Virus genome (UHGV): UHGV-0075096 | Reading direction: 5' to 3' (one strand) | Length of the DNA: 34,787 nt | Source: a virus | Shown: piece by piece, positions 1-34,787 of the stretch | How the letters are laid out: every line of letters begins with the position of its first letter | How positions within the stretch are numbered: position 1 is the stretch's first letter | Translations under genes and position numbers: made by a program | The notes under the pieces: generated by a model | Told to the model about the DNA's origin: nothing | The model's database searches: none | The model's input: the letters and a program-made list of their open reading frames with translations, nothing else

Positions 1-49
1 TTGATATATTTAAAACTTAGGACTTATTTGAATCACATTTGAGGTGGTT

Positions 50-565
50 ATGAAAAAAATTGCATGTCTTTCAGCACTGGCCGCAGTTCTGGCTTTCACC
101 GCAGGTACTTCCGTAGCTGCGACTTCTACTGTAACTGGCGGTTACGCACAGAGCGACGCTCAGGGCCAAATGAACAAAATGGGCGGTTTCAACCTGAAAT
201 ACCGCTATGAAGAAGACAACAGCCCGCTGGGTGTGATCGGTTCTTTCACTTACACCGAGAAAAGCCGTACTGCAAGCTCTGGTGACTACAACAAAAACCA
301 GTACTACGGCATCACTGCTGGTCCGGCTTACCGCATTAACGACTGGGCAAGCATCTACGGTGTAGTGGGTGTGGGTTATGGTAAATTCCAGACCACTGAA
401 TACCCGACCTACAAACACGACACCAGCGACTACGGTTTCTCCTACGGTGCTGGTCTGCAGTTCAACCCGATGGAAAACGTTGCTCTGGACTTCTCTTACG
501 AGCAGAGCCGTATTCGTAGCGTTGACGTAGGCACCTGGATTGCCGGTGTTGGTTACCGCTTCTAA
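50..565 (+). CDS. ompX: outer membrane protein X (OmpX), 8-stranded beta-barrel
   Basis: ORF 44..565 translation (MKKIACLSALAAVLAFTAG...GVGYRF) reads as E. coli OmpX with a signal peptide; the ATG at 50 follows a GAGGTGG RBS; recognised from memory, not searched. Confidence 0.93.
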   Translation: MKKIACLSALAAVLAFTAGTSVAATSTVTGGYAQSDAQGQMNKMGGFNLKYRYEEDNSPLGVIGSFTYTEKSRTASSGDYNKNQYYGITAGPAYRINDWASIYGVVGVGYGKFQTTEYPTYKHDTSDYGFSYGAGLQFNPMENVALDFSYEQSRIRSVDVGTWIAGVGYRF

Positions 566-580
566 TCACTTCGGTGATAT

Positions 581-611
581 AAAAAATCCGCCTCTCGGGG
601 CGGATTTTTTT
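581..611. terminator. bidirectional rho-independent terminator between convergent ompX and opgE
   Basis: A6-AATCCGCC-loop-GGCGGATT-T7: GC-rich 8-bp stem flanked by an A-run and a T-run, so it can terminate on either strand. Confidence 0.8.
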
Positions 612-614
612 GTT

Positions 615-2198
615 TTAAGGTTTCGGGTCGAAAATATCGGTTCCGAGATGGTTGTAATCCACCTTCTGTAACTGGAAGTTGGTGATGTATATCGGCCCGG
701 CTTTCTTCTCAGATATAAACGGGTATTTGATATTTATTTCCTTCGCTTTAATTCCCGTCCACTGCGAGAAAAAGCCTAAGAAGTCATTGGCCGAGCGGCG
801 GGCTTTAATCACCCGATGCGCTTTATCGTCGCTGGAAATGACCATAAAAGGCACCTGGAAATTTTGCTGATACTTATCATCATGGGCAAGGTATTGCACG
901 TCTTTGCCGCGCTCTTTAAAGGCCAGACCGTGGTCGGAAAAGTAAACCAGCGAGAAGCTGCTGCCGCTGTTGCGTAACTGATCGTACAGCTTGCGCAGTA
1001 AATTGTCTGTTTGCGTCATGGTATAGAGATAGCACGACGTTTCTTTCGATTGCACAAAGGTTTCGTATTTGCCTTGTGTCCGGTCGCAGGCCTGCGGATG
1101 CGAGCCCATCAGGTGTAGAACAATCAGCTGCGGTTGCGAGTGCTCTTGCGCCAGCACTTGAGCGGTCATATCCAGTAACGCTTCGTCTTTCGTGTTTTTA
1201 TCTGCTTCAAAATTACCTTCTTTCAGGAAGTACACTTCATCTGCTCGTTTGGCGATGCTGGCGATGGCGGTATCGTATTCGCCGATTTGGCCCTGGTTGG
1301 AAAACCACCAGGTCTGGAAGCCCGCGCGATTTGCCAGGGTGACAAAGTTATCCTGAAACTGTGGTTTGCCATCGACAACGCGATTGAGCGTTAAGCCAAG
1401 CGATTTCTGCGTGGAGCCACTGGCGGCAATGTAGTCAGCAAATATCAAACCGTTAACGCTGCTGGCAAACGGGGTATTGTCCCAGTGACCGCCAAAGGCA
1501 CCGAGGGCATCGCGACGCGCGCTTTCTCCGATCACCACCACATAGGTCTGATACTTCGGCTTAACGGCAGTGACCGTCCAGGTATCTTTCATTCCGGAAA
1601 GTTTTGCCATCCGTTCTTGCTCTTCAATCACCTCGTTATTATTGACGATGACATCCTTAGCAAAACGAAATACCGGATAGCCAGTATCTTTCAGTTTAAA
1701 TACGCCGCCCCAGGCCAGGTTTTGCACGGGAGCAACAAAAAATGTCGCCACACTGAATACCAGGCACAGGCTGTCGAAGGTATTCCAGCGCGCTTTTTCA
1801 CTCTCTTTTTTTCGCCTGATTGCTATTACGCCGAGCGCAAAAATAAATATGCCGACCAGGTAGCTGTACCACGGAAAAATCGTCAGGATTTCGGTCGACT
1901 CTTCCATATTGGTGGAGTGCAATGCCAGCAATGTATTGAAGTTAGGCGCGCCGTAGGCCTGAGCAAAAGGGAAATAACAAGCCGCCACCAGCGAACTGAT
2001 ACCGACCAGAACTTTTTGTACGCGAGGCAATGTTCGCCATAGCAAAAGCAAAATAGCCGTAAACGCAGCGGTGTAGAGCAAACTGAAGGGGTAACCTAAG
2101 CCGAGGTTAATTAATAGCGACTGTAAAAAGTAGAACGCAGTCCACGGGCTAAATACCCGGCTACGGGTAACAAGCGATTCTTTGAGGGTTAAATTCAT
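615..2198 (-). CDS. opgE: phosphoethanolamine transferase OpgE (YbiP)
   Basis: 527-aa ORF with an N-terminal multi-TM region and a C-terminal sulfatase-like domain; sequence reads as E. coli OpgE/YbiP, the known ompX neighbour. Confidence 0.9.
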   Translation of the reverse strand: MNLTLKESLVTRSRVFSPWTAFYFLQSLLINLGLGYPFSLLYTAAFTAILLLLWRTLPRVQKVLVGISSLVAACYFPFAQAYGAPNFNTLLALHSTNMEESTEILTIFPWYSYLVGIFIFALGVIAIRRKKESEKARWNTFDSLCLVFSVATFFVAPVQNLAWGGVFKLKDTGYPVFRFAKDVIVNNNEVIEEQERMAKLSGMKDTWTVTAVKPKYQTYVVVIGESARRDALGAFGGHWDNTPFASSVNGLIFADYIAASGSTQKSLGLTLNRVVDGKPQFQDNFVTLANRAGFQTWWFSNQGQIGEYDTAIASIAKRADEVYFLKEGNFEADKNTKDEALLDMTAQVLAQEHSQPQLIVLHLMGSHPQACDRTQGKYETFVQSKETSCYLYTMTQTDNLLRKLYDQLRNSGSSFSLVYFSDHGLAFKERGKDVQYLAHDDKYQQNFQVPFMVISSDDKAHRVIKARRSANDFLGFFSQWTGIKAKEINIKYPFISEKKAGPIYITNFQLQKVDYNHLGTDIFDPKP

Positions 2199-2469
2199 AT
2201 GCCACTATCGTAACAAACGCCATGTGCTTACCCTGGCGTCAAGGGTCAATACCTGCAAGAGTGCGTGAAGAGGGGAAAGGGGTCCGCATCCGCGAGCCGC
2301 AATATACGCAGGGCTGCAAGAAGATAGAGCGAGCTGCTGTTCAGGTCAACTACCGACGAACAAATCTTTTGCGAAGGGGATTGCAAATCCGACAAAAAGT
2401 GGGGTTTTTCAGACCAAAACGCGTTGTGCCTGCATAAAAGCAGGAGTGAAGCGGCGTACCGCGACGCCG

Positions 2470-2598
2470 CTATTTATCGGAAGGTTTATCCTGCTGCGGT
2501 TTGTTGTTGACCATATCGCATAACATAGAGAGCAGCATTAACCGTACTTTAAAGGGAGAATGACTAAACACGCGCATACACCTCTTGAACTCATTCAT
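2470..2598 (-). CDS. mntS: small protein MntS (manganese homeostasis; RybA locus)
   Basis: Hand translation of the minus strand gives the 42-aa peptide MNEFKRCMRVFSHSPFKVRLMLLSMLCDMVNNKPQQDKPSDK; it is absent from the ORF track because it is under 60 aa. A hairpin GCGGCGT-N6-ACGCCGC (2451-2470) abuts the stop codon. Confidence 0.85.
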   Translation of the reverse strand: MNEFKRCMRVFSHSPFKVRLMLLSMLCDMVNNKPQQDKPSDK

Positions 2599-2656
2599 AA
2601 GACCTCCTGACTTGCTAATCCCATCGATCCTTGAGGGATGATTGCATTACATACAG

Positions 2657-2674
2657 ATATAGCACAGGCTATAT
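2657..2674. promoter_or_regulatory. MntR-box-like palindrome upstream of mntS
   Basis: Perfect inverted repeat ATATAGC-ACAG-GCTATAT, 59-76 bp upstream of the mntS ATG; it resembles MntR operators (CATAGC...GCTATG type). Confidence 0.5.
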
Positions 2675-2765
2675 TATAAAGCATCAACTATCTGCGAAAA
2701 ACAACAACTTACAGTGTTATCAATAAGTTACGTTGGTTAATGTCTGTGAGTATTCGGCAGTATTT

Positions 2766-3806
2766 CTAAGCTGTCGCGACATTTTTGCGACATTTTAGGG
2801 GGTTAAGTCGCACAGCATCTTCAAGGTGGCTTGGGGCGAAGTGGGCATAACGCATTGTCATGGTTATGTCAGCGTGGCCGAGAATTTTTTGCAAAACCAG
2901 AATGTTTCCGCCGTTCATCATAAAGTGGCTGGCAAATGTATGGCGCAGTACATGGGTAAGCTGGCCGGAGGGGAGTTCAATGCCTGCGCGTTCCAGAGCA
3001 GAGCGGAAAGCGTTGTAGCAGGGCTTGGGGAACAGAGCGCCTTTTGTTTCAGGTAATTCGGACAGAAGTTCATCATCAAGGGGAATTGTTCTGTTGCGCT
3101 TCCCTTTGGTTTTGACGAACGTGACTTTACCCCCGGCGATCTGGGAGCTTTTCAGCGTTGCCGCCTCATTCCACCTTGCGCCGGTAGCAAGGCAGATTTT
3201 GACAACTAATTCTAGGTACTTAACTTTGCTTCGTTTGCATTCCAGTAAAAGCCGATCAATTTCTTCGGTAGTGAGGAAAGCCATTTCGGTTTCATCAGTA
3301 CGATACTGTCTGACGTTTTCCAGTGGGTTGGGTGCTGACCATTCACCAATCCGTTTCAGTTCATTGAACATCGCTAGAAAGTAAGCATGTTCAAGGTTCA
3401 TAGTTTTCGGGGAAACCTTAGATACTCTGTTGGTGCGGGCATAATGCCCATCCAGCCTTTTAGCGCGGTAGGCTGTGAACAACTGGGCATTAAATTCTGT
3501 GGCCAGCGGGAATCCCATGCATTCCGCCGCCCAGGTCATAGCATCTTTACGCTTTTCGCCATTGCTCAAAGCTACGCCGTGGCGTTCATACCACATTGTT
3601 ATCAGATCTATTAAAGTTCGCTTGTCCTTCCCTTCACCCAGCCACGGAGCTGCGTCTACTTTCTGAAGCGTATGGTTTTCGAATGCCAGGGCTTCCCCTT
3701 TCGTGGCAAATTTTTTACGTATACGCTTCCCGTTCTTGCCATTACTGCGGTTGACGGTGTAGAAGTCGGCGATCCATTCGCCTGTAGGAAGTTTACGAAC
3801 GCTCAT
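2766..3806 (-). CDS. int: P2/186-type tyrosine integrase
   Basis: 346 aa; N-terminal region similar to P2 Int (GKNGKRIRKKF...), C-terminal catalytic motifs ATGARWNEA, HVLRHTFASH and the Y of MTMRYAHF; lies 2 bp downstream of cI as in 186. Confidence 0.9.
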   Translation of the reverse strand: MSVRKLPTGEWIADFYTVNRSNGKNGKRIRKKFATKGEALAFENHTLQKVDAAPWLGEGKDKRTLIDLITMWYERHGVALSNGEKRKDAMTWAAECMGFPLATEFNAQLFTAYRAKRLDGHYARTNRVSKVSPKTMNLEHAYFLAMFNELKRIGEWSAPNPLENVRQYRTDETEMAFLTTEEIDRLLLECKRSKVKYLELVVKICLATGARWNEAATLKSSQIAGGKVTFVKTKGKRNRTIPLDDELLSELPETKGALFPKPCYNAFRSALERAGIELPSGQLTHVLRHTFASHFMMNGGNILVLQKILGHADITMTMRYAHFAPSHLEDAVRLNPLKCRKNVATA

Positions 3807-3807
3807 T

Positions 3808-4425
3808 TTATTTTATCGTCAGAACAACGCGGCCTATGATTTTTATGTCGTCAATTCCGCAATCAAATGCCATACCAACACCGCTAACTCTGACTTTTCG
3901 TACCGGAATCCGTGTAAGAGTGCGGACGCTTGTTTTTCCTTCAACTTCAACCAACCAATCATCGTCATAAACTTCAGAATAAGACTGGTCAACAATGTAC
4001 TGAATAAGGCCATCCAGAACACAAATCGGTTGTTGCGGTAAGGGCTTGCCAGGCAGGAAGATGACTTTATCAAGCATAAGTGTGCCAGCGTCATAGAGTT
4101 GGCCATCAACAATCTTGCTGCGCGGCATTTTGAGTATGTCTAATTCATCATCATTAAATTTACGTCCCTGTCCTGTTGCCAGCCACTCCAGATTAGCGCC
4201 TGTTTCGGCTACGCATTTCACGACAATATCTGCCGGGAAAACTCCACGCTTGTAGCGTGAAGAAAGAGAACTGGCTGCCATGTCCAGATGTTCCGCGAGC
4301 TGTAACTTCTGCGTAAATCCGTAAGCCTCGATCACCCTGTCAAGAATCGGTGTGCTATCTACGTTTAGGTCGATTTTAAATGTGCTCATAGCGAATCCAT
4401 AAGTCTCGATTCGAGAAATTGCCAT
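3808..4425 (-). CDS. 186-type CI immunity repressor
   Basis: About 205 aa with an N-terminal HTH-like segment (EAYGFTQKLQLAEHLDMAASSLSSRYKRG) in the position and orientation of 186 cI, co-directional with int. Start is uncertain: ATG at 4425 chosen, alternatives GTG 4431 and ATG 4389. Confidence 0.7.
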   Translation of the reverse strand: MAISRIETYGFAMSTFKIDLNVDSTPILDRVIEAYGFTQKLQLAEHLDMAASSLSSRYKRGVFPADIVVKCVAETGANLEWLATGQGRKFNDDELDILKMPRSKIVDGQLYDAGTLMLDKVIFLPGKPLPQQPICVLDGLIQYIVDQSYSEVYDDDWLVEVEGKTSVRTLTRIPVRKVRVSGVGMAFDCGIDDIKIIGRVVLTIK

Positions 4426-4524
4426 TGACACTTCTCGAAACGCGAATTAATCTGGCTCCATATTTCGAATGTTGCCTTATATAACCCTGTATTGCCGTAC
4501 AGGTTAACTTGTGGAGTTTGCCTT
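4426..4524. promoter_or_regulatory. lysis-lysogeny switch region between divergent cI and apl starts
   Basis: 99-bp gap between the divergently oriented cI and apl start codons; in 186/P2 the lytic and lysogenic promoters and operators lie here. Individual -35/-10 elements were not resolved. Confidence 0.45.
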
Positions 4525-4746
4525 ATGCGTCCGAACATTACAATCATCATCCCAGAACCATACCTGCCTTTAGACGAGTATTGCCGCCGTACTGGCACCA
4601 ACAAAGAAACCGCCAGGAACCTGATCGAATACGGAAAATTACCTATTAAGCCGAAGGGTAAGCAGAAGAAAGGCCTGGTCGAAGTCAACATGGCCGCGCT
4701 CACTATTCAGGCTTTAAGTGAATGTGACATTTCGCTTAACGCGTAA
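4525..4746 (+). CDS. Apl/Cox-like excisionase and switch regulator
   Basis: 73-aa basic protein (MRPNITIIIPEPYLPLDEYCRRTG...) and first gene of the rightward early operon opposite cI, as 186 apl / P2 cox; GTGGAG RBS 8 nt upstream of the ATG at 4525. Confidence 0.65.
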   Translation: MRPNITIIIPEPYLPLDEYCRRTGTNKETARNLIEYGKLPIKPKGKQKKGLVEVNMAALTIQALSECDISLNA

Positions 4747-4776
4747 TCCATCCTACGGATTAGGGAGAGGCAAACA

Positions 4777-5280
4777 ATGTTTGATTACCAGACATCTAAA
4801 CATGCGCACTTTGATGCGGCTTGCCGAGCATTTGCAACTGAGCACAATCTTGAAGATGTGGCCGCTGCTGTTGGTATGAGGCCACAGATCTTGCGCAACA
4901 AACTGAACCCAGCGCAACCGCACCGCCTAACCTGTGATGAGCTTTTGGCTATCACGGATTACACCGAAGATGCACGTTTACTTGATGGGATGTTAGGTCA
5001 GATTAACTGCCTTCCATCCGTGCCGGTGAACAATGCCACTGAAGCCAACATGCAACTGTGTGCGCTTAGCGCCACTGCGTGTGTGGGAGCGATTGCTGGG
5101 GAAGCCGTATCAACTGGCCATATGACCGCCGCCCGCCGTGCTCAAATTTTGGATCGCGCCCGCGATGCAATCCGTAGCTTATCCGTGCTGGCTTATACCG
5201 TTGAAAGCCGTATTCACTCTGCGCCGGTTCTGGCTGCTGCGGTGGATCTGGTCACAACCCACGCCACCGGCCTGATGTGA
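4777..5280 (+). CDS. 186 CII-like transcriptional activator (CP76 family)
   Basis: 167 aa beginning MFDYQTSKHAHFDAACRAFA, the size and position of 186 cII directly after apl; GGGAGAGG RBS. Confidence 0.7.
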   Translation: MFDYQTSKHAHFDAACRAFATEHNLEDVAAAVGMRPQILRNKLNPAQPHRLTCDELLAITDYTEDARLLDGMLGQINCLPSVPVNNATEANMQLCALSATACVGAIAGEAVSTGHMTAARRAQILDRARDAIRSLSVLAYTVESRIHSAPVLAAAVDLVTTHATGLM

Positions 5281-5289
5281 GGGAACACT

Positions 5290-5463
5290 ATGAAAGCGTT
5301 TGTCACTTACCTGAAAAAAGAATCACCAGCCATGCAGTTGCCGAGTGGTTCAACGGGCTGGATAGAACTGCCGAACGGTCAGCGCTGGAACCCAGGCCAC
5401 ATTTACAAATTCAATGGCCAGCAGCCGCGCCGCCCGTGGTGGCGTCGTCTGATGGGGCTATAG
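5290..5463 (+). CDS. hypothetical small early protein (57 aa)
   Basis: Hand translation gives MKAFVTYLKKESPAMQLPSGSTGWIELPNGQRWNPGHIYKFNGQQPRRPWWRRLMGL; GAGGGA RBS 5 nt upstream; ends just before the strong RBS of the next gene; below the track cutoff. Confidence 0.35.
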   Translation: MKAFVTYLKKESPAMQLPSGSTGWIELPNGQRWNPGHIYKFNGQQPRRPWWRRLMGL

Positions 5464-5471
5464 GAGGCGTT

Positions 5472-5900
5472 ATGGCGATTAGCCAGGAACAGCAAAAGCG
5501 CGGGCTGGAGCATTTAAAACAGATCCGCCGCAAATACTTCAGCAAAAGCAGCGAGGCCGCTGAATGGTGGGACAACTTAACACCGGAGTGGCGCGGCGTA
5601 GTGCTTCATGCTGCTGCGGTTACATCTGGTACCGGGGCATTTAAAGCCCATTTAAGTAAGTGCTGCTGGCGGGAGCTTTATGACCGCCTGGGCTATCGGG
5701 ACATGATTCAACTGCGCCAGGGCATTTCACGGGCGCGGTTAACGTTTGAAGGTTTCGGCAGTTTACGTGACAGCGATTTTTCGAAGCGCACCGCGAACCG
5801 CCCGATCAAAAAAGTACATCCCATTTATAGCAGTGGCGGGGTGCAGATGGTGATCGCGCCGCATATCGTCCATAAGTTCCAGCAACAGGGGAATCACTAA
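5472..5900 (+). CDS. hypothetical phage early protein (142 aa)
   Basis: An internal ATG of ORF 5277..5900 is preceded by a consensus AGGAGG RBS (5462-5467); the upstream part of the track ORF overlaps the cII end and the 57-aa ORF and is probably not translated. Confidence 0.6.
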   Translation: MAISQEQQKRGLEHLKQIRRKYFSKSSEAAEWWDNLTPEWRGVVLHAAAVTSGTGAFKAHLSKCCWRELYDRLGYRDMIQLRQGISRARLTFEGFGSLRDSDFSKRTANRPIKKVHPIYSSGGVQMVIAPHIVHKFQQQGNH

Positions 5901-6301
5901 TGACCATTATTTCCGTTGAGGGCAAATCGTTGGGGGCAGAGCTGGCTGTGTGGGGCGTCCCGCATAACTACGCATTAGCGTTTGCAGAGAAAAGCACCAG
6001 TAAAAATGGGCGTATCGCTTTGCATCCGTTCTTCTTCAATGACACTGAACACATGACAAATCCGCGTCACTGGCTGGCGATCAATGCTGCTTTCTGGTGC
6101 TGCGTGTATCGCGAAGCGGAAAGCAAAGAAGCCCAGATAGAAGCGCTGGCGGGGATTCGTGCAATTTTCTATACAGCCGGGGCATTGGGAGTTGGCGAGA
6201 TAAAAGCGCTGATCCAGGAGTGGTGGCGGACAACCTATGAGCTGCACCTGATTCCGGCTCCGAACTACTCAGCCGCCACAGTACAACCCACTTTTCACTA
6301 A
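5900..6301 (+). CDS. hypothetical phage early protein (133 aa)
   Basis: ORF whose start overlaps the previous stop (TAATG), suggesting translational coupling in the early operon. Confidence 0.55.
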   Translation: MTIISVEGKSLGAELAVWGVPHNYALAFAEKSTSKNGRIALHPFFFNDTEHMTNPRHWLAINAAFWCCVYREAESKEAQIEALAGIRAIFYTAGALGVGEIKALIQEWWRTTYELHLIPAPNYSAATVQPTFH

Positions 6302-6368
6302 TTAACAGCCTGAATTTTTTGGCCACGGTTCAAGTGGCCGGGGATTCTTTTGCCTTAAGGAAACCAAA

Positions 6369-6602
6369 ATGCACATGACACGTCAGGATTTACCCGCAAC
6401 AAAATCAGGCACCGACCTGCTGGCCATGCTCACCAAAGCCACGCAGGAAGGTAAAGCCGCAGTTGCTGATCTGTGTTCCACCCGTCTGGATAAGCTGGCC
6501 ACTCATGCGGCCAATGAAGGTTTAAGCGCAACGGAAATCGTTGAGTTAATCCGCGAAGAAGCCGCAGCGATTTGCAGCAAAGGCGGTGCGGCATGGCAGT
6601 AA
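6369..6602 (+). CDS. hypothetical phage early protein (77 aa)
   Basis: ORF with an AAGGA RBS upstream; it follows a hairpin (GGCCAC-N7-GTGGCC, about 6322-6340). Confidence 0.45.
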
Positions 6603-6922
6603 AAATTCATGCGGTAAAAATTGCGCCAAAATATCTTGATGCAGTAGTGGCTGGTCAGAAAAAGGCCGAGCTGCGAAAAAACGATCGCGGGTATAAAACC
6701 GGTGATGTTCTTTCATTGTGCGAGTGGAAGCACGGGAAATACACCGGGCGAGAGTGGGCGGCAGTTATCACCCATGTTTTGCCGGTGAATGAAATTATCG
6801 CTGATACCGAAAATTGGGTGGTTTTATCTATCCGTTCGCTGTCACCGCTTGAAGTGCTGGAATACATCATTTCAAACGGTGTAACAGAGTCGTTAGTTGG
6901 CGGAGGTCAATATGGCCGTTAA
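6593..6922 (+). CDS. hypothetical protein, possibly ASCH/DUF3850-like
   Basis: 109 aa from the internal ATG ([40 protein letters not shown]...), a pattern reminiscent of small ASCH-fold phage proteins; overlaps the upstream gene end and the dam start. Confidence 0.4.
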
Positions 6923-7772
6923 AACTCCGCTTAAATGGGTGGGCAGCAAAGCCCGCCTCATGCCTAAGCTGCGTCCGCACCTTCCAGAAGGTAAACGCCT
7001 GGTTGAACCGTTCGCAGGTTCCTGCGCCGTCATGATGAATACGGATTATGACGAGTATCTGATCGCAGATGTGAATCCTGACCTGGTTAATCTTTATAAG
7101 GCGATGGCGTATCACACTAATGCGCTGCTGAATGAGCTGGAGATCCTGTTTTCTGCCGGTTCGTTAGGTGATGTAGAAAGCCGTGCCGTTTTCTATTACG
7201 CAGTGCGTGATGCTTTCAATCTTTCTGGTGGTAAGGCCGGTTCTGAATCTGTTGAAAATGCTGCGCGTTTCCTGTACCTGAACCGGCACTGCTTCAATGG
7301 TCTGTGTCGGTATAACCGTCGAGGCCAGTTCAACGTCCCGTTCGGTAAGTACAAAAAGCCTTATTTCCCCGCTGATGAAATCCGCGCCTTTGCTGAAAAA
7401 GCAAAACGCGCAACGTTCATTACTGCCCACTATTCAGAAACGCTTGATTTGGTTCGGGGCGGGAGTGACGTTGTTTACTGTGATCCGCCTTATCTGACTG
7501 ATGCCGACAATTTCACCGCTTACCATGAGCGCGGTTTTTCGCATATGGATCAGGGGCGGCTGGCGCGTAAACTGCGCCGTCTGGCGGAACGTGGGATTCC
7601 CGTTGTCGCGTCAAACAGCGATCTGGAAATGGTGCATTACCTGTATGCAGGGTTTGACGCCGTAAAGGTTAATGCGCCGCGTAGTGTCGGTGCGGCAGCT
7701 GCAAGCCCGAAAACGGCGGCAGAGCTGATTCTTAAATGGCCTTTACCGGCGACTTCTGAGGCCAGCGCATGA
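6912..7772 (+). CDS. dam: DNA adenine (N6) methyltransferase, Dam family
   Basis: AdoMet motif [10 protein letters not shown] and catalytic DPPY (VYCDPPY); strong resemblance to E. coli Dam over the N-terminus (KRLVEPF...NTDY...LIADVNPDL); GGAGG RBS before the ATG at 6912. Confidence 0.88.
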
Positions 7773-9790
7773 CGCTGGCAATAAACGAACAATGCTATGC
7801 CGTTGATGCCTGGAGGCGGGAAACTTTCGCACCAGGCACACCGGCAGACGCGACTATCACAGAACGCCGCCTGTGGGCTGTAAACCCGCAGGATTATGAA
7901 TGGCGATCCCGGTACCTGCATGAGATACCCGACTGGTTAGCCGGGTATTTTGGCCGTCGCTATGAAAAGCTTTTTTCTGGCCGTGACGGGCGTCGCCGTG
8001 CCAATACATTCCTGCGCAAAACAATCGGTGAGAATGTATTGCCACGTCTGCGCAAAGTGGCTGCGCGTTACTCGCTGGCCGCTGATGCTGCTGATCTTCC
8101 TTTTGGTAAGTCGCTGGAGCGCTTGCCGTCACTAGACCGTCCTGATCTTAAAAAACTGGCTGGCCAGGTATCTGGCTGGATTTCCCAGTCACTTTATGAC
8201 TTCACCGAACAGTTTGATTCCGGCACTGACGACGCCAGAGAGCTGCATCGCCGCACTCTGGAATCTTACCGCCATCTTTGTGCCTGTTGCCTGATGCTGA
8301 ATAACCAGCCGCCGTACTGGACTGAACATGAGGCCAATGAAGGTCAACTGGAAATGCGTAAGGCGGAATCCGGGATACTGCGCATGATGGCGCCGGAATG
8401 GTGGTACCTGCGTCTTAAACGTGCGCGTGATACGCAGCGCGAGCACATGGCCATTGCGGTGGGACAGGTGCAAAAAGCGGCCAGCGCTTATGTATCCCGC
8501 AAAACACTGGGTGAATGGATAGACCAGAAAAAGCGGAATCTGGAGTTCTTTAAAAAGTTTGATCTGCTGAATGATGAGGGGCTGCGCATTGCACTGGACA
8601 GCATGGTGCACCGCAGCGTTGCAAATCCGGCGATCCGTCGATGTGAACTAATAGTAAGAATGCGAGGGTTTGAAGATATGGCCAATGAAGAAGGGCTGGC
8701 CGGTGAGTTTTACACTATCACCGCGCCATCACGTTTCCATGCGGTTCACAGCAAAGGGGGCTTTGTATCGCAATGGGATGGAAGTACGCCGCAGGATACC
8801 CAGCGCTATTTATGCGGCGTATGGGCAAAAGCGCGTGCAGCGATCTCGCGTGCTGGTATCCATGTATTTGGGTTTCGGGTTGTTGAGCCTCACCATGACG
8901 GGACACCGCACTGGCATATGTTGCTTTTTATGCGTCCGCAGGACGTGGACACGGTACGCGATATTCTTTGTTATCACGCCAGAATTACCGATTCTGAAGA
9001 ACTGCAATCTGAAAAGGCGCTGAAGGCGCGTTTTCATGTTGAAGCTATCGATCCCGCCAAAGGTTCGGCCACGGGCTACATCGCGAAATACATTTCAAAA
9101 AATATTGATGGTTTTGCGCTGGATGGTGAGCAGGACGAAGAAACCGGCGAAAACCTGCGTGATATGGCTAAGTCCGTTTCCGCGTGGGCTTCACGCTGGC
9201 GTATTCGCCAGTTTCAGCAGATTGGTGGTGCGCCGGTAACCGTCTGGCGTGAGCTGCGTCGGTTGCGGGATCAGGTACTGACAGATCGCAGAATGGATGC
9301 GGTTCTGGCCGCTGCTGATGTCGGGGACTGGGCTGCATATACCCAGGCGCAGGGAGGTGCACTGGTTGCCCGCCGTGATCTGGTTGTTCGTCTGGCCTAT
9401 GAAATTACGGAACAGGGCAACGAATACGCGGAGGACGTGCAGCGCGTACAGGGTGTTTATTCTCCTTTGATTCCTGATTCAGAAGTTTGCACCCGTCTGG
9501 TTAAGTGGCAAAAGGTTGCGAAGTTGGCCGAAGCGCCAGCGGAGGCGGGTTTTTCTGGCGGCAACGCCGCCCCTTGGAGTTCTGTCAATAACTGTACGGA
9601 GGGGGGAACCCGCAGACGGTTAAAACTGGAATTACGCAGTCGGGGTTTTGAGGGTTCCGATGAAGAAATAGCCATTCTCCTGCGGGGTAGTGGTTTGATA
9701 TTTGGTCAGGGGGCACTGATTTACCGCAATGGGCGGTTGAAGGAAACACGAAACGAACCATTGCAGGAGCTTTGGCCGGGGTGGTTATAG
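7769..9790 (+). CDS. replication initiation endonuclease (P2 gpA / 186 A family, rolling-circle)
   Basis: 673 aa carrying the paired-tyrosine active-site motif GYIAKYISKN and the HxH-like PHWHMLLF motif; lies last in the early operon as in P2/186. Confidence 0.85.
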   Translation: MTLAINEQCYAVDAWRRETFAPGTPADATITERRLWAVNPQDYEWRSRYLHEIPDWLAGYFGRRYEKLFSGRDGRRRANTFLRKTIGENVLPRLRKVAARYSLAADAADLPFGKSLERLPSLDRPDLKKLAGQVSGWISQSLYDFTEQFDSGTDDARELHRRTLESYRHLCACCLMLNNQPPYWTEHEANEGQLEMRKAESGILRMMAPEWWYLRLKRARDTQREHMAIAVGQVQKAASAYVSRKTLGEWIDQKKRNLEFFKKFDLLNDEGLRIALDSMVHRSVANPAIRRCELIVRMRGFEDMANEEGLAGEFYTITAPSRFHAVHSKGGFVSQWDGSTPQDTQRYLCGVWAKARAAISRAGIHVFGFRVVEPHHDGTPHWHMLLFMRPQDVDTVRDILCYHARITDSEELQSEKALKARFHVEAIDPAKGSATGYIAKYISKNIDGFALDGEQDEETGENLRDMAKSVSAWASRWRIRQFQQIGGAPVTVWRELRRLRDQVLTDRRMDAVLAAADVGDWAAYTQAQGGALVARRDLVVRLAYEITEQGNEYAEDVQRVQGVYSPLIPDSEVCTRLVKWQKVAKLAEAPAEAGFSGGNAAPWSSVNNCTEGGTRRRLKLELRSRGFEGSDEEIAILLRGSGLIFGQGALIYRNGRLKETRNEPLQELWPGWL

Positions 9791-9867
9791 GTGTGCATGT
9801 GTGTGTAACACATTCATTTGTCAGTAGATGGCAGGAAATTAAATTTCACAATTCGTGCTTTAAGGTG

Positions 9868-9887
9868 TACTGTATGTATATCCAGTT
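9868..9887. promoter_or_regulatory. LexA (SOS) box-like operator
   Basis: TACTGTATGTATATCCAGTT matches the E. coli LexA consensus TACTGTATATATATACAGTA at 17 of 20 positions with the CTG-N10-CAG core intact; a TTCACA -35-like hexamer sits at 9845-9850. Confidence 0.55.
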
Positions 9888-9909
9888 ATTTATTGCTTGT
9901 GGGGGCTAA

Positions 9910-10116
9910 ATGGATCTTTTGGAGGCGTCGGCACAGCTGGAACGCATTGAGTTATTGGCCAAAATTGCCCATGTTTACGAAAGTAACCAGAGAGAAAAAA
10001 CAATCGCTTTGGCCTGGATTGGAGAGCTTGCGGGAGAGGTTCGCGAAATGGTTAAAAAGGAAGGGCAACGCCCCCAGAATGGGGGCATTTCAGGCGGCGG
10101 GAGTCGCTTTCAGTAG
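9910..10116 (+). CDS. small SOS-regulated protein, candidate antirepressor (positional analogue of 186 Tum)
   Basis: 68-aa ORF (MDLLEASAQLERIELLAKIAHVYESNQREK...) 23 bp downstream of the LexA-like box and after gene A, where 186 carries LexA-controlled tum. Function inferred from context only. Confidence 0.4.
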   Translation: MDLLEASAQLERIELLAKIAHVYESNQREKTIALAWIGELAGEVREMVKKEGQRPQNGGISGGGSRFQ

Positions 10117-10359
10117 GTCTAATGCCATCTGGCGCTGATCGGGTGAAAGTGCATTCAGTATTTTTTGCACCATCGCATCACCCGTTTTAGCGCTGGGGCT
10201 GAGAGTGTGGGAGAACGTCAGATTCATAACAAACGTGTGGCCACACTCAACATCTGAACAGGCGCAGTAAATATCCGCAATTTGCCGGTGCTTCCTGTTC
10301 GTTTTACGAATAACAGCCTTTGAGCCGCATTCCGGGCATTCGATTTTCAGAACTCGCAT
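10090..10359 (-). CDS. ogr: Ogr/Delta-family zinc-finger late transcription activator
   Basis: From the internal ATG: MRVLKIECPECGSKAVIRKTNRKHRQIADIYCACSDVEC... has the exact C-x2-C-x22-C-x4-C spacing of P2 Ogr / 186 B. Confidence 0.8.
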   Translation of the reverse strand: MRVLKIECPECGSKAVIRKTNRKHRQIADIYCACSDVECGHTFVMNLTFSHTLSPSAKTGDAMVQKILNALSPDQRQMALDLLKATPAA

Positions 10360-10409
10360 ATTCCATGCTCCAGCTGTTAAATGATGCCTGGATTTTAGCC
10401 TGTTTCGCC

Positions 10410-11471
10410 TCATGCCGCACCCTTATCCGTTGATTCTGTGTAACTTAAATCAAAGTTAAGGTGTAGCCTTTCCGGTATTTCGGGATCATTGTTAACGGCC
10501 AGCATAAAACGGCGCTGGATGGGGGCAATTTCGCTTTTCTTGTAAATGCGTTCAGCCTTTTCAACATCCCCCAGTCCGGCAGTGTTCTGCGGGACAATAC
10601 CGGCGAGGCCAGCAGGGAAACGGTGAGCGTTCAGAATGTCCTGGGCGCTGATGTTCTTGATGTTGGCAAATTCATCCTTTGCGGAAATATCCCCCATTTC
10701 AATGAATTTGATGGCGTCGCCGTCTCCACCGGGAATGTTTACAAGGATGGTGGAGAAGTTACCGATCCCTTTGCTGTCACGCAGCTGCTGTTCAATTTCT
10801 TCCTCCATTTCGTCCGTCATGCTGGGATCGCGGGTATAAAGAATACCGCCTGTGTGCGCACCATTGTGGTAATAGCGGCGTCGGAAAATGACCGCTTCAC
10901 TGTTAAGTAACGCGGAATGCACACCGCCTATGTAGTCCGGCAGCCCGTAGATATGCTGTTGCGGGTCATACATTTTGATGAAGATAATATCTTCTTCTGG
11001 CCATACCTGCGGTTCCCCTTCCTGTAACACCACGTAGTCACCAGGCTTATCCAGGGCGTTATCTCTGACTTTGCGGCGGCGAATATACAGACCGGGCAAG
11101 GGTTCAAGTGCGATCACGTCACCCCAGCCGTTACGAATTTTGGCAATCGCAATATCCCCAAAGGTTATATAGTCAAACGCTGCCGCTTCCAGCTGGTCGT
11201 GAATAAGCCCGCCCCCCTGGTAGTCTGAAACAATCATGTTTTTACGGGCGTGAATGATGCCGCCGTGCTGACCGTTAAGATTAATCAGTTGCGCGAGTGC
11301 CAGCCGGTCAATCGGCTGGGTGAAGTGATCGGCGGCATTGTCGTACCAGATATCACGGTAATCTGTGCCGGTAGTCAGAACTGGTTCAGGTTTGCCGAAT
11401 GTGATAATGCTCATCTTTTTTGATTTGTCGCCGCGCTGGTCGCGCTTAACAAAGCGTTTCTTTTTACTCAT
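10410..11471 (-). CDS. portal protein (P2 gpQ homologue)
   Basis: 353 aa, P2 Q-like size and sequence character; start overlaps the end of the terminase gene (11468-11471). Confidence 0.88.
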   Translation of the reverse strand: MSKKKRFVKRDQRGDKSKKMSIITFGKPEPVLTTGTDYRDIWYDNAADHFTQPIDRLALAQLINLNGQHGGIIHARKNMIVSDYQGGGLIHDQLEAAAFDYITFGDIAIAKIRNGWGDVIALEPLPGLYIRRRKVRDNALDKPGDYVVLQEGEPQVWPEEDIIFIKMYDPQQHIYGLPDYIGGVHSALLNSEAVIFRRRYYHNGAHTGGILYTRDPSMTDEMEEEIEQQLRDSKGIGNFSTILVNIPGGDGDAIKFIEMGDISAKDEFANIKNISAQDILNAHRFPAGLAGIVPQNTAGLGDVEKAERIYKKSEIAPIQRRFMLAVNNDPEIPERLHLNFDLSYTESTDKGAA

Positions 11472-13243
11472 GCTGCCTCTTTCCTTACACCCCAGCGGGA
11501 TTTAGGTTTGTTTTCATAATTAAGGGGTTCGTTATGCAGACCGTGGGTAATCGCCCAGAACGCCTCCGCGTGGCCGGTATCCTGGCTGCGGTCAGCGACA
11601 AACGTCATGGCGTTGCCGCTTTGTGTGGTGGTTCGGCGCACAGACATAAAGCTGGCGGCGATCTCTTTCAGGTTTTTATCCCACTCAATACGCTGGCTTT
11701 CCACCACGTCCACCGCTTTCAGTACCAGCTTATTTTTGGTGTTCAGGTCGTAACGAATAGGGACGGCCACGCGCATGGCAAAATGCTGAATGTTGTCAAA
11801 AACACCCTGGCCAATGCCGGTAACGTCCACCCCCAGATATGTGAAGTTGTATTTTTTGAACAACTGCTCGATCTGTTTTGCCTGGTACCGGAAGTTCATG
11901 CCTTTCCAGTAAATCACCTTCAGAACGCGGAACTTCTCCACGGCGAGCATCGGTGGGGCGATGATGACAAAACAGGACAAATCCCCGCTGCGAGCCGGGT
12001 CAAAGCCGCCCCACACTGGCCTGTCACCGAATGGCCGCGCTGCATCTGGGTTGTGATCCTGCCAGGTGTCGATTTCAACGCCGCAGGCTTCCAGGTCGGA
12101 AAAGCTGAAAACGGAATCTTTGCTGTCAACGAACACGCACATATAGAGCATGTTAAAAGTGGCGTCGTTGTAGCGGTTGCGAAGTTTCTCGATGTTCGCC
12201 AGGTTGAAACCGCCCGCAATGGCATCTTCCATCGTAATGACGTAGCGCCATTGCCCATCCGGGCAGAGTCGCCCGCCGTCACGCATTTCGTTAAAGGAAG
12301 GAAACTTAATGGCCGCACGTTTTTTACTGCCCTGTTTCCACTCATCGCCCGTCCAGAACGGGTACGCCTGGTGCGTTTTTGCCGATGGCGTTGAAAAATA
12401 GGTGGTACGCCACTTGTCATGCGTGGCCATTGCGCTGGCCACTTCGTTAAGTTTTGCAAAGTTTGGTACCCAGAAATATTCGTCACAGTACAGGTGGCCA
12501 CTGTAGGACTGGGCGGTGTTTTTGTTGGTGGAGAGAAAACGCAGTTCTGCGCCGTTGCTTAAGCGGATCGGGTTACCGGTCAGCGTAATACCGAAATACT
12601 GCTCTGCAATATTCACGATGTAAGACCGGAACACTTCAGCCTGAGCCTTTGACGCTGACAGAAAGATTTGCGGATCGCCGGTCATCACCGCGTTTTCAAA
12701 CGCTTCAAACGCAAAATACCAGGTCGCACCGATCTGGCGGCTTTTCAGGATATTCCTGACAAGCTGGCCAATGTTATTGCGCAGGTGTTTCTGATATTCA
12801 AAAAGATGTTCCTCAGCCCATGCGTCAAAGTCCTCCTGCGTCAGCGAGGTAATATCGTTTTTCTTGTACTTCCGTTTGCTGCGCGGTTCGTCGTCATTGT
12901 TGTCCCGCGCAGCTGCTTGCCCGGAACTCTGACCGCTGGCCATTTTCTCTTTGTGTTTATTACTCTGCGCACGCAGTTTCGTGGCATGAGCAATGAGCAT
13001 GTCCATTTCTTTCAGGTCGAGATCGGTTTTGTTATCGCGGCTGGCCAGCAGTTGGTAACGGCGTTCAATCGCTTCCTCTGTGCTTTCAAAACTGAGCAAA
13101 TCCGCCCAGCTGTATTTCTCCGCCCAGTAGTAAACGATCCGCGCATTCGGCAGATTTAATTCAGATGCGATTTCCTTTGGCGTATAGCGGCGCAGATAAA
13201 GTGCGCGAACAACGCCTTTTAATTCTTCAGAGTATTTAGCCAT
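11468..13243 (-). CDS. terminase large (ATPase) subunit (P2 gpP homologue)
   Basis: 591 aa (P2 P is 590 aa); divergent from the O-N-M-L operon as in P2. Confidence 0.9.
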   Translation of the reverse strand: MAKYSEELKGVVRALYLRRYTPKEIASELNLPNARIVYYWAEKYSWADLLSFESTEEAIERRYQLLASRDNKTDLDLKEMDMLIAHATKLRAQSNKHKEKMASGQSSGQAAARDNNDDEPRSKRKYKKNDITSLTQEDFDAWAEEHLFEYQKHLRNNIGQLVRNILKSRQIGATWYFAFEAFENAVMTGDPQIFLSASKAQAEVFRSYIVNIAEQYFGITLTGNPIRLSNGAELRFLSTNKNTAQSYSGHLYCDEYFWVPNFAKLNEVASAMATHDKWRTTYFSTPSAKTHQAYPFWTGDEWKQGSKKRAAIKFPSFNEMRDGGRLCPDGQWRYVITMEDAIAGGFNLANIEKLRNRYNDATFNMLYMCVFVDSKDSVFSFSDLEACGVEIDTWQDHNPDAARPFGDRPVWGGFDPARSGDLSCFVIIAPPMLAVEKFRVLKVIYWKGMNFRYQAKQIEQLFKKYNFTYLGVDVTGIGQGVFDNIQHFAMRVAVPIRYDLNTKNKLVLKAVDVVESQRIEWDKNLKEIAASFMSVRRTTTQSGNAMTFVADRSQDTGHAEAFWAITHGLHNEPLNYENKPKSRWGVRKEAA

Positions 13244-13297
13244 GCGGATAATTATGCCGTGGCTGTGATGAAAAAACGGTGGTGTTAATTCGTGTCT

Positions 13298-13322
13298 GTT
13301 CGGTAAAGCGTTATAACCGAAC
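13298..13322. promoter_or_regulatory. dyad-symmetry element in the divergent late-promoter region (candidate Ogr-dependent late promoter of the O operon)
   Basis: 7-bp inverted repeat GTTCGGT-N11-ACCGAAC centred about 95 bp upstream of the O start codon; P2-family late promoters carry an upstream dyad recognised by Ogr/B. Confidence 0.35.
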
Positions 13323-13404
13323 TGTTCAGAATAAAGCGTAATGCGGTGGCGGTTTTATTTGGCAATAATTGATTTGCAGCGTCAGGGAGTGGAACAGGGG
13401 GGAT

Positions 13405-14208
13405 ATGTCACATTTAAAAACTGACTGGCTGTGTGTTGCTACTGAAGGGGATACCGTTGACGGCAGGGTAATTAAACGGCAGTGGATCATTGATATGGGG
13501 GAAACCTATGACTATAGCCACTATGTCGCTTTAATCTGGCCAGAACATGAGGATGATTGCGGGAATTTTGGTGAAGTGCTGGAAGCCACCTGGAATGATG
13601 GTGAAGATGGACTGGCACGGTTATATGTCAGCCTTTGCCCGAATATGCGTCTGATTTTCGCAAATCATGAAGATCAGCTTTTGTTCTTCTCCATTGAGCC
13701 GGAAGAAAACTGGCGCGGTAGCGGGCGTACTTACCTGAAAGGGCTGGCGGTAACAGATACACCTGCCAGCGTTGGCACCACACGGCTGCGCTTTAGTAGT
13801 CGGCGCAATAAATTAACAAAGCAGGGATATTACAGTTGTGTAATTTCCCGTGACGGAAAAATTAAACAGGAAGCAAGAATGAAGAACTGGCAGAAACGGT
13901 TTGGTATTAAGCCAAAGTTTGAAGATGAAACGCCACAGGATAATCCTGCCCCGGATGAAGATAAATTACAGGCGCTTGCCAATGTAGTGAACGATCTGGA
14001 AGCGCGAGTGGCGAAAATTGAAAATCAACTGAATGACGTTCAGGGTGATGTTGACACAATCGCTGAAGTGGTGGATACGCAGGAATTTGCGGCAATCCGC
14101 GATAATGCAAAAGAAATCGTAACCCGCTTTAACGATCTGGGTAATAAAAACACCCGTACACCGGGGCGTACTATTAAAGATAAAGCCGGGAAATTTAATT
14201 TCCTGTAA
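13405..14208 (+). CDS. capsid scaffolding protein (P2 gpO homologue)
   Basis: About 267 aa from the internal ATG (MSHLKTDWLCVATEGDTVDGRVI...); contains the LKGLAVTDTPAS motif also present in P2 O; G-rich RBS. Confidence 0.82.
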   Translation: MSHLKTDWLCVATEGDTVDGRVIKRQWIIDMGETYDYSHYVALIWPEHEDDCGNFGEVLEATWNDGEDGLARLYVSLCPNMRLIFANHEDQLLFFSIEPEENWRGSGRTYLKGLAVTDTPASVGTTRLRFSSRRNKLTKQGYYSCVISRDGKIKQEARMKNWQKRFGIKPKFEDETPQDNPAPDEDKLQALANVVNDLEARVAKIENQLNDVQGDVDTIAEVVDTQEFAAIRDNAKEIVTRFNDLGNKNTRTPGRTIKDKAGKFNFL

Positions 14209-14270
14209 TTCGCTTTATTGCTGATTAGTCCAGAACATATTTTTAAATCGCTTAATTGCGAGGGAGTTTT

Positions 14271-15293
14271 ATGCACCTTAATAATCGTGCGCGGGATTTA
14301 CTGGATAAATACTCGGCGGGGATGGCGCAGCAGTTTGGTGCGCGTGATACCAGTCGATATTTTTCCCTGAATGACCCGCAGGAAAATGCGCTGCGTCTTG
14401 CGCTGCTGGAGTCCGTCGAGTTCCTGAACATGATCACCTGTCTGGATGTTGACCAGCTGAGTGGCCAGGTGATCTCTGTCGGTTCCTCTGTGCTGCATAC
14501 CGGCCGCAGCGAAAATGGCCGTTTCATTCGTCAGGTAGGCGTTGACGGTAATGACTATTCCCTGGTTGAAACAGACAGCTGCGCCGCACTGCGCTGGGAT
14601 CTGCTTTCTGTCTGGGCAAACGCCGGTAAGGACGAAAACGAGTTTTACAACCTGGTACAGGCATTCACCACGCAGGCTTTTGCGCTGGACATGTTGCGCA
14701 TTGGTTTTAATGGTAAGAGCCGGGCGAAAACCACTGATCCGGTAGCAAACCCGAACGGTGAAGATGTGAACATCGGCTGGCATGAGCGTATGAAAACGCT
14801 GCTGGGTGGCAATCAGATTATGACCGATCCCGTGGTGCTCGATGAGGCAGGGGATTACAAGTCACTGGATGCAATGGCGTCTGATCTGATTAACGCCAAA
14901 ATCCCGGCACAGTTCCGCAATGACCCGCGTCTGGTTGTCCTGGTCGGTGCCGATCTGGTCGCTGCTGAACAGTACCGACTGTATCAGGCAGCAGACCGTC
15001 CGACTGAAAAAATTGCTGCGCAGATGCTGGGAAGCACCATTGCTGGCCGTCAGGCCATTATTCCGCCGTTTATGCCGGGTAAACGCATGGTGGTTACGCC
15101 GCTGTCTAACCTGCACATCTACACCCAGCGCAATACCCGTATGCGTAAGGCGGAGTTTGTTGAAGATCGTAAGCAGTTCGAAAACAAATACCTGCGCAAT
15201 GAAGGTTACGCGGTGGAAGTGCCGGAGCTGTATGCGGCCATTGATGAATCCGCTGTGACAATCGGCAAAGTCTCCGAACCGGTGGAGGGCTGA
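14271..15293 (+). CDS. major capsid protein (P2 gpN homologue)
   Basis: About 340 aa from the internal ATG with a GAGGGA RBS; follows the scaffold gene as in P2. Confidence 0.88.
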   Translation: MHLNNRARDLLDKYSAGMAQQFGARDTSRYFSLNDPQENALRLALLESVEFLNMITCLDVDQLSGQVISVGSSVLHTGRSENGRFIRQVGVDGNDYSLVETDSCAALRWDLLSVWANAGKDENEFYNLVQAFTTQAFALDMLRIGFNGKSRAKTTDPVANPNGEDVNIGWHERMKTLLGGNQIMTDPVVLDEAGDYKSLDAMASDLINAKIPAQFRNDPRLVVLVGADLVAAEQYRLYQAADRPTEKIAAQMLGSTIAGRQAIIPPFMPGKRMVVTPLSNLHIYTQRNTRMRKAEFVEDRKQFENKYLRNEGYAVEVPELYAAIDESAVTIGKVSEPVEG

Positions 15294-15296
15294 TAA

Positions 15297-16001
15297 ATGG
15301 CACTTTCCCCCGCGCAGCGTCACAGCCAGCGTATTGCAATGGAACAAAAGCTGAAGCGCAGCCAGGCACTGGAAACCGCGGAAAGTATGCACCTGCTGAT
15401 CAGGGCGCTGGAAACGGATGTGGAACACGTTCGAAGTCTGCCTACCATCGCCGATCGCGTCGAGTATAAACGCGATGTGCTGTTGCCGCGCTGGGTTCCC
15501 ACTGTGGAAGCCTATCTGGAGAGTGGCCAGGTGTATGCAAATCCGGTTTTCGCCTGGTGTGTTATCTGGCTGTTTGACGTGGGCGATCTGGATAAGGCGC
15601 TGGACTGGGCTGACATTGCTATCAGCCAGCAGCAGGCAACCCCGGATCGGTTACGCAGCAATTTTCCCACTTTCGTGGCGGATACGATGCTGGCATGGGC
15701 GCAGGAAACCGCAGGGCGTGGGGAAAGTGTGGAGCCTTATTTCACCCGCACGTTTGAGCGGGTGGCAAACACCTGGCGACTGCATGAGCAAGTGACGGCC
15801 AAATGGTTCAAGTTTGCTGGTCAGGAGTTGCTACGCAATGACGATGGCCAGAAAACGGCGGCGGGCGTGGATGATATTGAAACGCTGGAAAAGGCCGATC
15901 AGCTGCTGGCTATTGCAGAAAAACACTACTCAAAAATTGGCGTCAGAACGGCACGGCAGACGATTGCCGCTCGCATCCGAAAATTGACAACACAAGGATA
16001 A
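15297..16001 (+). CDS. terminase small (endonuclease) subunit (P2 gpM homologue)
   Basis: 234 aa, third gene of the O-N-M-L head operon. Confidence 0.82.
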   Translation: MALSPAQRHSQRIAMEQKLKRSQALETAESMHLLIRALETDVEHVRSLPTIADRVEYKRDVLLPRWVPTVEAYLESGQVYANPVFAWCVIWLFDVGDLDKALDWADIAISQQQATPDRLRSNFPTFVADTMLAWAQETAGRGESVEPYFTRTFERVANTWRLHEQVTAKWFKFAGQELLRNDDGQKTAAGVDDIETLEKADQLLAIAEKHYSKIGVRTARQTIAARIRKLTTQG

Positions 16002-16007
16002 CAACAA

Positions 16008-16154
16008 ATGAAAGAAAGCCATTTACAAGGTGCACATACCCATACCGTGGGGGCACATAGCCATTCTCTGGGTGGTGCACATACCCATACCGTGGGTGCA
16101 CATAGCCATTCTCTGAGTGGTGCACATACGCACACTTTTAATACTGAGCAGTAA
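16008..16154 (+). CDS. His-rich repeat micro-protein (48 aa, 12 His)
   Basis: Hand translation: MKESHLQGAHTHTVGAHSHSLGGAHTHTVGAHSHSLSGAHTHTFNTEQ; AAGGA RBS 8 nt upstream of the ATG; built on a 45-bp tandem repeat; below the track cutoff. Confidence 0.4.
   Translation: MKESHLQGAHTHTVGAHSHSLGGAHTHTVGAHSHSLSGAHTHTFNTEQ
16029..16136 (+). repeat. 45-bp tandem direct repeat, about 2.4 copies
   Basis: Unit GGTGCACATACCCATACCGTGGG(G/T)GCACATAGCCATTCTCTG(G/A)GT; copies differ at 2 positions; in frame with the micro-ORF. Confidence 0.85.
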
Positions 16155-16250
16155 ACGACTACCGCAAGCCAGGCGGACGCGGTGGAGGGCAGAACACCTT
16201 GTGTGTAACTGCGCCGTGGAAACCGGCCAGTCCGCCTTTTCGGGGGATTT

Positions 16251-16703
16251 ATGTTTAGCGGAAAGCCGCTGGATTATCAGGATGAACCGCTGACCAATAA
16301 CGGATTCTGGCCAGACCTGAATCTGAAGGATTTTCAGGCGCAGCGGTCACTACCGCCAGATATTGACGCTGACACCATCAGCCAGGCGCTACTTGCGGCG
16401 GTGGCGGAGGTGAATGCGGAGCTGGAAAACGTGGAAGCCAGCTGGAAAGCGAAAGGCAACACGCTGGCGGCAGAGGTACCAGGCGTAAAAATGGGCGGAC
16501 TGAACAGCCTGTGCGCCCAGTATATGAAGGCCGTTTTTGCCAGGGCAAAAGCGGATCTGCTGGGGGAGTTTGCCACCATCGGGCGGCGTGATACCCATCC
16601 GGGACAGGAAAGCATGGAAACCCGTGCGGGGTTACTGGCTGAAGCATCGGTGGTGATCCGCCGTATGAAAGGGCTGAAACGGGCAACGGTGAAAAAAGTA
16701 TGA
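16251..16703 (+). CDS. head completion/stabilisation protein (P2 gpL homologue)
   Basis: 150 aa, last gene of the head operon. Confidence 0.75.
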   Translation: MFSGKPLDYQDEPLTNNGFWPDLNLKDFQAQRSLPPDIDADTISQALLAAVAEVNAELENVEASWKAKGNTLAAEVPGVKMGGLNSLCAQYMKAVFARAKADLLGEFATIGRRDTHPGQESMETRAGLLAEASVVIRRMKGLKRATVKKV

Positions 16704-26725: not shown

Positions 26726-27312
26726 TGACTTTTAAAATGAGTGAAACCGATCAAGCAGTTACTGTTTATAACCTGCGTTCCGACACGAATGAGTTTATTG
26801 GTTCGGGGGACGCTTTTATTCCCGCACATACCGGACTGCCAGCCAACTGCACCACAATAAAACCACCGGTAATCAAAGCAGGGTTTGTGGCAATTTTTGA
26901 TTCAGAGAAGCAAAGATGGATTTCCCGTGAGGATCATCGTGGCGAGGTGGTGTTTGATACAGAAAACGGTAATGAACTGGTGATCACCGAGCCAGGCGCT
27001 TACCCGGAAGGGACAACCACGTTAGCACCGGCTAATGCCTGGCAAAAATGGAATGGTAAGGCGTGGGTGGATGATGCGGAGGCCATGCGAATTGCATTAG
27101 TCAGCGAGGCAGACGCCGAAAAGAAAAGACTGCTTAAACAGGCCAATGACGCCATTGCCACATTGCAGGATGCCGTTGATTTAGACATGGCAACCGAAGA
27201 AGAAGCATTGCTGCTTACCGCATGGAAAAAATACCGCGTTTTACTGAATCGTATTCAACCGGAAGATGCGCCAGAAATTGTGTGGCCGGAGGTGCCTGGA
27301 AATGTGGCGTGA
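26725..27312 (+). CDS. tail fibre assembly protein (Tfa; P2 gpG-like)
   Basis: 195 aa ending with the motif typical of Tfa chaperones (WKKYRVLLNRIQPEDAPEIVWPEVP); directly downstream of the fibre gene. Confidence 0.8.
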   Translation: MTFKMSETDQAVTVYNLRSDTNEFIGSGDAFIPAHTGLPANCTTIKPPVIKAGFVAIFDSEKQRWISREDHRGEVVFDTENGNELVITEPGAYPEGTTTLAPANAWQKWNGKAWVDDAEAMRIALVSEADAEKKRLLKQANDAIATLQDAVDLDMATEEEALLLTAWKKYRVLLNRIQPEDAPEIVWPEVPGNVA

Positions 27313-28027
27313 AGCACGTCTGGCCTTCACGGATTCAGTTGCTGCGCTGAACTGTTCGATCGTCCCTGCGCATCCGTGGATTTATGGGCTGGGACAGCAG
27401 ACAGCGAACGGGGCATATCTCAGCCCGGTTAATGCCGTTCGCTATCTTGCTGAACGCCTGGCCGGAACAGGGGGGAATGCGGATGTGGTGATTATGATGG
27501 TCACCGGACAGACGCAGGAAAACTTTATGGCCAGCCTGAATAACCTGGTCGGGATTTTCCCCGCCCCGGCATTCACGCAGGTCAAACGGCTGGCGCAATC
27601 CGCCGCAGTGCTGGCTATTGAAAAGATGCAGATTCCGGCGAAAACCGCCGCTGCGTTACCTGCGTCCATTCCGCTGTCTGTATCAACCAGCAGGGCAGCT
27701 TTATCTGCTGCGGCAATCAGCCAGGCACAAAAGGCGGCGGGTGCCGGGTTTGATATCGAAGGGCTGAAAAAACAGCTGGGCGAGTTCACGCAACTGCGTG
27801 ACCAGCTTATCAGTGATGTGGCCAGCGGCCTGAATGATTTACAGGGGAAGAGTGCCAGAGCGTGGGTTTTTACTGCCAGCGGAGACACCGGCACCACGTT
27901 ACTGGAACTGGTGAAGGACATTCCGCAGCAGTCTGCCGTTTACACCGCAGCCATGATGCTGGTTGGCGATAATCTTGATGGAATAAAGGGAATGATTCAT
28001 GACTTCGATCCCGACACTGGCGCTTAA
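27302..28027 (+). CDS. hypothetical protein (241 aa) downstream of Tfa
   Basis: Internal ATG with a GGAGG RBS; Ala-rich; no family recognised by eye; occupies the position corresponding to the P2 Z/fun cargo locus. Confidence 0.5.
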   Translation: MWREARLAFTDSVAALNCSIVPAHPWIYGLGQQTANGAYLSPVNAVRYLAERLAGTGGNADVVIMMVTGQTQENFMASLNNLVGIFPAPAFTQVKRLAQSAAVLAIEKMQIPAKTAAALPASIPLSVSTSRAALSAAAISQAQKAAGAGFDIEGLKKQLGEFTQLRDQLISDVASGLNDLQGKSARAWVFTASGDTGTTLLELVKDIPQQSAVYTAAMMLVGDNLDGIKGMIHDFDPDTGA

Positions 28028-28544
28028 TGGCGAGGCTATCCAGCTGAAAAACATGCGGGTGACTGTTTCACAGCAATTTCAGGATAAAGATCAGTCCGGC
28101 CAGACCAGCGCCACAACAAAATCAGAGCAGGGAGCAAAGGGAAAGGAACTGCGGATCAGCGGTGAAATACCTTTTAAACAGCCTGAAATACTGAAGCGTA
28201 TTTTTGAGCTTGCCAGCGCTACCGATGCCAGTGGTAATCGTCAAAAGTACCGTGTGGCGCATGAAGTTGCCCGTGCTGTTAATTTTCGTGAAGCAACGTT
28301 CAGCGGAATGCTGGATGCACCCCAGCAGGACGGGAAAATGTCCTGGCTGGTGACGTTCACACTGGCGGAACATATCAGCGTGCAGGAAAAGCGAGAGGCC
28401 AGAGCAACAGGTAAGACGACCGCAAAAAAACAGACTGCCGGTAGTGCGGGACAGGCCGGTGGCCAGTCTGCCGGAGAAGATGAAGAAAAACTGACGTGGT
28501 TTGAACGCAAGGTGCTGAAGCCCGTCAATGATGCTTTGGGTTAA
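27999..28544 (+). CDS. hypothetical tail-associated protein (181 aa)
   Basis: ORF coupled to the downstream hub/spike gene (TAATG overlap); start uncertain because it overlaps the upstream gene by 29 nt. Confidence 0.45.
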   Translation: MTSIPTLALNGEAIQLKNMRVTVSQQFQDKDQSGQTSATTKSEQGAKGKELRISGEIPFKQPEILKRIFELASATDASGNRQKYRVAHEVARAVNFREATFSGMLDAPQQDGKMSWLVTFTLAEHISVQEKREARATGKTTAKKQTAGSAGQAGGQSAGEDEEKLTWFERKVLKPVNDALG

Positions 28545-30247
28545 TGATGAAACCAGTAAAACGCCTTTACCTTTCAACGGATGAAGTTCACCTGGTGGAT
28601 GCCAGCCTGGTACTGGAGCTGAACAGCTGCGGCCGGGGCTTCATCACCGCAGAGACAACAACCGATTACACCGGAAAACTGGTGCGGCTGGATGTAGGGT
28701 ATACCGATCTGCTTTTGCGCTGGTTTACGGGGTACGTGGAGCGATCGCAGCCCGCAGAAAACGGTTTTCAGCGTCTGTTCATTCGTGAGCTGGTAGGTGT
28801 GTTTGAAAGGATGTGGCCGTGCTCATTTCAACATCCAACTTTACGCGAGGTTGCCAGCTGGCTGGAAGAAAACAGTGGTATCTCGGTCAGTGTGCCTGAT
28901 GCACAGTACAGCGATACCCCCATCCCACATTTTACCCATAACGGTACCGGCTATCAGTTGCTGAACAATCTGGGAAGGGCGTTCAGTATCCAGGATTACA
29001 TCTGGTACCAGTTGCCTGATGGTTCGCTTTACGTCGGTGGCGCAGAAAAGTCACTGTTTGCCGGTCGTCCCGTAGAAATCCCGTCAGAGTTCAGCCAGGG
29101 GGCTGCTGGTGGTAACTCTGTGACATTACCAGTGATCCAGACTATGCGGCCAGGGGTGGAGATGAACGGTGAACGCGTGACTAAAGTTCACCTGACTAAT
29201 GACACGATGGCGATCACATGGACGCCGAGAAACCGCGCAACGGGTAAACCTTTGCAGAAAACACCGGCGCAACGGCAGATTGAAAGCCATTACCCGGAAC
29301 TGGCATCCGGGCTTCATTTGCCAAAGACGGCCAGAGTCGTGGCGCATTCAGAGCCAGTAAAAAGCGGTAACTTTGCCGATCCCTTCCGGCCACGTTACGC
29401 CGTGGACGTGCAACTGCTTGACGCAGACGGAAACCCGGACAATCAGACGCCTGTTTACTCAGCGGTGCCGCTGCCGGTACCAATGGCCGGGAATGATTCA
29501 GGTATGTTTCAGTTCCCGCCTGAAGGGACGCTGGTTGAGGTCGCATTCACAGGAGGCAGACCGGATAAACCCTTTATCAGGCAGACGCTGCCGGATGGCA
29601 CCAGTCTGCCGGACGTTAAACCCGGTGAGCAATTACAGCAGCAGCGGGAAGAAGTATCCCTGAGGGTGACTCAGGCGGGTGACTGGGTAAGGCAGACCGA
29701 TCAGACCATCAGCGAAACATCAATGGTGCGAACCGTAAAAGCCGATACAGAACAGCGCGAACTGGTCAGCCGTGAAACCACGGTGAAAGCCACGGATAAA
29801 ACCACGGTACTGGGAACCGCCACATTGCTGGCCGGAGCCATCCAGCAGGTAAGCGCCGGTGATTATAGCCAGGCGGTGAAAGGTAACAGGCTGGCCAGTA
29901 TTGAAGGAAACGAAGAAACGGACATAGCAGGACAGCAGTCCACTAAAGTGGGCGGTGCTGTAGCCGTGGAGGTTGGCGAAAGTCTGACAGAGAAGATTGC
30001 CGCACTGCGTAAATCAGTGGCTGCTGGCGGTCAGCAGGTCATGGGGGCAACTGTCCATATTGGCAGTGAGAGCATCAACGCCCTGACCATGATGCTGGAT
30101 ACCATTGATTTACTGGCAGAGCTTGCGCAGCAATGCGCGAACCATTCGCACCCCACCGTTGGAACTCCAACCAATGCCGCCGCGTTCACACTGACGGCGA
30201 CGAAAGCCGGGCAGACCCGGAGCAAATACCAGAATATAATTGCCTGA
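28544..30247 (+). CDS. putative baseplate hub/central spike protein (gpD/gpV-like)
   Basis: 567 aa, last gene of the tail module and followed by a strong terminator; the C-terminal region contains CANHSHPTVG (an HxH motif as in spike apex domains). Assignment is inferred from position and motifs. Confidence 0.45.
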   Translation: MMKPVKRLYLSTDEVHLVDASLVLELNSCGRGFITAETTTDYTGKLVRLDVGYTDLLLRWFTGYVERSQPAENGFQRLFIRELVGVFERMWPCSFQHPTLREVASWLEENSGISVSVPDAQYSDTPIPHFTHNGTGYQLLNNLGRAFSIQDYIWYQLPDGSLYVGGAEKSLFAGRPVEIPSEFSQGAAGGNSVTLPVIQTMRPGVEMNGERVTKVHLTNDTMAITWTPRNRATGKPLQKTPAQRQIESHYPELASGLHLPKTARVVAHSEPVKSGNFADPFRPRYAVDVQLLDADGNPDNQTPVYSAVPLPVPMAGNDSGMFQFPPEGTLVEVAFTGGRPDKPFIRQTLPDGTSLPDVKPGEQLQQQREEVSLRVTQAGDWVRQTDQTISETSMVRTVKADTEQRELVSRETTVKATDKTTVLGTATLLAGAIQQVSAGDYSQAVKGNRLASIEGNEETDIAGQQSTKVGGAVAVEVGESLTEKIAALRKSVAAGGQQVMGATVHIGSESINALTMMLDTIDLLAELAQQCANHSHPTVGTPTNAAAFTLTATKAGQTRSKYQNIIA

Positions 30248-30259
30248 CCATGATAACAC

Positions 30260-30282
30260 GCCCGCATAATGCGGGCTTTTTT
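30260..30282 (+). terminator. rho-independent terminator of the tail operon
   Basis: GCCCGCA-TAA-TGCGGGC hairpin followed by TTTTTT, 13 bp after the stop at 30247. Confidence 0.85.
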
Positions 30283-30692
30283 ATACCCTTCTCCAGACGC
30301 AGCAGAACGCACCCTCAGCACTTTAGGCAACAAATTAACCCAACTCAACACACATAAAAGATCGTGCGCATGGCGCTGCGTTGGCGCGACGATGCACCGA
30401 CAAAATAAATCTTTCGCAGACAAAAACGGCGCTACACCGCACCCGCCTGCGGTTTCTGGATCTGGAAAATTTTTCTGTTTTATTTTTCTACAAAACAGAC
30501 CGCCAGACCGCGCCGCTGCTGGCGGCTTTGCGGAGAACTGAAACTGAAATGATTGAAAAGGATTTCACTTTTTTTCAGTGAAAAGGATCTGTGAAGGATC
30601 GATGGGAAAATATAACTATCAGAATATAAAAGAGAAATTGAATTTTAGGTGGCGTTTGTGGATCGTTAGTTAAAGGGGGGGGGATATTCTGT

Positions 30693-30724
30693 AAAAAAGC
30701 CCGCGACATCAGATGTGGCGCGGG
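30693..30724 (-). terminator. rho-independent terminator downstream of the glycosyltransferase-like gene
   Basis: On the minus strand, hairpin CCCGCGCCACATC-A-GATGTCGCGGG (one 2-nt bulge) followed by TTTTTT; 40 bp beyond the stop at 30764. Confidence 0.65.
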
Positions 30725-30763
30725 ATGGATAGAAATTTATTCTTATAGAACAACTGAAAAAAA

Positions 30764-31480
30764 TTACTTTAAACTGAGTTTAAAATTTTTGAATTTACCA
30801 TACAGGGTATCGCGTACAGAAAAGGAAGGAACCCAATTGAATCCTGTTCGCCATGGGCGAGGACTACCGTGAAAGCATACAACTGAAACATCATCAGGAA
30901 CTTTGCCAGTAGCATAATCTGATGCCAAGTCAGGGTTGTAACCTATCATTTTACGTGTGGCTATATGGCATTTGTAACTAACAACAGATCCGGGAATTAT
31001 ATCTTGCCACAATACAGGTTTCATGACGCTACCCAGAAACCCCTGATCACCCCATTTATCTTCTGTTTGGCATTCATGCATATTTTTTTCGGGGTCAGTC
31101 CAGAACGCATCCCAAACATATTGTTTGATAGACGCAGGAATGAACATAATGGATGAGTTAACCCTGGAAGGGTGGTTAAACTCCCGCAGCATAGTGAACT
31201 CTTTCGCCGCATCAAAGATTTTGATATCACCAGTTATGACAACATCAACGTCAAAATAAAGCAGATCCTTATCACCTATTACCGGATGGTTTGGATTAAA
31301 AAGCTCAATCTTAGACCACCAACCTGGAAGGTTGTGCATTAACGGTGCGGTTTCAACACCAGGGATACTTCCAGCATCAGTTAAGCAAATTGAAGGTATG
31401 CCTTTAAATTGGCTATGCAGCCATTGTGCGTGTTTGGGGGTAAATTCTTTACCGCATTTAAGGACGGATACAATCAGCAT
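30764..31480 (-). CDS. putative GT-A fold glycosyltransferase (GT8-like motifs)
   Basis: 238 aa; DxD-type motif (LLYFDVDVVITGD) and a C-terminal H-x2-G-x2-(K/R)-P-W motif (FHGSPRPW) characteristic of retaining GT8 enzymes; GC visibly lower than the prophage core. Confidence 0.45.
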   Translation of the reverse strand: MLIVSVLKCGKEFTPKHAQWLHSQFKGIPSICLTDAGSIPGVETAPLMHNLPGWWSKIELFNPNHPVIGDKDLLYFDVDVVITGDIKIFDAAKEFTMLREFNHPSRVNSSIMFIPASIKQYVWDAFWTDPEKNMHECQTEDKWGDQGFLGSVMKPVLWQDIIPGSVVSYKCHIATRKMIGYNPDLASDYATGKVPDDVSVVCFHGSPRPWRTGFNWVPSFSVRDTLYGKFKNFKLSLK

Positions 31481-31660
31481 ATGGGAATCCCATTCTTTAG
31501 AGCAATAGTGTGCATTTTTTGAACATCGGCAATACTAAAATAAATAGTCAGGGCATAATTTTCTTAGGTAAGAGTCATGATGCCTCATGCCATTCCTTAC
31601 GTAAAGCTAGGCAGACTCAGCATAATGAGGGGACAAAAAGGGGACGCTGACCACTACAAA

Positions 31661-31689
31661 CAAAAAAGCCACTCCGTCAGAAGTGGCTT
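31661..31689 (-). terminator. rho-independent terminator (minus strand)
   Basis: On the minus strand, AAGCCACT-N8-AGTGGCTT hairpin followed by TTTTTT. Confidence 0.6.
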
Positions 31690-31843
31690 AATTATATGAT
31701 TATAAAGCTAAAATTTGGTGGCCCCTTGGACTTGAACCAGCGCCCGGGCGATTATAAGTCTTATGGTGTAACCTTTTGATATTTATATATAAATTTTATT
31801 TTTATGTGAATTTTAAGGATCTCTAACCGCTTTATTTTTGGCT

Positions 31844-31874
31844 AAAAAACCCGCAGTTGTAGCAATGATGCGGG
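31844..31874 (-). terminator. rho-independent terminator closing the minus-strand cargo operon
   Basis: On the minus strand, CCCGCA...TGCGGG hairpin followed by TTTTTT (plus-strand A6 at 31844-31849); about 220 bp downstream of the last long ORF. Confidence 0.55.
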
Positions 31875-32093
31875 TTGAGTTAGTCTTTAAAACTGAAATT
31901 GATCAGCCATAGCGTTCATAGGTAGCTGCGTATGCATTAACGTTTTTTAGGTGGTGGGGCTACTTGCTGCGTTTGCTGCGTTTGCCGTGGTGGTTGATAA
32001 CCATTGTTCTGCTGATTTGGCCTACTTGATGGTTGATATCCCTCATTTATAGGTTGCCAGCCATCATATTTAGTATTGTTTGCCGGTTTTTCT

Positions 32094-32744
32094 TCAGCCA
32101 TTTTTTACCTCACTATTGTTGGGAGAATGTAATTTTACCTCAATAAACTCAACACTTTCTATTTCATTAGTCAATATTATTATGCCTAATGTATCAGCTA
32201 GTTCGTGATCGAAATCGCCATTCTCATCAAGCGCCCAATGTTTCTCAAGATAGATTTGTTCGGGTTCTGGACTATTGGATGCAAATGAGTCACTTCCATA
32301 AAAACCACCATATTTTTTACCGTTTTTTAGTGTTACCAATACCCAGCAGCGTTGTCTGGTTGAGAAGAAGTAGTCCCAAGAGCGCCCTATAGGGTGTGGA
32401 AGAATATTTTTGACTTTTTCCCAGTTACGAATTTTTAGCAATGCAACAGGTAATAGTACAGGTATTACAATTAAAACTAAAAAGTAAAAAATGTAATATA
32501 AAATAGGGTGTTTCAAAAAAATGTCATTTGTTTCAATTAGATAAATTGGTATTAAAAGAAATGAAAAATTTATGCAACTATATGAAACAACGTCAATTAA
32601 AACTTTTGATGTATCCAAATCAATTGATGGGTGAAATAGTCTGTAAACTCTCATGCTGATAAATCCGGGCATAATGAACAGTACAAATAAAAACAATTTC
32701 CCCTTCTCTAAAATGTCCATTTTAATTCCTTTTGCATAAATCAA
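32094..32744 (-). CDS. uncharacterised membrane protein (3 predicted TM helices plus a roughly 100-aa soluble C-terminal domain)
   Basis: 216 aa; hydrophobic segments [26 protein letters not shown] and [20 protein letters not shown]; its ATG overlaps the upstream stop in an ATGA coupling; AT-rich codon usage. Confidence 0.6.
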
Positions 32745-33766
32745 TCATCTTTATTCATCAAATCATGGTGATATCCACAAACACCTCCAAAATCTTGTTC
32801 GTCTTGGGAAAGTGTTGTGCCACATATATAACATTCATTATAGTCAACTTCATAACCACACCACCGACATTTTTGCTCAGCTAGAATAAATGTATCATGG
32901 TTACAGTTAAAACATTCTTCATAAGTCGGTTCATCGCCATCAGGAGGCCAATAAAAAAACTCATCTTCAAAAACCTGCATAAGCAAAGGCGTAAATAAAT
33001 TGATATTCCCGCATGCAACGCACAAATACTTAAAATCGCTTTCAAAATCTTCTACTGTCAGACCTTCTTCTAAACTATCTTGTGAGGCTTTTATAAGTTT
33101 AGAACCACATTTATCGCAGCAACATTCGGGTAAAAATTCCATCATGCCTTCTGGAATACCTGCATACTCCCATGTTGACCTACACTCATATAATTTCGAA
33201 TTATAAAAAGTTTTGTGTTCCAGCATTGTACTCCAGGAACTGCCTAAAACATCTTGTGGAATTTTATCAAGTTCATTTGTTATGAAACTTTCAAGAACTG
33301 GAAATAAATCGGCGACAAAACCAGCAAGCTCGCCGAAAGTGTTTTGAGGATGTAAGTGTTCAAGATGATTTCGGCAATCCTGAAGTTTTTCAATGGCTGG
33401 CCAATCAACTTTTATGTTGAATTTATGAAAGCGCTCCTTTATGCCACAAACATCAATAGTCGATTTTTTAAACTTTCCTTCAGGTTTCCATTCTACCCCA
33501 CCTTTCCCATCGGGGTGGGGAAGCATTTTAGACGGTGGGTTATGTATTAGCACATACGCATGCTCAGGCGTGTCAACAGATTTGGCGATTTTATATTTGA
33601 ATAGTAATAATAAACCAGCGTAAAGATTACGTATGGATGAAAGAGTTCGCAATGAGTTATCAGGTTGTTGGGATAACTGGAAATCTTCAATCCCAAGTTG
33701 TATTGAAGCAATTGCGTTGTCATATAACTTATCCGCATCTAAGGTTAGTGAGGTTGTGTTACTCAT
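32741..33766 (-). CDS. uncharacterised protein with C-terminal multi-CxxC zinc-ribbon-like region
   Basis: 341 aa; C-terminal third contains CCCDKC, CVAC, CFNC, CRWC, CYIC and CGYHH; N-terminal domain contains an R-N-x3-H motif (RNHLEH); AAGGA RBS. Confidence 0.6.
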
Positions 33767-33840
33767 TGTTTGCTCTATCCTTAGTAAATAAAGTTGGATT
33801 ACATATTATGAAAAAAAGTTGGTGCATTCAATCAGTCATT

Positions 33841-34737
33841 TTAAAAGTTTTTCCCTGACCGCGCTAATGCTTTTTCTTCGTTAAAGTAACCAAGTATATA
33901 ATCTCTTATCTCTACACCTAATTTTTCACTTAAGTAAGGGATGTGGTATTCTGAAATATAAAATTGAATGTTGCAATTATCTATGAAATCTTCTTCATAA
34001 AGTTCATGTTTTATGACTGGAGTGTAATTATATCTGTTTTGAAAGATAACATATGGAATATTAAAAATGTGTTCTTCTTTATAGGTTTTATTTTTGAATT
34101 TACTTAACAAAATATCTAACCCGTCAGGATTTGAACTTAGTAAATCTTCAACTTCTTTACGATGTTTTTGTTCAAATAAATCAGTTAAGATATTTCTGTA
34201 GATAGGATTGATAGTACAAAGCGTAGTGGTTTTATCTAAACGATGTAATGGTAAAACTATCTCACCATCCAAAAGTCCCAAGAATGCTTTATTGTGTTCA
34301 TCATCGGTAGATCTTTCCAGTTGTATTGTGCAGTCATTATCTTTCAGCTTTAATAATATGGCTTTGGCAAAATGAGAGTAATCATTGAAACTGATTTTCA
34401 ATAGCTGTATTTTTTTAAGATCATTTCTTCGTTTTTCTTCTTCTTTTTTATCTAATGCTAGTTTGTTCTGTCTGACGATAAGTTTTTCTTTAGTAAATCG
34501 AATGAATAAGTCTACTATACCAAATAGTATGGATGATAGTAATGCACCAAGTGAAAAGCCTATAATTGTTATTAATGTAATAGAAAGTTCATTAGGTATT
34601 TTAAATTGGCCTAGTTTGGGTTCTACTAAAACCCAGCAACCGATGATTGAGCCAGCAATAATTAATAATCTTAGAGAAGAACGGAACGAAACTAAGTTAG
34701 TTAGGTGTGATAAAACGGTAGATAACGGGTCAGTCAT
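33841..34737 (-). CDS. uncharacterised membrane protein (2 N-terminal TM helices, Lys/Glu-rich coiled-coil-like linker, soluble C-terminal domain)
   Basis: 298 aa from the ATG at 34737, which has a strong AGGAGA RBS 7 nt upstream; TM segments LLIIAGSIIGCWVLV and ITLITIIGFSLGALLSSILFGIV; about 33% GC. Confidence 0.6.
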   Translation of the reverse strand: MTDPLSTVLSHLTNLVSFRSSLRLLIIAGSIIGCWVLVEPKLGQFKIPNELSITLITIIGFSLGALLSSILFGIVDLFIRFTKEKLIVRQNKLALDKKEEEKRRNDLKKIQLLKISFNDYSHFAKAILLKLKDNDCTIQLERSTDDEHNKAFLGLLDGEIVLPLHRLDKTTTLCTINPIYRNILTDLFEQKHRKEVEDLLSSNPDGLDILLSKFKNKTYKEEHIFNIPYVIFQNRYNYTPVIKHELYEEDFIDNCNIQFYISEYHIPYLSEKLGVEIRDYILGYFNEEKALARSGKNF

Positions 34738-34787
34738 GTAGGTGTCTCCTGACTTTTGGCTACAAATTATCACATTTTAGAGAAAGT

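Follow-up and report, generated by a model that had tools for sequence, protein, structure and literature searches.

A P2/186-like prophage integrated in the mntS-mntR control region of Escherichia coli, with its attachment core at the junction of two putative MntR boxes

In E. coli K-12 the gene order is ompX-opgE-mntS-mntR-ybiR, and mntS and mntR are contiguous and divergent, about 186 bp apart. The stretch of DNA analysed here, the virus genome UHGV-0075096 (34,787 nucleotides, hereafter the window), agrees with this order on its left flank, where 2.7 kb of E. coli chromosome reach past mntS, and prophage DNA follows directly. This raises the question of where exactly the phage entered the mntS-mntR pair and what its entry leaves of the control of the two genes. 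Our reading is that a temperate P2/186-like phage was most probably integrated by its tyrosine integrase into the divergent mntS-mntR control region. The data show the integration itself, its core, the arm repeats and how the site is distributed; the model of overlap and core sites, the choice of mntS promoter and the read-through discussed below are inferred. The host genes of the left flank are as follows.

44-565, plus strand: ompX, E. coli chromosomal flank
615-2198, minus strand: opgE, E. coli chromosomal flank
2470-2598, minus strand: mntS, intact ORF of 42 aa, 100% identical to the MntS annotated in K-12 and in the lysogens

A preliminary description had already placed the prophage between mntS and mntR, at a site other than a tRNA gene, and the individual observations behind it held up well. 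The 42-aa mntS, described as intact, encodes a product identical to the MntS of RefSeq genomes; the palindrome ATATAGC-ACAG-GCTATAT, likewise described as intact, is at 2657-2674 the sole zero-mismatch match to the MntR-box pattern in the window; and the integrase gene, said to end at 2766, is a 346-aa ORF with its stop codon at 2766-2768. We found no mntR in the window by tblastn, as had been claimed, and no attR core either. ARAGORN predicted no tRNA in the window, and the attachment core is intergenic between mntS and mntR; an Rfam scan of the window returned zero family matches, and a truncated tRNA-Ile fragment within the prophage (see below) also went unrecognised. Finally, two relatives, AHB29 and Combat13F7, carry the same prophage family exactly between mntS and mntR.

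Alignment to the uninterrupted mntS-mntR region of K-12, as the preliminary description had suggested, defined attB and a core of 11 bp.

2668-2678, plus strand: attL core GCTATATTATA, 11 bp, the identity common to attB, attL and attR
attB, K-12: cagGCTATATTATAtagctattg
attL, window: cagGCTATATTATAaagcatcaac
attR, AHB29: gaaGCTATATTATAtagc
attR, Combat13F7: aaaGCTATATTATAtagc

The core occurs once in the window, and the identical 11 bp stand at both prophage ends in AHB29 and Combat13F7 and in the attB of K-12. A 601-nt junction query matched 5422 complete E. coli genomes, and in those with an empty site the homology ends at window position 2682: past the core there is a mismatch at 2679, after which the three bases AGC are common again. 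The earlier estimate that attL lies within roughly 90 bp of the operator was right as to proximity and can now be refined, as the attL core in fact overlaps the operator palindrome (MntR box 1) by 7 bp. The same core had also been expected at the far end of the element; it is there in AHB29 and Combat13F7, while the window itself stops about 133 bp before attR. Combat13F7 shares the final 4788 bases of the window with 100% identity; its attR core begins 133 bp past the point that corresponds to the window end, and a further 105 bp separate that core from the mntR start codon. From these relatives, attR of the present copy should lie about 133 bp outside the window, in the expected order GCTATATTATA, TAGCTATTGCTAAAACG, mntR, which would make the element about 32,253 bp long from core to core. 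An IMG/VR contig (L097) has non-mntS sequence to the left of the core and may represent attP; its 30-nt non-host flank had no match in E. coli genomes.

The distribution of the junction points to a dedicated site. Besides K-12, 5392 of the 5422 complete E. coli genomes have mntS and mntR contiguous, and 30 (0.55%) have them split. At all 30 split sites the same integrase family adjoins mntS and is without exception transcribed in the same direction. In 23 of them the integrase is of the window type (95-99.6% nucleotide identity), and in the other seven it is a diverged allele (87% identical in the two measured); both of those seven that we inspected have a 582-nt gene between a duplicated int 3' end and int. 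Cargo and host lineages differ among the 30 lysogens. IMG/VR contributed 16 more attL junctions, five with Citrobacter-type mntS flanks. The core is identical in Citrobacter and has one or two differences in the Salmonella, Klebsiella, Kluyvera, Kosakonia and Enterobacter-like sequences examined, a pattern of identity in E. coli and Citrobacter and mismatch elsewhere that fits the hosts in which lysogens occur.

A scan for integrase relatives (one genome per species, best 80 matches listed, 50-93% identity) revealed no mntS, mntR, MntR box or tRNA within 3 kb of any of these 80. Since relatives of 50-76% identity in other genera lack all of these neighbours, specificity for mntS-mntR appears confined to this sub-lineage, and those at 70-76% without the mntS locus nearby presumably use different sites. 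We did not find an mntS-mntR attachment site in the papers searched, although supplements of large surveys that list att pairs may include it; the available text of Nilsson et al. 2011 (PMC3448106) makes no mention of the locus (mntS, mntR, rybA, ybiP, ybiR), nor does that of Bobay 2013. The occupied site is thus apparently rare and undescribed.

The phage elements that bear on integration are listed below.

2679-34787: prophage body, about 32,253 bp core to core
2679-2800: P' arm of the attachment site, with two arm-type direct repeats inside the 3' end of int
2766-3806, minus strand: tyrosine integrase of the phage 186 type, 346 aa (PF24624 and PF00589, E = 6.7e-25)
3808-4431, minus strand: CI-type immunity repressor (PF07022 and PF16452), 1 nt upstream of int
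31659-31759, plus strand: fossil left half of a 186/ileY-type attP, with terminator homologue, IHF region and truncated tRNA-Ile
31666-31689, minus strand: homologue of the lysogenic-operon terminator, a strong hairpin in the terminator scan

The int gene stops 87 bp short of the core. Over 337 aa, essentially the full length, its product shares 62% identity with phage 186 Int, and it keeps the conserved blocks ATGARW, HVLRHTFASHF and MRYAHF. The repressor is 43% identical to 186 CI, and to judge from the spacing and order of the two genes cI-int is an operon, as in phage 186. In the P' arm, (t)GCGACA repeats stand at 2776-2781 and 2787-2792, 11 bp apart and at +98/+109 from the core; the P arm, as seen in Combat13F7, has a pair of TTGCGACA, likewise 11 bp apart, at -80/-69 from the attR core. 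The motif CGACATTT resembles the phage 186 arm consensus YAYCGCCAYTY. At the Apl/Cox position there is an ORF of 73 aa (4525-4746, plus strand), divergent from cI, with no Pfam match and no detectable similarity to 186 Apl.

The other genes of the element include CII, a GPA replication protein (PF05840), portal (PF04860), a P2-family capsid protein (PF05125) and tail genes, and the P2-type replication A, portal, terminase, scaffold and major capsid genes follow the conserved order (Pfam; RefSeq annotation of AHB29). The 20-kb replication-to-tail region has 96.2% nucleotide identity to Escherichia phage ESSI2_ev015 and 76% to Cronobacter phage ESSI-2. Judged by these similarities, the phage is an ESSI2-like structural module joined to a 186-type cI-int module. 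Among deposited phages the int-cI region has no near match, which argues that its integration specificity differs from that of the deposited ESSI2-like phages. The best integrase match among them (76% protein identity) is on a Salmonella S.Kent phage contig, which we rejected as a same-site relative, as cargo follows int there and the core is absent.

Coliphage 186 (Eganvirus) shares with the window the order cI-int-attP, with int reading towards attP, as well as Int, CI and paired arm-type repeats. It integrates, however, in the 3' end of a tRNA-Ile gene (ileY) with 36 bp common to phage and host, whereas the present phage has an intergenic promoter/operator site with 11 bp in common. Its structural genes are ESSI2-like rather than 186-like, its Apl-position gene is unrelated in sequence, and of the ileY-type attP it keeps only a fossil. 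The latter, 3.2 kb inside the element, has 79.6% identity over 103 nt to phage 186 positions 20930-21030 and stops at the end of the 186 core; its truncated tRNA-Ile relic (about 31714-31759) is away from the present junction. P2, WPhi, PhiD145 and the prophages treated by Nilsson et al. are likewise of the Peduoviridae type, with intergenic sites, short cores and direct-repeat arms on both sides. According to the same paper, P2-type integrases tend to intergenic sites and 186-type integrases to tRNA genes (PMC3448106), a tendency from which a 186-type integrase at an intergenic site departs.

What, then, does the integrase recognise in the host? We aligned the mntS-mntR intergenic region of seven taxa (E. 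coli, Salmonella, Citrobacter, Kluyvera, an Enterobacter-like genome, Klebsiella and Kosakonia). A block of about 65 bp is near-invariant in all seven; on the mntS-sense strand it reads CACAAAAAATTAACGTTTTAGCAATAGCTATAnAATATAGCCTGTGCTATATCTGTATGTAATGC, and it holds two tandem palindromes 1 bp apart. Both box 2 (TTTTAGC-AATA-GCTATAT, mntS-sense) and box 1 (ATATAGC-CTGT-GCTATAT, mntS-sense) are near-invariant in the seven genera. An earlier study describes mntS-mntR as a conserved dyad that descends from an ancestral sitA-mntR arrangement (bioRxiv 10.1101/2023.06.02.543501).

2657-2674: MntR box 1, ATATAGCACAGGCTATAT, intact, 16/20 to the mntH operator
2676-2693: phage-derived pseudo-box ATAAAGC-ATCA-ACTATCT, 3 mismatches, occupying the position of the native box 2

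The assignment of the palindrome as an MntR box withstands comparison with a characterised operator. The E. coli mntH operator of K-12, AAACATAGCAAAGGCTATGTTT, has the same inverted-repeat design ATAGC-N4-GCTAT and agrees with box 1 at 16 of 20 positions. In the empty K-12 site box 1 has 0 mismatches to the pattern and box 2 has 2, against 0.01 matches expected by chance; the mntH operator, like box 2, departs from the pattern at 2 positions, and it is the sole match with no more than 2 mismatches in the 30 kb around mntH. Repression of mntS by MntR:Mn has been described (PMC4361602). Unlike the mntH operator, the mntS site has two tandem boxes, 1 bp apart, at which MntR binding is putative.

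The attachment core straddles both boxes: it takes in the 3 bp that close box 2, then the 1-bp spacer, then the left half-site of box 1. The host target is thus the junction of the two tandem MntR-box palindromes, with GCTATATTATA common to phage and host. On the plus strand of the window, the native site reads GCTATAT-T-ATATAGC, a perfect 15-bp palindrome that attP matches at 14 of 15 positions. We infer that strand exchange takes place within an overlap of about 7 bp, TATTATA (2672-2678). This overlap would be flanked by inverted (A/T)RGCTA-like core sites, AGGCTA and TAGCTA on the host side and AAGCTA and AAGCAT on the phage side, which coincide with the MntR half-sites.

A further palindrome-like element, the pseudo-box, takes the place of box 2 after integration and is conserved in all attL copies seen. 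We considered it as an operator mimic, for which it is only suggestive: the similarity of attP to attB explains part of the match, its distal half-site agrees at 5 of 7 positions (about 2% by chance, as a rough estimate), and no comparable box mimicry was found on the attR side in AHB29 and Combat13F7. The match may therefore be due to chance.

Whether mntS keeps its promoter depends on which of two candidate -10 elements is used.

2437-2471, minus strand: hairpin and T-run 3' of mntS, the likely terminator region, from folding
2646-2651, minus strand: TGTAAT, likely -10 element, kept at attL, conserved in seven genera
2673-2678, minus strand: TATAAT within the core, -10 element of an alternative promoter, from a published prediction

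The rybA/mntS transcript is 205 nt long and includes the whole ORF (Martin et al., PMC4361602). The 3' hairpin shows in the fold of the minus strand at 2420-2475 (-21.9 kcal/mol, z = -2.9), and counting 205 nt back from it would put the mntS start near 2639-2641, suitably placed for the TGTAAT hexamer, which is TATAAT in Citrobacter. No -35-like hexamer stands alongside TGTAAT, and a strict consensus scan of the empty and the occupied site alike returned no mntS promoter on the minus strand. The alternative, TTAACG-16-TATAAT, is listed as a sequence-predicted mntS promoter by Shimada et al. (PMC3946193); its -35 element TTAACG goes to the attR side on integration. On balance we lean towards the promoter with TGTAAT. 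In that case box 1 would span roughly -16 to -33 and the core -27 to -37, positions that imply preservation of the mntS core promoter and its operator. Box 1 remains beside mntS, and box 2, TTAACG and all sequence further upstream go to the attR side.

After integration, mntS probably retains its core promoter (-10 TGTAAT, start near 2640) together with box 1; box 2, the TTAACG element, which is conserved, and the promoter of mntR would have moved with mntR to a distance of about 32 kb. Because MntR acts in trans, manganese should still largely repress mntS. Two position effects appear likely: mntS loses its upstream operator, and the lysogenic cI-int transcript may read into mntS.

The second effect is suggested by the arrangement of the phage genes. 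int is transcribed in the same direction as mntS, the stretch 2350-2900 yields no predicted terminator on the minus strand, and the 101-nt segment from the int stop to the core folds no better than shuffled sequence (z = +0.84). In phage 186 the predicted terminator of the lysogenic operon is annotated beyond attP, and here the homologous hairpin occupies 31666-31689 (minus strand); with the terminator beyond attP, integration would part the cI-int operon from it. A co-directional int and 87 bp free of predicted terminators make read-through into mntS plausible, and the integrated cI-int transcript would meet no predicted stop before the terminator of mntS itself. Perturbed regulation of mntS or exposure to read-through, as proposed in the preliminary description, is thus plausible from the sequence. 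Overproduction of MntS causes manganese sensitivity (PMC4361602), so that a phenotype of the lysogen is conceivable.

Against these position effects, the insertion might be neutral for regulation, with promoters and operator kept, MntR acting in trans, and read-through negligible or blocked by MntR. We regard this as a serious possibility, if somewhat short of an even one. At attL the insertion leaves box 1 and the conserved TGTAAT untouched. On the other side of the core, a conserved candidate mntR promoter, TTGTAC-16-TACAAT, lies between core and mntR and remains with mntR, and lysogens occur in many unrelated isolates with no obvious damage to mntS. Neutrality is harder to reconcile with the loss from mntS of box 2, which is as conserved as box 1, and with the lack of any predicted terminator from int to mntS. 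The occupancy of 0.55% is compatible with a cost and does not demonstrate one. A second predicted plus-strand promoter, ATTACA-18-TATATT (2646-2675), now faces the antisense strand of int.

Another rival outcome, in which the phage captures the host promoter, concerns the attR side and its cargo.

32094-34773, minus strand: low-GC cargo block by attR, encoding a DUF6338 protein, a PDC-S64-like protein and a 310-aa protein

PADLOC reported a PDC-S64 match in this cargo (E = 2.5e-47). The block is 100% identical in Combat13F7, and AHB29 has other genes in its place. If TTAACG-N15/16-TATAAT were the true mntS promoter, integration would strip mntS of its -35 element, for which phage DNA offers only TTTTCG or TTTCGC at the same position; the full promoter and box 2 would stay at attR, facing the P arm and the minus-strand cargo, and could drive that cargo in a manganese-responsive manner. 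The promoter in question is the one predicted for mntS in PMC3946193, and TTAACG is invariant in the seven genera. Moreover, the cargo genes on the attR side all read inward, away from mntR, up to the strong terminator at 31666-31689, and no promoter-like site in the cargo direction was found in the P arm. However, with a start near 2666 the transcript would have to be about 230 nt long, or else end within the terminator hairpin, against the 205 nt reported. The Salmonella hexamer is TAAAAC, without the key final T, and the spacer, when counted as 15 bp, is short. Conservation of TTAACG may equally reflect the back-to-back mntR promoter or box 2, and the published entry is a sequence prediction rather than a mapped start. 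Taken together, these points make promoter capture unlikely, and retention of the mntS core promoter at attL is the reading we keep.

Similarly improbable, in our view, is that the prophage is defective or cryptic and has lost the ability to excise, with the mntS-mntR split fixed in its lineage. Combat13F7 indeed carries a heavily deleted prophage remnant with cargo identical to that of the window, and the gene at the Apl position has no recognisable similarity to an excisionase. By contrast, the ORFs for lysogeny, replication, head and tail are all there in the window copy, which over 20 kb shares 96% identity with the deposited phage genome ESSI2_ev015, and the varied cargo and host lineages of the 30 lysogens argue for repeated recent integrations.

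We also entertained a wider combination, in which integration at the MntR-operator junction rewires manganese-responsive transcription on both sides and the operator pair serves as a landing pad; taken jointly, these elements seem to us quite doubtful. If they did hold, the constitutive cI-int transcript at attL would enter mntS, with the pseudo-box mimicking the lost box 2 only in part, and MntS would be made when it is normally off, leading to manganese retention or sensitivity, a lysogenic conversion by position effect. At attR, box 2 with TTAACG-N-TATAAT would drive candidate defence cargo in a manganese-dependent way. The integrase family would then use as its landing pad an operator pair kept constant through selection for MntR binding. 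Other phages use tRNA genes as conserved landing pads.

A junction formed by homologous or illegitimate recombination, or at a secondary integration site, is by far the least probable case. Nothing specific speaks for it beyond a core that is short (11 bp) and AT-rich. Against it, 30 E. coli genomes and 16 IMG/VR contigs, Citrobacter included, share the junction base for base, with the core duplicated at both ends and the orientation always the same.

The mechanism is the standard site-specific integration of the P2/186 family, which is already known. Interest in this locus would rise only if manganese homeostasis or cargo expression turned out to be truly subject to position effects; otherwise it belongs to routine prophage biology. 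What the present case adds to the 186-type integrases is a defined attachment site other than a tRNA gene, with an 11-bp core at the MntR-operator junction. The prophage splits a gene pair, mntS-mntR, that is conserved across Enterobacteriaceae and sets its predicted cI-int operon head-to-tail with mntS. Finally, the match of the core provides a concrete host-range rule, lysogens being found where the core is identical, in E. coli and Citrobacter.

Window positions 31659-31759 align with positions 20930-21030 of phage 186 in the same orientation (79.6% identity over 103 nt). In phage 186, this segment contains the predicted terminator of the lysogenic operon, an IHF footprint and the attP core, which is formed by a truncated tRNA-Ile; the similarity ends precisely where the 186 core ends. 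From this sequence comparison, the window stretch resembles a fossil of an attP's left half, of the type used at ileY, the tRNA-Ile gene serving as attachment site for 186. This resemblance suggests an ancestral exchange of the int-attP module. The region comprises the following features:

30764-31480, minus strand: 238-aa ORF between the tail/ogr-side genes and the putative fossil attP
31659-31759: fossil attP-like stretch homologous to phage 186, with a terminator at 31666-31689 on the minus strand
32094-34773, minus strand: low-GC cargo block, flanked by the fossil terminator and the present attR

The 238-aa ORF had no match in Pfam or PADLOC. Two contigs concern the present attachment core. 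In the IMG/VR contig L097 (1-41), the sequence left of this core differs from mntS, so that the contig may represent attP or else a secondary site; E. coli genomes gave no match to its 30-nt flank. The other, L006 (4038-4128), encodes a 93%-identical integrase and terminates exactly at the core boundary.

Further features lie at the opposite end of the prophage and beside the portal gene:

2646-2675, pointing into the prophage: promoter-like site ATTACA-18-TATATT
2755-2786, plus strand: weak hairpin plus T-run, resembling a terminator, at the int stop codon
10090-10413, minus strand: 107-aa ORF adjoining the portal gene

Two sites like ATTACA-18-TATATT were found in the scanned region, against 0.6 expected by chance. 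The predicted hairpin could block transcription that runs from the promoter-like site into the prophage. As for the 107-aa ORF, its sole PADLOC match, to a methyl-directed restriction enzyme model, is weak (E = 0.0014) and probably spurious; its counterpart in the related lysogen AHB29 is annotated as an Ogr/Delta-like zinc-finger protein.

Encoded in the cargo block are a DUF6338 protein, one of 341 aa with a match to PDC-S64, a candidate defence family in PADLOC (E = 2.5e-47), and one of 310 aa without family assignment. In the circular phage, cI-int would be upstream of this block, with attP in between; in the prophage state, host DNA stands upstream of it. At this position, AHB29 has genes for an AAA ATPase and a serine O-acetyltransferase instead. 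In the lysogen Combat13F7, the mntS-mntR site holds a heavily deleted prophage remnant whose cargo is 100% identical to that of the window, and a second phage integrase adjoins rcdA, about 35 kb away. The regions concerned in the lysogens are:

828-1880 and 37164-46099 of Combat13F7 (L003): regions that together cover the prophage remnant and the second integrase
2900-5021 of lysogen L086: 582-nt gene arrangement
3040-5147 of lysogen L093: 582-nt gene arrangement

A 582-nt gene apparently lies between a copy of the int 3' end and the full int in seven of the E. coli lysogens. In the two of the seven inspected, L086 and L093, the retained 3'-end copy includes the arm repeats and the full int is 87% identical. 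This insertion seems to exemplify the cargo hotspot between integrase and att to which PMC13586616 refers.

Follow-up and report, generated by a model that had tools for sequence, protein, structure and literature searches.

The DNA between positions 6593 and 7772 contains two overlapping genes, a small DUF3850/ASCH gene and a dam gene, both of which belong to the CI-repressed early (lytic) operon of a 186/P2-like Peduoviridae prophage. Positions are those of the window, by which we mean the whole 34,787-nucleotide stretch of viral DNA that was analyzed (UHGV-0075096). The interval delimited in the initial annotation is exact, running from the ATG of the DUF3850 gene to the stop codon of dam. 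The genes and their junctions are:

6369 to 6602, plus strand: DUF2732 gene, 77 amino acids, upstream neighbor in the same operon (PF10809 at 4.4e-12).
6593 to 6602, plus strand: 10-nt overlap of the DUF2732 stop and the DUF3850 start, ATGGCAGTAA, with AAGGCGGTG at 6580-6588.
6593 to 6922, plus strand: DUF3850/ASCH (PUA-like) gene, 109 amino acids (PF12961, PF04266, phrog_986, AF2 and Foldseek).
6912 to 6922, plus strand: 11-nt overlap of the DUF3850 stop and the Dam start, ATGGCCGTTAA, with GGAGG at 6902-6906, read from the sequence.
6912 to 7772, plus strand: gene for an orphan Dam-family (D12 class) N6-adenine DNA methyltransferase, 286 amino acids, predicted specificity GATC (PF02086, TIGR00571, PADLOC).
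7769 to 7772, plus strand: 4-nt overlap of the Dam stop and the gpA start, ATGA, read from the sequence.
7769 to 9790, plus strand: gpA replication endonuclease gene, 673 amino acids, downstream neighbor (PF05840 at 3.2e-104, phrog_91 at 3e-256).

The gene order and the protein families are those of a 186-like Peduoviridae early operon. The order on the plus strand is apl-like, cII, fil, orf142, orf133, DUF2732, DUF3850, dam, gpA, with no gaps from DUF2732 through gpA, and the CI repressor and integrase genes are divergent from the operon. We found Phage_CI_repr, Phage_integrase, Phage_CP76 (cII), Phage_186_Fil, Phage_GPA, Ogr_Delta, and Phage_portal, with ogr and portal lying beyond the operon. 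Nucleotide identity to Quadragintavirus phages was 92%, and the DUF3850/Dam junction in one of them, ESSI2_ev040, is the same as that in the window. The overlap with its GGAGG is probably a translational-coupling junction, such that the two tightly packed genes would be coupled in translation. These arrangements bear out the early proposal of an early-operon dam that is directly upstream of the replication gene and overlaps a small upstream gene.

A consensus scan of the plus strand from 4300 to 9800 detected no internal sigma-70-like promoter. An internal terminator that would isolate DUF3850 and dam from the upstream operon was considered and rejected; the hairpin at 6316-6344 fits the pattern and its folding energy is ordinary (z = -1.1). 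Nor did we find hidden genes or RNAs within 6593-7772: the other-frame and minus-strand open reading frames there matched no Pfam family, and an Rfam search of the window found nothing. No attachment-site repeats of at least 14 nt were found between 2151-2800 and 27000-34787.

The larger gene encodes a Dam homologue that is strongly predicted to be specific for GATC. Its product matched PF02086 (MethyltransfD12) over positions 1-252 of 253 (E 1.5e-65, 221.9 bits against a cutoff of 22) and the TIGR00571 'dam' model (268.5 bits against 114.85). The claimed strong similarity to the host enzyme held as well, with 41.5% identity to E. coli Dam (EcoDam; 2G1P) over 275 aligned residues (phmmer E 1.5e-59). 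On the host-Dam equivalog model NF008152 (NCBIfam) the protein scored 256.2 bits, under the cutoff of 441, which marks it as a phage paralogue of Dam rather than a copied host gene. The FAGS and DPPY motifs noted at the outset are at residues 34-37 and 191-194, in the order (motif I N-terminal to motif IV) of the alpha class:

7011 to 7022, plus strand: motif I, F34-A-G-S37, in the AdoMet-binding FxGxG region, aligned with EPFVGAGS of EcoDam.
7293 to 7352, plus strand: DNA-recognition hairpin, residues 128-147, in which F128, N129, L131, R133, P143, K146, and Y147 correspond to EcoDam Y119, N120, L122, R124, P134, R137, and Y138.
7482 to 7493, plus strand: catalytic motif IV, D191-P-P-Y194, aligned with EcoDam D181-P-P-Y184.

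The prediction of GATC specificity follows from retention of the residues that contact GATC, whose roles in EcoDam have been described (PMC4417163). EcoDam K9, N120, L122, R124, P134, and Y138 are identical in the phage protein (K8, N129, L131, R133, P143, and Y147), and the two changes at contact positions are conservative (Y119 to F128, which keeps the aromatic ring, and R137 to K146). The acidic residue of the AdoMet site is also retained (D53, equivalent to EcoDam D54). Motif I reads F34-A-G-S-C38, with the final Gly of EcoDam FVGAG replaced by Cys. The phage enzyme thus resembles E. coli chromosomal Dam (PDB 2G1P, 4RTJ) in fold family, motif order, FxGxG and DPPY motifs, and GATC-contact residues, and differs from it in having small insertions at residues 84-88 and 106-110 and another C-terminal tail, in being phage-borne, and, judging from the layout, in being repressed in the lysogen.

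The dam gene is an orphan, as originally suggested, because there is no restriction enzyme gene among its neighbors (DUF2732, DUF3850, and gpA). The best PADLOC model for the protein was the orphan MTase PDLC03729 (3.4e-91), with a type II MTase model a close second. Membership in a defense system was considered and rejected; PADLOC gave no match for DUF3850, and the orphan methylase has no partner gene.

The smaller gene encodes a protein that we confidently predict to fold as an ASCH/PUA-like beta-barrel, in agreement with the ASCH-type fold first assigned to it. The 109-residue product matched PF12961 (DUF3850; positions 1-77 of 77, E 6.3e-23, 81.2 bits against a cutoff of 22.9), PF04266 (ASCH; E 3.8e-5, 24.8 bits against 21.2), and phrog_986, 'RNA-binding protein' (3.3e-38). 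For both genes of the pair, the family-profile E-values are far past chance level. The AF2 model of the DUF3850 protein (pLDDT 85.9, pTM 0.75) was most similar in Foldseek to 3IUW, a DUF3850 protein of Enterococcus faecalis V583 called 'activating signal cointegrator' (E 5e-9, target-normalized TM 0.92, rmsd 1.5 A), and further matches were YqfB, PH0355, and ZmASCH. The two DUF3850 proteins share the Pfam family, a compact beta-barrel, 32% identity, and a KxxExRKNDR motif. 3IUW has 83 residues, and the window protein adds a C-terminal helix (residues 85-95) and a disordered tail (98-109). The signature of the family is at:

6653 to 6676, plus strand: ASCH signature G21-Q-K23-K-A-E26-L-R28 (GxKxxExR, with the K-x-x-E-x-R triad), from conservation and alignment to YqfB.

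Among 24 DUF3850 homologues, E26 was invariant and G21, K23, and R28 were at least 90% conserved. The triad K23/E26/R28 corresponds to the K-x-x-(T/E)-x-R motif of two ASCH-fold proteins, the E. coli ac4C amidohydrolase YqfB (K21/T24/R26) and human EOLA1. Having Glu, it is of the EOLA1/TRIP4 type, and this form is catalytic in EOLA1 (bioRxiv 10.64898/2026.08.01.741249). The likeness to YqfB and EOLA1 is otherwise distant (E 0.16-0.24, 17-19% identity, TM about 0.5), and nothing hints at a common substrate. Against its relatives, the DUF3850 gene had a dN/dS of 0.05-0.2. Our literature search found no functionally tested member of DUF3850. The protein most probably binds, and possibly hydrolyzes, either a nucleotide or a base flipped out of RNA or DNA, although this role is a guess at the level of the family.

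The DUF3850-dam pair is real, ordinary, and already known and annotated. Both proteins occur residue for residue in many E. coli assemblies, where NCBI names them 'DUF3850 domain-containing protein' and 'DNA adenine methylase', and near-identical versions are present in Salmonella and Citrobacter. A dam gene ahead of gpA is common in Peduoviridae. The Dams of the Quadragintavirus phages ESSI2_ev040, ev015, and ev129, of Cronobacter ESSI-2, Fels-2 (STM2730), and SopEPhi, and of the 186-like retron-Ec67 prophage are of the same D12 class and are encoded at the same position, in the early operon directly ahead of and overlapping gpA. Amino-acid identity to the window Dam is 89-94% for the ESSI2_ev phages, 82% for ESSI-2, and about 50-53% for Fels-2 and SopEPhi.

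The gene ahead of dam differs among these elements, and the pairing of DUF3850 with Dam is fixed only in the lineage of the window. Within that lineage, dam came immediately after DUF3850, and gpA after dam, in 79 of the 79 close viral loci that had downstream sequence, these being close relatives with at least 66% amino-acid identity. The position is occupied by DUF3850 in the window, by an exonuclease gene and DUF3850 in ev040, and by a gene for a DksA-like zinc finger in Fels-2. DUF3850 is missing from some E. coli prophages, such as L002, where DUF2732 directly overlaps dam. Conversely, DUF3850 is spread across 480 phage records, and T7-like and other phages have it without an adjoining dam. 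The P2-type phage 9W (an Escherichia phage) encodes a DUF3850 homologue in its early region, annotated as Orf91 (47% identity over 85 residues, E 5e-24), that has 151 residues and lies after gpA, and there is no dam ahead of gpA in this phage.

We think it very probable that the locus is a coupled early-operon pair comprising an anti-restriction GATC Dam and an optional DUF3850 accessory. According to this explanation, the early operon would be silent in the lysogen, as its layout suggests, and would be turned on by induction or infection, with Dam made alongside the rolling-circle initiator gpA. Host Dam would be limiting for high-copy DNA, and the phage Dam would maintain full methylation of the roughly 130 GATC sites as the phage DNA replicates rapidly, so that in the next host the progeny would resist methylation-sensitive GATC restriction (of the MboI/DpnII type). 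The phage Dam would also remove the hemimethylated GATC on which MutH and SeqA act. DUF3850 would be an accessory cassette inserted ahead of dam that Dam does not require.

Protection from defenses that cut unmethylated GATC is what is usually inferred for a phage Dam, and it fits the conserved contact residues. In published work, host Dam is limiting when DNA is present at high copy, and phage Dam serves in anti-restriction (bioRxiv 10.1101/2020.06.22.160242), and when phage Bas51 lost its own GATC methylase, GATC methylation of its genome was nearly gone (PMC12548924). Carrying a Dam can also cost the phage, as the enzyme triggers some retrons (PMC12548924; bioRxiv 10.1101/2020.06.22.160242). 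The Bas51 enzyme, like T4/T2 Dam and P1 Dam, is an orphan phage GATC methylase that acts on phage DNA, is anti-restriction, and can trigger retrons. These phages differ from that of the window in being virulent or in having other genome contexts, and T4 Dam itself is distant (phmmer E about 2e-13, over residues 121-235 only). The window contains 131 GATC sites versus 150 expected, a ratio that is unremarkable among 4-bp palindromes. We therefore rejected both avoidance and enrichment of GATC in the prophage, and the sequence shows no trace of having been selected by GATC-directed restriction. The hosts E. coli, Salmonella, and Citrobacter are ordinarily dam+, and any gain from a second Dam is therefore an assumption.

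The initial annotation also suggested that the phage Dam might alter methylation-dependent regulation of the host. Such a role in the lysogen is less likely, because dam sits in the CI-repressed lytic operon and because a Dam homologue in a prophage of E. coli EC958 was reported to be transcriptionally inactive (PMC4659465).

A role for the phage Dam mainly in regulating the phage life cycle, rather than in anti-restriction, is possible but unlikely. GATC methylation might control phage promoters, nicking and replication by gpA, or the stability of lysogeny, as has been reported for other interactions of phage or host Dam with prophages. The apparent co-transcription of dam with gpA and the overlap of the two genes would fit such a role. 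In many genera of Peduoviridae, a Dam of about 50% identity is conserved ahead of gpA (Fels-2, SopEPhi, RE2010, Cartapus, and Klebsiella and Yersinia phages), suggesting that its function is connected with replication, and in one Salmonella study prophage behavior was reportedly under Dam-dependent control. However, P2-type phages, here phage 9W, replicate by gpA without a Dam at this position, and P2 and 186 themselves are not known to have one there, so Dam is dispensable to the replication machinery. Furthermore, there is no standout cluster of GATC sites around the operon or in gpA, and in dam+ hosts the sites are already methylated by host Dam.

It is improbable that the DUF3850 protein works with Dam, be it as a PUA-like protein that reads, sequesters, or hydrolyzes N6-methyladenine, whether within DNA or as free m6dAMP, as a counter to m6dAMP-sensing defense (Metis, PUA-Cal-HAD), or as a factor that guides or limits Dam. 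The invariant order and overlapping junction in the 79 close loci favor a partnership, but those loci are closely related and the linkage may reflect shared ancestry. In addition, the sister prophages and Fels-2 have Dam without DUF3850, and 9W, the T7-like phages, and others have the reverse.

We looked for the association beyond the lineage, using 80 distant DUF3850 loci that were reduced to 38 non-redundant ones, scanning the neighboring proteins with Pfam and taking the genes three to five away as the control. There were about 15 DNA-methylase matches within five genes on either side, but methylases were no more common one or two genes away (6/147) than three to five genes away (9/147). 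We therefore rejected an operonic DUF3850-methylase partnership across phages; the counts indicate co-location only at the level of the module.

PUA-clan domains of two recently described defense systems, Metis and PUA-Cal-HAD, bind m6dAMP, YTH domains read m6A, and a survey of ASCH proteins linked them by context to restriction-modification systems in which adenines are modified. On the other hand, the structural likeness of the DUF3850 model to YTH is weak (Foldseek E about 0.05, TM about 0.4), and temperate P2-like phages are not known to degrade the host chromosome, the step that generates m6dAMP. The most specific form of the idea, that DUF3850/ASCH is an N6-methyladenine-specific PUA-like protein made together with Dam that reads methylated or hemimethylated GATC DNA or binds or destroys free m6dAMP, is more doubtful still. 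The PUA-clan fold, the intact catalytic-type triad, the constant presence of dam as the next gene in the lineage, and the sharing of a module with DNA methylases in unrelated phages are all compatible with this form of the idea.

Finally, it is highly improbable that the methyltransferase is inactive or recognizes a site other than GATC: the score under the NF008152 cutoff, the limited identity to EcoDam, the two contact changes, and the FAGSC form of motif I could be read in that way, but the other base-contact residues are identical and the changes conservative, DPPY and D53 are present in a full-length PF02086 match, relatives are intact across genera, consistent with purifying selection (dN/dS values being for DUF3850 and not for dam), and the Dam homologue of the 186-related retron-Ec67 prophage was reported to be functional (Hsu et al. 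1990, as cited in PMC7826664).

The pair matters little by itself. Phage-borne orphan Dams have been known for decades, including those of the 186/P2-like prophages Fels-2 and retron-Ec67. The locus is nevertheless a convenient place to study the function of DUF3850, in a compact P2-like context that is easy to manipulate and in which natural variants have or lack the gene. A phage Dam is double-edged, in that it is anti-restriction yet triggers retrons and supplies the m6dAMP signal to PUA-domain defense, and for this reason a PUA-clan gene right ahead of dam is worth attention. If the DUF3850 protein did bind or destroy m6dAMP, it would be a counter-defense against Metis and PUA-Cal-HAD.

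The protein encoded by dam is a Dam-family adenine methyltransferase. It matched PF02086 (D12-class N6-adenine MTase) over its full length (E = 1.5e-65) and scored 268.5 bits against TIGR00571 'dam' (cutoff 114.85); the top PADLOC model was an orphan methyltransferase (3.4e-91). Among PDB sequences, phmmer matched it to E. coli Dam (2G1P, 1.5e-59), DpnM (6e-34) and T4 Dam (~2e-13). The protein has F34-A-G-S37 as motif I and D191-P-P-Y194 as its catalytic motif, and these motifs and the PF02086 and TIGR00571 matches bear out the initial annotation, which had proposed a Dam homologue with FAGS and DPPY motifs. The protein is 41.5% identical to E. coli Dam in a global alignment (275 positions). 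Its score against the chromosomal-Dam equivalog model, 256, is under the cutoff of 441; it is therefore a paralogue belonging to the phage, not one captured from the chromosome of the present host.

The residues that recognize GATC are largely the same as those of the host enzyme. In E. coli Dam, K9 and Y138 contact the first base pair, L122 and P134 the third, and R124 the fourth, with hydrogen bonding by N120 and intercalation by Y119 (PMC4417163). The residues K9, Y138, L122, P134, R124, N120 and Y119 correspond to K8, Y147, L131, P143, R133, N129 and F128 in the phage protein; six of the seven are unchanged, and F128 keeps the aromatic character of Y119. Lys replaces R137 of E. coli Dam. 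Because the recognition residues are kept, GATC specificity is strongly predicted. There is no endonuclease gene near dam, so Dam is an orphan methylase.

The dam gene is in the early operon of a 186/P2-like (Peduoviridae) prophage within an enterobacterial chromosome.

Genes of the prophage around dam
2766-3806, minus strand: integrase
3808-4389, minus strand: CI repressor
4525-4746, plus strand: apl-like gene
4777-5280, plus strand: cII (PF06892)
5290-5463, plus strand: fil, a 186 Fil homologue by public gene calls and Pfam
5472-5900, plus strand: orf142, 142 aa, phrog_33841
5900-6301, plus strand: orf133
6369-6602, plus strand: DUF2732 gene
6593-6922, plus strand: DUF3850 gene, 109-aa ORF with ATG start
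6912-7772, plus strand: dam (METHYLTRANSFERASE), 286-aa ORF with ATG start
7769-9790, plus strand: gpA, replication endonuclease (PF05840, E = 3e-104)
beyond gpA, minus strand: ogr, portal and terminase genes

This gene order and the closest named phages (Quadragintavirus ESSI2_ev040, ev015 and ev129; ~92% nucleotide identity across this segment) show that the initial placement of dam in the early operon, just upstream of the replication gene, was correct. The interval 6593-7772 needed no correction either, as its ends are exactly the ATG of the 109-aa ORF and the stop codon of the 286-aa ORF. In our mechanical ORF list both ORFs began further upstream, at TTG codons; public gene calls for identical sequences use the ATG starts. 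Shine-Dalgarno-like sequences precede the DUF3850 ATG (AAGGCGGTG, 6580-6588) and the dam ATG (GGAGG, 6902-6906). The genes overlap by 10 nt (DUF2732 stop and DUF3850 ATG), 11 nt (DUF3850 and dam) and the ATGA at 7769-7772 (dam stop and gpA start). Alternative-frame and antisense ORFs in 6593-7772 matched no Pfam family, and a scan of the whole window found no Rfam family. A mechanical 207-aa ORF at 5277-5900 (plus strand) was rejected as a single gene; fil, in another frame, and the 142-aa gene are there instead. A scan for promoter consensus sequences detected nothing sigma-70-like on the plus strand inside the operon. The sole terminator-like hairpin, GC-rich and followed by a T-rich tract (6316-6344, plus strand), is in the 67 nt that separate orf133 from DUF2732, and its folding energy was no better than that of shuffled sequence (z = -1.1).

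The left host flank encodes an outer-membrane protein of the Ail/Lom type (44-565) and, on the minus strand, a sulfatase-family protein (615-2198); in identical loci, the integration region is marked by the small gene mntS, which lies between the integrase and the sulfatase gene. A search for repeats of at least 14 nt shared by 2151-2800 and 27000-34787 gave none, and the right prophage boundary was not found. A 340-aa protein (32741-33766, minus strand) matched the PADLOC candidate defence model PDC-S64 (3e-47), and its gene overlaps a DUF6338 gene (32094-32744, minus strand); the genes in 32094-33766 are possibly defence cargo, situated at the right end of the prophage or past it. Further along is a 309-aa uncharacterised ORF (33841-34773). 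A 237-aa protein (30764-31480, minus strand) had no Pfam match and matched phrog_1962, 'glycosyltransferase' (moron/host-takeover category, E = 1.6e-80); its gene may have an accessory role, for example in serotype conversion. The interval between ogr and the small ORF that follows gpA is suggested as a second variable hotspot, of the defence type. It is empty in the window (9790-10090), and an otherwise identical prophage in GCA_032453555.1 (9353-10390 of that locus) has a 345-aa DUF2806/Abi_alpha gene inserted there.

The protein encoded upstream of dam has the ASCH-type fold that had been suggested for it. The 109-aa protein matched Pfam DUF3850 (PF12961, E = 6.3e-23, covering the full model) and passed the ASCH model PF04266 (24.8 bits, cutoff 21.2). 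It is in phrog_986, 'RNA-binding protein', a label inherited from ASCH predictions. An AlphaFold2 model made with 24 homologues (pLDDT 85.9, pTM 0.75) predicted a six-stranded barrel, two helices and a disordered tail (98-109). With Foldseek, the model matched 3IUW, a structural-genomics entry for an E. faecalis DUF3850 protein (E = 5e-9, TM 0.92, rmsd 1.5 A); further PDB matches were E. coli YqfB (an ac4C amidohydrolase), PH0355 and Zymomonas ASCH, and YTH structures matched weakly (E ~0.05). The protein carries the ASCH signature GxKxxExR (G21-QKKAEL-R28), in which E26 is invariant and K23 and R28 are conserved in at least 90% of the 24 homologues. Positions K23/E26/R28 align with K21/T24/R26 of YqfB, and the signature positions correspond to the catalytic K/E/R triad of EOLA1 (bioRxiv 10.64898/2026.08.01.741249). 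The dN/dS of 0.05-0.2 against relatives indicates a real gene under purifying selection.

The DUF2732-dam interval appears to be a cassette insertion site. We compared 6560-6925 of the window with 3700-4650 of the ESSI2_ev040 locus (L001) and 3700-3740 of the E. coli JNE25-001 prophage and found three natural states: DUF2732-dam (JNE25-001), DUF2732-DUF3850-dam (the window) and DUF2732-exonuclease-DUF3850-dam (ESSI2_ev040). At all cassette junctions, an ATG overlapping the upstream stop comes after an AAGGnGGTGC-like ribosome-binding sequence, and this shared junction may be the recombination boundary. We read DUF3850 as one optional occupant. In the close relative ESSI2_ev129 (23800-24648), the Dam gene has a cytosine methyltransferase of the dcm type annotated next to it, so the slot around dam can hold a second methylase.

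The pairing of DUF3850 with dam looks strong among close relatives but does not hold more broadly. We surveyed 80 viral contigs encoding DUF3850 relatives (66-96% identity to the window protein), and dam and then gpA came next in all 79 that had downstream sequence. The linkage is broken in sister prophages, with Fels-2-type Dams, in phage 9W and at distant DUF3850 loci. In the JNE25-001 prophage, DUF2732 directly overlaps dam without DUF3850, which is present in only 7 of 30 complete E. coli genomes matching this segment; others (L001) have a 3'-5' exonuclease and DUF3850 before dam. Dam homologues of ~50% identity are upstream of gpA in Fels-2, SopEPhi, RE2010, SEN8, Cartapus, and Klebsiella and Yersinia phages, where dam is preceded by a gene for a DksA-like zinc finger or an exonuclease. 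In the P2-type phage 9W, the DUF3850 homologue Orf91 (2501-2956; 47% identity over 85 aa, E = 5e-24) is immediately downstream of gpA, and Orf83, not dam, is upstream. By this homology, P2-type Orf91, long unassigned, belongs to the ASCH/PUA-like clan. We found DUF3850 relatives in 480 phage records, among them T7-like, T1-like, Enterococcus and Listeria phages. At 38 non-redundant distant loci, DNA methylases were 6/147 neighbours one to two genes away and 9/147 at three to five genes; DUF3850 is therefore in the same genome module as methylases, without specific adjacency.

Two defence systems, Metis and PUA-Cal-HAD, have recently been found to sense m6dAMP derived from Dam by means of PUA-clan domains. 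On the evidence above, we think it unlikely that the PUA-clan protein encoded directly before dam reads or removes this signal. Our literature search found no tested function for any DUF3850 protein; the sole substantial mention was of ParB-CTPase-DUF3850 fusions, common in prophages. We commit only to a predicted nucleotide- or nucleic-acid-binding barrel, possibly hydrolytic, which Dam does not need.

Both proteins are in NCBI residue for residue, in E. coli, as 'DNA adenine methylase' and 'DUF3850 domain-containing protein', and their 90%-identity clusters include annotated Salmonella and Citrobacter proteins. Exactly this Dam sequence occurs on 132 contigs, and exactly this DUF3850 sequence on 206; many assemblies have identical loci. 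The work on retron-Ec67 had already made known a Dam gene in a 186-related prophage (Hsu et al. 1990 and Dodd & Egan 1996, as cited in PMC7826664), and the Fels-2 record notes the likeness of its own Dam to the Ec67 enzyme. Based on these entries and earlier Dams, we conclude that the finding is already known and ordinary. The initial interpretation is supported for identity, and function we infer.

The analysis establishes which genes these are, their motifs and overlaps, their place in the operon and the orphan status of Dam. In a lysogen, the operon would be shut by CI; a Dam homologue encoded by a prophage of E. coli EC958 was reported to be transcriptionally inactive (PMC4659465). Upon induction or infection the operon would be on, so Dam would be made along with gpA. 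When DNA is present in many copies, host Dam becomes limiting, and phage Dam is considered to counter restriction (bioRxiv 10.1101/2020.06.22.160242); loss of the GATC methylase of phage Bas51 nearly abolished GATC methylation of its genome (PMC12548924). Based on these reports, the most likely role of Dam would be to fully methylate fast-replicating phage DNA at its ~130 GATC sites, which would clear hemimethylated sites and shield progeny from methylation-sensitive GATC restriction. The window shows neither avoidance of GATC nor enrichment for it (131 sites observed, 150 expected), so the sequence itself lends no extra support to this role. Dam activity can also be costly to the phage, since some retrons are triggered when msDNA is methylated at GATC (PMC12548924; bioRxiv 10.1101/2020.06.22.160242).

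Follow-up and report, generated by a model that had tools for sequence, protein, structure and literature searches.

A LexA-controlled tumA-type gene as the probable SOS induction module of a 186-type prophage

The locus at positions 9845–10116 of the virus genome UHGV-0075096 is best explained as the SOS induction module of a 186-type (ESSI-2/Quadragintavirus-like) prophage, in which a small LexA-repressed gene would encode a TumA-type antirepressor of the phage repressor CI and thereby induce the prophage upon an SOS response. We put the probability of this reading at roughly 80%. The whole stretch of DNA that was analyzed, referred to as the window, comprises 34,787 nt of one strand. LexA binding, SOS-dependent expression, and antagonism of CI are ascribed to the locus by analogy with the phages 186, PSP3, and Fels-2. 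The kind of system is already known, namely a LexA-controlled Tum-type antirepressor, the split tumA form included. What is particular to the window is that the module is cut down to tumA alone, is arranged tail-to-tail with ogr, and encodes a protein that is covered by no Pfam or NCBIfam model. The locus is placed between replication gene A on the left and a convergent Ogr/Delta gene on the right, and its features are the following:

7769–9790, plus strand: replication gene A (ORF listing; annotated in relatives as a replication endonuclease or nicking protein)
9845–9850, plus strand: −35 hexamer TTCACA of a tum-type (p95-like) promoter, the same as the annotated −35 of 186 p95
9868–9873, plus strand: −10 hexamer TACTGT, within the LexA box and identical to the annotated −10 of 186 p95
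9868–9887, no strand assigned: LexA (SOS) box TACTGTATGTATATCCAGTT (17/20 consensus matches; weight-matrix score 26.6 bits)
9901–9905, plus strand: Shine–Dalgarno-like GGGGG, 4 nt before the ATG (sequence reading; GGAGG or GGGAGG there in relatives)
9910–10116, plus strand: tumA-like gene, 68 aa, homologue of the N-terminal half of Tum without the DinI half (ORF listing, phrog_698, BLASTP, hhalign, dN/dS)
10067–10089, minus strand: 10-bp G+C-rich hairpin, directly after the ogr stop and inside tumA codons 53–60 (fold prediction)
10090–10116, no strand assigned: tail-to-tail overlap, 27 nt long, between tumA and the convergent ogr/Delta gene (ORF coordinates; the same in most close relatives)
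10090–10413, minus strand: Ogr/Delta zinc-finger late activator (Pfam Ogr_Delta, 9e-20; phrog_603)
10410–11471, minus strand: portal gene Q, which follows ogr
11468–13243, minus strand: terminase gene P, which follows Q

An earlier, sequence-only reading of this DNA had pointed to a 20-mer matching the LexA consensus at 17 of 20 positions, to a TTCACA −35-like hexamer upstream of it, and to a 68-aa ORF 23 bp downstream. All three elements were found. The box TACTGTATGTATATCCAGTT departs from the consensus TACTGTATATATATACAGTA at three of its 20 positions, and the hexamer at 9845–9850 is separated by a 17-nt spacer from the −10, which is covered by the box. Between the box and the ATG at 9910 there are 22 nt, which is the same arrangement as the one described earlier. 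When up to three mismatches were allowed, the consensus gave a single match in the window and none in 100 dinucleotide shuffles. The earlier reading had also proposed scoring the site with a LexA weight matrix. The matrix used here was compiled from 28 literature SOS boxes of E. coli and is approximate, its training sites scoring between 12.6 and 27.0 bits. With this approximate matrix, the site at 9868–9887 scores 26.6 bits, close to the training maximum, compared with 11.6 bits for the next best site in the window and 19.9 bits for the best of 100 shuffles. Based on the consensus scan and on the matrix scores relative to the shuffles, the window has a single strong LexA box, at 9868–9887.

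Conservation of the upstream region was assessed in 88 related loci, 8 of which came from genomes representative of their species and 80 of which came from viral contigs. Two of these loci are cut at the ORF start, leaving 86 that keep the upstream DNA and are informative. A LexA box of 19–29 bits, located 14–27 nt before the start codon, is present in 85 of the 86, which is in line with the proposed LexA-box control of the small gene. The central bases of the box vary among relatives, and CTGT and ACAG (TACTGT, ACAGT) are kept. In an alignment of 67 distinct upstream regions, anchored on the box, the LexA box is the most conserved upstream element, followed by a TTTCACA −35 that lies 17 nt upstream of the box and is kept in most of these regions. 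The box, the Shine–Dalgarno sequence, and the start codon are conserved across genera. The single exception is locus L021 (IMGVR_UViG_2791354791_000011), in which an IS element is inserted within the LexA box. This element (positions 6677–7960 of L021) encodes a 406-aa transposase and leaves the right half-site alone attached to tumA. In this natural variant the induction gene is cut off from its SOS promoter, and the prophage is probably locked.

Judged by its substitution pattern, the ORF at 9910–10116 is a real, constrained gene. The median dN/dS over codons 1–44 is 0.11 among 47 distinct homologous sequences, compared with 1.1–1.9 in the two alternative same-strand frames. An alternative 106-aa ORF that spans the box (9818–10138) was rejected because dN/dS exceeds 1 in the other frames. 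An AF2 model of the 68-aa protein has helices at residues 3–21 and 27–53, with pLDDT values of 85–95, followed by a disordered, Gly-rich tail (residues 54–68). No solved structure was found for TumA. The tail sequence is entirely different in those relatives that carry cargo between tumA and ogr. Because the tail changes whenever cargo is inserted, it is without constraint of its own and, given this variability, the functional unit is the two-helix core.

The sequence-only reading had described the protein as not obviously related to Tum and, hence, as possibly a different solution to the same regulatory problem. Neither description holds. A BLASTP alignment of residues 4–41 with Tum residues 5–42 gave 32% identity and 58% positives over 38 aa (E 1e-5 in a single comparison). 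The ORF matches phrog_698 (2e-22), phrog_8554 (4e-11), and phrog_1993 (8e-4), and the first 61 residues of Tum match the same three families (1993, 1e-22; 8554, 1e-11; 698, 2e-5). When a profile of 18 homologues was used as the hhalign query, Fels-2 STM2728 (62 aa) was matched with 96% probability (E 4e-9) and Tum residues 6–43 with E 4e-5, and the match to PSP3 TumA was weak (E 0.024). The Pfam DinI domain covers Tum residues 87–145 only. Tum of 186 matches both DinI models (Pfam PF06183 and NCBIfam NF007893), whereas the window ORF matches neither of them, nor any other Pfam or NCBIfam model. A tblastn search with PSP3 TumB and the Tum C terminus was negative for dinI-like sequences, both in the window and in all ESSI-2-type loci examined. 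Taken at the level of sequence comparison, the window ORF is a homologue of the N-terminal, antirepressor half of Tum that lacks just the DinI-like half. Based on this homology and on the split tumA genes of PSP3 and Fels-2, we classify it as a TumA-type gene, that is, as the same solution without the DinI half.

Previous work has described Tum as a fusion of an antirepressor and a DinI sequence, with Fels-2 and PSP3 carrying the halves of Tum split by a stop codon, and the upstream gene of PSP3 has been stated to have antirepressor activity (personal communication, cited via Bunny et al. 2002) (PMC3121763; Lemire et al. 2011). The PSP3 record accordingly lists tumA (60 aa, “UV induction of prophage”) and tumB (DinI), and the Fels-2 record lists STM2728 followed by a DinI-family gene. 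PSP3 TumA and Fels-2 STM2728 resemble the window gene in being stand-alone genes for 60–62 aa that lie after gene A and have a LexA box upstream; by hhalign, the Fels-2 protein is clearly homologous to the window protein and PSP3 TumA marginally so. Directly behind this short gene, both phages have a separate dinI-like gene (TumB in PSP3 and STM2726.1 in Fels-2), whereas such a gene is absent from the window and from the ESSI-2-type loci examined.

For phage 186, the record annotates p95 after gene A, with a −35 TTCACA, a −10 TACTGT, and a putative LexA site, TACTGTATGTTTATACAGTA, that begins at the −10. The 186 p95–tum region and the window locus share the position after gene A, both hexamers, and the LexA box beginning at the −10, which agrees with the earlier assignment of the ORF to the position of the 186 tum locus. 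The two phages also share the CI type, a gene in the Apl position, and the CII switch. They differ in the promoter spacer (18 nt in 186 p95 versus 17 nt) and in the distance from the box to the start codon (18 versus 22 nt). Moreover, 186 Tum comprises 146 aa and has a DinI-like C-terminal domain, with internal starts giving DinI-like products, whereas the window protein comprises 68 aa. Downstream of tum, 186 has orf97, whereas the window ORF has no orf97 and abuts the convergent ogr.

Among other Peduoviridae, the short tum-like genes of the Yersinia phages vB_YenM_06.16-2 and vB_YenM_324, of ESSI2_ev040 (gp27), and of Cronobacter ESSI-2 belong to the same family as the window gene and occupy the same position. 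Two of these phages, vB_YenM_324 and ESSI2_ev040, have the same A–tumA–ogr–Q–P layout as the window, and in Yersinia phage vB_YenM_06.16-2 the 60-aa CDS is already labelled “tum protein.” The Gifsy GfoA/GftA, Fels-1 FsoA, and N15 AntC proteins follow the same logic, in which a small LexA-repressed antirepressor inactivates a non-cleavable repressor (PMC3121763). These proteins, however, stem from lambdoid or N15 phages with different repressors, and they are likened to the window gene by logic, not by sequence. The operons of the Gifsy prophages begin with dinI. No experimental study of the window protein or its close relatives was found in the literature searched.

The genes to the left of gene A place the locus in a 186-type prophage, with the gene order int–CI–(apl-position ORF)–CII…A–tumA-like ORF. 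The immunity and integration region contains the following:

2766–3806: integrase gene, adjoining CI
3808–4431, minus strand: 186-type CI repressor, 207 aa, the presumed target of TumA (Pfam Phage_CI_repr and Phage_CI_C; PDB 2fjr)
4525–4746: apl-position ORF, for which a Pfam search gave no match
4777–5280: CII, CP76 family (Pfam Phage_CP76)

The CI protein matches the crystal structure of 186 CI (PDB 2fjr) with an E value of 2e-39, and both of its Pfam domains are built on 186 CI. No Peptidase_S24 or autocleavage domain was detected in CI with Pfam. A scan for CTGT-N8-ACAG with one mismatch gave 19 matches in the window, compared with 10.5 expected, one of which is perfect (4487–4502). This perfect match was considered as a second LexA site and rejected, since its weight-matrix score of 9.7 bits falls inside the shuffle range. 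It is part of a perfect palindrome, CCTGTA-N6-TACAGG, at 4485–4504, between the CI/early promoter region and the apl-position ORF, and TTCGAGAA-like repeats occur just upstream, at 4405–4460. Given its low score of 9.7 bits as a LexA site, the palindrome probably serves a phage protein, for example Apl or CI, as an operator.

The part of the window between about 4670 and 30436 is colinear, at about 96% identity, with ESSI2_ev015 and ESSI2_ev040, two deposited Escherichia phage genomes of 30.6 kb (Peduoviridae, Quadragintavirus), and by this colinearity the prophage looks full length. The integrase–CI module (2500–4670) gives no alignment to these otherwise 96%-identical genomes, as if the region for immunity and integration had been swapped in mosaic fashion. 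The left flank (1–2198) encodes an Ail/Lom-type outer membrane protein (44–565) and a sulfatase-family protein (615–2198), and the leftmost 2.2 kb of the window look like host DNA. The comparison with ESSI2_ev015 places the right end of the prophage near 30440, and in the right flank (30764–34787) the ORFs gave no Pfam matches, except for one DUF6338 protein (32094–32744). A search for att sites gave no direct repeats of at least 12 nt between 2150–2800 and 30200–31600, and no tRNA genes were found. With respect to the broader claim of the sequence-only reading, the SOS-inducible antirepressor in a 186-type prophage has gained from the CI, CII, and integrase genes, the colinear ESSI2 genomes, and the conserved box, and only the supposed unrelatedness to Tum has been lost.

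In the mechanism that we propose, host LexA would bind 9868–9887 in the lysogen, covering the −10 and the likely transcription start, and would keep the promoter silent. Upon DNA damage, activated RecA would lead to self-cleavage of LexA, allowing the TTCACA-17-TACTGT promoter to fire and the 68-aa protein to be made, with its predicted two-helix hairpin of about 50 residues and disordered tail. By analogy with the N-terminal half of Tum and with PSP3 TumA, this protein would bind or sequester the 186-type CI and keep it off its operators. Loss of CI would derepress the early lytic promoter, and the prophage would be induced. Since CI has no detected peptidase domain, induction most plausibly needs an antirepressor.

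At its right end the locus differs from what is usual in P2 and 186, where the ogr-type gene follows the tail genes and cos follows the portal gene. In the window, ogr (10090–10413, minus strand) lies downstream of portal gene Q, the two genes overlapping by 4 nt. The ORF at the usual place of ogr (30269–30541) has no Pfam match, and 10090–10413 is the sole Ogr homologue among the screened ORFs. The space after the portal gene is taken up by ogr and tumA without any non-coding stretch. A search of the whole window for the P2/186 cohesive-end pattern, allowing up to three mismatches, gave no match, and blastn-short with the 186 cos region gave chance words only. The hairpin at 10067–10089 is terminator-like for the P–Q–ogr transcript. 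A scan for terminator-like structures chose an overlapping alternative stem (10075–10061), and the hairpin stem is retained, with an altered loop, in ESSI2_ev040 and S.Kent. On the plus strand, the terminator scan gave a weak candidate at 10470 and no clear terminator between it and the end of the ORF; hence, read-through antisense to ogr is possible and could be an added effect of the SOS promoter.

In some relatives, cargo of 0.7–1.3 kb with a single unrelated ORF (344, 263, or 198 aa) lies exactly between tumA and ogr, for example in L058 (8298–9332), L076 (2153–2944), and L042 (8237–8833), and also in L046, L070, L072, and L074. The tumA–ogr junction looks like a hotspot for moron or defence genes, which is empty in the window.

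Four other explanations of the locus were weighed, and all of them are weak. One is that the product is SOS-controlled and has a target other than CI, acting on RecA, the SOS response, or a host function, with induction proceeding by another route. The 186 record annotates the shorter tum products as modulating SOS induction, which would fit such a role. These products, however, are the DinI-like C-terminal part of Tum, which is absent in the window, whereas the homology found here is to the N-terminal part, which has been assigned to antirepression (PMC3121763). Furthermore, the screened ORFs of the window included no further antirepressor candidate, a second LexA site is absent, and CI is without a detected autocleavage domain. 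The other point in favor of a different target is that TumA alleles do not co-vary with CI alleles. The Spearman correlation between TumA and CI distances is 0.18 for the N-terminal domain and 0.24 for the C-terminal domain of CI, compared with 0.38 between TumA and the adjacent 3′ end of gene A. Identical TumA cores are paired with CI proteins that are 53–100% identical in the N-terminal, DNA-binding domain and 66–100% identical in the C-terminal domain, and one TumA allele co-occurs with three to five CI classes below 90% identity. This is the main soft spot for CI as the target, as closer covariation would be expected of a strictly cognate antirepressor. TumA may recognize a surface that is common to these CI proteins, or recombination between the tumA and CI genes may have obscured the pairing. 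All in all, we regard a target other than CI as unlikely.

The remaining three explanations have even less in their favor. Considering that the ORF is less than half as long as Tum and that its 3′ end runs into ogr, it might be a decaying, non-functional remnant of a full-length tum that has lost the DinI half. The dN/dS of 0.11 over codons 1–44, the conservation of the box, Shine–Dalgarno sequence, and start codon across genera, the absence of any Tum-length member from the 77 clusters of homologues (36–112 aa), and the split functional tumA genes of PSP3 and Fels-2 all speak against decay, which we consider very improbable. An equally slim chance is given to the idea that the LexA promoter mainly makes antisense RNA into ogr–Q–P, hampering late expression, with the ORF being incidental. 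The transcript does converge on ogr, with no clear plus-strand terminator before the candidate at 10470, but purifying selection is strong and specific to the frame, the Shine–Dalgarno sequence and ATG are conserved, and the promoter–ORF unit is unchanged in relatives that have 0.7–1.3 kb of cargo between tumA and ogr. Finally, the LexA-like 20-mer could be a chance match without a regulatory role, its right half-site being CCAG instead of ACAG. CCAG half-sites are present in genuine E. coli SOS boxes, such as those of uvrB, uvrD, and dinI. The absence of matches in 100 shuffles, the score of 26.6 bits against a shuffle maximum of 19.9 bits, and above all the presence of the box in 85 of 86 informative loci leave this explanation almost no credibility, and the positional conservation of the box effectively refutes it. 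The LexA-repressed TumA-type antirepressor of CI is, therefore, retained as the best explanation of the locus.

A word-based search gave 66 close homologues of the protein, nearly all of 66–68 aa, from E. coli, Salmonella, Citrobacter, Cronobacter, Pluralibacter, and Raoultella, which are named “hypothetical protein” or are unnamed. An exhaustive profile search extended the family to 77 clusters at 50% identity, with lengths of 36–112 aa and none of the length of Tum. The locus is present in about 25 of 5426 complete E. coli genomes, and also in phages or prophages of Salmonella, Citrobacter, Cronobacter, Enterobacter, Kluyvera, and Yersinia. In the PGAP/RefSeq annotation of the E. coli genomes, the ORF is a “hypothetical protein” or is not called at all, though the loci are about 96–97% identical, and the three related PHROG families (698, 8554, and 1993) are all labelled “unknown function.” In ESSI2_ev040 (L001, 4165–4425), the ATG assigned to the deposited 86-aa CDS of gp27 directly adjoins the LexA box, upstream of the promoter −10. 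This gene is probably mis-started, the real start being a downstream codon that gives a Fels-2-like protein beginning MQDLF. The tumA allele of ESSI2_ev040 is about 43% identical to that of the window, and the flanking A and ogr genes are 93–100% identical.

The weak covariation with CI leads to a further idea, which we put forward tentatively and consider rather doubtful, namely that the short TumA of this clade is a generalist antirepressor for many 186-type CI proteins, with its transcript reading antisense into ogr. If this were true, TumA could, like the Gifsy antirepressors, cross-induce heteroimmune 186-like prophages residing in one cell; some of the LexA-controlled antirepressors of the Gifsy, Fels-1, and N15 group act in trans on several prophages (PMC3121763). 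With respect to Tum itself, the family narrows the region likely to bear its antirepressor activity to about 50 residues. While the understanding of the mechanism is unchanged, this core of about 50 residues offers a minimal construct for mapping the unsolved Tum–CI interface. For annotation, the findings yield a simple rule, by which a short two-helix ORF with a LexA box upstream, located after gene A of a phage with a 186-type CI, is to be read as a tumA-type gene. The window prophage and its relatives are thereby marked as predicted to be SOS-inducible via the 186 route.

Follow-up and report, generated by a model that had tools for sequence, protein, structure and literature searches.

The stretch of viral DNA analysed here (UHGV virus genome UHGV-0075096, 34,787 nucleotides; hereafter, the window) carries its late genes on both strands. 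On the minus strand lie Q, encoding the portal protein (10410–11471; Pfam Phage_portal), and P, encoding the large terminase subunit (11468–13243; Pfam Terminase_6N, Terminase_6C, and Terminase_5). Also on the minus strand, a gene for an Ogr/Delta-type zinc-finger protein (10090–10413; Pfam Ogr_Delta, E=9e-20) lies between A (7769–9790) and Q, immediately downstream of the latter; its product is presumed to be the late-gene activator. This protein is 100% identical to that of Escherichia phage ESSI2_ev015 (ev015), 91% to that of Cronobacter phage ESSI-2, 57% to K139 orf13, and 41% to the product of an unannotated ORF in HP1. All the other late genes, from O to the hub gene, are on the plus strand. 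The range of 13244–30247 given in an initial annotation of the region holds for O through the hub gene, but Q and P, which it also named, lie outside it.

The rightward head genes comprise O (scaffold/protease, 13369–14208; Pfam Phage_GPO), N (major capsid protein of the P2 family, 14256–15293; Pfam Phage_cap_P2, E=1e-98), M (small terminase subunit, 15297–16001; Pfam Phage_term_smal), and L (head completion protein, 16251–16703; Pfam Phage_GPL). The gap between M and L accommodates an accessory mini-ORF of 48 amino acids (16008–16154) that was overlooked in the initial annotation. It is built of GAH(T/S)H(T/S) repeats, encoded by a 45-nt tandem repeat, and matches Pfam Phage_fiber at 25.2 bits (cut-off 20); length variants that preserve the reading frame occur in other prophages and in phage ESSI2_ev129.

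The neck and tail genes begin with an R-like tail completion/terminator protein (16700–17206; Pfam P2_Phage_GpR, E=5e-23; PHROG 65) and an S-like tail completion/neck protein homologous to HP1 orf22 (17203–17910; PHROG 26, E=7e-33), whose weak match to Pfam Phage_tail_S (23.4 bits) falls just under the cut-off of 24.3. They are followed by a contractile sheath of the HP1 type (17907–19034; Pfam DUF2586, E=2e-135; PHROG 907 ‘tail sheath’), 52% identical to HP1 orf23, and by an HP1-type tail tube (19031–19486; Pfam Phage_HP1_Orf24, E=8e-64). No similarity between the sheath and P2 FI has been detected either by tblastn or with a profile of five HP1-type sheaths.

The lysis cassette comes next. 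Its holin (19496–19798; Pfam Phage_holin_3_2) belongs to the P2 gpY family and is 54% identical to P2 Y, while tblastn finds no match for it in HP1 or K139, whose holins belong to Phage_holin_2_3. It appears from these family assignments that a gpY-family holin has been swapped in situ inside an HP1-type lysis slot. The endolysin (19785–20126, start taken from the ev015 annotation, the frame being open from 19668) is of the Peptidase_M15_4 type in Pfam, whereas those of HP1 and K139 are Phage_lysozyme proteins. An Rz-like i-spanin (20126–20464; PHROG 1152, E=8e-35) overlaps the embedded gene for an Rz1/LysC-like o-spanin (20436–20624; Pfam LysC, E=2.5e-6), whose start also follows the ev015 annotation within a frame open from 20325.

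The tail assembly chaperone (20608–20868; Pfam Phage_TAC_10, E=7e-37) bears a slippery site, A_AAA_AAC, at 20859–20865, and frame translations show the −1 frame to be open to 21059, where its end overlaps the ATG of the tape measure gene (21056–23023; Pfam PhageMin_Tail). By likeness to P2 E/E′, we infer that a −1 frameshift may extend the chaperone to 21059; this extension, absent from the initial annotation, has been added here. Downstream lie a DUF2590 baseplate protein (23002–23349; E=1e-45), which occupies the position of P2 W and is a homologue of HP1 orf28 with 60% identity to the HP1 protein, a J-like baseplate protein (23292–24530; Pfam Baseplate_J), and an I-like one (24517–25110; PHROG 1228, weak Pfam Tail_P2_I). 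The labels ‘W’, ‘sheath’, and ‘tube’ given earlier are justified by position and by HP1-type families, but the proteins do not match the P2 families GPW_gp25, Phage_sheath_1, and Phage_tube.

The tail fibre (25121–26725; Pfam Phage_tail_fib and Collar) is followed by the tail fibre assembly protein Tfa (26725–27312; Pfam Caudo_TAP), which shares 44% identity with P2 G at its C-terminus. The next gene (27266–28027; PHROG 1677) encodes a homologue of HP1 orf33 (29% identity), which finds no match in Pfam or PDB and is presumed to be a baseplate component; it is succeeded by a baseplate complex protein of the HP1 ORF34 family (27999–28544; Pfam HP1_ORF34, E=4e-54). The last gene encodes a baseplate hub/central spike homologous to HP1 orf35 (28544–30247; PHROG 2258) that combines an OB fold with a gp5-type beta-helix. 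Its residues 413–508 match the C-terminal helix of T4 gp5 (E=4.5e-7), while matches to VgrG and to Pfam Phage_base_V and Gp5_C are weak. The ends of the packaged genome (cos) can be placed approximately at 30436–30439, downstream of the hub gene, where the two termini of the ev015 record align after adapter removal.

The closest relatives are Escherichia phages ESSI2_ev015, ev040, and ev129, which share 96–97% nucleotide identity with the window across the late region and have the same gene content and order. ev015, classified in the family Peduoviridae, genus Quadragintavirus, matches window positions 10000–30600 at 96.2% identity over 98% of the length, with 97–100% protein identity for most late proteins. 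We are therefore confident that the prophage is a close kin of these phages within Quadragintavirus, and there is little doubt that the window contains, in intact form, the late block (virion and lysis genes) of an E. coli prophage from the Peduoviridae HP1 subgroup. Of the 5426 complete E. coli genomes, 26 carry the late region at a coverage of at least 80%, and HP1/K139-like structural genes have already been reported in E. coli prophages (PMC3448106).

The window is identical to none of the records compared, and the differences from ev015 are localised. The scaffold O is only 76% identical in amino acid sequence, against 97–100% for its neighbours, and nucleotide identity falls to 73–77% at 13500–14100; at the fibre C-terminal tip (26100–26700) it is 69–87%. 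The M/L gap of ev015 bears a 66-aa ORF unrelated to the mini-ORF of the window, whereas ev129 possesses the His-repeat mini-ORF. Between cos and attR, ev015 carries an acetyltransferase gene and the window carries DUF6338 and PDC-S64 genes. Since int, cI, and cox are just 57–70% identical to those of ev015, the element may count as a separate species within the genus. In all likelihood, recent mosaicism is confined to such small slots: the lysis cassette, where a gpY-family holin and an M15 endolysin are seated in an HP1-type slot, the scaffold gene, the fibre tip with Tfa, the M/L gap, and the swapped int-cI-cox module.

Beyond the genus, gene-by-gene tblastn has revealed strict collinearity of the late genes with ev015, ESSI-2, HP1, K139, and Pseudomonas phage phi3. 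ESSI-2 (Seongnamvirus) has a P2-Y-type holin and an ogr gene positioned as in the window, and its late proteins are 55–88% identical, except that the C-terminal half of the fibre has no match and Tfa matches only in part. It belongs to another genus, and 54% of the query aligns with it at 76% nucleotide identity; its holin is just 58% identical, and its fibre C-terminus and Tfa are different. Haemophilus phage HP1 (Hpunavirus) and Vibrio phage K139 (Longwoodvirus) have an identical late order, from Q/P through orf33, orf34, and the hub, and share with the window the HP1-type sheath, tube, DUF2590, and ORF34 families, the lysis cassette between tube and chaperone, the ogr-like gene beside Q, and cos beyond the hub. 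Their proteins are 29–60% identical to those of the window; they differ in the holin and endolysin families, and K139 has two additional small ORFs, orf23 and the DksA-like orf26. In HP1-like phages, cos is known to adjoin attP (PMC2771037).

In P2 (Enterobacteria phage, Peduovirus), the genes of the head block Q P/O N M L are ordered and oriented as in the window, and their proteins are 27–42% identical. Gene families common to P2 and the window include gpR, Baseplate_J, the gpY-type holin, the Tfa C-terminus, Ogr/Delta, and DUF3850; those of the P2 sheath, tube, W, D, U, and X are not detectable in the window. P2 places its lysis genes between L and R, its sheath and tube past the fibre genes, ogr beside attP, and cos beside Q, and has a separate spike gene, V. 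It has been reported that HP1-like phages have six capsid genes in P2 order and tail genes without similarity to P2 (PMC2771037), and that the HP1 and P2 subgroups are set by tail proteins, with Seongnamvirus falling in the HP1 group (PMC10612066). The discontinuity relative to P2 is old, subgroup-wide, and already published (PMC2771037; PMC10612066), and the non-P2 tail families and the differing order are very probably ancestral features common to the whole HP1 subgroup.

As to how the subgroup came by its tail, it was already proposed from HHpred and timetree work (PMC10612066) that, at the HP1/P2 split, one lineage gained a much older paralogous contractile-tail module, and we consider this ancient replacement to have about an even chance of being correct. 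Within the HP1 group, tail proteins are conserved at least as well as head proteins (identity to HP1 is 52% for sheath, 59% for tube, 60% for DUF2590, 50% for J, and 57% for I, against 33–51% for the head), and yet head proteins alone are detectable in P2. The five-sheath profile gives P2 FI a probability of 0.06, although the profile is shallow (Neff 2), and Pfam assigns the window proteins to DUF2586, HP1_Orf24, and DUF2590, whereas those of P2 fall in Phage_sheath_1, Phage_tube, and GPW_gp25. On the other hand, R, J, and I remain in the Pfam families of their P2 counterparts, the proposal is without an identified donor lineage, and accelerated divergence with rearrangement could yield the same picture. 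Such a replacement bears on deep origin only and is compatible with an ordinary HP1-type late block; in that case, head and tail would differ in age in all HP1-type phages.

A somewhat less than even prospect may be given to gradual divergence, in which both tail types descend from one ancestral tail of the family, their genes having drifted too far apart for BLAST to detect, with shuffling of the lysis, F-operon, and ogr blocks. It would account for the shared families of R, J, and I and for the like set of functions that each type encodes, namely, completion proteins, a sheath, a tube, a frameshifted chaperone, a tape measure, J, I, a fibre, Tfa, and a hub/spike. [quoted passage not shown]

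Far less probable is the interpretation offered by the initial annotation, namely, that modular recombination in this prophage recently joined a P2-type head module to the tail and lysis module of another myovirus lineage. Similarity to P2 does end abruptly past L, as had been noticed: the R-to-hub tail proteins have no P2 match, the Tfa C-terminus excepted. However, the head proteins are nearer to HP1 and K139 (33–51% identity) than to P2; for example, Q is 49% identical to HP1, 44% to K139, and 33% to P2, and P is 51% identical to both HP1 and K139 and 42% to P2. In bit score per residue, each head gene follows the order HP1 ~ K139 > phi3 > P2. Nor is there any break at the L/R junction, where nucleotide identity to ev015 is 97–98% on either side, the dips lying elsewhere. 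The head affinity and the unbroken junction together argue against a recent P2-head/foreign-tail recombinant, and the wide distribution of the order contradicts it as well. The order is identical in five Peduoviridae genera and in about 68 of the 80 related genomic loci, from many bacterial species, that were retrieved via the sheath; among these 80 loci, none pairs this tail with another head type. The sheath carriers among phage records (76 of 76) are 29–39 kb genomes of Gammaproteobacteria phages.

This exact order is thus the norm in a well-characterised group, an outcome that the initial annotation had named beforehand as contrary to its reading. That reading is partly supported: every gene it named is present in the order given, its account of P2 agrees with the annotated P2 record, and the resemblance to HP1/K139 is borne out by synteny. 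The placing of ogr between A and Q is likewise correct, and its position next to Q is standard for the group (K139 orf13, ESSI-2, ev015, and the unannotated HP1 ORF). The notion that assembly or binning has joined two unrelated phage fragments can be dismissed as next to impossible, because the identical contiguous layout is found in isolated phage genomes and in the 26 complete E. coli chromosomes. The late block is an ordinary, known HP1-type arrangement and not a newly formed hybrid.

The divergent promoter region between P and O bears a perfect dyad, TTCGGTAAAGCGTTATAACCGAA (TTCGG-N13-CCGAA; 13299–13321, no strand assigned), which has a single exact copy in the window, degenerate copies being at chance level. 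The dyad is found in the P–O gap of 39 of the 67 related loci, with 9 more one change away, while about 19 are without a recognisable full dyad and retain the right half-site alone. Eight Xenorhabdus species carry the tail module without head genes, and in these headless clusters the dyad lies ~230 nt upstream of R. Its conservation and position make the dyad a candidate binding site for the late activator and suggest two divergent late operons expressed from it. The leftward unit is P-Q(-ogr); the rightward one, a 17-kb string, runs through O N M (mini-ORF) L, R S sheath tube, holin endolysin Rz/Rz1, chaperone (with frameshift) and tape measure, DUF2590 J I, fibre Tfa, and orf33 orf34 hub-spike. 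The Ogr/Delta zinc-finger activator encoded beside Q would act on the P–O dyad to switch on both units, and transcription of the one rightward unit would yield the proteins of head, neck, tail, and baseplate as well as those for lysis. Whereas P2 uses four Ogr-dependent late operons for the same job, this element apparently uses two.

The window carries a P2-family prophage within an E. coli chromosome. Its left flank, within 1-2766, holds ompX, opgE, and mntS, while mntR lies just past the right end, which places the prophage between mntS and mntR. The integrase gene int (2766-3806, minus strand) is followed, from left to right, by cI, cox, cII, several small early genes, genes for a Dam-type methylase and for replication (A, 7769-9790), a small ORF, and the Ogr/Delta zinc-finger gene ogr (10090-10413, minus strand). 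Q and P, both on the minus strand, follow, and then an unbroken plus-strand string extends from O (13369) to the end of the hub/spike gene (30247). The head genes thus show the arrangement of the P2 family, with Q and P leftward and O, N, M, and L rightward; the corresponding Pfam families appear in the order Phage_portal, Terminase_6N/6C/5, Phage_GPO, Phage_cap_P2, Phage_term_smal, and Phage_GPL.

All late genes named in the initial annotation were recovered in the order it gave by Pfam, PHROG, and PDB sequence matches, but its interval of 13244-30247 leaves both Q and P outside. The PDB sequence search returned no match for the sheath and the orf33 homologue. The sheath, tube, and W proteins that had been listed are indeed present, but they belong to the HP1-type families DUF2586, Phage_HP1_Orf24, and DUF2590 and not to the P2 families; HP1_ORF34 is a further HP1-type family among the tail proteins. 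The tail chaperone gene has the usual -1 frameshift extension, with a slippery A_AAA_AAC at 20859-20865 and a -1 frame open to 21059 that overlaps the start of the tape-measure gene. An ORF of 48 amino acids between M and L had been overlooked. The sequence of the late region is intact.

A close deposited relative is the Escherichia phage ESSI2_ev015 (Peduoviridae; Quadragintavirus), to which positions 10000-30600 are 96.2% identical over 98% of the length, with phages ev040 and ev129 giving similar values. The early region is 86-93% identical to ev015, except for int-cI-cox (73% at most, or unaligned), and the cargo genes differ. ICTV practice sets the genus limit at about 70% nucleotide similarity and the species limit at 95%; by sequence comparison, the element clearly qualifies for Quadragintavirus at the genus level.

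The order of the late genes is not unusual, being shared by HP1, K139, ESSI-2, phi3, and ev015. In the annotated genomes of HP1 (Hpunavirus), K139 (Longwoodvirus), ESSI-2 (Seongnamvirus), and Pseudomonas phage phi3 (Phitrevirus), Q P / O N M L are followed by the tail terminator, the neck protein, the sheath, the tube, the lysis genes, the chaperone, the tape measure, DUF2590, J, I, the fibre, Tfa, two small proteins, and the baseplate/spike, exactly as in the window. When each window protein was searched by tblastn, the coordinates of the matches rose monotonically in these four genomes and in ev015, and the collinearity with HP1 and K139 extends to the lysis cassette, placed between tube and chaperone, and to orf33-34-35, which follow the fibre genes.

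The same layout is widespread. When an alignment of five HP1-type sheaths was used to scan bacterial species, each represented by one genome, it yielded 80 loci, about 68 of which keep the window order exactly, while the others deviate by truncation of the locus or by non-homologous lysis and Tfa genes. The hosts of the order-keeping loci include Salmonella, Enterobacter, Kluyvera, Erwinia, Xenorhabdus, Photorhabdus, Providencia, Morganella, Yersinia, Aeromonas, and Haemophilus, among others. At least 80% of the late region was found in 26 of 5426 complete E. coli genomes, and all phage records with a window-type sheath (76/76) are genomes of 29-39 kb. One scanned locus (L013, JAEWTL010000126.1) is a 20-kb contig labelled 'MAG: Bacillota bacterium' that carries this late region of an E. 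coli-type prophage, its sheath being 99% identical; the contig is most likely mis-binned.

This layout has been documented before. HP1-like phages have been described as having cos next to attP, six capsid genes in the P2 order, and tail genes without similarity (Lavigne et al. 2009, PMC2771037), and E. coli prophages with HP1/K139-like structural genes have been reported (Nilsson et al. 2011, PMC3448106). More recently, the HP1 and P2 subgroups have been distinguished by their tail proteins, with Seongnamvirus assigned to the HP1 group (Hardies et al. 2023, PMC10612066, Table 2). The tail proteins of the window are of the HP1 type by this distinction, and its late region is the canonical one of HP1-like peduoviruses, near-identical to that of deposited phages.

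The P2 arrangement quoted in the initial annotation for comparison agrees with the annotated P2 record, and the window order differs from it as described there. In P2, four late operons, (P Q)(O N M L X lysis R S)(V W J I H G)(FI FII E T U D), are present, and ogr lies beside attP. The proposal drawn from this difference, namely that a P2-type head had been joined to a foreign tail in this element, can be judged from the head proteins. Their identities to HP1, K139, and P2, respectively, are 49, 44, and 33% for Q; 51, 51, and 42% for P; 34, 34, and 29% for O; 33, 49, and 27% for N; 40, 39, and 30% for M; and 39, 41, and 31% for L. In bit score per residue, HP1 and K139 are about equal for all head proteins and exceed phi3, which in turn exceeds P2. 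The nearest relatives are the same for head and tail, the only discordant cases being the P2-like holin, Tfa C-terminus, and DUF3850. Moreover, the L/R junction (16700) is flanked on either side by sequence with 97-98% nucleotide identity to ev015 and shows no breakpoint. These concordant relatives and the unbroken junction rule out a recent P2-head/foreign-tail hybrid.

Similarity to P2 does stop after L. The tail set (R, S, sheath, tube, chaperone, tape measure, DUF2590, J, I, the fibre N-terminus, orf33, orf34, and hub) has no match in P2 by tblastn or pairwise phmmer. The families Phage_sheath_1, Phage_tube, GPW_gp25, and Phage_GPD, all found in P2, are absent among the window proteins. 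When a five-sequence profile of HP1-type sheaths was aligned with P2 FI by hhalign, the probability was 0.06 and no relation was detected, a result that, with so shallow a profile, is still compatible with remote homology. Against the HP1-group phages, the tail proteins show 25-63% identity, with three lacking a match in one or two of the phages HP1, K139, and phi3, and the DUF2586, Phage_HP1_Orf24, DUF2590, and HP1_ORF34 proteins are 29-60% identical to those of HP1 and K139. Within the HP1 group, the tail proteins are conserved at least as much as the head proteins. That the P2 signal is lost although the tails are well conserved within the group is consistent with an old split of the tail module; according to a published proposal, a much older paralogue of this module entered one of the subgroups (Hardies et al. 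2023, PMC10612066). The idea of a mosaic origin thus survives only as an old, subgroup-wide hypothesis and not as a feature of the window locus.

Recent exchange is confined to small cassettes: holin/endolysin, scaffold, fibre tip, immunity/integration genes, and cargo. The late region is otherwise 95-100% identical to ev015, and the identity drops in the scaffold gene (13500-14100, 73-77%) and the fibre tip (26100-26700, 69-87%), as well as, in the early part, across int-cI-cox (2766-4800, at most 73% or unaligned), at the methylase/A junction (7500-8100), and in a 180-nt stretch before ogr. These dips mark recent patchwise exchange within the genus. The lysis cassette (19496-20624) has been exchanged in situ; the position of the slot is conserved and its content is not: the holin is a member of the P2 gpY family (Phage_holin_3_2, 54% identical to P2 Y) and the endolysin is of the Peptidase_M15_4 type, whereas in HP1 and K139 the slot is filled by Phage_holin_2_3 holins and Phage_lysozyme endolysins. 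The C-terminus of Tfa resembles P2 G (44%), and a short stretch of the tfa gene has 93% DNA identity to the TfaE gene of an Erwinia phage.

The public record of ev015 (NC_049395.1) contains a Nextera transposase adapter, TCGTCGGCAGCGTCAGATGTGTATAAGAGACAG, within nucleotides 1-48. After trimming of the adapter, the ends of this record map to 30436-30439 of the window, directly after the hub gene. These ends point to a cos site at about 30437, that is, at the far end of the tail genes, as in HP1-like phages, and not beside the portal; a 90-aa ORF at 30269-30541 would then straddle cos. Between cos and attR lies a block of low G+C content (34-46%) at 30764-34773, minus strand, that holds ORFs of 238 and 310 amino acids and the genes for a DUF6338 protein (32094-32744, minus strand) and the candidate defence protein PDC-S64 (32741-33766, minus strand; PADLOC E=2.5e-47). 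In ev015, this interval is occupied by other cargo, an acetyltransferase gene and three hypothetical genes. A direct-repeat search of the window found no att repeats of at least 16 nt flanking the prophage. With the help of the neighbouring chromosome of E. coli Combat13F7, an 11-nt core (15/16 nt when extended) was recovered, and GCTATATTATA(A/T)AGC, at about 2667 and about 134 nt past the window end (~34921), is a weak candidate for the att core. The corresponding site in Combat13F7 (NZ_CP019245) is itself occupied by a deleted remnant of this prophage, the right arm of which matches the window at 100% identity. An Rfam scan of the whole window yielded no family reaching its gathering score.

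The overlooked ORF between M and L (16008-16154, plus strand) encodes the 48-aa sequence MKESHLQGAHTHTVGAHSHSLGGAHTHTVGAHSHSLSGAHTHTFNTEQ with GAH(T/S)H(T/S) repeats. It is built on a 45-nt tandem repeat and matches the Pfam family Phage_fiber ('phage tail fibre repeat') above the cut-off. In-frame versions of 53 and 61 amino acids occur elsewhere, among E. coli prophages and in phage ESSI2_ev129, while the M/L gap is empty in most relatives and contains an unrelated 66-aa ORF in ev015. Exact look-up of the mini-ORF peptides in a collection of 15 billion proteins found none. The His-x-His mini-protein may have a function as an accessory peptide, in the virion or related to the fibre.

The P-O intergenic region bears a perfect dyad, TTCGGTAAAGCGTTATAACCGAA, at 13299-13321, which occurs in exact form only once in the window; looser copies are about as frequent there as chance predicts, and none falls in late intergenic gaps. 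A dyad of the form TTCGG-N13/14-CCGAA recurs across dozens of species: of 67 related loci (within the compared set L013-L092), 39 have it in the P-O gap. Nine further gaps among the 67 have the dyad with one base changed, and most others keep the right half-site ATATCCGAA. About 40-45 nt downstream of the dyad, a -10-like CAATAAT or CAATACT is conserved, and on the P side there is a mirror-image CATAAT-like element. A scan of 9.7-29.7 kb for sigma-70 promoters and terminators predicted fewer promoters than in shuffled sequences and terminators at the shuffle level.

The late consensus of P2, TGT-N12-ACA, was rejected as a late operator in the window, where its six matches (8.5 expected) include none in late intergenic regions. 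The dyad, judged by its conservation and position, probably serves HP1-type phages as the site of their late activator, differs from the TGT-N12-ACA of P2, and may be a so far undescribed operator of an Ogr-type activator across the whole HP1 subgroup. A literature search that did not cover the original HP1 and K139 genome papers found no paper describing it. According to this scheme, the Ogr/Delta-type protein encoded beside Q would activate two divergent late promoters from the single P-O dyad. If the dyad is the Ogr operator, the 17-kb string from O to hub would form one late operon, a single transcription unit as opposed to the four late operons of P2. In HP1 itself (NC_001697), the interval from the T31 terminator to Q contains an unannotated Ogr/Delta-like frame (10417-10709, minus strand) with 41% identity to the window protein. 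This frame is apparently split, with the CxxC motif in one frame and the second Cys pair in another, owing either to a sequencing error or to a real frameshift.

Eight Xenorhabdus species (loci L033, L036, L037, L038, L041, L044, L080, and L086) have a headless, lysis-less HP1-type tail cluster, located at about 7000-21100 in each locus. It comprises ogr, R, sheath, tube, chaperone, tape measure, DUF2590, J, I, fibre, Tfa, orf33, orf34, and hub, without the head, S, and lysis genes. The exact dyad is present in L033, L036, L037, L044, and L086 and absent from L038, L041, and L080. In loci that extend that far, a shared set of chromosomal genes lies upstream of the cluster, with an MFS transporter gene in all eight and GNAT acetyltransferase, DUF535, and FMN oxidoreductase genes in most. 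The known xenorhabdicin locus xnp1 has been described as P2-like, with CI, GpA, and GpW (PMC8855722, PMC13280938). The headless cluster has the look of a domesticated HP1-type tailocin, which may be distinct from xnp1. The joint reading, in which the dyad is the operator, the late genes form one operon, the Xenorhabdus cluster is a tailocin, and the His-repeat mini-protein is functional, is a tentative one and rather doubtful as a whole.

As a discovery, the late region of the window matters little, being a textbook HP1-like layout 96% identical to that of a classified coliphage. An order that looks mosaic when compared with P2 is the norm for about half of Peduoviridae, and the check is useful as a calibration. 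The more novel readings, which concern the dyad, the Xenorhabdus cluster, and the His-repeat mini-gene, lie apart from the finding as originally put forward, and the conserved late-promoter dyad, together with the headless Xenorhabdus cluster, could be of interest to those working on regulation in the P2 family and on tailocins.

Follow-up and report, generated by a model that had tools for sequence, protein, structure and literature searches.

Why does a P2-like prophage carry, between two of its head genes, a frame of 48 codons that encodes little more than a histidine-rich repeat? The question is posed by a stretch of 34,787 nucleotides (virus genome UHGV-0075096, here called the window), a P2-like Escherichia coli prophage lying between mntS/opgE and mntR. 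Its closest cultured relatives are the Escherichia phages ESSI2_ev129, ev040, and ev015 (Peduoviridae, Quadragintavirus). An earlier note on this DNA, made from the sequence alone, had described the frame as a micro-ORF inserted into the head operon and drew attention to an HxH motif that it shares with the tip of the tail fibre.

At the same chromosomal site, E. coli Combat13F7 carries a remnant of such an element that lacks any structural genes (compared with window 615..4431 and 30300..34787). It retains an integrase, CI, CII, Fil, one long hypothetical gene, and a 100% identical right-end cargo block, which encodes a DUF6338 protein and four to five hypothetical proteins.

A histidine-rich repeat gene in the head operon

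The micro-ORF, whose translation is MKESHLQGAHTHTVGAHSHSLGGAHTHTVGAHSHSLSGAHTHTFNTEQ, separates the genes for the terminase small subunit (gpM) and the head completion or head-tail adaptor protein (gpL) (Table 1). The good ribosome-binding site formerly ascribed to it is an AAGGA Shine-Dalgarno (SD) sequence, identical in all Quadragintavirus-type alleles. The body of the gene is a nearly perfect 45-bp tandem repeat in which each unit joins a 21-nt GAHTHTV sub-unit to a 24-nt GAHSHSLG/S sub-unit. At the protein level this amounts to two full 15-residue units and 7 residues, the ~2.4 copies given in the earlier note; the 12 histidines counted there are 11 in the peptide. Conserved caps enclose the repeat, MKESHLQG at the N-terminus and AHTHTFNTEQ at the C-terminus.

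Table 1. Positions of the features discussed; coordinates are those of the window unless a locus is named.
Feature	Position	Strand	Basis or remark
gpM, terminase small subunit, upstream neighbour	15297..16001	+	PF05944 and annotations of relatives; TAA stop at 15999-16001
Micro-ORF Shine-Dalgarno AAGGA	15994-15998	+	9 nt 5' of the micro-ORF ATG; overlaps the last sense codon of gpM
HxH-repeat micro-ORF	16008..16154	+	48 aa, five HxH motifs, 11 His
45-bp tandem repeat	16029..16129	+	Tandem Repeats Finder: 2.2 copies, 96% matches, score 188
Conserved structured spacer	16158..16253	+	3' boundary of the insertion; RNAalifold and pair counts
Helix P1, GC-rich closing helix	16171-16178 paired with 16230-16237	+	followed directly by the U-run, gpL SD, and AUG
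gpL Shine-Dalgarno GGGGGA	16242-16247	+	gpL ATG at 16251
gpL, head completion / head-tail adaptor, downstream neighbour	16251..16703	+	PF05926 and annotations of relatives
Tail-fibre gene	25121..26725	+	assembly gene at 26725..27312
Four HxH units, C-terminal tip of the fibre	26555..26650	+	motifs at nt 26555, 26582, 26609, and 26636; 9-aa period
Further copies of the spacer	L117 154..247; L118 952..1044; L103 3504..3599; others
Barrel gene ('L33' in ev040)	L001 2205..2402		~65 aa; PHROG 8618
Barrel-HxH fusions	L103 3202..3501; L200 3001..3303; L201 3001..3270

No sigma-70-like promoter or terminator flanks the micro-ORF on the + strand, and its ATG follows the gpM stop codon by 7 nt. The gene was thus not classed as a phage moron, which would bring its own promoter and terminator; in a second insertion, described below for the contig L117, the corresponding ORF likewise uses the SD of gpL.

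gpM and the micro-ORF share a reading frame, with only TAA CAA CAA between them (window 15999..16010), and the L117 ORF stands in the frame of gpL across TAG CAA. Such an arrangement could yield a C-terminal HxH extension of gpM by read-through of the TAA stop. This is highly improbable, however, as the micro-ORF is equipped with an SD of its own at a canonical distance from its ATG, TAA stops translation efficiently, and the barrel gene that takes the same place in ev040 is out of the gpM frame. Two in-frame cases would be expected by chance at ~1/9.

Contents of the gpM-gpL slot in related phages

The gpM-gpL junction was compared in 105 loci drawn from annotated genomes, IMG/VR, GTDB genomes, and metagenomes. 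In ~75 of the 105, about three quarters, the slot is empty and holds only a spacer of ~96 nt, whose conservation extends to relatives with as little as 55% gpM identity (Ewingella, Serratia, and Photorhabdus). The spacer alone is the ancestral state, and the micro-ORF is an insertion into the head operon, as had been proposed on the ground that P2 has no gene between M and L. The annotation of P2 (NC_001895) agrees: M (5157-5900) and L (6000-6509) are separated by a gap of 99 nt with no annotated gene.

Within the 105 loci, the micro-ORF is confined to a clade with at least 97% gpM identity, and 5 of 27 E. coli genomes with this gpM type carry it. No such HxH ORF occurs in the Irrigatiovirus-type loci (0/66) or the P2-type loci (0/80), and when 1.84 billion representative proteins were scanned exhaustively with HMMER, only 7 matched. 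Given this rarity, any benefit of the gene must be small or conditional. A tblastn search of the phage collection with one allele, in which the low-complexity filter masks the repeat, recovered ev129 alone, and word-indexed searches of proteins yielded very few candidates.

Eleven distinct intact alleles were found at the junction, with lengths of 32, 32, 33, 33, 48, 53, 61, 68, 73, 78, and 82 aa; the 48-aa allele of the window was not seen in the other surveyed loci, and the 78-aa allele is that of ESSI2_ev129. The SD and both termini, MKESHLQG at the N-terminal and AHTHTFNTE(Q/H) at the C-terminal end, are common to all of them; what varies is how many internal units there are and of which type (GAHTHTV, GAHSHSLG/S, GAHTHSV, SAYNHSA, and others). 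The relatives contain 1 to ~4.5 copies of the repeat, or variant units such as SAYNHSA and GAHTHSV, and the HxH motifs, five in the 48-aa allele, range from 2 to 9 in the others. The suspicion that the near-identical copies mark a repeat of variable copy number is thereby borne out at a single junction.

The slot has an alternative occupant in several lineages, a gene of ~65 codons (also at L029, L030, L048, L089, L102, and L105) whose product is predicted to be a small SH3/Tudor/KOW-like beta-barrel. Two of the tail-less barrel versions end in ...HH. In Ewingella-type prophages the two kinds of occupant are joined: five fusion proteins, 89-100 aa long and sharing 66-82% identity with the query fusion P0006, consist of the barrel domain followed in frame by 3-4 HxH units, and they end in SHTHTF/L as the micro-ORF does. 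For P0006, P0009, and P0010, the fusions whose loci were examined, the gene lies in the gpM-gpL slot. The slot is thus modular, holding the barrel, the HxH string, or both.

Trees of both flanking genes show the HxH, barrel, and empty states interleaved within a clade ~5-8% divergent from the window, and the nearest downstream flank of the window (1% divergent) belongs to a barrel-type phage. This interleaving indicates that the slot has been repeatedly exchanged, filled, or emptied.

A separate insertion is represented by P0018, one of the 7 HMMER matches, a divergent stand-alone HxH protein of 54 aa with different termini. Its gene lies directly 5' of gpL in an Irrigatiovirus-like contig (L117). 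Relative to an empty relative with a 99% identical gpL, and to phage SI7, L117 contains a clean insertion of ~168 nt between the SD and the ATG of gpL. The HxH ORF takes over the gpL SD, and gpL itself is stop-start coupled to it (TAG CAA ATG; the shared frame spans L117 415..423). The gene is rare and dispensable, and it has entered the gpM-gpL intergenic region at least twice, at different points.

A side observation concerns P0019, a protein of 234 aa encoded on a JGI metagenome contig (L199 1530..2234). It has ~20 consecutive HxH units with a 7-aa period and a non-repeat C-terminal region of ~90 aa. Its gene adjoins a LysR-type HTH gene, with no obvious phage head context.

A conserved RNA structure before gpL

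The spacer that bounds the slot on its 3' side folds into three nested helices with an apparently variable apical hairpin. Among 31 distinct spacer sequences, 96.4% of the cells are paired and 8 of 17 pairs show compensatory changes. The covariation score was reached by 0/500 shuffles, and slid controls pair at 31-50%. A covariance model matches each locus once, immediately 5' of gpL, in every ESSI-2-like lineage tested. It has no match in P2, and Rfam has no match to the element; taken as a single sequence, 16150-16260 gives no significant fold (z -0.44). The 99-nt M-L gap of P2 likewise ends in a GC stem and a T-run. The structure may act as a partial intrinsic terminator that sets the stoichiometry of head to neck and tail products, or as a translational-coupling device.

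The T-run of the window consists of 4 T (16237..16240), against at least 5 in every close relative, and is interrupted in some distant relatives. An upstream extension of gpL into the spacer, which some records annotate (167 aa, from a GTG), was considered and rejected, since it needs the 5-T frame. The 4-T run breaks the extended frame, so the spacer is non-coding and the 167-aa extension is probably a gene-calling artefact.

An ORF that is short, rich in His, and followed by a structured RNA with a U-tail recalls the leader of the his operon. The micro-ORF could on this pattern be a regulatory upstream ORF, in which the progress of the ribosome over 11 His codons would control the folding of the spacer and hence the expression of gpL and the tail genes. 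The spacer is indeed structured, with its GC-rich closing helix and U-run, the ORF is very rich in His, and the upstream stop codon (that of gpM if the slot is empty, that of the micro-ORF here) is always ~15-16 nt 5' of P1. Nevertheless, the idea is very unlikely to be correct. The spacer is unchanged in the ~75% of relatives that have no micro-ORF, its consensus structure involves no pairing with ORF sequence, and the ORF lies 5' of the element here but 3' of it in L117. The His codons alternate instead of being consecutive as in a his leader, and regulation of his genes is not involved. An unrelated barrel gene can take the place of the ORF in the slot, and the peptide sequence itself is constrained. 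A his-type attenuator was accordingly rejected: the spacer structure is real but independent of the ORF.

Selection on the reading frame

The micro-ORF is protein-coding, as judged from the variation among its units and from the in-frame barrel fusions of Ewingella-type prophages. A Nei-Gojobori comparison of 28 distinct 21-nt units, paralogous and non-independent as they are, gives pN/pS values of 0.47 for the annotated frame and of 0.71 and 2.55 for the two shifted ones. Synonymous variation is evident for Ser (TCT versus AGT/AGC), His (CAT/CAC), and Gly (GGT/GGC/GGG). The frame is kept in all 11 intact alleles, one of which has an irregular 5-codon indel, although this conservation is weak evidence because units of 21, 24, and 45 nt keep the frame automatically.

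The earlier note had held that loss of the frame in close relatives with the repeat retained would point to a DNA-level element. No repeat with a broken frame occurs among the 11 intact alleles. The lone exception is a 40-aa 'allele' in a scrambled contig (L010 4001..4123, Logan ERR3330526), in which the repeat runs into unrelated sequence and then into the right-end cargo genes of the prophage. Its upstream gene order is also scrambled, and it was treated as an artefact, produced by chimeric assembly at the repeat or by a deletion, and left out of the 11.

A repeat that acts as DNA, whether as a protein-binding site or as a recombination substrate for the fibre gene, with the ORF incidental, would agree with the near-perfect tandem copies and with the fact that both strands are open across them. 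It is nonetheless the least credible of the explanations considered here: there is no nucleotide similarity to the HxH region of the fibre gene, variation is concentrated at the synonymous sites of one frame, and protein homologues with diverged DNA exist (the fusions and P0018).

Somewhat easier to entertain, yet still rather unlikely, is that the gene has no function and persists as a tolerated by-product, a repeat ORF that arose or was captured at a recombination-prone junction and has since expanded and contracted neutrally. The gene is rare and patchy, its copy number is very variable, its units preserve the frame by their length, and no partner or phenotype is known. Against neutrality, pN/pS is lowest in the annotated frame and switches between the TCT and AGY codons of Ser keep the residue. 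The termini and the SD are invariant across alleles, the diverged in-frame fusions retain the His pattern, and the second insertion, in another genus, again produced a well-initiated ORF.

Family assignment

The repeat belongs to Phage_fiber (PF03335), a 14-residue tail-fibre repeat (Pfam). Three alleles exceed the gathering cut-off of 20 bits, with scores of 25.2 bits (48 aa), 29.8 bits (78 aa), and 33.8 bits (61 aa), and the micro-ORF has the periodic G-x-H-x-H in tandem copies that characterizes the family. Among PDB sequences, only the needle of T4 gp37 (2XGF, E 7e-4) is matched in a meaningful way; a second match is a low-complexity artefact. Matches to Gp5_C are weak and sub-threshold (E 0.03-0.3). 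Searches of NCBIfam and PADLOC with the micro-ORF alleles yielded nothing at E<=1; with the fusion and barrel proteins they yielded only matches far below threshold.

In the AlphaFold2 model a single micro-ORF chain lacks secondary structure (pLDDT 60), and disorder is also predicted for the HxH tail of the barrel fusion. Disorder of a single chain is expected of an obligate metal-bound trimer, and such a model is not positive evidence for one.

Alleles of the micro-ORF are already in RefSeq (WP_074441931.1, WP_203152244.1, and YP_009877543.1) under the generic or misleading names 'phage tail protein' and 'tail fiber protein', names that derive from the HxH repeat only. A tail-fibre identity was rejected, as the protein has no domain beyond the repeat, measures 32-82 aa, and is encoded between the terminase small subunit and head completion genes. 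No account of this gene turned up in a search of the literature on Quadragintavirus, ESSI2 phages, PF03335, and small His-rich proteins of prophages. The repeat itself is well known; what is new is an HxH-only protein that stands alone, is the product of a head-operon gene, can pair as a module with a small barrel, and differs in repeat number between alleles. Database names that rest on the repeat alone can be corrected on this basis.

Relation to the tail fibre and spike

The tail fibre of the same prophage has six HxH motifs in all, and the earlier note had observed that its tip shares the motif of the micro-ORF in different DNA. The likeness is indeed one of protein: a blastn-short comparison (word 7, E<=10) of the micro-ORF with the rest of the window, the HxH region of the fibre included, yields no nucleotide similarity. 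Recent capture of a fibre fragment is not supported by this result, nor by the lack of similarity outside the slot in ~200 loci.

Functional coupling of the gene to a gp37-like fibre tip was rejected. In a cross-tabulation of loci anchored on the TMP, the state of the slot and the type of the fibre C-terminus are unassociated; gp37-like HxH tips co-occur with empty, barrel, and HxH slots, and phages with an HxH slot also carry other tips.

A further HxH motif lies in a spike-like protein of 567 aa (window 28544..30247, + strand), which has a single NHSHPTVG 30 residues from its C-terminus. It recalls the single HxH iron site at the apex of the P2 gpV spike.

These shared motifs bear on the possibility that the micro-protein is a metal chaperone or assembly factor absent from the virion, one that would capture Fe or Zn late in infection and supply it to the folding fibre and spike trimers, or would template their HxH register. 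The motif in both the fibre and the spike, the late co-expression of the gene, and the modelled disorder of the single chain all suit such a role. It can be entertained only tentatively, however, since the presence of the micro-ORF is independent of the fibre-tip type, the gene sits in the head module beside gpL in two separate insertions, and most relatives assemble HxH fibres without it.

A putative metal-bridged stalk

At about an even chance, the micro-ORF is a genuine, translated, and dispensable late gene whose product is probably a metal-bridged trimeric rod, acting as an accessory of the head or neck or as an assembly factor. The gene would share a transcript with the head genes O-N-M and use its own SD for initiation, and its product would be a string of Phage_fiber HxH units with short conserved caps. 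Three chains could then align in register, each HxH triplet (six imidazoles) caging one Fe2+ or Zn2+; a trimer with caged ions is the most likely arrangement by analogy with every solved HxH structure. The outcome would be a short metal-stapled trimeric beta-rod, with five ions for the 48-aa allele, and slippage or unequal recombination in the 21/24/45-nt repeat would reset its length. Trimerisation, metal binding, and a role in the virion or its assembly are inferred for the micro-protein by this analogy.

As elsewhere the slot encodes the barrel alone or fused to an HxH tail, the rod would most likely be the stalk module of a small head or neck accessory protein or assembly factor, present here without a globular partner.

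A more specific picture, which is speculative and can be given only a modest chance, is that of a minimal, self-sufficient metal-stapled trimeric nanorod on the head or neck, for example on the gpL adaptor, serving as a whisker or decoration with slippage-tuned length. It would be the free stalk of a system of stalk and barrel base, both parts being swapped as cassettes on one side or the other of the conserved structured RNA, which would set the ratio of head to neck and tail expression.

Comparison with known systems

The closest structural precedent for the putative trimer is the gp37 needle, which has the same G-x-H-x-H-[ST]-[VL] repeat as the micro-protein and in which each HxH from the three chains cages an Fe ion (PMC11705849, PMC6116203). 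gp37, the P2 gpV apex, and the R-pyocin fibres each contribute one HxH per chain, three times over, to an octahedral His6-Fe site, and the HxH motif of T4 gp12 holds Zn (PMC6116203, PMC11705849). gp37 is a protein of 1026 aa with its HxH strands, six per needle, set between collar and tip domains at a 9-aa period. The micro-protein, in contrast, is all repeat over its 32-82 aa, has no attachment or receptor-binding domain, and is the product of a head-module gene. Its period of 7-8 aa is shorter than the 9 aa of the fibre and gp37, so packing may differ. The P2 gpV apex and the R-type pyocin fibres have one or a few HxH sites in large folded trimers, whereas the micro-protein has consecutive HxH sites only, five in this allele and up to ~9 in others.

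A short period is also found in the C-terminal triple beta-helix of T4 gp5 (Gp5_C), where three chains wind through an 8-aa repeat. That helix is not His-based, however, and is part of a protein of 575 aa; the match of the micro-protein to Gp5_C falls below the Pfam cut-off.

Dec of phage L and gp8.5 of phi29 are trimeric decoration or head-fibre proteins with a small globular base and a trimeric beta stalk. The Ewingella fusions resemble this plan, with a predicted barrel of ~60 aa followed by a putative repeat stalk and a gene placed among head genes.

HxH repeats are known solely from large trimers of fibres and spikes, where they form buried metal sites. A naturally occurring protein of 5 kDa that consists of HxH sites alone would be the minimal unit of the HxH fold. 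It would allow a direct test of whether HxH strings suffice for metal-driven trimerisation, with a natural length series of 2 to 9 sites. If the gene is only a tolerated accessory, the practical gain is better annotation. In either case, the gpM-gpL junction of ESSI-2-like Peduoviridae is a small cargo hotspot framed by a conserved RNA structure not previously described.

Follow-up and report, generated by a model that had tools for sequence, protein, structure and literature searches.

What kind of product is encoded between the tail fibre assembly gene (Tfa) and the baseplate genes of an HP1-subgroup prophage is the question raised by a gene of 241 aa in the virus genome UHGV-0075096, whose entire stretch of 34,787 nucleotides is referred to here as the window. 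A preliminary description assigned the gene to a slot equivalent to the Z/fun cargo locus of P2, a variable defence hotspot, and conceded that a tail component of the lineage would be just as possible. The latter reading is favoured by its conservation, its operon position and the detection of a homologue, gp46 of Pseudoalteromonas phage ACA1, in virions. The gene is an orthologue of HP1 orf33 and belongs to the core of late genes in the HP1 subgroup; its product probably serves as a low-copy, lineage-specific accessory or adaptor protein of the baseplate.

Gene call and operon context

Based on Pfam and PHROG assignments, the window represents an HP1-subgroup Peduoviridae prophage from the integrase through orf35. 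Direct repeats indicative of att sites were not found with 13-nt seeds, and the right end of the prophage is probably located outside the window. The tail genes are arranged in the order tape measure protein, gpW-like protein, J, I, fibre, Tfa, the 241-aa gene, HP1_ORF34 and a fused hub/spike gene (orf35), followed by a terminator:

21056..23023, plus strand, tape measure protein (HP1 orf27-like), in the upstream portion of the late tail operon; Pfam PhageMin_Tail, E=1e-21; PHROG 28
23002..23349, plus strand, DUF2590 protein (HP1 orf28-like); Pfam DUF2590, E=1e-45; gpW/sheath-initiator-like according to Table S1 of PMC10612066
23292..24530, plus strand, baseplate J-like wedge protein; Pfam Baseplate_J, E=4e-29
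24517..25110, plus strand, gpI-like baseplate protein; PHROG 1228, E=1e-89; weak match to Tail_P2_I
25121..26725, plus strand, tail fibre with collar-fibre N-domain and swappable C-terminal part; Pfam Phage_tail_fib and Collar
26725..27312, plus strand, tail fibre assembly protein (Tfa); Pfam Caudo_TAP, E=5e-36
27288..27292, plus strand, GGAGG ribosome-binding site of the 241-aa gene; read from the sequence
27302..28027, plus strand, gene under study, 241 aa, member of the HP1 orf33 / K139 orf37 / ACA1 gp46 family (PHROG 1677); profile match and tblastn
27999..28544, plus strand, HP1_ORF34-like baseplate protein; Pfam PF25759, E=4e-54; tentatively equated with P2 gpU (PMC10612066)
28544..30247, plus strand, HP1 orf35-like fusion of hub (gpD-like N-terminal part) and central spike (gpV/gp5-like C-terminal part); PHROG 2258 baseplate protein, E=3e-274; Phage_base_V and Gp5_C
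30260..30276, plus strand, intrinsic terminator closing the late tail operon, GCCCGCATAATGCGGGC then TTTTTTAT; terminator scan

In the PDB, the orf35 product matched the T4 gp5 beta-helix (E=5e-7) and otherwise only generic gp5/VgrG spike domains, and searches with orf34 and J were empty. Hub and spike are encoded by two separate genes in other clades.

The gene under study begins with an ATG at position 27302 and ends with a TAA whose last base is position 28027, and the preliminary description was right to assign it a ribosome-binding site of its own, which is located 9 nt before the start codon. An alternative in-frame ATG at position 27266 would give a product of 253 aa, but the start at 27302 is preferred because Met1-Trp2 is the conserved N terminus of the enteric and Pasteurellaceae clades in a shallow two-clade alignment (A1) and because the detected homologues share the length of 241 aa. 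With 262 homologues at E<=1e-3 and a dN/dS of 0.10 among 79 relatives, the ORF is a genuine coding gene under purifying selection. Its predicted product is a soluble, acidic protein of 25 kDa that consists of 16.6% alanine, in agreement with the earlier designation as alanine-rich, and neither a transmembrane segment (maximum KD19 value of 1.09) nor a signal peptide was found. In a lipobox, Gly, Ala or Ser is expected directly before the cysteine; a lipoprotein reading of the motif AALNC was rejected, given that Asn precedes the cysteine, that a hydrophobic leader is missing and that the region is a confidently modelled beta-strand.

The gene is tightly embedded in the operon. Its start is overlapped by the end of Tfa over 11 nt, and orf34 starts 29 nt inside its 3' end; the same overlapping arrangement of starts and stops is present in YenM_324, HP1, phiO18P and K139. 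A motif scan revealed no promoter-like or terminator-like site flanking the gene, and the first terminator follows orf35. The core-like GC content noted previously was confirmed (0.559; the prophage core has 0.52 and the downstream island 0.36), and this GC-poor island, which follows orf35, constitutes the actual cargo slot of the prophage. The gene is predicted to be transcribed with the tail operon, and its translation may be coupled to that of Tfa upstream and to that of orf34 (possibly gpU-like) and orf35 (gpD- and gpV-like hub/spike) downstream.

These features bear on the proposal that a variable hotspot has here taken up a moron or cargo gene, e.g., for superinfection exclusion or anti-phage defence in the manner of P2 Fun(Z). 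The position after Tfa, where P2 has fun(Z), as well as the lack of a Pfam family or an assigned function would fit such a gene. However, fun(Z) of P2 is a non-essential gene of 528 aa, which is located on the opposite strand past the V-operon terminator and forms a separate transcription unit, whereas the present gene is conserved and lies inside the operon, on the same strand as its neighbours, overlapping both of them and lacking a promoter or terminator of its own. The core-like GC content and the absence of a signal peptide or transmembrane segment also speak against cargo, as do the PADLOC search, which yielded no family, and the missing similarity to Fun(Z), Tin and Old of P2 (probability <=0.2% with hhalign, which was insensitive, having missed control pairs). 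The equivalence to the Z/fun slot is thus not supported, and a cargo gene is highly improbable also in view of the evolutionary and virion data presented below.

Family membership and divergence with the baseplate genes

The earlier statement that the protein matches no structural family holds true for Pfam, NCBIfam, PADLOC and the PDB, all of which were negative, and it fails for PHROG 1677, which is matched over residues 15 to 227 with an E value of 2.3e-76, and for HP1 orf33. The profile search recommended at that time was productive; the structural comparison gave no neighbour. Homologues were detected by tblastn in HP1 (E=1e-11; 26-29% identity to orf33), HP2, K139, ESSI-2, SW3 and YenM_324, and near-identical copies (97.5-98.8%) are present in the Escherichia phage ESSI2_ev records. 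All 70 members of a diverse alignment (A2) match PHROG 1677, and a Pfam scan of 70 family members resulted in scattered single chance matches only. The HP1 orf33 family (UniProt P51737), which forms 108 clusters at 50% identity, also includes K139 orf37, HP2 orf33, Kappa kp43, F108 orf42, phiO18P gp44, ACA1 gp46 and YenM_324 gp33. The distant homologue ACA1 gp46 was assigned to the family with the A2 HMM (E=6e-21) and hhalign (97.2%), and aligns over residues 59 to 232 only. The proteins are comparable in length, with 209 aa for ACA1 gp46, 241 aa for the present protein and a maximum of about 300 aa, and the representatives of Vibrio, Aeromonas and Pseudomonas have an insertion of 55 to 70 residues after the first strand.

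The family occupies the same slot directly upstream of HP1_ORF34, with the same overlapping genes and no substantial difference from the present locus, in phages of Haemophilus, Pasteurella, Vibrio, Aeromonas, Pseudomonas, Pseudoalteromonas and enteric bacteria. The gene order within the tail operon is identical in HP1, YenM_324, phiO18P, phi3, F108, K139, A051, ACA1 and three metagenomic contigs. In a sample of contigs that was anchored on orf34 and not on the gene itself, it was present in 79 out of 79. Local insertions left this neighbourhood intact: in ACA1, a DGR cassette is located between the fibre and gp46, which still adjoins orf34, and in another genome (L086), BrnT/BrnA has been inserted downstream of orf34 and the orf33-family gene is still found directly upstream of it. 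The sole absences noted concern a marine Vibrio clade (PV94, yong1 and three V. cyclitrophicus prophages) that retains orf34, hub and spike and whose orf33 slot is empty and has not been refilled. The protein is therefore not strictly required for such baseplates.

The gene evolves in concert with the baseplate backbone. Its identity among 80 related contigs correlates with that of J (Spearman rho of 0.93), I (0.90), orf34 (0.92) and orf35 (0.84-0.88), and not with that of Tfa (0.29) or the fibre C terminus (0.40). Its dN/dS is like that of J, I, orf34 and orf35, for which values of 0.06-0.10 were obtained at similar dS. Among the conserved genes of the module, it evolves fastest, with 42% identity to YenM_324 versus 63-68% for its neighbours. 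As judged from these comparisons, the gene is co-inherited with the baseplate genes. Identity and dS patterns of this kind, together with the conserved position across genera and the complete retention, argue against cargo and leave the notion of a variable defence hotspot without support.

The same data are pertinent to a role in association with the tail fibre, i.e., as a second fibre chaperone or as an adaptor docking the fibre to the baseplate, in a functional group with H and Tfa. The gene follows directly after Tfa, and PV94, yong1 and one V. cyclitrophicus prophage (L097), which lack the family, also lack a separate Tfa, so that the fibre gene abuts orf34. However, the C-terminal part of the fibre and Tfa have been replaced in 47 of the 64 relatives, while the 241-aa gene stays in place and diverges together with J, I, orf34 and orf35. 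A dependence of orf33 on Tfa was ruled out by Aeromonas phage A051, which has orf33 and no Tfa, and by the two other V. cyclitrophicus prophages (L096 and L098), which have extra fibre-accessory genes and no orf33. Moreover, PV94 and yong1 possess the same PF12571 fibre N-domain in the absence of orf33, and the DGR cassette of ACA1 parts gp46 from the fibre genes and not from orf34. A fibre-associated function is accordingly unlikely.

Virion evidence and predicted structure

The evidence for a family member in the virion is thin: LC-MS/MS of ACA1 particles purified on CsCl yielded 2 spectra of gp46, at 6% coverage (PMC10612066, Table S2). The preparation contained some cellular contamination. 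Neither the scaffold domain nor non-structural phage proteins were seen in the virions; accepted baseplate proteins gave equally low numbers of spectra, namely, 1 for gpW, 2 for gpJ and 2 for gpV (PMC10612066). The presence of a homologue in purified virions (PMC10612066) was just the kind of observation that the preliminary description had named in advance as evidence against defence cargo. The record of YenM_324 labels the homologue gp33 as a structural protein and does not give the ground for this label; the literature on vB_YenM_324, K139 orf37 and the Hpunavirus baseplate offered nothing directly useful. The 241-aa protein most likely becomes part of the virion in a few copies, as a lineage-specific accessory or adaptor of the baseplate, and would be assembled along with the hub proteins of the adjacent genes.

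A non-structural assembly factor, i.e., a chaperone or scaffold for the hub or baseplate that is produced along with the hub proteins and for the most part kept out of the finished virion, appears somewhat doubtful. It would be compatible with the very low mass spectrometric signal of ACA1 gp46, the fast evolution of the gene, its loss from the Vibrio clade described above, whose members still have orf34, hub and spike, and the missing structural likeness to known baseplate components, and also with the invariant residues of the family (L, A, N and P), which are of a structural rather than a catalytic or enzyme-like type. Against it stand the detection of gp46 in the very experiment in which other non-structural proteins and the scaffold domain went undetected, the equally low spectral counts of the accepted baseplate proteins and, with the reservation regarding its basis, the annotation of the YenM_324 homologue.

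Structural prediction resulted in a confident model. A first AlphaFold2 model from the shallow alignment A1 reached a pLDDT of 67, and its Foldseek matches were noise; the model from 70 diverse sequences reached a pLDDT of 91.6 and shows a conserved alpha/beta core with a variable, alanine-rich helical insertion at about residues 113 to 183. With the latter model, Foldseek found no neighbour (best E values of 0.5 in the PDB and 1.2 in BFVD), and PDB sequence and profile searches were empty with the single sequence, A1 and A2. CheC/FliM-like proteins, which were among the top matches in both Foldseek runs against the PDB, were taken as chance matches with TM scores of about 0.1 to 0.2. Likewise, neither Caudo_TAP nor another Pfam domain was found in the protein, and Pfam, NCBIfam, PDB and Foldseek revealed no likeness in sequence or fold to known baseplate families (P2 gpU, gpD, gpX, gpV and gpW; T4 gp25, gp27, gp5, gp53, gp48 and gp54). 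A comparison of the family profile with every P2 protein by hhalign, including U, D, X, V, W, Fun(Z), Tin and Old, remained below 3% throughout and was insensitive, since the expected pairs DUF2590-gpW and orf35 C-terminal part-gpV were likewise missed.

Significance and comparison with known baseplates

Because the 241-aa gene is not cargo, it is of little value for the discovery of defence systems. Its value for the structural biology of phages is modest: prophages of the HP1 subgroup are frequently found in Enterobacteria, Pasteurellaceae, Vibrio, Aeromonas and Pseudomonas, no solved structure matched their baseplate in our PDB sequence searches, and the orf33 family has a confident model and yet no Pfam family, assigned function or structural neighbour. 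The label "HP1 orf33-family tail/baseplate-module protein" would prevent miscalls of cargo in hotspot scans that rely on the gene order of P2.

Among the known systems, P2 offers a parallel in gene arrangement. Its small, essential tail proteins gpX, a LysM-like "baseplate hub" protein of 67 aa, and gpU (159 aa) have genes that adjoin the hub gene D or lie in its vicinity, and in the HP1 subgroup, orf33 and orf34 are located directly before the gpD/gpV-like orf35. No counterpart of gpX is listed in PMC10612066. The 241-aa protein differs from gpX and gpU in size and shows no detectable sequence similarity to them (Pfam; hhalign <1%, with the insensitivity stated above) and no fold match in the PDB; a functional equivalence to gpX may at most be surmised. 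More tentatively, the orf33 family might represent a baseplate component of a hitherto unseen fold that is specific for the HP1 subgroup and replaces a missing part, such as the LysM "glue" gpX by which hub and wedges are joined in P2, or acts as a lineage-specific trigger or adaptor; remodelling of the hub would then allow its loss, of which the marine Vibrio clade would be an example. If this is true, the "minimal" contractile baseplate of a large group of prophages has a part of its own that is without counterpart in T4, Mu, P2, pyocins and the T6SS.

The late tail operon and its 241-codon gene

The window contains a complete HP1-subgroup Peduoviridae prophage with an integrase gene (2766-3806, minus strand), early and replication genes (CI, CII, Dam, gpA replication protein), the Ogr/Delta regulator, head and packaging genes (portal, terminase, gpO scaffold, P2-type capsid, gpL, gpR, gpS) and genes for the DUF2586 sheath, HP1 Orf24 tube, holin, endolysin, spanin and tail assembly chaperone. 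The gene under study belongs to the late tail operon.

Genes of the late tail region
21056-23023, tape measure
23002-23349, DUF2590 protein
23292-24530, Baseplate_J protein
24517-25110, gpI-like protein
25121-26725, tail fibre
26725-27312, Caudo_TAP tail fibre assembly protein (Tfa)
27302-28027, plus strand, gene under study
27999-28544, HP1_ORF34 protein (PF25759, E=4e-54)
28544-30247, 567-aa orf35-like protein with gpV-type OB domain and gp5-type beta-helix

The reading frame extends from an ATG at 27302 to a TAA at 28025-28027, and GGAGG (27288-27292) is located 9 nt 5' of the start. A second in-frame ATG at 27266 would yield a 253-aa product, but the 27302 start is preferred because an invariant Met-Trp opens all enteric and Pasteurellaceae homologues in a shallow alignment (A1) and because the database homologues have the same length of 241 aa. 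The gene lies on the plus strand and shares its first 11 nt with the 3' end of Tfa and its last 29 nt with the start of the orf34-like gene. No promoter-like or terminator-like sites flanking the gene were found in a scan of the region, whose top terminator-like site (GCCCGCATAATGCGGGC plus a T-run, 30260-30276) lies directly 3' of the orf35-like gene. Membership in the late tail operon and cotranslation with the hub proteins are demonstrated with near certainty. The product contains 16.6% Ala, has a pI of 5.35 and lacks a hydrophobic segment (maximal 19-residue Kyte-Doolittle mean of 1.09); the GC content is 0.559 versus 0.52 for the prophage core. The facts of the preliminary description, i.e., an Ala-rich 241-aa ORF with a GGAGG ribosome-binding site and core-like GC following Tfa, were all confirmed.

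The 567-aa orf35-like protein matches PHROG 2258 ('baseplate protein'; E=3e-274) and T4 gp5 in the PDB (E=5e-7). Hub (gpD-like N-part) and spike (gpV/gp5-like C-part) form one protein in the window (567 aa), HP1, K139 and phiO18P and two genes in ACA1, PV94, yong1 and several metagenomic relatives (loci compared: L083 9420-11113, L085 9460-11218, L091 6555-7996, L094 15689-17319). Elsewhere in the prophage, a 48-aa ORF (16008-16154, plus strand), flanked by the gpM-like small terminase gene and the gpL-like gene, is composed of G-A-H-T/S-H-T/S repeats (MKESHLQGAHTHTVGAHSHSLGGAHTHTVGAHSHSLSGAHTHTFNTEQ) with tandem 45-nt DNA repeats at 16029-16118; the tail fibre gene contains an H-x-H 'phage fibre repeat' region (26555-26620) with which the 45-nt repeat shares 60-62% identity.

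The orf33 family and its distribution

The gene is a near-identical new member of the known, uncharacterised HP1 orf33 / PHROG 1677 family (unknown function; E=2e-76). In tblastn searches, identities were 97.5-98.8% for Escherichia phages ESSI2_ev015, ev129, ev239 and ev040, 61% for Cronobacter ESSI-2, 50% for Salmonella SW3, SW5 and SI7, 42.5% for Yersinia vB_YenM_324 and 25-26% for orf33 of Haemophilus HP1 and HP2; Vibrio K139 orf37 and Kappa kp43 were also matched. A profile of 70 diverse members (A2) detected the family in Aeromonas A051 as well as in three distant metagenomic contigs whose gene order is the same. In annotated records, the homologue invariably follows the fibre/Tfa genes and precedes the homologues of orf34 and orf35; it is labelled 'structural protein' in YenM_324, and among 5426 complete E. 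coli genomes PGAP annotated the region in 44, each time as 'hypothetical protein'. HMMER, run exhaustively against 1.84 billion representatives, retrieved only 108 clusters at 50% identity, and the family is therefore small and restricted to the HP1-subgroup lineage. Nearly all full-length members comprise 210-306 aa, and no Pfam, NCBIfam or PADLOC model matched the window protein or any other member.

Pseudomonas phage phi3 (KT887559.1, locus L088 ~5081-5998) carries an unannotated family gene of ~300 aa (A2 HMM E=5e-39). The labels of the orf34 homologues in phi3 ('nucleoid DNA-binding protein') and in PV94 and YenM_324 ('adenine glycosylase') look like annotation errors. In five homologues of odd length (P0022, P0075, P0094, P0102, P0207), an orf33 part is joined to spike or fibre fragments, e.g., residues 1-91 followed by orf35-like sequence in P0207; these are probably deletion products of decaying prophages rather than true domain fusions.

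The family was not found in the whole genome of Vibrio phage PV94 (L091/L092), in vB_ValM-yong1 (L090) or in three V. cyclitrophicus prophages (L096-L098). This marine Vibrio clade, in which the fibre gene or small fibre-accessory genes adjoin orf34, retains orf34 and has separate genes for the hub and for a shorter spike. Its lack of orf33 indicates that the protein is accessory and was lost or replaced in one clade; among the conserved genes of the tail module, this one moreover evolves fastest. A conserved 65-aa ORF follows the shorter spike gene in the same phages. Dependence of orf33 on a separate Tfa was rejected, since orf33 is present in Aeromonas A051, which has no Tfa, and missing from L096 and L098 despite their fibre-accessory genes.

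Core gene and variable slot

Four independent tests (selection, mosaicism, retention, insertions) agree in indicating a core gene. The dN/dS of the gene in 79 related viral contigs was 0.10 (dS ~1.07), compared with 0.06-0.08 (dS 0.75-0.9) for J, I, orf34 and orf35; the gene is under purifying selection, and its divergence has kept pace with that of its neighbours. The fibre C-terminal part and Tfa were absent or unrecognisable in 47 of the 64 relatives having both J and spike. Spearman correlations of gene identity (80 contigs) reached 0.93 with J, 0.90 with I, 0.92 with orf34 and 0.84-0.88 with orf35, whereas identity was uncorrelated with Tfa (0.29) or the fibre tip (0.40); the contigs were chosen for carrying the gene, which makes their retention rate circular and leaves the correlations as the evidence. 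The host-range cassette is thus swapped up to the Tfa/orf33 junction, while orf33 remains linked to the baseplate backbone. When contigs were sampled through orf34 (phiO18P-type homologue), the family adjoined orf34 in 79/79 contigs with enough upstream sequence. Foreign DNA in the tail module was located beside the orf33-orf34 pair, never inside it. In ACA1, a DGR cassette with avd and reverse transcriptase separates gp46 from the fibre/antireceptor genes (L094 12693-14588); in a JGI contig, the toxin-antitoxin pair BrnT/BrnA separates orf34 from the hub gene (L086 4527-5088).

The proposal of a Z/fun-type cargo slot failed every test for such a locus, and the gene is almost certainly neither cargo nor defence. 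The variable cargo/defence slot of the prophage looks instead to be a low-GC island. Downstream of the operon terminator (30500-34787), the GC content falls to 0.32-0.41, and four or five minus-strand genes are encoded between the tail genes and host mntR, the prophage being inserted between mntS and mntR.

ORFs of the low-GC island (all minus strand)
30764-31480
31937-32101
32094-32744
32741-33766
33841-34773

A 341-aa island protein matches the PADLOC candidate defence family PDC-S64 (E=2.5e-47) and another is a DUF6338 protein; the remaining ORFs had no Pfam match. Among 5426 complete E. coli genomes, only 1 contains the whole island. This strain, Combat13F7 (L100, NZ_CP019245.1 67113-89650), harbours a deleted remnant at the same site (ompX-opgE-mntS / mntR) with integrase, CI, CII, Fil, one 579-aa gene and the identical island, but lacks the head genes and most of the tail genes, so that a functional phage is not required for the island to persist.

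Predicted fold and proposed role

AlphaFold2 reached a pLDDT of only 67 with the shallow alignment and a mean pLDDT of 91.6 (pTM 0.78) with A2. The model represents an alpha/beta core broken by a helical insertion.

Predicted secondary structure (residues)
Strands: 2-8, 19-23, 59-69, 184-195, 214-222
Helices: 42-54, 72-85, 89-107, 128-147, 152-182, 196-203

Conservation is concentrated in an N-terminal motif (H-P-W..G.G...Y-L-S-P.N-A, residues 24-45), residues ~86-112 and the C-terminal strands; residues ~113-183 are variable and Ala-rich. The invariant or near-invariant positions of the broad alignment (L40, N44, A45, P208) are structural-type residues and form no catalytic set. None of the Foldseek hits was credible, the best E-values being 0.5 in the PDB and 1.2 in BFVD, and sequence and profile searches of the PDB had no matches. 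The statement that the protein matches no structural family stands for Pfam, NCBIfam, PADLOC and PDB. Among the baseplates in the PDB are those of T4, pyocin, AFP/PVC, T6SS and several myophages. The gene product matched none of the characterised baseplate families tested, and PDB sequence searches with the baseplate-module proteins retrieved no related solved structure. Either the predicted fold is new among solved structures or its relationship is invisible to Foldseek; this confidently predicted fold without structural neighbours is the only unusual aspect of an otherwise ordinary and essentially explained gene.

Virion data are available for the HP1-subgroup Pseudoalteromonas phage ACA1 (Hwang et al., Viruses 2023;15:2061; PMC10612066). 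HHpred related gp46 to HP1 orf33 (P51737), gp47 to HP1 orf34 (with an uncertain link to P2 gpU), gp48 to the N-part of HP1 orf35 and P2 gpD, and gp49 to its C-part and P2 gpV (PMC10612066 Table S1). We independently placed gp46 in the family (A2 HMM E=6e-21; hhalign probability 97.2% across residues 59-232 of the window protein). LC-MS/MS of CsCl-purified virions detected gp46 with 2 spectra (6% coverage), similar to gpW (1), gpJ (2) and gpV (2) (PMC10612066 Table S2). This detection of a distant homologue in purified virions speaks, if weakly, against the cargo reading. The family protein probably enters virions at low copy, judging from this data set and one annotation. The ACA1 authors state some cellular contamination; the scaffold domain and all proteins unexpected in virions were undetected (PMC10612066). 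A non-structural assembly factor for hub or baseplate, the main rival, would be made together with the hub proteins and mostly kept out of the finished virion, and we consider it rather unlikely.

The suggestion of a lineage-specific tail component is favoured by operon placement, codivergence with J, I, orf34 and orf35, and gp46 in virions. Gene position, coupling and codivergence lead us to lean towards a baseplate location, where the protein may connect hub (orf34/orf35) and wedge (J/I) as an adaptor specific to the lineage. A role in fibre docking or as a fibre chaperone would fit the neighbouring Tfa but not the independent divergence of the two genes, and is less likely still than an assembly factor. 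These gradings are our own judgement.

P2 fun(Z) is encoded on the opposite strand behind the V-operon terminator, unlike the gene under study, and in the HP1 subgroup the hub genes come after G, which differs from the P2 gene order. P2 gpX is a small LysM-like hub protein for which the HP1 subgroup appears to have no recognisable counterpart, and it is tempting to speculate that orf33 fills its place.

What the first reader, a model, noticed from the sequence alone, without database searches (positions are those of the whole stretch)
28544..30247. Large terminal tail protein that may be a fused hub-spike with an HxH apex motif
The 567-aa last tail gene is longer than P2 gpD (387 aa), and its C-terminal region carries CANHSHPTVG, recalling the metal-binding HxH apex of phage and T6SS spikes. 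P2 encodes hub and spike as separate proteins, so a VgrG-like fusion would be a notable architectural difference. HxH motifs also occur in the fibre tip and the micro-ORF in this element.
Basis: inference. Interest (0 to 1): 0.35.

Follow-up and report, generated by a model that had tools for sequence, protein, structure and literature searches.

The report
Fused baseplate hub-spike of HP1-like prophage
The last tail gene of this E. coli prophage does encode the baseplate hub and the membrane-piercing spike as one protein with a conserved two-histidine tip, but this is the normal, already noted arrangement in phage HP1 and its relatives.

Summary
The ORF 28544..30247 (+, 567 aa) and the CANHSHPTVG string (residues 531-540) are real. 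The element is an HP1-type member of the Peduoviridae, about 97% identical in DNA to Escherichia phage ESSI2_ev015. The protein is the full-length orthologue of HP1 orf35 and K139 orf39 (phrog_2258).

A confident AlphaFold2 model (pLDDT 89.5) matches whole VgrG-type fused hub-spikes best. It also matches separate hubs (Mu gp44) and separate spikes (P2 gpV). Sequence evidence agrees:
- residues 1-235 hit a baseplate-hub PHROG;
- residues about 290-355 hit the VgrG/gpV OB-fold;
- residues 413-508 hit the T4 gp5 beta-helix.

Many relatives encode the two halves as separate genes, split at residue about 230-242. No other hub or spike gene is in the element. The upstream orf34-like protein has a tail-tube fold, so it is a tube-initiator candidate.

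H534 and H536 are the only invariant residues of a C-terminal cap of about 57 residues, and 315 of 317 homologues carry HxH there. The cap is predicted as helix-HxH-helix, unlike the beta-structured gpV apex, and no solved structure matches it by sequence.

A 2023 paper already notes that gpD and gpV homologues are fused in HP1.

The parts
28544..30247 (+). Whole gene: 567-aa fused baseplate hub-spike, orthologue of HP1 orf35 / K139 orf39
   Evidence: ORF. phrog_2258 'baseplate protein' E 3e-274 over the full length. 40% identity over the full length to HP1 orf35 and 34% to K139 orf39. AF2 model pLDDT 89.5. Best fold matches are VgrG-type fused hub-spikes.
28544..29233 (+). Hub module, residues 1-230: beta-barrel plus an inserted alpha/beta domain; compact compared with the 387-aa P2 gpD
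   Evidence: phrog_196 'baseplate hub' E 1.6e-6 for residues 26-165. Fold matches to Mu gp44 (1wru), MuSo2 (3cdd) and R2 pyocin hub (6u5h). BFVD matches named Phage protein D / 43 kDa tail protein. Stand-alone homologues of 226-244 aa exist, for example Vibrio phage PV94 gp46. The boundaries are approximate.
29234..29317 (+). Junction, residues 231-258: linker and the short helices that begin the spike module; relatives are split into two genes here
   Evidence: Helices at 241-249 and 251-255 in the model. C-only homologues start at query residue 242-250 within their first 13 residues. PV94 gp47 starts here.
29318..29698 (+). OB-fold region of the spike module, residues about 259-385
   Evidence: Pfam Phage_base_V covers residues 309-345 (23.0 bits, just under the 23.8 cut-off). 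VgrG 6sjl aligns to residues 292-355. The family profile matches VgrS and VgrG1 across the OB-fold and beta-helix, E 4e-5 to 9e-4. P2 gpV 3qr8 fold match has TM 0.79.
29699..30073 (+). Triple-stranded beta-helix (gp5-like needle), residues about 386-510
   Evidence: The T4 gp5 C-terminal beta-helix aligns to residues 413-508, E 4.5e-7. Pfam Gp5_C scores 22.3 bits against a 20.4 cut-off. phrog_430 and phrog_694 'hub and tail lysozyme' also match.
30074..30244 (+). C-terminal cap, residues 511-567: predicted helix 513-533, loop with H534-S-H536 (30143-30151), helix 545-563; proposed metal-binding tip
   Evidence: Secondary structure with block-mean pLDDT of about 85-93. HxH are the only invariant columns. 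315 of 317 homologues carry HxH, and the cap ends at the C-terminus. No Pfam or PDB sequence match.
30260..30285 (+). Terminator-like hairpin and T-run ending the late tail operon
   Evidence: sequence.
27999..28544 (+). Upstream partner gene (HP1 orf34 family, PF25759), a tail-tube-fold protein and probable tube initiator; translationally coupled to the hub-spike gene
   Evidence: PF25759 E 4e-54. AF2 core residues 7-137 have high pLDDT. Best fold matches are baseplate and tube-initiator chains of Milano, Mu and PVC, then tube proteins and Hcp, at weak E values of 1e-3 or worse. TAATG overlap. gpU-like by HHpred in PMC10612066, marked there as uncertain.
27266..28027 (+). orf33-like gene (phrog_1677), function unknown; the likely start is the ATG at 27302
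   Evidence: phrog_1677 E 3e-76, no Pfam, NCBIfam or PDB sequence match. No counterpart lies between the fibre gene and the orf34-like gene in PV94. It was not modelled.
23002..25110 (+). Baseplate wedge genes that would surround the hub-spike: DUF2590 (23002-23349), Baseplate_J (23292-24530), Tail_P2_I (24517-25110)
   Evidence: Pfam matches; PHROG matches.

Best explanation
The gene encodes the central hub and the membrane-piercing spike of the contractile-tail baseplate as one polypeptide, presumably a trimer. This is the same architecture as VgrG of type VI secretion and as Afp8/PVC8 of extracellular contractile injection systems. Residues 1-230 form a compact gp27/gpD-type hub. It sits under the tube initiator (probably the orf34-like protein) and inside the wedge ring (DUF2590, J-like and I-like proteins). 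Residues 243-567 form a gpV/gp5-type spike: an N-terminal helix, an OB-fold collar, a gp5-like triple beta-helix and a 57-residue cap. In the cap, a helix leads to the invariant H534-x-H536 and a second helix returns. In a trimer this would give a six-helix bundle whose three HxH pairs meet on the three-fold axis and bind a metal ion, as the HxH pairs of P2 gpV and phi92 gp138 bind iron. On sheath contraction the tube would drive this rigid tip through the outer membrane. Shown here: homology, domain order, fold similarity, the split in relatives, and motif invariance. Inferred: trimer state, six-helix geometry, metal binding, and position within the baseplate.
For: Full-length orthology to HP1 orf35 and K139 orf39 in a syntenic HP1-type tail cluster. 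Confident model, pLDDT 89.5. Foldseek top hits are complete fused hub-spikes aligned over about 550-700 columns, E 3e-20 to 1e-15, followed by hub-only and spike-only proteins. BFVD hits are Phage protein D / 43 kDa tail proteins. Sequence level: phrog_196 baseplate hub for residues 26-165; OB-fold and Gp5_C; T4 gp5 beta-helix E 4.5e-7; VgrS/VgrG1 by family profile. The two modules occur as separate genes in many relatives, split exactly at the predicted hub/spike junction. No other Phage_GPD or Phage_base_V gene is in the element. The HxH is invariant and C-terminal. [quoted passage not shown]
Against: No significant direct sequence similarity to P2 gpD or gpV (hhalign probability below 1%), and the hub profile finds no solved hub by sequence. 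The hub assignment therefore rests on a predicted fold, one PHROG hit and a published HHpred hit at 10% identity. The hub module is only about 230 aa against 285-390 aa for solved hubs, and I could not check whether it holds both tube-like barrels needed for a pseudo-hexameric adaptor. The cap is predicted helical, unlike the beta-structured iron-binding apex of gpV, so the analogy for metal binding is by motif only. orf33 remains unassigned.
Confidence: 0.8

Rival explanations
1. The protein is a fused hub-spike, but the HxH is not an axial metal site at the distal tip. The two C-terminal helices might instead fold back on the beta-helix, or serve in trimerisation, in docking of a separate tip protein, or in contact with the tape measure. 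The histidines would then be conserved for that reason.
For: The cap is predicted helical, not like the gpV apex. No solved structure shares its sequence. A few relatives replace HxH with other tips, such as LLTVTC..APG or Cys-rich C..C..G..H ends, so the motif is not indispensable to the family.
Against: The two histidines are the only invariant residues of the cap, in a loop between two helices at the extreme C-terminus after the beta-helix. Small residues (A525, A528, A532) occupy the core positions just before them, which fits a tapering bundle (read directly from the sequence). No PAAR-like gene was seen in the element.
Confidence: 0.2
2. Only the C-terminal half is a baseplate spike. The N-terminal 230 residues would be an unrelated or adaptor domain, and the real hub would be supplied by orf33 and/or orf34.
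For: No significant match to Pfam Phage_GPD for this protein. Only 1 of 25 N-module relatives gives a faint hit, E 0.036. The module is shorter than known hubs. orf33 has no assignment.
Against: phrog_196 'baseplate hub' E 1.6e-6 for the N-module here and E 3.9e-6 for PV94 gp46. Hub-only structures match with Foldseek probability 1.0. BFVD hits are gpD-like proteins. orf34 has a tube fold, not a hub fold. orf33 has no counterpart at that position in PV94. Published HHpred assigns the N-part to gpD.
Confidence: 0.05
3. The long ORF is an artefact: a frameshift-restored or mis-assembled join of two adjacent genes in this particular element.
For: Relatives with two separate genes exist.
Against: The single 530-580-aa ORF is conserved across Escherichia, Salmonella, Cronobacter, Yersinia, Haemophilus, Pasteurella, Aeromonas, Vibrio and Pseudomonas phages and prophages. 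It is found in 50 complete E. coli genomes.
Confidence: 0.01

Closest known systems
Haemophilus phage HP1 orf35 (UniProt P51739), HP2 orf35, Vibrio phage K139 orf39, Cronobacter phage ESSI-2 'baseplate protein' (phrog_2258)
   Same: Full-length orthologues (98% identity to ESSI2_ev015, 79% to ESSI-2, 40% to HP1, 34% to K139). Same position as the last gene of the tail operon after orf33 and orf34. Same domain order and the same C-terminal HxH.
   Different: Nothing architectural. This is simply the E. coli prophage copy.
VgrG (T6SS TssI) and eCIS spikes Afp8 / PVC8 / AlgoCIS Alg8-type proteins
   Same: One chain carries a gp27-like hub, an OB-fold and a beta-helix. These are the best Foldseek matches over the whole length, with weak sequence matches in the OB-fold and helix region.
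   Different: The context is a phage tail, not a secretion system. TIGR03361 and TIGR01646 scores of about 16 bits are far below their cut-offs of 186 and 122. The hub is shorter. The protein ends in its own helical HxH cap, and no PAAR gene was found in the element.
Phage P2 gpD (hub, 387 aa) plus gpV (iron-loaded spike, 211 aa); Mu gp44 plus gp45; R2 pyocin hub plus spike
   Same: The same two functions and folds (Foldseek matches to 3qr8, 1wru, 9ki1, 6u5h and 4s37). The tip carries an HxH, as in gpV.
   Different: Those systems use two genes, here there is one. There is no detectable direct sequence similarity to gpD or gpV. The hub is about 40% shorter. The predicted apex is a helical hairpin rather than the beta-structured apex domain of gpV.
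Split relatives: Vibrio phage PV94 gp46 + gp47, Pseudoalteromonas phages ACA1/ACA2 gp48 + gp49 (phrog_4011 for the spike half)
   Same: Homologous hub and spike modules, 34-38% identical, in the same operon position.
   Different: The modules are encoded as two genes that meet at the position of residue about 230-242. PV94 gp47 is shorter and ends in a Cys/His-containing tip without HxH.
T4 gp27-gp5 complex
   Same: The gp5 C-terminal beta-helix is the strongest solved-structure sequence match (E 4.5e-7).
   Different: No lysozyme domain, no separate gp27, no gp5.4 PAAR tip.

Membership tests
HP1 orf35 / phrog_2258 baseplate hub-spike family | Full-length homology to HP1 orf35-type proteins | tested here: met
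   phrog_2258 E 3e-274, residues 2-567 against profile 1-544 of 544. tblastn covers the full length at 40% identity to HP1 and 34% to K139.
HP1 orf35 / phrog_2258 baseplate hub-spike family | Last gene of an HP1-type tail operon, after the fibre, fibre-assembly, orf33 and orf34 genes | tested here: met
   Gene order in the window matches HP1 orf27-orf35.
VgrG-type fused hub-spike (architecture class) | gp27-like hub at the N-terminus of the same chain | tested here: met
   Met at fold level and by phrog_196 E 1.6e-6. Whether both tube-like barrels are present was not resolved.
VgrG-type fused hub-spike (architecture class) | gp5-type OB-fold followed by a triple-stranded beta-helix | tested here: met
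   Gp5_C is above its cut-off and Phage_base_V is 0.8 bit below its cut-off. T4 gp5 helix E 4.5e-7. VgrS/VgrG1 found by profile.
T6SS VgrG/TssI (TIGR03361, TIGR01646) | Score above the family cut-off | tested here: not met
   15.8 bits against a 186 cut-off, and 16.2 bits against 122.
T6SS VgrG/TssI (TIGR03361, TIGR01646) | T6SS gene neighbourhood | tested here: not met
   The neighbours are phage tail, lysis and head genes.
P2 gpD hub (Pfam Phage_GPD, PF05954) | Pfam match above the gathering score, or direct similarity to gpD | tested here: not met
   No Phage_GPD hit for this protein. hhalign to P2 gpD gives probability 0.4%. The similarity is at fold level only.
Iron-loaded spike of the P2 gpV / phi92 gp138 type | OB-fold plus beta-helix spike fold | tested here: met
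   3qr8 TM 0.79, rmsd 3.4 over 180 columns.
Iron-loaded spike of the P2 gpV / phi92 gp138 type | Conserved HxH at the C-terminal apex | tested here: met
   H534 and H536 are invariant, and 315 of 317 homologues carry HxH.
Iron-loaded spike of the P2 gpV / phi92 gp138 type | Beta-structured apex domain of the gpV kind | tested here: not met
   The predicted cap is helix-loop-helix, with no sequence similarity to gpV. This rests on a monomer prediction.
Iron-loaded spike of the P2 gpV / phi92 gp138 type | A metal ion bound by six histidines on the three-fold axis | not testable with these tools
   Needs a trimer structure or metal analysis.

The most novel reading that the evidence does not exclude
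The 57-residue helix-HxH-helix cap may be an uncharacterised kind of metal-loaded spike tip. It would be a trimeric six-helix bundle that tapers to a hexa-histidine site, structurally distinct from the beta-structured gpV/gp138 apex and from PAAR. It is conserved in 76 of 78 cap-bearing 50%-identity cluster representatives of both fused and split spikes, and a few lineages have exchanged it for Cys-containing or other tips. A second possibility is that the compact hub of about 230 aa needs the tube-fold orf34 protein to complete the six-fold to three-fold adaptor.
Probability: 0.4. Interest if true: 0.4.

Novelty: new member of a known kind. Interest (0 to 1): 0.22.

Why it matters
The result gives a functional name to a protein that NCBI's PGAP pipeline still calls 'hypothetical protein' in E. 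coli genomes (50 of 5,426 complete genomes). It also completes the baseplate inventory of HP1-type Peduoviridae: hub and spike in one gene, with a tube-fold partner upstream. This family holds both the fused and the split state of hub and spike, with a defined junction, which makes it a convenient natural system for asking what covalent hub-spike linkage (as in VgrG) changes. The invariant HxH in a predicted helical cap is a small, testable extension of the 'iron-loaded spike' idea. None of this changes the current understanding of contractile tails.

Tried and rejected
- hhalign of the family profile against single P2 gpD and gpV sequences gave nothing (probability below 1%). The single-sequence templates are too weak, so I relied on the fold search and PHROG profiles instead.
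- A profile of the N-module against PDB sequences gave only chance-level hits. The top Foldseek target 7aef_q appeared at E 0.32, which is a hint and not evidence.
- Pfam scans of 25 N-module relatives gave one faint Phage_GPD hit, E 0.036.
- A profile of the cap against PDB sequences gave only coiled-coil-like chance hits such as Lpp.
- orf33 and orf34 have no PDB sequence or NCBIfam matches.
- The orf34 model matches tube and tube-initiator proteins only weakly (E 1e-3 or worse), so 'tube initiator' is a likely assignment, not a shown one.
- A search for attL/attR direct repeats between 2150 and 30800 found none at seed 14, so the right-hand prophage boundary is not defined.
- Literature searches for HP1 orf35 or Peduoviridae hub/spike structures found no solved HP1-type baseplate. 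The 2026 P2 preprint does not cover HP1-type tails.
- I considered a linked-trimer prediction of the cap and dropped it. The tool returns no coordinates, so the histidine geometry could not have been read.
Full report
**Observation.** The window holds an ORF at 28544..30247 (+), ATG start, 567 aa.
- Its ATG shares one base with the TAA stop of the upstream gene (TAATG). A second ATG at 28547 matches the start used by most homologues.
- The stop at 30245-30247 is followed by a G+C-rich hairpin and T-run at 30260-30285. This is therefore the last gene of the late tail operon.
- CANHSHPTVG is residues 531-540 (30134-30163). H534-S-H536 is the only HxH among the 11 histidines.
- One HxH in such a protein is not improbable by composition (about 0.2 expected). 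The case rests on conservation, described under "The HxH and the cap" below.

**What the element is.** From the integrase (2766..3806, -) to this gene, the window carries a Peduoviridae-type prophage.
- It has P2-like replication, regulatory, portal, terminase, scaffold, capsid and gpL/gpR genes.
- Its tail is HP1-type: sheath DUF2586, tube Phage_HP1_Orf24, assembly chaperone, tape measure, DUF2590, Baseplate_J, Tail_P2_I, fibre, fibre-assembly protein, an orf33-like gene, HP1_ORF34 (PF25759), then the gene in question.
- The DNA of 27266-30300 is about 97% identical to Escherichia phage ESSI2_ev015 and relatives.
- The protein is 98% identical to theirs, 79% to Cronobacter phage ESSI-2, 40% to HP1 orf35 and 34% to K139 orf39, each over the full length. 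The gene order matches HP1 orf27-orf35.
- It matches phrog_2258 'baseplate protein' end to end (E 3e-274).
- It occurs in 50 of 5,426 complete E. coli genomes, where PGAP calls it 'hypothetical protein'.

**Domain evidence from sequence.**
- Pfam gives a borderline Phage_base_V OB-fold at residues 309-345 (23.0 bits against a 23.8 cut-off) and Gp5_C above its cut-off.
- phmmer against PDB sequences finds the T4 gp5 C-terminal beta-helix at residues 413-508 (E 4.5e-7) and a VgrG OB-fold at 292-355.
- A 134-sequence family profile finds VgrS and VgrG1 across the OB-fold and helix region (E 4e-5 to 9e-4).
- The N-terminal 235 residues on their own match phrog_196 'baseplate hub' (E 1.6e-6). The stand-alone homologue PV94 gp46 does the same (E 3.9e-6).
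- Direct comparison with P2 gpD and gpV shows no sequence similarity. T6SS VgrG models score far below their cut-offs.

**Structure.** AlphaFold2 with the 134-sequence alignment gave a confident model: mean pLDDT 89.5 and no segment below 50.
- Foldseek against the PDB ranks complete fused hub-spikes first: AlgoCIS 7aef_q (3e-20), Bacteroides and other VgrGs (9jg9, 8gra, 4mtk, 9mlp), Anabaena and Streptomyces CIS, PVC8 (6j0m, 9qgm) and Afp8 (6rbk). These align over about 550-700 columns.
- Hub-only proteins come next: PhiTE, Mu gp44 1wru, MuSo2 3cdd, P1, E217 and the R2 pyocin hub 6u5h.
- Spike-only proteins follow: the Mu baseplate chain 9ki1_V, P2 gpV 3qr8 (TM 0.79, rmsd 3.4) and the R2 pyocin spike 4s37.
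- BFVD matches are 'Phage protein D', '43 kDa tail protein' and 'Late control GPD' types.
- The high rmsd of the full-length matches is expected, because a monomer model cannot form the intertwined trimeric helix.
- The Foldseek table gives no alignment ranges and I had no coordinates. Domain boundaries therefore come from secondary structure, sequence matches and the natural split point, and they are approximate.

**Fused and split forms.** A scan of 1.84 billion cluster representatives found 723 relatives at E ≤ 0.001. I classified the 150 best:
- 12 are fused full-length proteins of 526-612 aa.
- 11 are N-only proteins of 226-244 aa covering query residues 2-228.
- 67 are C-only proteins, mostly 300-340 aa, that begin at query residue 242-250 within their first 13 residues.
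- Vibrio phage PV94 shows the split form in context: fibre, orf34-like gene, gp46 (228 aa, hub), gp47 (254 aa, spike).

The junction at residue about 230-242 is thus a real module boundary. The C-module begins with a short helix before the OB-fold, as P2 gpV does (read from the gpV sequence).

**Is there another hub or spike in the element?** None was found. None of the ORFs scanned in the element, the early region included, has a Phage_GPD, Phage_base_V or PAAR match.
- The orf34-like protein was modelled, with a high-confidence core at residues 7-137. Its best fold matches are baseplate and tube-initiator chains (Milano, Mu 9ki1_u, PVC 6j0n_b, A-1(L) initiators), then tube proteins and Hcp.
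- Those matches are weak (E 1e-3 or worse). Tail-tube fold is likely and tube initiator is plausible.
- orf33 has no assignment and was not modelled. It has no counterpart at that position in PV94.

**The HxH and the cap.** After the beta-helix the model has helix 513-533, the loop N-H-S-H-P-T-V-G, and helix 545-563. Block-mean pLDDT is about 85-93.
- H534 and H536 are invariant in the 134-sequence alignment.
- They are the only invariant columns among 36 diverged cap sequences with 37% mean column identity.
- Of 317 fetched proteins with a full cap, 315 have HxH, including 76 of 78 representatives of 50%-identity clusters. The cap ends a median of one residue from the C-terminus.
- The first helix has 3-4 spaced hydrophobic residues (I511, L514, L518, I521) that give way to alanines (A525, A528, A532) just before the histidines. 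This fits a trimeric bundle that narrows toward the tip (my reading of the sequence; inference).
- I therefore propose a six-helix bundle with a hexa-histidine metal site at its distal end. This differs from the beta-structured iron-binding apex of gpV. No solved structure or Pfam family matches the cap by sequence.
- The exceptions carry other tips, such as LLTVTC..APG or Cys-rich C..C..G..H ends.
- Metal binding and geometry are not shown.

**Literature.** A 2023 genomic study of Pseudoalteromonas phages ACA1 and ACA2 used HHpred to assign the HP1-type tail genes.
- It maps P51739N to gpD and P51739C to gpV/3QR8, and maps orf34 (P51738) to gpU, marked as uncertain (PMC10612066).
- I found no solved HP1-type baseplate. 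The 2026 P2 cryo-EM preprint does not treat HP1-type tails.

**Verdict.**
- This is the ordinary state of a well-populated phage family and has already been noted in print.
- The only part that may be new is the helical HxH cap, and possibly the unusually compact hub. Both need a trimer structure to evaluate.
- Interest is low to modest.

Noticed in passing
window 16008..16154 (+), with tandem 45-nt repeats at 16029-16118: A 48-aa micro-ORF lies between the small terminase and gpL genes: MKESHLQGAHTHTVGAHSHSLGGAHTHTVGAHSHSLSGAHTHTFNTEQ, with five GAHxH units. Its DNA repeat is about 60% similar to the HxH-repeat region of the tail fibre (26555-26620). tblastn finds it only in Escherichia phage ESSI2_ev129, where RefSeq labels it 'tail fiber protein'. 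Its function is unknown. A fibre-tip-like fragment or a small metal-binding peptide are both possible.
   Followed up: partly
window 25121..26725 (+), C-terminal part near 26555-26620: The tail fibre ends in repeated (G)AHxHT units ([31 protein letters not shown]). These recall the iron-binding HxH needle of the T4 gp37 type; that comparison is from my own knowledge and was not tested.
   Followed up: no
L002 (Vibrio phage PV94) 3977-5617: Hub and spike are separate, overlapping genes here (gp46 of 228 aa, gp47 of 254 aa). The spike is short and ends ...GGKGVCTGATVCPFTGGGHVDVSTTVFAGK, without HxH. A 65-aa gene follows it. The same layout appears in many Vibrio and Pseudoalteromonas phages. RefSeq labels the orf34 homologue in PV94 and in Yersinia phage vB_YenM_324 'adenine glycosylase', probably a mis-annotation.
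   Followed up: partly
window 27266..28027 (+) (likely start 27302): The orf33-like protein (phrog_1677) has no Pfam, NCBIfam or PDB sequence match and is Ala-rich. It sits between the fibre-assembly gene and the orf34-like gene, and has no counterpart at that position in PV94. Its role in the baseplate is unknown.
   Followed up: partly
window 30764..33766 (-): Downstream of the tail operon terminator, on the opposite strand, lie a glycosyltransferase (phrog_1962, category 'moron'; no Pfam hit), a DUF6338 membrane protein and a further 341-aa ORF. These may be a lysogenic-conversion (surface polysaccharide modification) cassette at the prophage end. No att repeats were found, so the prophage boundary is undefined.
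   Followed up: partly
window 44..2198: To the left of the integrase are an Ail/Lom-family outer-membrane beta-barrel protein (44..565, +) and a 527-aa sulfatase-family protein (615..2198, -). These are presumably host or flanking genes.
   Followed up: no
E. coli RefSeq genomes (H75-H82): PGAP annotates this hub-spike as 'hypothetical protein', and its orf34-like neighbour as either 'baseplate complex protein' or 'hypothetical protein'. The functional name could be transferred.
   Followed up: no

Follow-up and report, generated by a model that had tools for sequence, protein, structure and literature searches.

A GT8-like glycosyltransferase of the PmgQ family carried as accessory cargo by an Escherichia coli prophage

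Accessory genes that alter the receptor or the serotype of the host are found in prophages near the att site or the tail end, among them GtrABC (O-antigen glucosylation), TarP (a GT2 enzyme acting on wall teichoic acid) and the acetyltransferases NeuO and Oac. The glycosyltransferase (GT) gene described here is likewise a prophage accessory gene in such a position, but it belongs to a different enzyme family. It also differs from GtrABC in layout, since GtrABC comprises three genes and works in the periplasm via a lipid carrier, whereas here a single cytoplasmic GT-A enzyme is encoded. A second point of comparison is the set of LPS core enzymes WaaJ, WaaI, WaaO, WaaR and WaaT, proteins of ~330 aa that share the same CAZy-type fold, act at the cytoplasmic face on lipid-linked core and serve as the model for the mechanism proposed below. 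These enzymes are encoded in the waa cluster, while our gene is prophage cargo lying outside any LPS/LOS biosynthesis cluster, between a spike gene and attR; no sequence-level link specific to the Waa enzymes was seen in the searches made here.

Described phages also carry homologues of the protein. By tblastn, PmgQ of phage P1 and HdmD of phage P7 are ~39.5% identical to it, and the temperate phages Chlobot and Chuche encode relatives at 76% and 52%. Homology to PmgQ and HdmD extends over residues 1-221 and includes a common set of motifs: an invariant K, DxD, GDQ and CFHGxPRPW. Two features set P1 PmgQ apart: it lacks the cationic C-terminal helix that our protein has, and its gene lies in a C1-controlled/late operon together with PmgO, PmgP (MptE-like) and Ppp, while the gene studied here is solitary, at the end of a prophage. 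The P1 gene is non-essential and is still described as having a 'putative morphogenetic function' (PMC10695390), and a search of the literature on PmgQ, HdmD and phiNP yielded no functional data. The family is already labelled 'glycosyltransferase' in PHROGs and in RefSeq for P1, and PGAP annotates our 238-aa protein as hypothetical. The gene is a prophage-borne accessory glycosyltransferase, a known kind of gene.

The window, by which we mean the whole stretch of DNA analysed (34,787 nt of the virus genome UHGV-0075096), is E. coli DNA with ompX and opgE and then a prophage that has entered between mntS and mntR. Against the empty site of K-12 a 15-bp att core was defined, GCTATATTATA(T/A)AGC, and the attR copy is placed ~120 bp past the end of the window from locus L002 and the K-12 empty site. 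This placement of attL and attR puts the GT gene inside the prophage, as low-GC cargo between the tail module and attR. The prophage is P2/HP1-like, and the GT gene sits at its tail-proximal end as autonomous cargo (a 'moron'). The relevant features are:

2668..2682, core of attL, GCTATATTATAAAGC, from comparison with the K-12 empty site
28544..30247, plus strand, last tail gene, encoding a gp5/V-like baseplate spike (Pfam Phage_base_V, Gp5_C)
30260..30282, plus strand, terminator of the tail operon (hairpin and T-run, z -3.0)
30693..30724, minus strand, intrinsic terminator of the GT gene (CCCGCG...CGCGGG hairpin followed by U6; RNA fold, z -2.3)
30764..31480, minus strand, GT coding sequence, 238 aa, PmgQ family (PHROG 1962), GT8-like GT-A
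31481..31665, minus strand, 5' untranslated and promoter region of the GT gene
31666..31689, minus strand, terminator of the upstream cargo unit
31713..31773, minus strand, remnant resembling tRNA-Ile upstream of the GT gene (BLAST to tRNA-Ile genes)
31937..34773, minus strand, separate cargo block of low GC, with ORFs of 54 and 310 aa, the gene for a DUF6338 protein and the PDC-S64 candidate of PADLOC
32094-32744, DUF6338 gene
32741-33766, minus strand, gene for a 341-aa protein of the PADLOC candidate defence family PDC-S64 (2.5e-47)
33841-34773, 310-aa ORF

The gene is real, an ORF with an ATG start. An earlier note on this DNA, made from the letters alone, had placed it after the tail operon terminator, on the opposite strand, with a terminator of its own and at lower GC, and all four statements proved right. 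The gene lies between two terminators, and the tail operon next to it ends in a strong hairpin; the terminator of the GT gene itself was overlooked by a simple scanner because of an internal mismatch. Its GC content is 0.416 (GC3 0.372) against 0.523 in the structural genes (GC3 0.583 in the spike gene), in a prophage of ~52% GC. Location inside the prophage, separate transcription and low GC also bear out its description as prophage cargo. So does inspection of the right-arm and cargo genes and their Pfam hits for the claim that the locus is unlike a GtrABC cassette, as neither GtrA nor GtrB nor a GT-C transferase is among them. Between the start codon and the preceding terminator no convincing sigma-70 consensus was found, and that terminator insulates the GT gene from read-through of the upstream cargo. 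Just upstream of it sits the remnant resembling tRNA-Ile, 61 nt of which are 81-84% identical to tRNA-Ile genes annotated in E. coli. ARAGORN and Rfam made no call in this segment; it may be what is left of an earlier mobile-element or integration junction, or of a phage tRNA.

The genes next to the GT gene do not appear to belong with it. The DUF6338, PDC-S64 and 310-aa genes have a very low GC content (0.29-0.37), and locus L007 keeps the GT gene in the absence of the DUF6338/PDC-S64 block, so that the block is separable from it and shows no functional tie to it. A third copy of the att core, which would have marked the block as a separately integrated element, was sought and not found. Two independent internal deletions, 5633-28697 (L002-type) and 15416-28675 (L004-type), both end within the spike gene, near 28676-28698; they have removed the morphogenesis genes and left the GT gene intact. 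In these remnants the GT gene is at least 99.9% identical, and the GT gene plus cargo block at least 99.95%. The L002-type remnant is the commonest context among the contigs read. In the assembly collection this exact protein appears under 785 blocks.

The integration site deserves a remark of its own. The integration point is the palindrome-like 15-bp core GCTATATTATATAGC, located in the short mntS-mntR intergenic region, and the inserted prophage parts these divergent manganese-homeostasis genes by ~32 kb. Regulation of mntS and mntR may be affected by the insertion.

The protein is not easily classified from its own sequence. Searched with the single sequence, Pfam, NCBIfam and PADLOC gave no match, and PDB returned matches to D14 esterase (E ~0.05) that were rejected as spurious, a profile search being needed instead. 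The PHROG 1962 profile, labelled 'glycosyltransferase', matched at 4.2e-81, with residues 1-223 aligned to profile positions 1-224 of 230. A profile built from 69 homologues matched the structures of Gat1 (E 7.5e-8), glycogenin-1 (~1e-5) and GlyE (3e-3), and in the same search LgtC gave no match at E<=10. The Pfam GT8 model (PF01501) did not match the 238-aa protein at E<=10, and hence its gathering threshold was not reached, while 18 of the 69 relatives matched it weakly (best E 7e-4). From the PHROG, motif and profile-to-structure results we assign the protein to the GT8-like GT-A enzymes, outside the current Pfam GT8 model. Four segments of the protein are referred to below:

31244..31252, minus strand, DxD motif D77-V-D79, predicted metal and nucleotide-sugar site, aligned to the glycogenin/Gat1 DxD
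31043..31051, minus strand, G144-D145-Q146, counterpart of glycogenin GDQG and LgtC DQD, aligned to glycogenin GDQG
30851..30877, minus strand, C202-F-H-G-S-P-R-P-W210, GT8-like C-terminal motif with shifted histidine (sequence and profile alignment)
30770..30817, minus strand, clade-specific cationic C-terminal helix, residues 222-237 (AF2 model)

In the alignment of the 69 homologues K57, D77, D145, S168, G205 and P209 are invariant, and D79, G144, Q146, C202, F203, H204, P207 and W210 are nearly so (at least 90% conserved in the case of D79, G144 and Q146). CFHGxP[RK]P occurs in nearly all of 120 homologues. Judged from this alignment, conservation of the motifs, invariant or at least 90% conserved as they are, exceeds what chance would give. 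The solved GT8 structures Gat1 (6MW5/6MW8), glycogenin-1, GlyE (5GVV) and LgtC (1G9R) align with the protein at DxD, GDQ(G) and K/R-P-W; identity is 11-16%, our protein is smaller, and its loop before P-W is two residues shorter. In the profile alignments with glycogenin and Gat1, R208-P-W falls on K-P-W, whereas in the column of the canonical GT8 histidine our protein has Cys202, and His204 comes two residues later.

A GT-A fold of the GT8 type was therefore found, much as had been predicted, with corrections. The DxD motif is where a GT8 enzyme would have it, which leaves the first reading standing except for the spacing of the C-terminal motif: HxxGxx(K/R)PW had been read, of which the R-P-W end is correct, and the sequence is CFHGSPRPW. 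Likewise, the supposition that the two motifs align to GT8 catalytic positions holds for DxD and R-P-W; at the histidine, in GT8 the third metal ligand, the column has Cys202, and either this residue or His204 may take that part. Membership in GT8 itself is upheld at the level of profiles and, for this protein, finds no echo in Pfam, and a retaining mechanism, as had been proposed, is expected by analogy with the family. The suggested likeness to WaaJ and LgtC is not established, the protein being nearer by sequence to glycogenin, Gat1 and GlyE. The first reading had also overlooked the PmgQ family and the place that this family takes in phage head modules.

Within the family, the gene belongs to a distinct clade, which we define as the 35 closest of the 120 homologues compared (at least 49% identity). 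All 35 end in a cationic tail of 29-44 residues with a charge of +3 to +11 (29 residues and a net charge of +5 in our protein), while the tails of the other 85 are not cationic in this way (4-24 residues, charge -4 to +3). The C-terminal helix in this tail is moderately amphipathic (hydrophobic moment 0.32). The confidence of AF2 in this helix is high, so that it may rest against the domain instead of binding the membrane.

The clade is also distinguished by its genomic contexts. In at least five unrelated backbones (the P2/HP1-like prophage of the window, the P2-like L018, the lambdoid Chlobot with L031 and L032, the Mu-like L109, and Chuche) the GT gene lies at the prophage end, by tail-fibre/Tfa genes. 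Its orientation varies, and the upstream regions, which often start after a terminator, are mutually unrelated: what the backbones have in common is the coding sequence alone, and a conserved promoter upstream of the clade members was looked for and not found. No homologue of the PmgO-like partner (PHROG 4603) was detected in the window (phmmer, E<=1), and it is also absent in the clade loci L027-L036. In Shimwellia blattae and Vitreoscilla clade members stand alone on the chromosome, with no phage genes within 7 kb. Three of the GT-carrying backbones have in common a fibre tip and Tfa at 53-66% identity. The idea that the GT gene travels with a particular tail-fibre tip was nevertheless rejected, as ~34 sibling prophages with tail genes 89-95% identical lack the GT gene.

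At the same mntS/mntR site, the exact slot of the GT gene is filled in sibling prophages by a CysE-like hexapeptide acetyltransferase (PHROG 2154):

L107 2824-3597, slot acetyltransferase in a sibling prophage
L108 2919-3614, slot acetyltransferase in a sibling prophage

The tail genes of these siblings are again 89-95% identical to those of the window. Elsewhere, in the P2-like L033, L035 and L036 (~5800-6800), the same acetyltransferase family directly adjoins the clade GT.

As to what the enzyme does, we lean, at somewhat less than even confidence, towards modification of an envelope glycan of the host (lysogenic conversion), either the LPS core or a lipid-linked O-unit. The LPS or receptor-masking idea of the first reading thus stays plausible and is the best account of this clade, on indirect evidence. 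Retention of the GT gene in the deleted remnants and the existence of stand-alone chromosomal clade members speak for a host molecule as the substrate; the cationic tail, the tail-fibre neighbours and the acetyltransferase that can fill the slot suggest a surface glycan close to the membrane. The enzyme would be a soluble or peripheral-membrane, metal-dependent GT with the GT-A fold of the glycogenin/LgtC type. Produced in the lysogen from a putative promoter of its own, it might dock on the cytoplasmic membrane from the inside by means of its cationic C-terminal helix; LgtC has a basic, hydrophobic C-terminus that serves membrane attachment. D77xD79, His204 (or Cys202) and G144-D145-Q146 would then bind a divalent metal and, we infer, UDP-hexose, and the hexose would be transferred in alpha linkage onto a lipid-linked envelope glycan, whether LPS core-lipid A or an undecaprenyl-linked O-unit. 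The resulting change in surface receptor or serotype could lead to superinfection exclusion or lysogenic conversion. Glycosylation or acetylation of surface glycans is a common means of superinfection exclusion among phages, and the genes responsible lie beside those for receptor-binding proteins (PMC11990801).

Several observations weigh against this preference for an envelope glycan. Retention in the remnants could merely mirror how recent the deletions are, and the argument from the acetyltransferase is guilt by position. LPS enzymes are further from the family in sequence than are the protein- or glycan-directed Gat1, glycogenin and GlyE. Expression in the lysogen is putative, as the region upstream offers no convincing sigma-70 promoter. 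Finally, the majority of the environmental contigs examined have the wider family in head modules.

This last point opens the way to an alternative in which the GT acts in lytic growth and glycosylates a tail fibre, spike or capsid. The family is large: an exhaustive profile search collected 1,682 clusters (at 50% identity) at E<=1e-30 and 4,161 at E<=1e-10. The distant relatives are ~200 aa long, 37-43% identical, and have no C-terminal extension. Among 19 environmental IMG/VR loci, chosen with P1-like loci and the gene's own clade left out, 13 have the GT gene in the structural operon, 3' of the capsid or portal gene and 5' of the head- or tail-completion genes, and three loci fetched from assemblies have the same layout. 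In the layout seen most often, the genes for terminase, portal, protease and major capsid come first; next are a ~150-aa protein and, in many cases, an FkbM methyltransferase, after which stand the GT and a head-tail connector. The ~150-aa partner falls in the same PHROG as P1 PmgO (4603, 'sialyltransferase', weakly MptE-like), of which PmgP is a paralogue. A C1 operator and a late promoter control the P1 operon pmgN-pmgO-pmgP-ppp-pmgQ, phiNP has the PmgO-like/GT pair between its lysis genes and terS, and the GT is commonly fused to MptE-like and O-methyltransferase domains. Taken together, the capsid-proximal position, the PmgO-like partner, the P1 and phiNP contexts and the domain fusions suggest a multi-enzyme glycan module at work in lytic growth, for which virion proteins would be the most natural target by analogy with mycobacteriophages. 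There, GT genes next to capsid genes have been proposed to glycosylate the virion. Their position resembles that of the distant PmgQ relatives, between capsid and connector and with methyltransferases, but those GTs belong to unrelated families as far as tested, and our gene is outside the structural operon.

Applied to our gene, a role on the virion would further agree with the tail genes that it adjoins and with the nearest solved relatives, which target proteins or protein-linked glycans. The local evidence goes the other way: the gene is opposite to the late operon and insulated by terminators, not co-oriented with and embedded among capsid and connector genes like its distant relatives; the partner genes are absent; it is intact in remnants that have lost head and tail genes; members of its clade stand on chromosomes without a phage; and the ~34 siblings, with tail genes 89-95% identical, manage with no GT. 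For this gene we consider a virion target unlikely.

A second alternative keeps the host as the target and replaces the glycan by a cytoplasmic protein or a small molecule, making the enzyme a defence, anti-defence or host-physiology factor in a prophage cargo and defence hotspot. The surroundings are compatible with it, the gene being variable low-GC cargo close to the PDC-S64 candidate and the DUF6338 gene, and GT8 does include the protein modifiers glycogenin, Gat1 and GlyE; the stand-alone chromosomal genes would fit as well. Yet the GT protein itself has no PADLOC match, it occurs without the neighbouring block in L007 and with unrelated neighbours elsewhere, and the repeated tail-fibre and acetyltransferase neighbours point to surface glycans, all of which makes this improbable. 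The weakest proposal, transfer of a sugar to hypermodified phage DNA in the manner of the phage GT8-like enzymes GT14I and GT43I, which add secondary sugars to 5hmC glycans (bioRxiv 10.1101/2023.12.21.572611), we reject as very hard to credit because no precursor (5hmC/5hmU) pathway is present: the sole methylase in the window is a Dam-like N6-adenine methylase, the genes scanned include none for a C5-methyltransferase, TET/5mYOX or a thymidylate-synthase-like protein, and prophage remnants and stand-alone chromosomal genes fit it badly.

If the enzyme does act on the envelope glycan, as we favour, many prophages of E. coli, Citrobacter, Salmonella and Klebsiella would possess an alternative to GtrABC for altering LPS that is cytoplasmic and takes a single gene, with a bearing on phage host range, on serotyping and on the choice of therapy phages. 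There is a broader scenario that we regard as doubtful: a widespread, so far unrecognised glycan-building module of PmgQ-like, PmgO-like and O-methyltransferase proteins would decorate the virions of tailed phages of Gram-negatives, P1 included, and the enterobacterial clade would have branched off from it, losing its partners, acquiring a helix for membrane targeting and being reused as a single-gene, non-Gtr means of LPS remodelling. The family, with its 1,682 or more sequence clusters, is flagged as lacking a Pfam model of its own, and P1 pmgQ and pmgO, listed under a 'putative morphogenetic function' ever since annotation of the genome, gain a concrete hypothesis that can be tested.

Two minor observations concern the neighbours of these genes. 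PmgO (L015 4144-5330, with PmgP) and the ~150-aa protein (L014 7020-7490; P0163) fall into one MptE-like group, PHROG 4603 plus 2111. This MptE-like/'sialyltransferase' group is repeatedly found beside, or fused with, PmgQ-like GTs and O-methyltransferases, and the three together look like a conserved phage glycan module. The other observation is from E. albertii and E. coli, in whose P2-like prophages (L019, L022 8355-9497) the clade GT is closely followed by fragments of a GT4 (Glycos_transf_1) gene, within the variable region that precedes the host genes.

Follow-up and report, generated by a model that had tools for sequence, protein, structure and literature searches.

The AT-rich row of genes at positions 31937-34787 of the window (the whole stretch of 34,787 nt that was analysed) is probably a stack of independent cargo modules in the att-proximal slot for accessory genes of a P2/HP1-like prophage. 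It seems rather likely that its four minus-strand genes represent three AT-rich modules which were acquired independently and lie head-to-tail, namely gene 1, gene 2 and the pair of genes 3 and 4. Gene 2 encodes a probable single-gene HEPN abortive-infection RNase. A first-pass annotation of this DNA had seen in genes 1 to 3 an undescribed defence or exclusion system. A role in defence or exclusion is indeed plausible, because gene 2 belongs to the phage defence candidate family PDC-S64, relatives of which lie in prophage-end slots or have a Lamassu-like system on one side and AbiH on the other. The family of gene 2 is, however, already catalogued as a PADLOC candidate and thus not undescribed, and the three genes probably do not form one system.

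The accessory slot and its surroundings

The element carrying these genes is a P2/HP1-like E. coli prophage inserted between mntS and mntR. The features needed in the following are:

2668-2682, plus strand: attL core GCTATATTATAAAGC (direct repeat D6; unique in the window)
30764-31480, minus strand: glycosyltransferase-like moron, 238 aa (phrog_1962, E=4.2e-81)
31666-31689, minus strand: second terminator hairpin (-18.5 kcal/mol, z -6.2)
31666-31773, minus strand: degenerate 3' part of tRNA-Ile2(CAT) (about 31716-31773) plus terminator hairpin
31842-31876, minus strand: terminator-like hairpin with U-run (RNA fold -12.9 kcal/mol, z -2.1)
31937-32101, minus strand: gene 4, 54 aa (annotated CDS in Combat13F7)
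32094-32720, minus strand: gene 3, 208 aa from ATG 32720 (216 aa if the ORF is extended to TTG 32744)
32741-33766, minus strand: gene 2, 341 aa (stop TGA at 32743-32741)
33841-34737, minus strand: gene 1, 298 aa from ATG (the ORF at 33841-34773 reaches GTG at 34773, 310 aa)

The att core GCTATATTATA(A/T)AGC at 2668-2682 has a second copy just past the window end, the matching attR about 135 nt beyond it. In 5,421 empty-site genomes the chromosomal homology restarts exactly at this right copy; homology to empty-site E. coli chromosomes restarts only at position 18422 of locus L001, 183 nt past the start of gene 1. With att repeats at both borders, the block is intra-prophage cargo. Its GC content (0.34 for 31937-34787) is far below that of the prophage core (0.52 for 5000-30247), and genes 1, 2 and 3 exhibit values of 0.30, 0.37 and 0.33, respectively. 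The earlier description as AT-rich prophage cargo of foreign composition therefore holds.

This applies also for the three co-directional minus-strand ORFs within 32094-34773, which were found at 33841-34773, 32741-33766 and 32094-32744. Of the sizes given for their products, 298 aa (from the ATG) and 341 aa stand, whereas the 216 aa of gene 3 are reached only from the TTG. All gene callers place the start of gene 3 at ATG 32720 after AGGA, where the DUF6338 profile begins. The ATGA overlap that had been reported for genes 2 and 3 does not exist: gene 2 ends with TGA, and only the TTG at 32744 would overlap it. Furthermore, the row had been taken as consisting of three genes; the fourth, the start of which overlaps the stop of gene 3 by 8 nt (ATGGCTGA), had been missed.

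The spacers between genes 1 to 4 comprise 74, 20 and -8 nt, and a terminator scan between them found none. This short spacing without internal terminators indicates that genes 1-4, and thereby the modules, may be co-transcribed, and their products could still interact. Promoter matches were no commoner than in shuffled sequence, and none was located upstream of gene 1. The window end cuts off most of the upstream region of this gene.

Two terminator-like hairpins follow on the minus strand, as the first-pass annotation had stated. The one at 31842-31876, about 60 nt after gene 4 and with a loop too long for the consensus terminator scan, is likely the end of the gene array transcript. The other is part of the scar of a tRNA att site (31666-31773), which separates gene 4 from the glycosyltransferase moron. 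This scar shares 88% identity with ileY and the adjoining sequence next to a P2-like prophage of strain 675SK2, and in related loci an intact tRNA and the hairpin are located immediately outside the cargo gene. ARAGORN detected no functional tRNA at 31659-31773, the sequence being a degenerate 3' fragment. The glycosyltransferase (phrog_1962, category 'moron, auxiliary metabolic gene and host takeover'), which neither the Citrobacter copy of the block nor any other DUF6338 context contains, is a cargo gene separate from the array. A link of this enzyme with genes 3 and 4 in a serotype conversion (gtr-like) function was rejected on the grounds of this absence and of the pseudo-tRNA and the two terminators in between.

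Of 5,426 complete E. coli genomes, just one carries the operon. Deposited phage genomes contained neither a DNA match to the block nor a protein match to gene 2, and the sole match to gene 3 among them was the phage-plasmid pJN2-26. The slot itself resembles the hotspots of P2-like prophages in being variable, AT-rich and fixed in position and in accommodating swappable known and candidate defence genes. Published hotspots include GpA-portal, integrase-att, integrase-primase, a position downstream of GpL and one within the late genes (Rousset et al. 2022, PMC9122126; bioRxiv 10.64898/2026.02.27.708500). The slot described here differs from these, as it is bounded by the last tail (spike-like) gene and the integrase-distal att in a HP1_ORF34-type sub-lineage.

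Gene 2, a PDC-S64 protein with HEPN domain and cysteine clusters

The first-pass annotation had recognised no known family for any of the three proteins. This is wrong for gene 2 as well as for gene 3 (DUF6338, see below). The PADLOC model for PDC-S64 (PDLC05058) matched gene 2 with E=2.5e-47 and 160 bits, nearly end to end (residues 10-314 against profile positions 6-292 of 305). PDC-S64 is a single-gene phage defence candidate from a bioinformatic survey (Payne et al., bioRxiv 10.1101/2024.01.29.577857), which lists 145 such PDCs as untested candidates that had been found inside BREX, DISARM, type I RM and Hma systems. Besides fitting the model, gene 2 behaves elsewhere as a mobile gene on its own. 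Worked out here, beyond that source, were the HEPN fold, the RNxLEH motif and cysteine clusters as invariant features, and the recurrent location at the end of P2/HP1-like prophages. A literature search for PDC-S64 returned nothing functional.

Two parts of the protein carry the assignment:

33356-33373, minus strand: RNHLEH codons, R132-H137 of gene 2 (HEPN R-x4-H signature, read from the sequence)
32777-33124, minus strand: cysteine-rich C-terminal region of gene 2, residues 215-330 (all cysteines listed below invariant)

Gene 2 has no hydrophobic segments, in agreement with the earlier prediction of a soluble protein, and both the RNHLEH motif and the five CxxC pairs (positions 217, 249, 285, 300 and 312) are present as described. 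RNHLEH(LH) at 132-137 is the sole R-x4-6-H match in the protein. The reservation that it could have arisen by chance can be dropped: R132, N133, L135, E136 and H137 as well as 12 cysteines do not vary among 37 homologues with identities as low as 50%, so that neither the motif nor the cysteine pairs are chance features. In the predicted structure the N-terminal domain is a four-helix up-down bundle and thus of HEPN fold. None of the HEPN-type models in Pfam and NCBIfam matched gene 2 at E<=1, and no sequence relative was detected in the PDB. The cysteines could form three zinc sites (C215/217/220 with C249/252; C285/288 with C300/303; C312/315 with C330), and their region exhibits weak matches to the Pfam double zinc ribbon DZR (E=0.03) and to the profile of the zinc ribbon of ribosomal protein eL37.

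A HEPN fold whose catalytic motif is invariant speaks for an RNase. In analogy to HepS, AbiJ, RnlA/LsoA and Csm6, gene 2 may be a HEPN ribonuclease that stays latent until its cysteine-rich C-terminal domain senses a phage product; it would probably be oligomeric, with a composite R-x4-H active site. The activated enzyme would then cut tRNA or mRNA, translation would stop and the infection would be aborted. RNase activity, phage trigger and protective phenotype are in this sense predicted properties.

HepS from the Salmonella prophage Gifsy-1 is a single HEPN abortive-infection protein, which acts as tRNA anticodon nuclease and is triggered by a phage tail-tip protein (PMC13043305). However, no sequence similarity to gene 2 was detected, and the HepS chain of 218 residues is too short for the 125-residue C-terminal region with its triple cysteine cluster and the beta-hairpin insert of gene 2. 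AbiJ is likewise a single-gene abortive-infection protein, and in Enterobacter an AbiJ-like gene stands where gene 2 does here, directly ahead of DUF6338 and gene 4. Its Abi_C domain is presumably classed as HEPN, but gene 2 matches neither AbiJ nor Abi_C models, and the order of domains is reversed, with HEPN at the N-terminus in gene 2 and at the C-terminus in AbiJ. A toxin-antitoxin pair of the HEPN-MNT type was considered and rejected: no nucleotidyltransferase (MNT) partner is encoded next to gene 2 here or in any other context, and gene 2 is three times larger and has zinc-ribbon domains.

Relatives of PDC-S64 are encoded without homologues of gene 1 or gene 3 in 19/19 viral contigs and in 5 independent genomic contexts, and their neighbours differ. 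One of them is located between CTD7-MC3-LmuB_C (Lamassu-like) and AbiH on an integrase island. The family is embedded in or adjoins RM, Lamassu-like and AbiH genes, and other relatives are situated in prophage-end slots.

The membrane proteins and the partner of gene 3

The number of membrane segments predicted earlier was correct for both proteins, with two in gene 1 (residues 20-42 and 49-82) and three in gene 3 (3-29, 39-62 and 67-100). Gene 1 is a membrane-tethered winged-helix protein, SieB-like in architecture only, and an independent single-gene cargo module that is decaying in most carriers. In its predicted structure a 2-TM hairpin at the N-terminus leads into a long helical stalk, which is followed by a winged-helix domain, also matched in the structure search, and a C-terminal alpha/beta domain. 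The top viral Foldseek match was a P22 protein of 195 aa annotated only as 'initial portion of N operon' (E=3.4e-3, probability 0.97 over 190 columns, with a TM-score of only 0.21-0.29). The P22 gene sieB (192 aa) sits in the same region, a location which suggests that the match may be SieB itself. In layout gene 1 resembles SieB of P22 and lambda, with a 2-TM hairpin, a basic helical linker and a small winged-helix-like domain, and it is prophage-encoded cargo; it is, however, 100 aa longer, has an extra C-terminal domain and exhibits no sequence relationship. Pfam SieB (PF14163) did not match gene 1 and gave only sub-threshold hits among its relatives (2/26 and 1/38), and hhalign against lambda SieB, P22 SieB or both together yielded probabilities of 0.3-2%. 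Membership in the SieB family was therefore rejected, leaving the architecture and the one weak Foldseek match. In about 23 of the 24 E. coli contigs read, gene 1 is broken by a frameshift or a premature stop, with gene 2 left intact. These lesions are three different ones, among them Q90stop and frameshifts.

Gene 3 is a DUF6338 family protein (PGAP name). It matched PF19865 with E=3.5e-37 and 128.4 bits, compared to a gathering cutoff of 26.5 bits, and the match spans profile positions 7-202 of 205. The membrane segments are followed by a soluble C-terminal domain of about 100 aa with an invariant WD..F motif. The conserved, obligate partner of this gene is not gene 2 but the 54-aa gene 4. 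The product of gene 4 is small and hydrophilic, contains G(Y/W)QP repeats and ends in a basic tail PPPKKR, the PPPKK of which is invariant in an alignment of 7 homologues. A small ORF with G(Y/W)QP repeats is located directly downstream of the DUF6338 gene in 42/42 viral-contig loci; 30 of them have a strict PPKK-type tail, the remainder variants such as SPPKER, and one contains an in-frame stop. The pair was also found in 7 other contexts. Among 129 proteins encoded beside it in viral contigs 13 are integrases, and others are TIR, SIR2_2, PDC-S25, PDC-S35 and ThsA-like proteins. Genes 3 and 4 make up a two-gene moron cassette of temperate phages that is strictly conserved and had not been described before. 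The pair is absent from PADLOC, and no functional literature on DUF6338 was found.

Gene 3 is probably translationally coupled to gene 4 and could be a membrane-acting exclusion or abortive-infection effector, the cytoplasmic domain of which would bind the proline-rich gene 4 peptide as a regulator. That the pair represents an unrecognised membrane-acting anti-phage or superinfection-exclusion cassette, with the proline-rich tail regulating the cytoplasmic domain and possibly, here and beside the AbiJ-like gene in Enterobacter, with a contribution of the upstream HEPN nuclease, is a tentative suggestion which we consider rather doubtful as a whole. Any role of the gene 1 module and of the genes 3-4 module is one that we infer.

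One system or stacked modules

The co-occurrence of the gene families was followed in 72 IMG/VR viral-contig loci and about ten independent genomic contexts, a sample leaning towards Enterobacterales. Members of either of the other two families were absent from the same viral contig in all loci of gene 2 (0/19), gene 3 (0/42) and gene 1 (0/11). The joint occurrence which the first-pass annotation had thought worth checking was thus seen in none of the 72 loci, and the families did not co-occur in any of the genomic contexts either. According to tblastn over the fetched loci (INDEPENDENCE), genes 1-4 occur together only in copies of at least 97% identity, which are the E. coli mntR prophage and Citrobacter amalonaticus (block 97-100% conserved). 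A contig scan with a single protein query returned one near-identical Citrobacter locus.

Instead, each family turns up without the others, in prophage-end slots or defence islands, and the occupants of the slot differ between hosts. At tRNA-Ile2/mug, gene 1 is the only occupant in Enterobacter, Pectobacterium and Pantoea dispersa, and gene 2 the only one in Pantoea agglomerans; in Salmonella a 165-aa zinc-ribbon protein and an 85-aa protein accompany DUF6338 and gene 4. At the ybjL site, gene 2 is present alone in Rahnella, and Enterobacter carries an AbiJ-like protein followed by DUF6338 and gene 4. In sister prophages AbiJ-like, PDC-S20/PifA-like and DUF4145 proteins were detected in the slot, too.

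That genes 1-3, together with gene 4, nevertheless constitute one integrated defence or exclusion system, the membrane proteins acting with the HEPN/zinc-ribbon protein, appears very improbable to us. The common direction, the tight spacing and the lack of an internal terminator would fit such a system, and so would the 97-100% conservation of the whole block in E. coli and Citrobacter; a membrane protein combined with a nuclease is moreover a common layout of abortive-infection systems. However, the families are never found together outside near-identical copies, each of them fills the same slot alone in other hosts, gene 1 has acquired three different lesions with gene 2 remaining intact, and PADLOC models gene 2 as a single-gene candidate. 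A coupling restricted to part of the row is still unlikely, albeit less so. DUF6338 and gene 4 would then be a membrane module serving any upstream HEPN nuclease as effector, anchor or antitoxin, and gene 1 would be unrelated. In two unrelated contexts DUF6338 and gene 4 are immediately preceded by the gene of a HEPN-type protein, PDC-S64 here and the AbiJ-like protein in Enterobacter; this could be more than stacking and point to a functional link. Genes 2 and 3 are moreover only 20 nt apart. On the other hand, PDC-S64 relatives lack DUF6338 in 19/19 viral contigs and 5/5 independent genomic contexts, the pair occurs without HEPN neighbour in Salmonella, pJN2-26, an E. coli SIR2/TIR element and Serratia, and the Citrobacter copy combines a frameshifted gene 3 with an intact gene 2.

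Somewhat more weight, though still with a low probability, can be given to the view that the genes do not serve defence and are ordinary morons or addiction modules, i.e. toxin-antitoxin-like stabilisers, envelope or lysogenic-conversion functions or selfish passengers without benefit for the host. The PDCs, like the other families described here, are at the candidate stage; natural isolates carry decayed copies of genes 1 and 3, which suggests weak selection, the adjoining gene is the glycosyltransferase moron, and the operon is as rare among complete E. coli genomes as stated above. For gene 2, however, the HEPN fold and the invariant catalytic motif point to an RNase and no MNT-type antitoxin accompanies it, its family lies in or beside RM, Lamassu-like and AbiH genes, and the AbiJ-like, PDC-S20/PifA-like and DUF4145 proteins of sister prophages share its slot. 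We therefore retain the interpretation as independent modules stacked in an accessory slot, with gene 2 as the probable abortive-infection RNase.

For genome scans this implies some caution, since tight, co-directional rows of uniform composition at prophage ends can be accreted independent modules and not operons encoding one machine. The PADLOC search on the region, proposed along with the first-pass annotation, has identified gene 2 as candidate PDC-S64 and thereby places this candidate in a natural E. coli prophage and thus in a tractable host, with a concrete hypothesis for its function, namely an RNase of the HEPN type that has three zinc clusters besides its RNxLEH site. DUF6338 and the G(Y/W)QP-repeat protein represent a new gene pair, preserved throughout the 42 viral contigs. 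The att-proximal slot, in which gene 1, PDC-S64, AbiJ-like and DUF6338 cassettes are swapped across at least 3 chromosomal sites, is a hotspot position to be mined in HP1_ORF34-type P2-like prophages.

Cargo genes at the integrase-distal end of the prophage

The window corresponds to a locus of the E. coli chromosome and contains a P2-type prophage (integrase, CI, CII, Fil, GpA, portal/terminase, the HP1_ORF34 baseplate protein and a final, spike-like tail gene of 567 aa) which occupies the mntS-mntR interval. In comparison with 5,421 E. coli chromosomes whose site is empty, homology restarts at the right-hand copy of a repeat of 15 nt, GCTATATTATA(A/T)AGC, located 183 nt past the start of gene 1. 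This places the AT-rich gene row truly within the prophage, as cargo at its integrase-distal end.

Features of the att site and the cargo end (window positions unless stated)
2668-2682: att core GCTATATTATA(A/T)AGC, left copy of a direct repeat; right copy beyond the window end, at 18422-18436 of comparison locus L001
28544-30247, plus strand: last structural gene, 567 aa; weak Phage_base_V and Gp5_C repeat matches
30764-31480, minus strand: glycosyltransferase gene, 238 aa, GC 0.42; PHROG 1962, E=4e-81
31666-31773, minus strand: degenerate 3' fragment of tRNA-Ile2 with a strong terminator; 88% identical to ileY and its flank
31937-32101, minus strand: gene 4, 54 aa, with G(Y/W)QP repeats and a PPPKKR end (ORF reading)
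32094-32744, minus strand: gene 3, from TTG; 208 aa from the ATG at 32720 (ORF reading, gene callers)
32741-33766, minus strand: gene 2, 341 aa (ORF reading)
33841-34773, minus strand: gene 1, from GTG; 298 aa from the ATG at 34737 (ORF reading)

Most of what the first-pass annotation had read from this row was confirmed: three co-directional minus-strand ORFs, a low GC content (0.30, 0.37 and 0.33 for genes 1, 2 and 3, compared to 0.52 in the prophage core), two hydrophobic segments in gene 1, three in gene 3 and none in gene 2, and same-strand terminators, for which two terminator-like hairpins were detected (about 31842-31876 and 31666-31689). Gene 2 indeed encodes five CxxC pairs and a single R-x4-H match, RNHLEH (residues 132-137). 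The three genes are not the complete row, however, as the 54-aa gene 4 had been overlooked; its ATG overlaps the stop of gene 3 by 8 nt (ATGGCTGA). Nor is there an ATGA overlap of genes 2 and 3. The TGA of gene 2 lies at 32743-32741, and the gene 3 ATG at 32720, which is preceded by AGGA, is chosen by all gene callers and coincides with the beginning of the DUF6338 profile, leaves a spacer of 20 nt.

The weak Phage_base_V and Gp5_C repeat matches point to the 567-aa protein being a central spike or VgrG-like tail protein. In all related prophages a homologue of the gene for this protein bounds the cargo slot on its inner side. The glycosyltransferase gene, a separate cargo between this tail gene and the pseudo-tRNA, has no Pfam match, and its PHROG belongs to the category 'moron, auxiliary metabolic gene and host takeover'. 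The tRNA-Ile2 fragment exhibits TAT instead of CAT at the anticodon position and a 2-nt deletion, and looks like the scar of an earlier tRNA att site within the cargo region. It is absent from the Citrobacter copy of the block; in other E. coli the counterpart, ileY with its flank, adjoins a classical P2-like prophage.

The att core, which lies between mntS and mntR, is nearly palindromic. Just within both prophage ends (window 2776-2794 and L001 18344-18362) there is another repeat, GCGACA(A/T)(A/T)TTTGCGACATT, which may serve the integrase as an arm-type site. At the position of the classical P2 hotspot (9790-10410), between a GpA-like gene (7769-9790) and the gene for the portal protein (10410-11471), this prophage has only two small ORFs, of 106 and 107 aa. 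Related P2-like elements possess a second variable slot between CI and integrase with other defence candidates, e.g. a KAP NTPase in Rahnella (L029 12969-15235; PADLOC PDC-S20/PifA, E=2e-171) together with a 309-aa partner, and a 299-aa protein in Enterobacter with a weak PDC-S48 match (L014 3733-4632).

Distribution and decay of the gene families

Of 5,426 complete E. coli genomes, just one contained the full block; despite this rarity the gene 2 protein is recorded in hundreds of draft contigs. Combat13F7 shares both ends of the window at 99.3-100% identity and lacks 5632-28698. This stretch of 23 kb, from the replication genes to the baseplate, is deleted in many draft genomes as well. The genes that remain are those for integrase, CI, CII and Fil, joined to a fusion ORF of 579 aa and to an undamaged cargo block. 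Close to the breakpoint lies a repeat of 37 nt (window 22395-22431 versus the junction). The cargo persists beyond loss of the phage.

Genes 1-3 had been proposed to form a single undescribed defence or exclusion system, a claim for which the analysis gave no support. Co-occurrence was examined in about 10 genomic contexts and at IMG/VR loci, where a second family accompanied gene 2 at 0/19, gene 3 at 0/42 and gene 1 at 0/11 loci. A homologue of the 567-aa tail gene was found within 6 kb at 11/19 loci for gene 2 and at 9/11 for gene 1. Genes 1-4 are jointly present only in copies at least 97% identical, and no co-occurrence of the three genes was found in other genomes outside these. Relatives of gene 2 (52-63% identity) occur without genes 1 or 3: beside tRNA-Ile2 and a decayed P2-like prophage in Pantoea agglomerans, in Rahnella at the end of a P2-like remnant on the ybjL side, solitary in Variovorax, and on Zoogloea-type contigs in an integrase island, flanked by a CTD7-MC3-LmuB_C (Lamassu-like) system and AbiH. 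Gene 1 relatives (49-61% identity) are solitary in Enterobacter, Pectobacterium and Pantoea dispersa, just inside tRNA-Ile2 and adjoining the last tail gene.

Gene 1 is intact in the window and in assembly GCA_012364275.2, and such copies are rare. Most E. coli copies, in many assemblies, carry a CAG-to-TAG change at codon 90 (about 34468-34470), and frameshifts in A-runs, which could be sequencing errors or slippage, were detected in CP148541 and, as a different lesion, in Citrobacter amalonaticus. In Citrobacter gene 3 is frameshifted, too. Genes 2 and 4 are intact in all copies compared for decay. This natural decay of genes 1 and 3, with genes 2 and 4 kept, argues for independence of the genes.

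Properties of the encoded proteins

The statement that none of the three proteins belongs to a known family holds for gene 1 and fails for genes 2 and 3. Gene 2 matches PADLOC PDC-S64 over nearly its full length (E=2.5e-47) and is a new, well-placed member of this catalogued candidate family. The PDC systems are 145 untested phage defence candidates, chosen because members are embedded within BREX, DISARM, type I RM or Hma loci (bioRxiv 10.1101/2024.01.29.577857). The 288 homologues of gene 2, all full length (about 340-350 aa), range from Enterobacterales to Betaproteobacteria at 50% identity or more. R132, N133, L135, E136 and H137 are invariant in an alignment of 37 sequences, as are Cys 215, 217, 220, 249, 252, 285, 288, 300, 303, 312, 315 and 330; this invariance marks both the motif and the Cys pairs as products of selection, not of chance. 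The AlphaFold model (pLDDT 85.3) shows a helical bundle at the N-terminus, into which a beta-hairpin is inserted, and short strands in the C-terminal region; no solved structure was found among sequence-level relatives. Fold and motif conservation support the HEPN assignment tentatively suggested before.

Gene 3 belongs to Pfam DUF6338 (128 bits, cutoff 26.5 bits), on which we found no functional literature. Its few invariant residues (PG in TM1, WD..F at the start of the soluble domain, several Gly and Pro) include no catalytic-looking one. Gene 4 has no match in Pfam, NCBIfam, PHROGs or PADLOC, and a small ORF of its type directly follows every DUF6338 gene examined, including 42/42 loci in viral contigs (one copy with an in-frame stop). 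These proteins are hydrophilic, with 2-5 G(Y/W/F/H)(Q/K/T)P repeats and a basic, proline-rich C-terminal tail, which usually reads PPPKK(R/P) but also occurs in forms such as SPPKER. This strict pairing, half of which the first-pass annotation missed, is the most original result of our analysis. The pair is carried at P2/HP1-like prophage ends (three chromosomal sites), by a Klebsiella phage-plasmid, by Mu-like and other prophages, by an E. coli element harbouring genes for SIR2 and TIR, and by a Serratia island that also encodes an ABC ATPase and the S subunit of a type I RM system. Among 129 proteins encoded beside it in viral contigs were 13 integrases as well as TIR, SIR2_2, PDC-S25, PDC-S35 and ThsA-like proteins.

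Gene 1 gave no match in Pfam, NCBIfam, PHROGs or PADLOC, and it belongs to a small family, with 28 close homologues and, at E<=1e-3, 82 cluster representatives. The model (pLDDT 85.5) predicts a TM hairpin running into a helix of about 70 residues, followed by a winged-helix and an alpha/beta domain; the alignment revealed no invariant residues of catalytic look. Among viral structures the best match (E=3.4e-3, 190 columns) was a P22 protein of 195 aa labelled 'initial portion of N operon', from the same P22 region as sieB (192 aa). Profile comparisons with P22 and lambda SieB failed (probability 0.3-2%), and Pfam SieB matched only a few gene 1 relatives, below threshold. The likeness to SieB is therefore one of layout only.

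Interpretation of the cargo region

We consider it fairly probable that the region arose by accretion of cargo cassettes in an att-adjacent hotspot, gene 2 being a HEPN abortive-infection nuclease. Given the joint presence of the families only in near-identical copies, one integrated system is very improbable. Partial coupling of the HEPN protein and DUF6338 is suggested by two different contexts in which a HEPN-type gene precedes DUF6338. Upstream of DUF6338, Enterobacter carries an AbiJ-like gene (PADLOC AbiJ, E=8.5e-16), and Salmonella Infantis and E. coli SC477 carry genes of 165 aa, with an N-terminal zinc ribbon, and 85 aa in front of DUF6338 and gene 4 (L021 5146-5945; L011 9847-10645), both absent from PADLOC. 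The upstream partner is absent from the remaining DUF6338 contexts, genes 1 or 2 were never seen beside gene 3 relatives in the contexts examined, and we regard such coupling as quite unlikely. For gene 2 the data establish family, fold, motif, Cys clusters, single-gene mobility and a context in defence islands and at prophage ends, and we infer RNase activity; that the genes are instead non-defence morons or addiction modules appears unlikely, if less so than coupling.

Under the accretion reading, the closest model for gene 2 is HepS of prophage Gifsy-1, likewise a single HEPN protein, which, once activated by the tail-tip protein of a phage, cuts tRNAs in their anticodon loops (PMC13043305). 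By analogy, gene 2 might form an oligomer with a composite active site, its Zn-ribbon region might act as sensor, and RNase activity would lead to an abortive outcome. Genes 3 and 4 may constitute a membrane effector controlled by its proline-rich partner, and gene 1 a membrane-tethered exclusion protein that would bind nucleic acid or protein and is undergoing loss. The logic of prophage hotspots is already known, and the slot between the last tail gene and the integrase-distal att site is not among the hotspots named in the available portions of those reports (PMC9122126; bioRxiv 10.64898/2026.02.27.708500). The leads provided by the block are specific and readily tested in E. coli.
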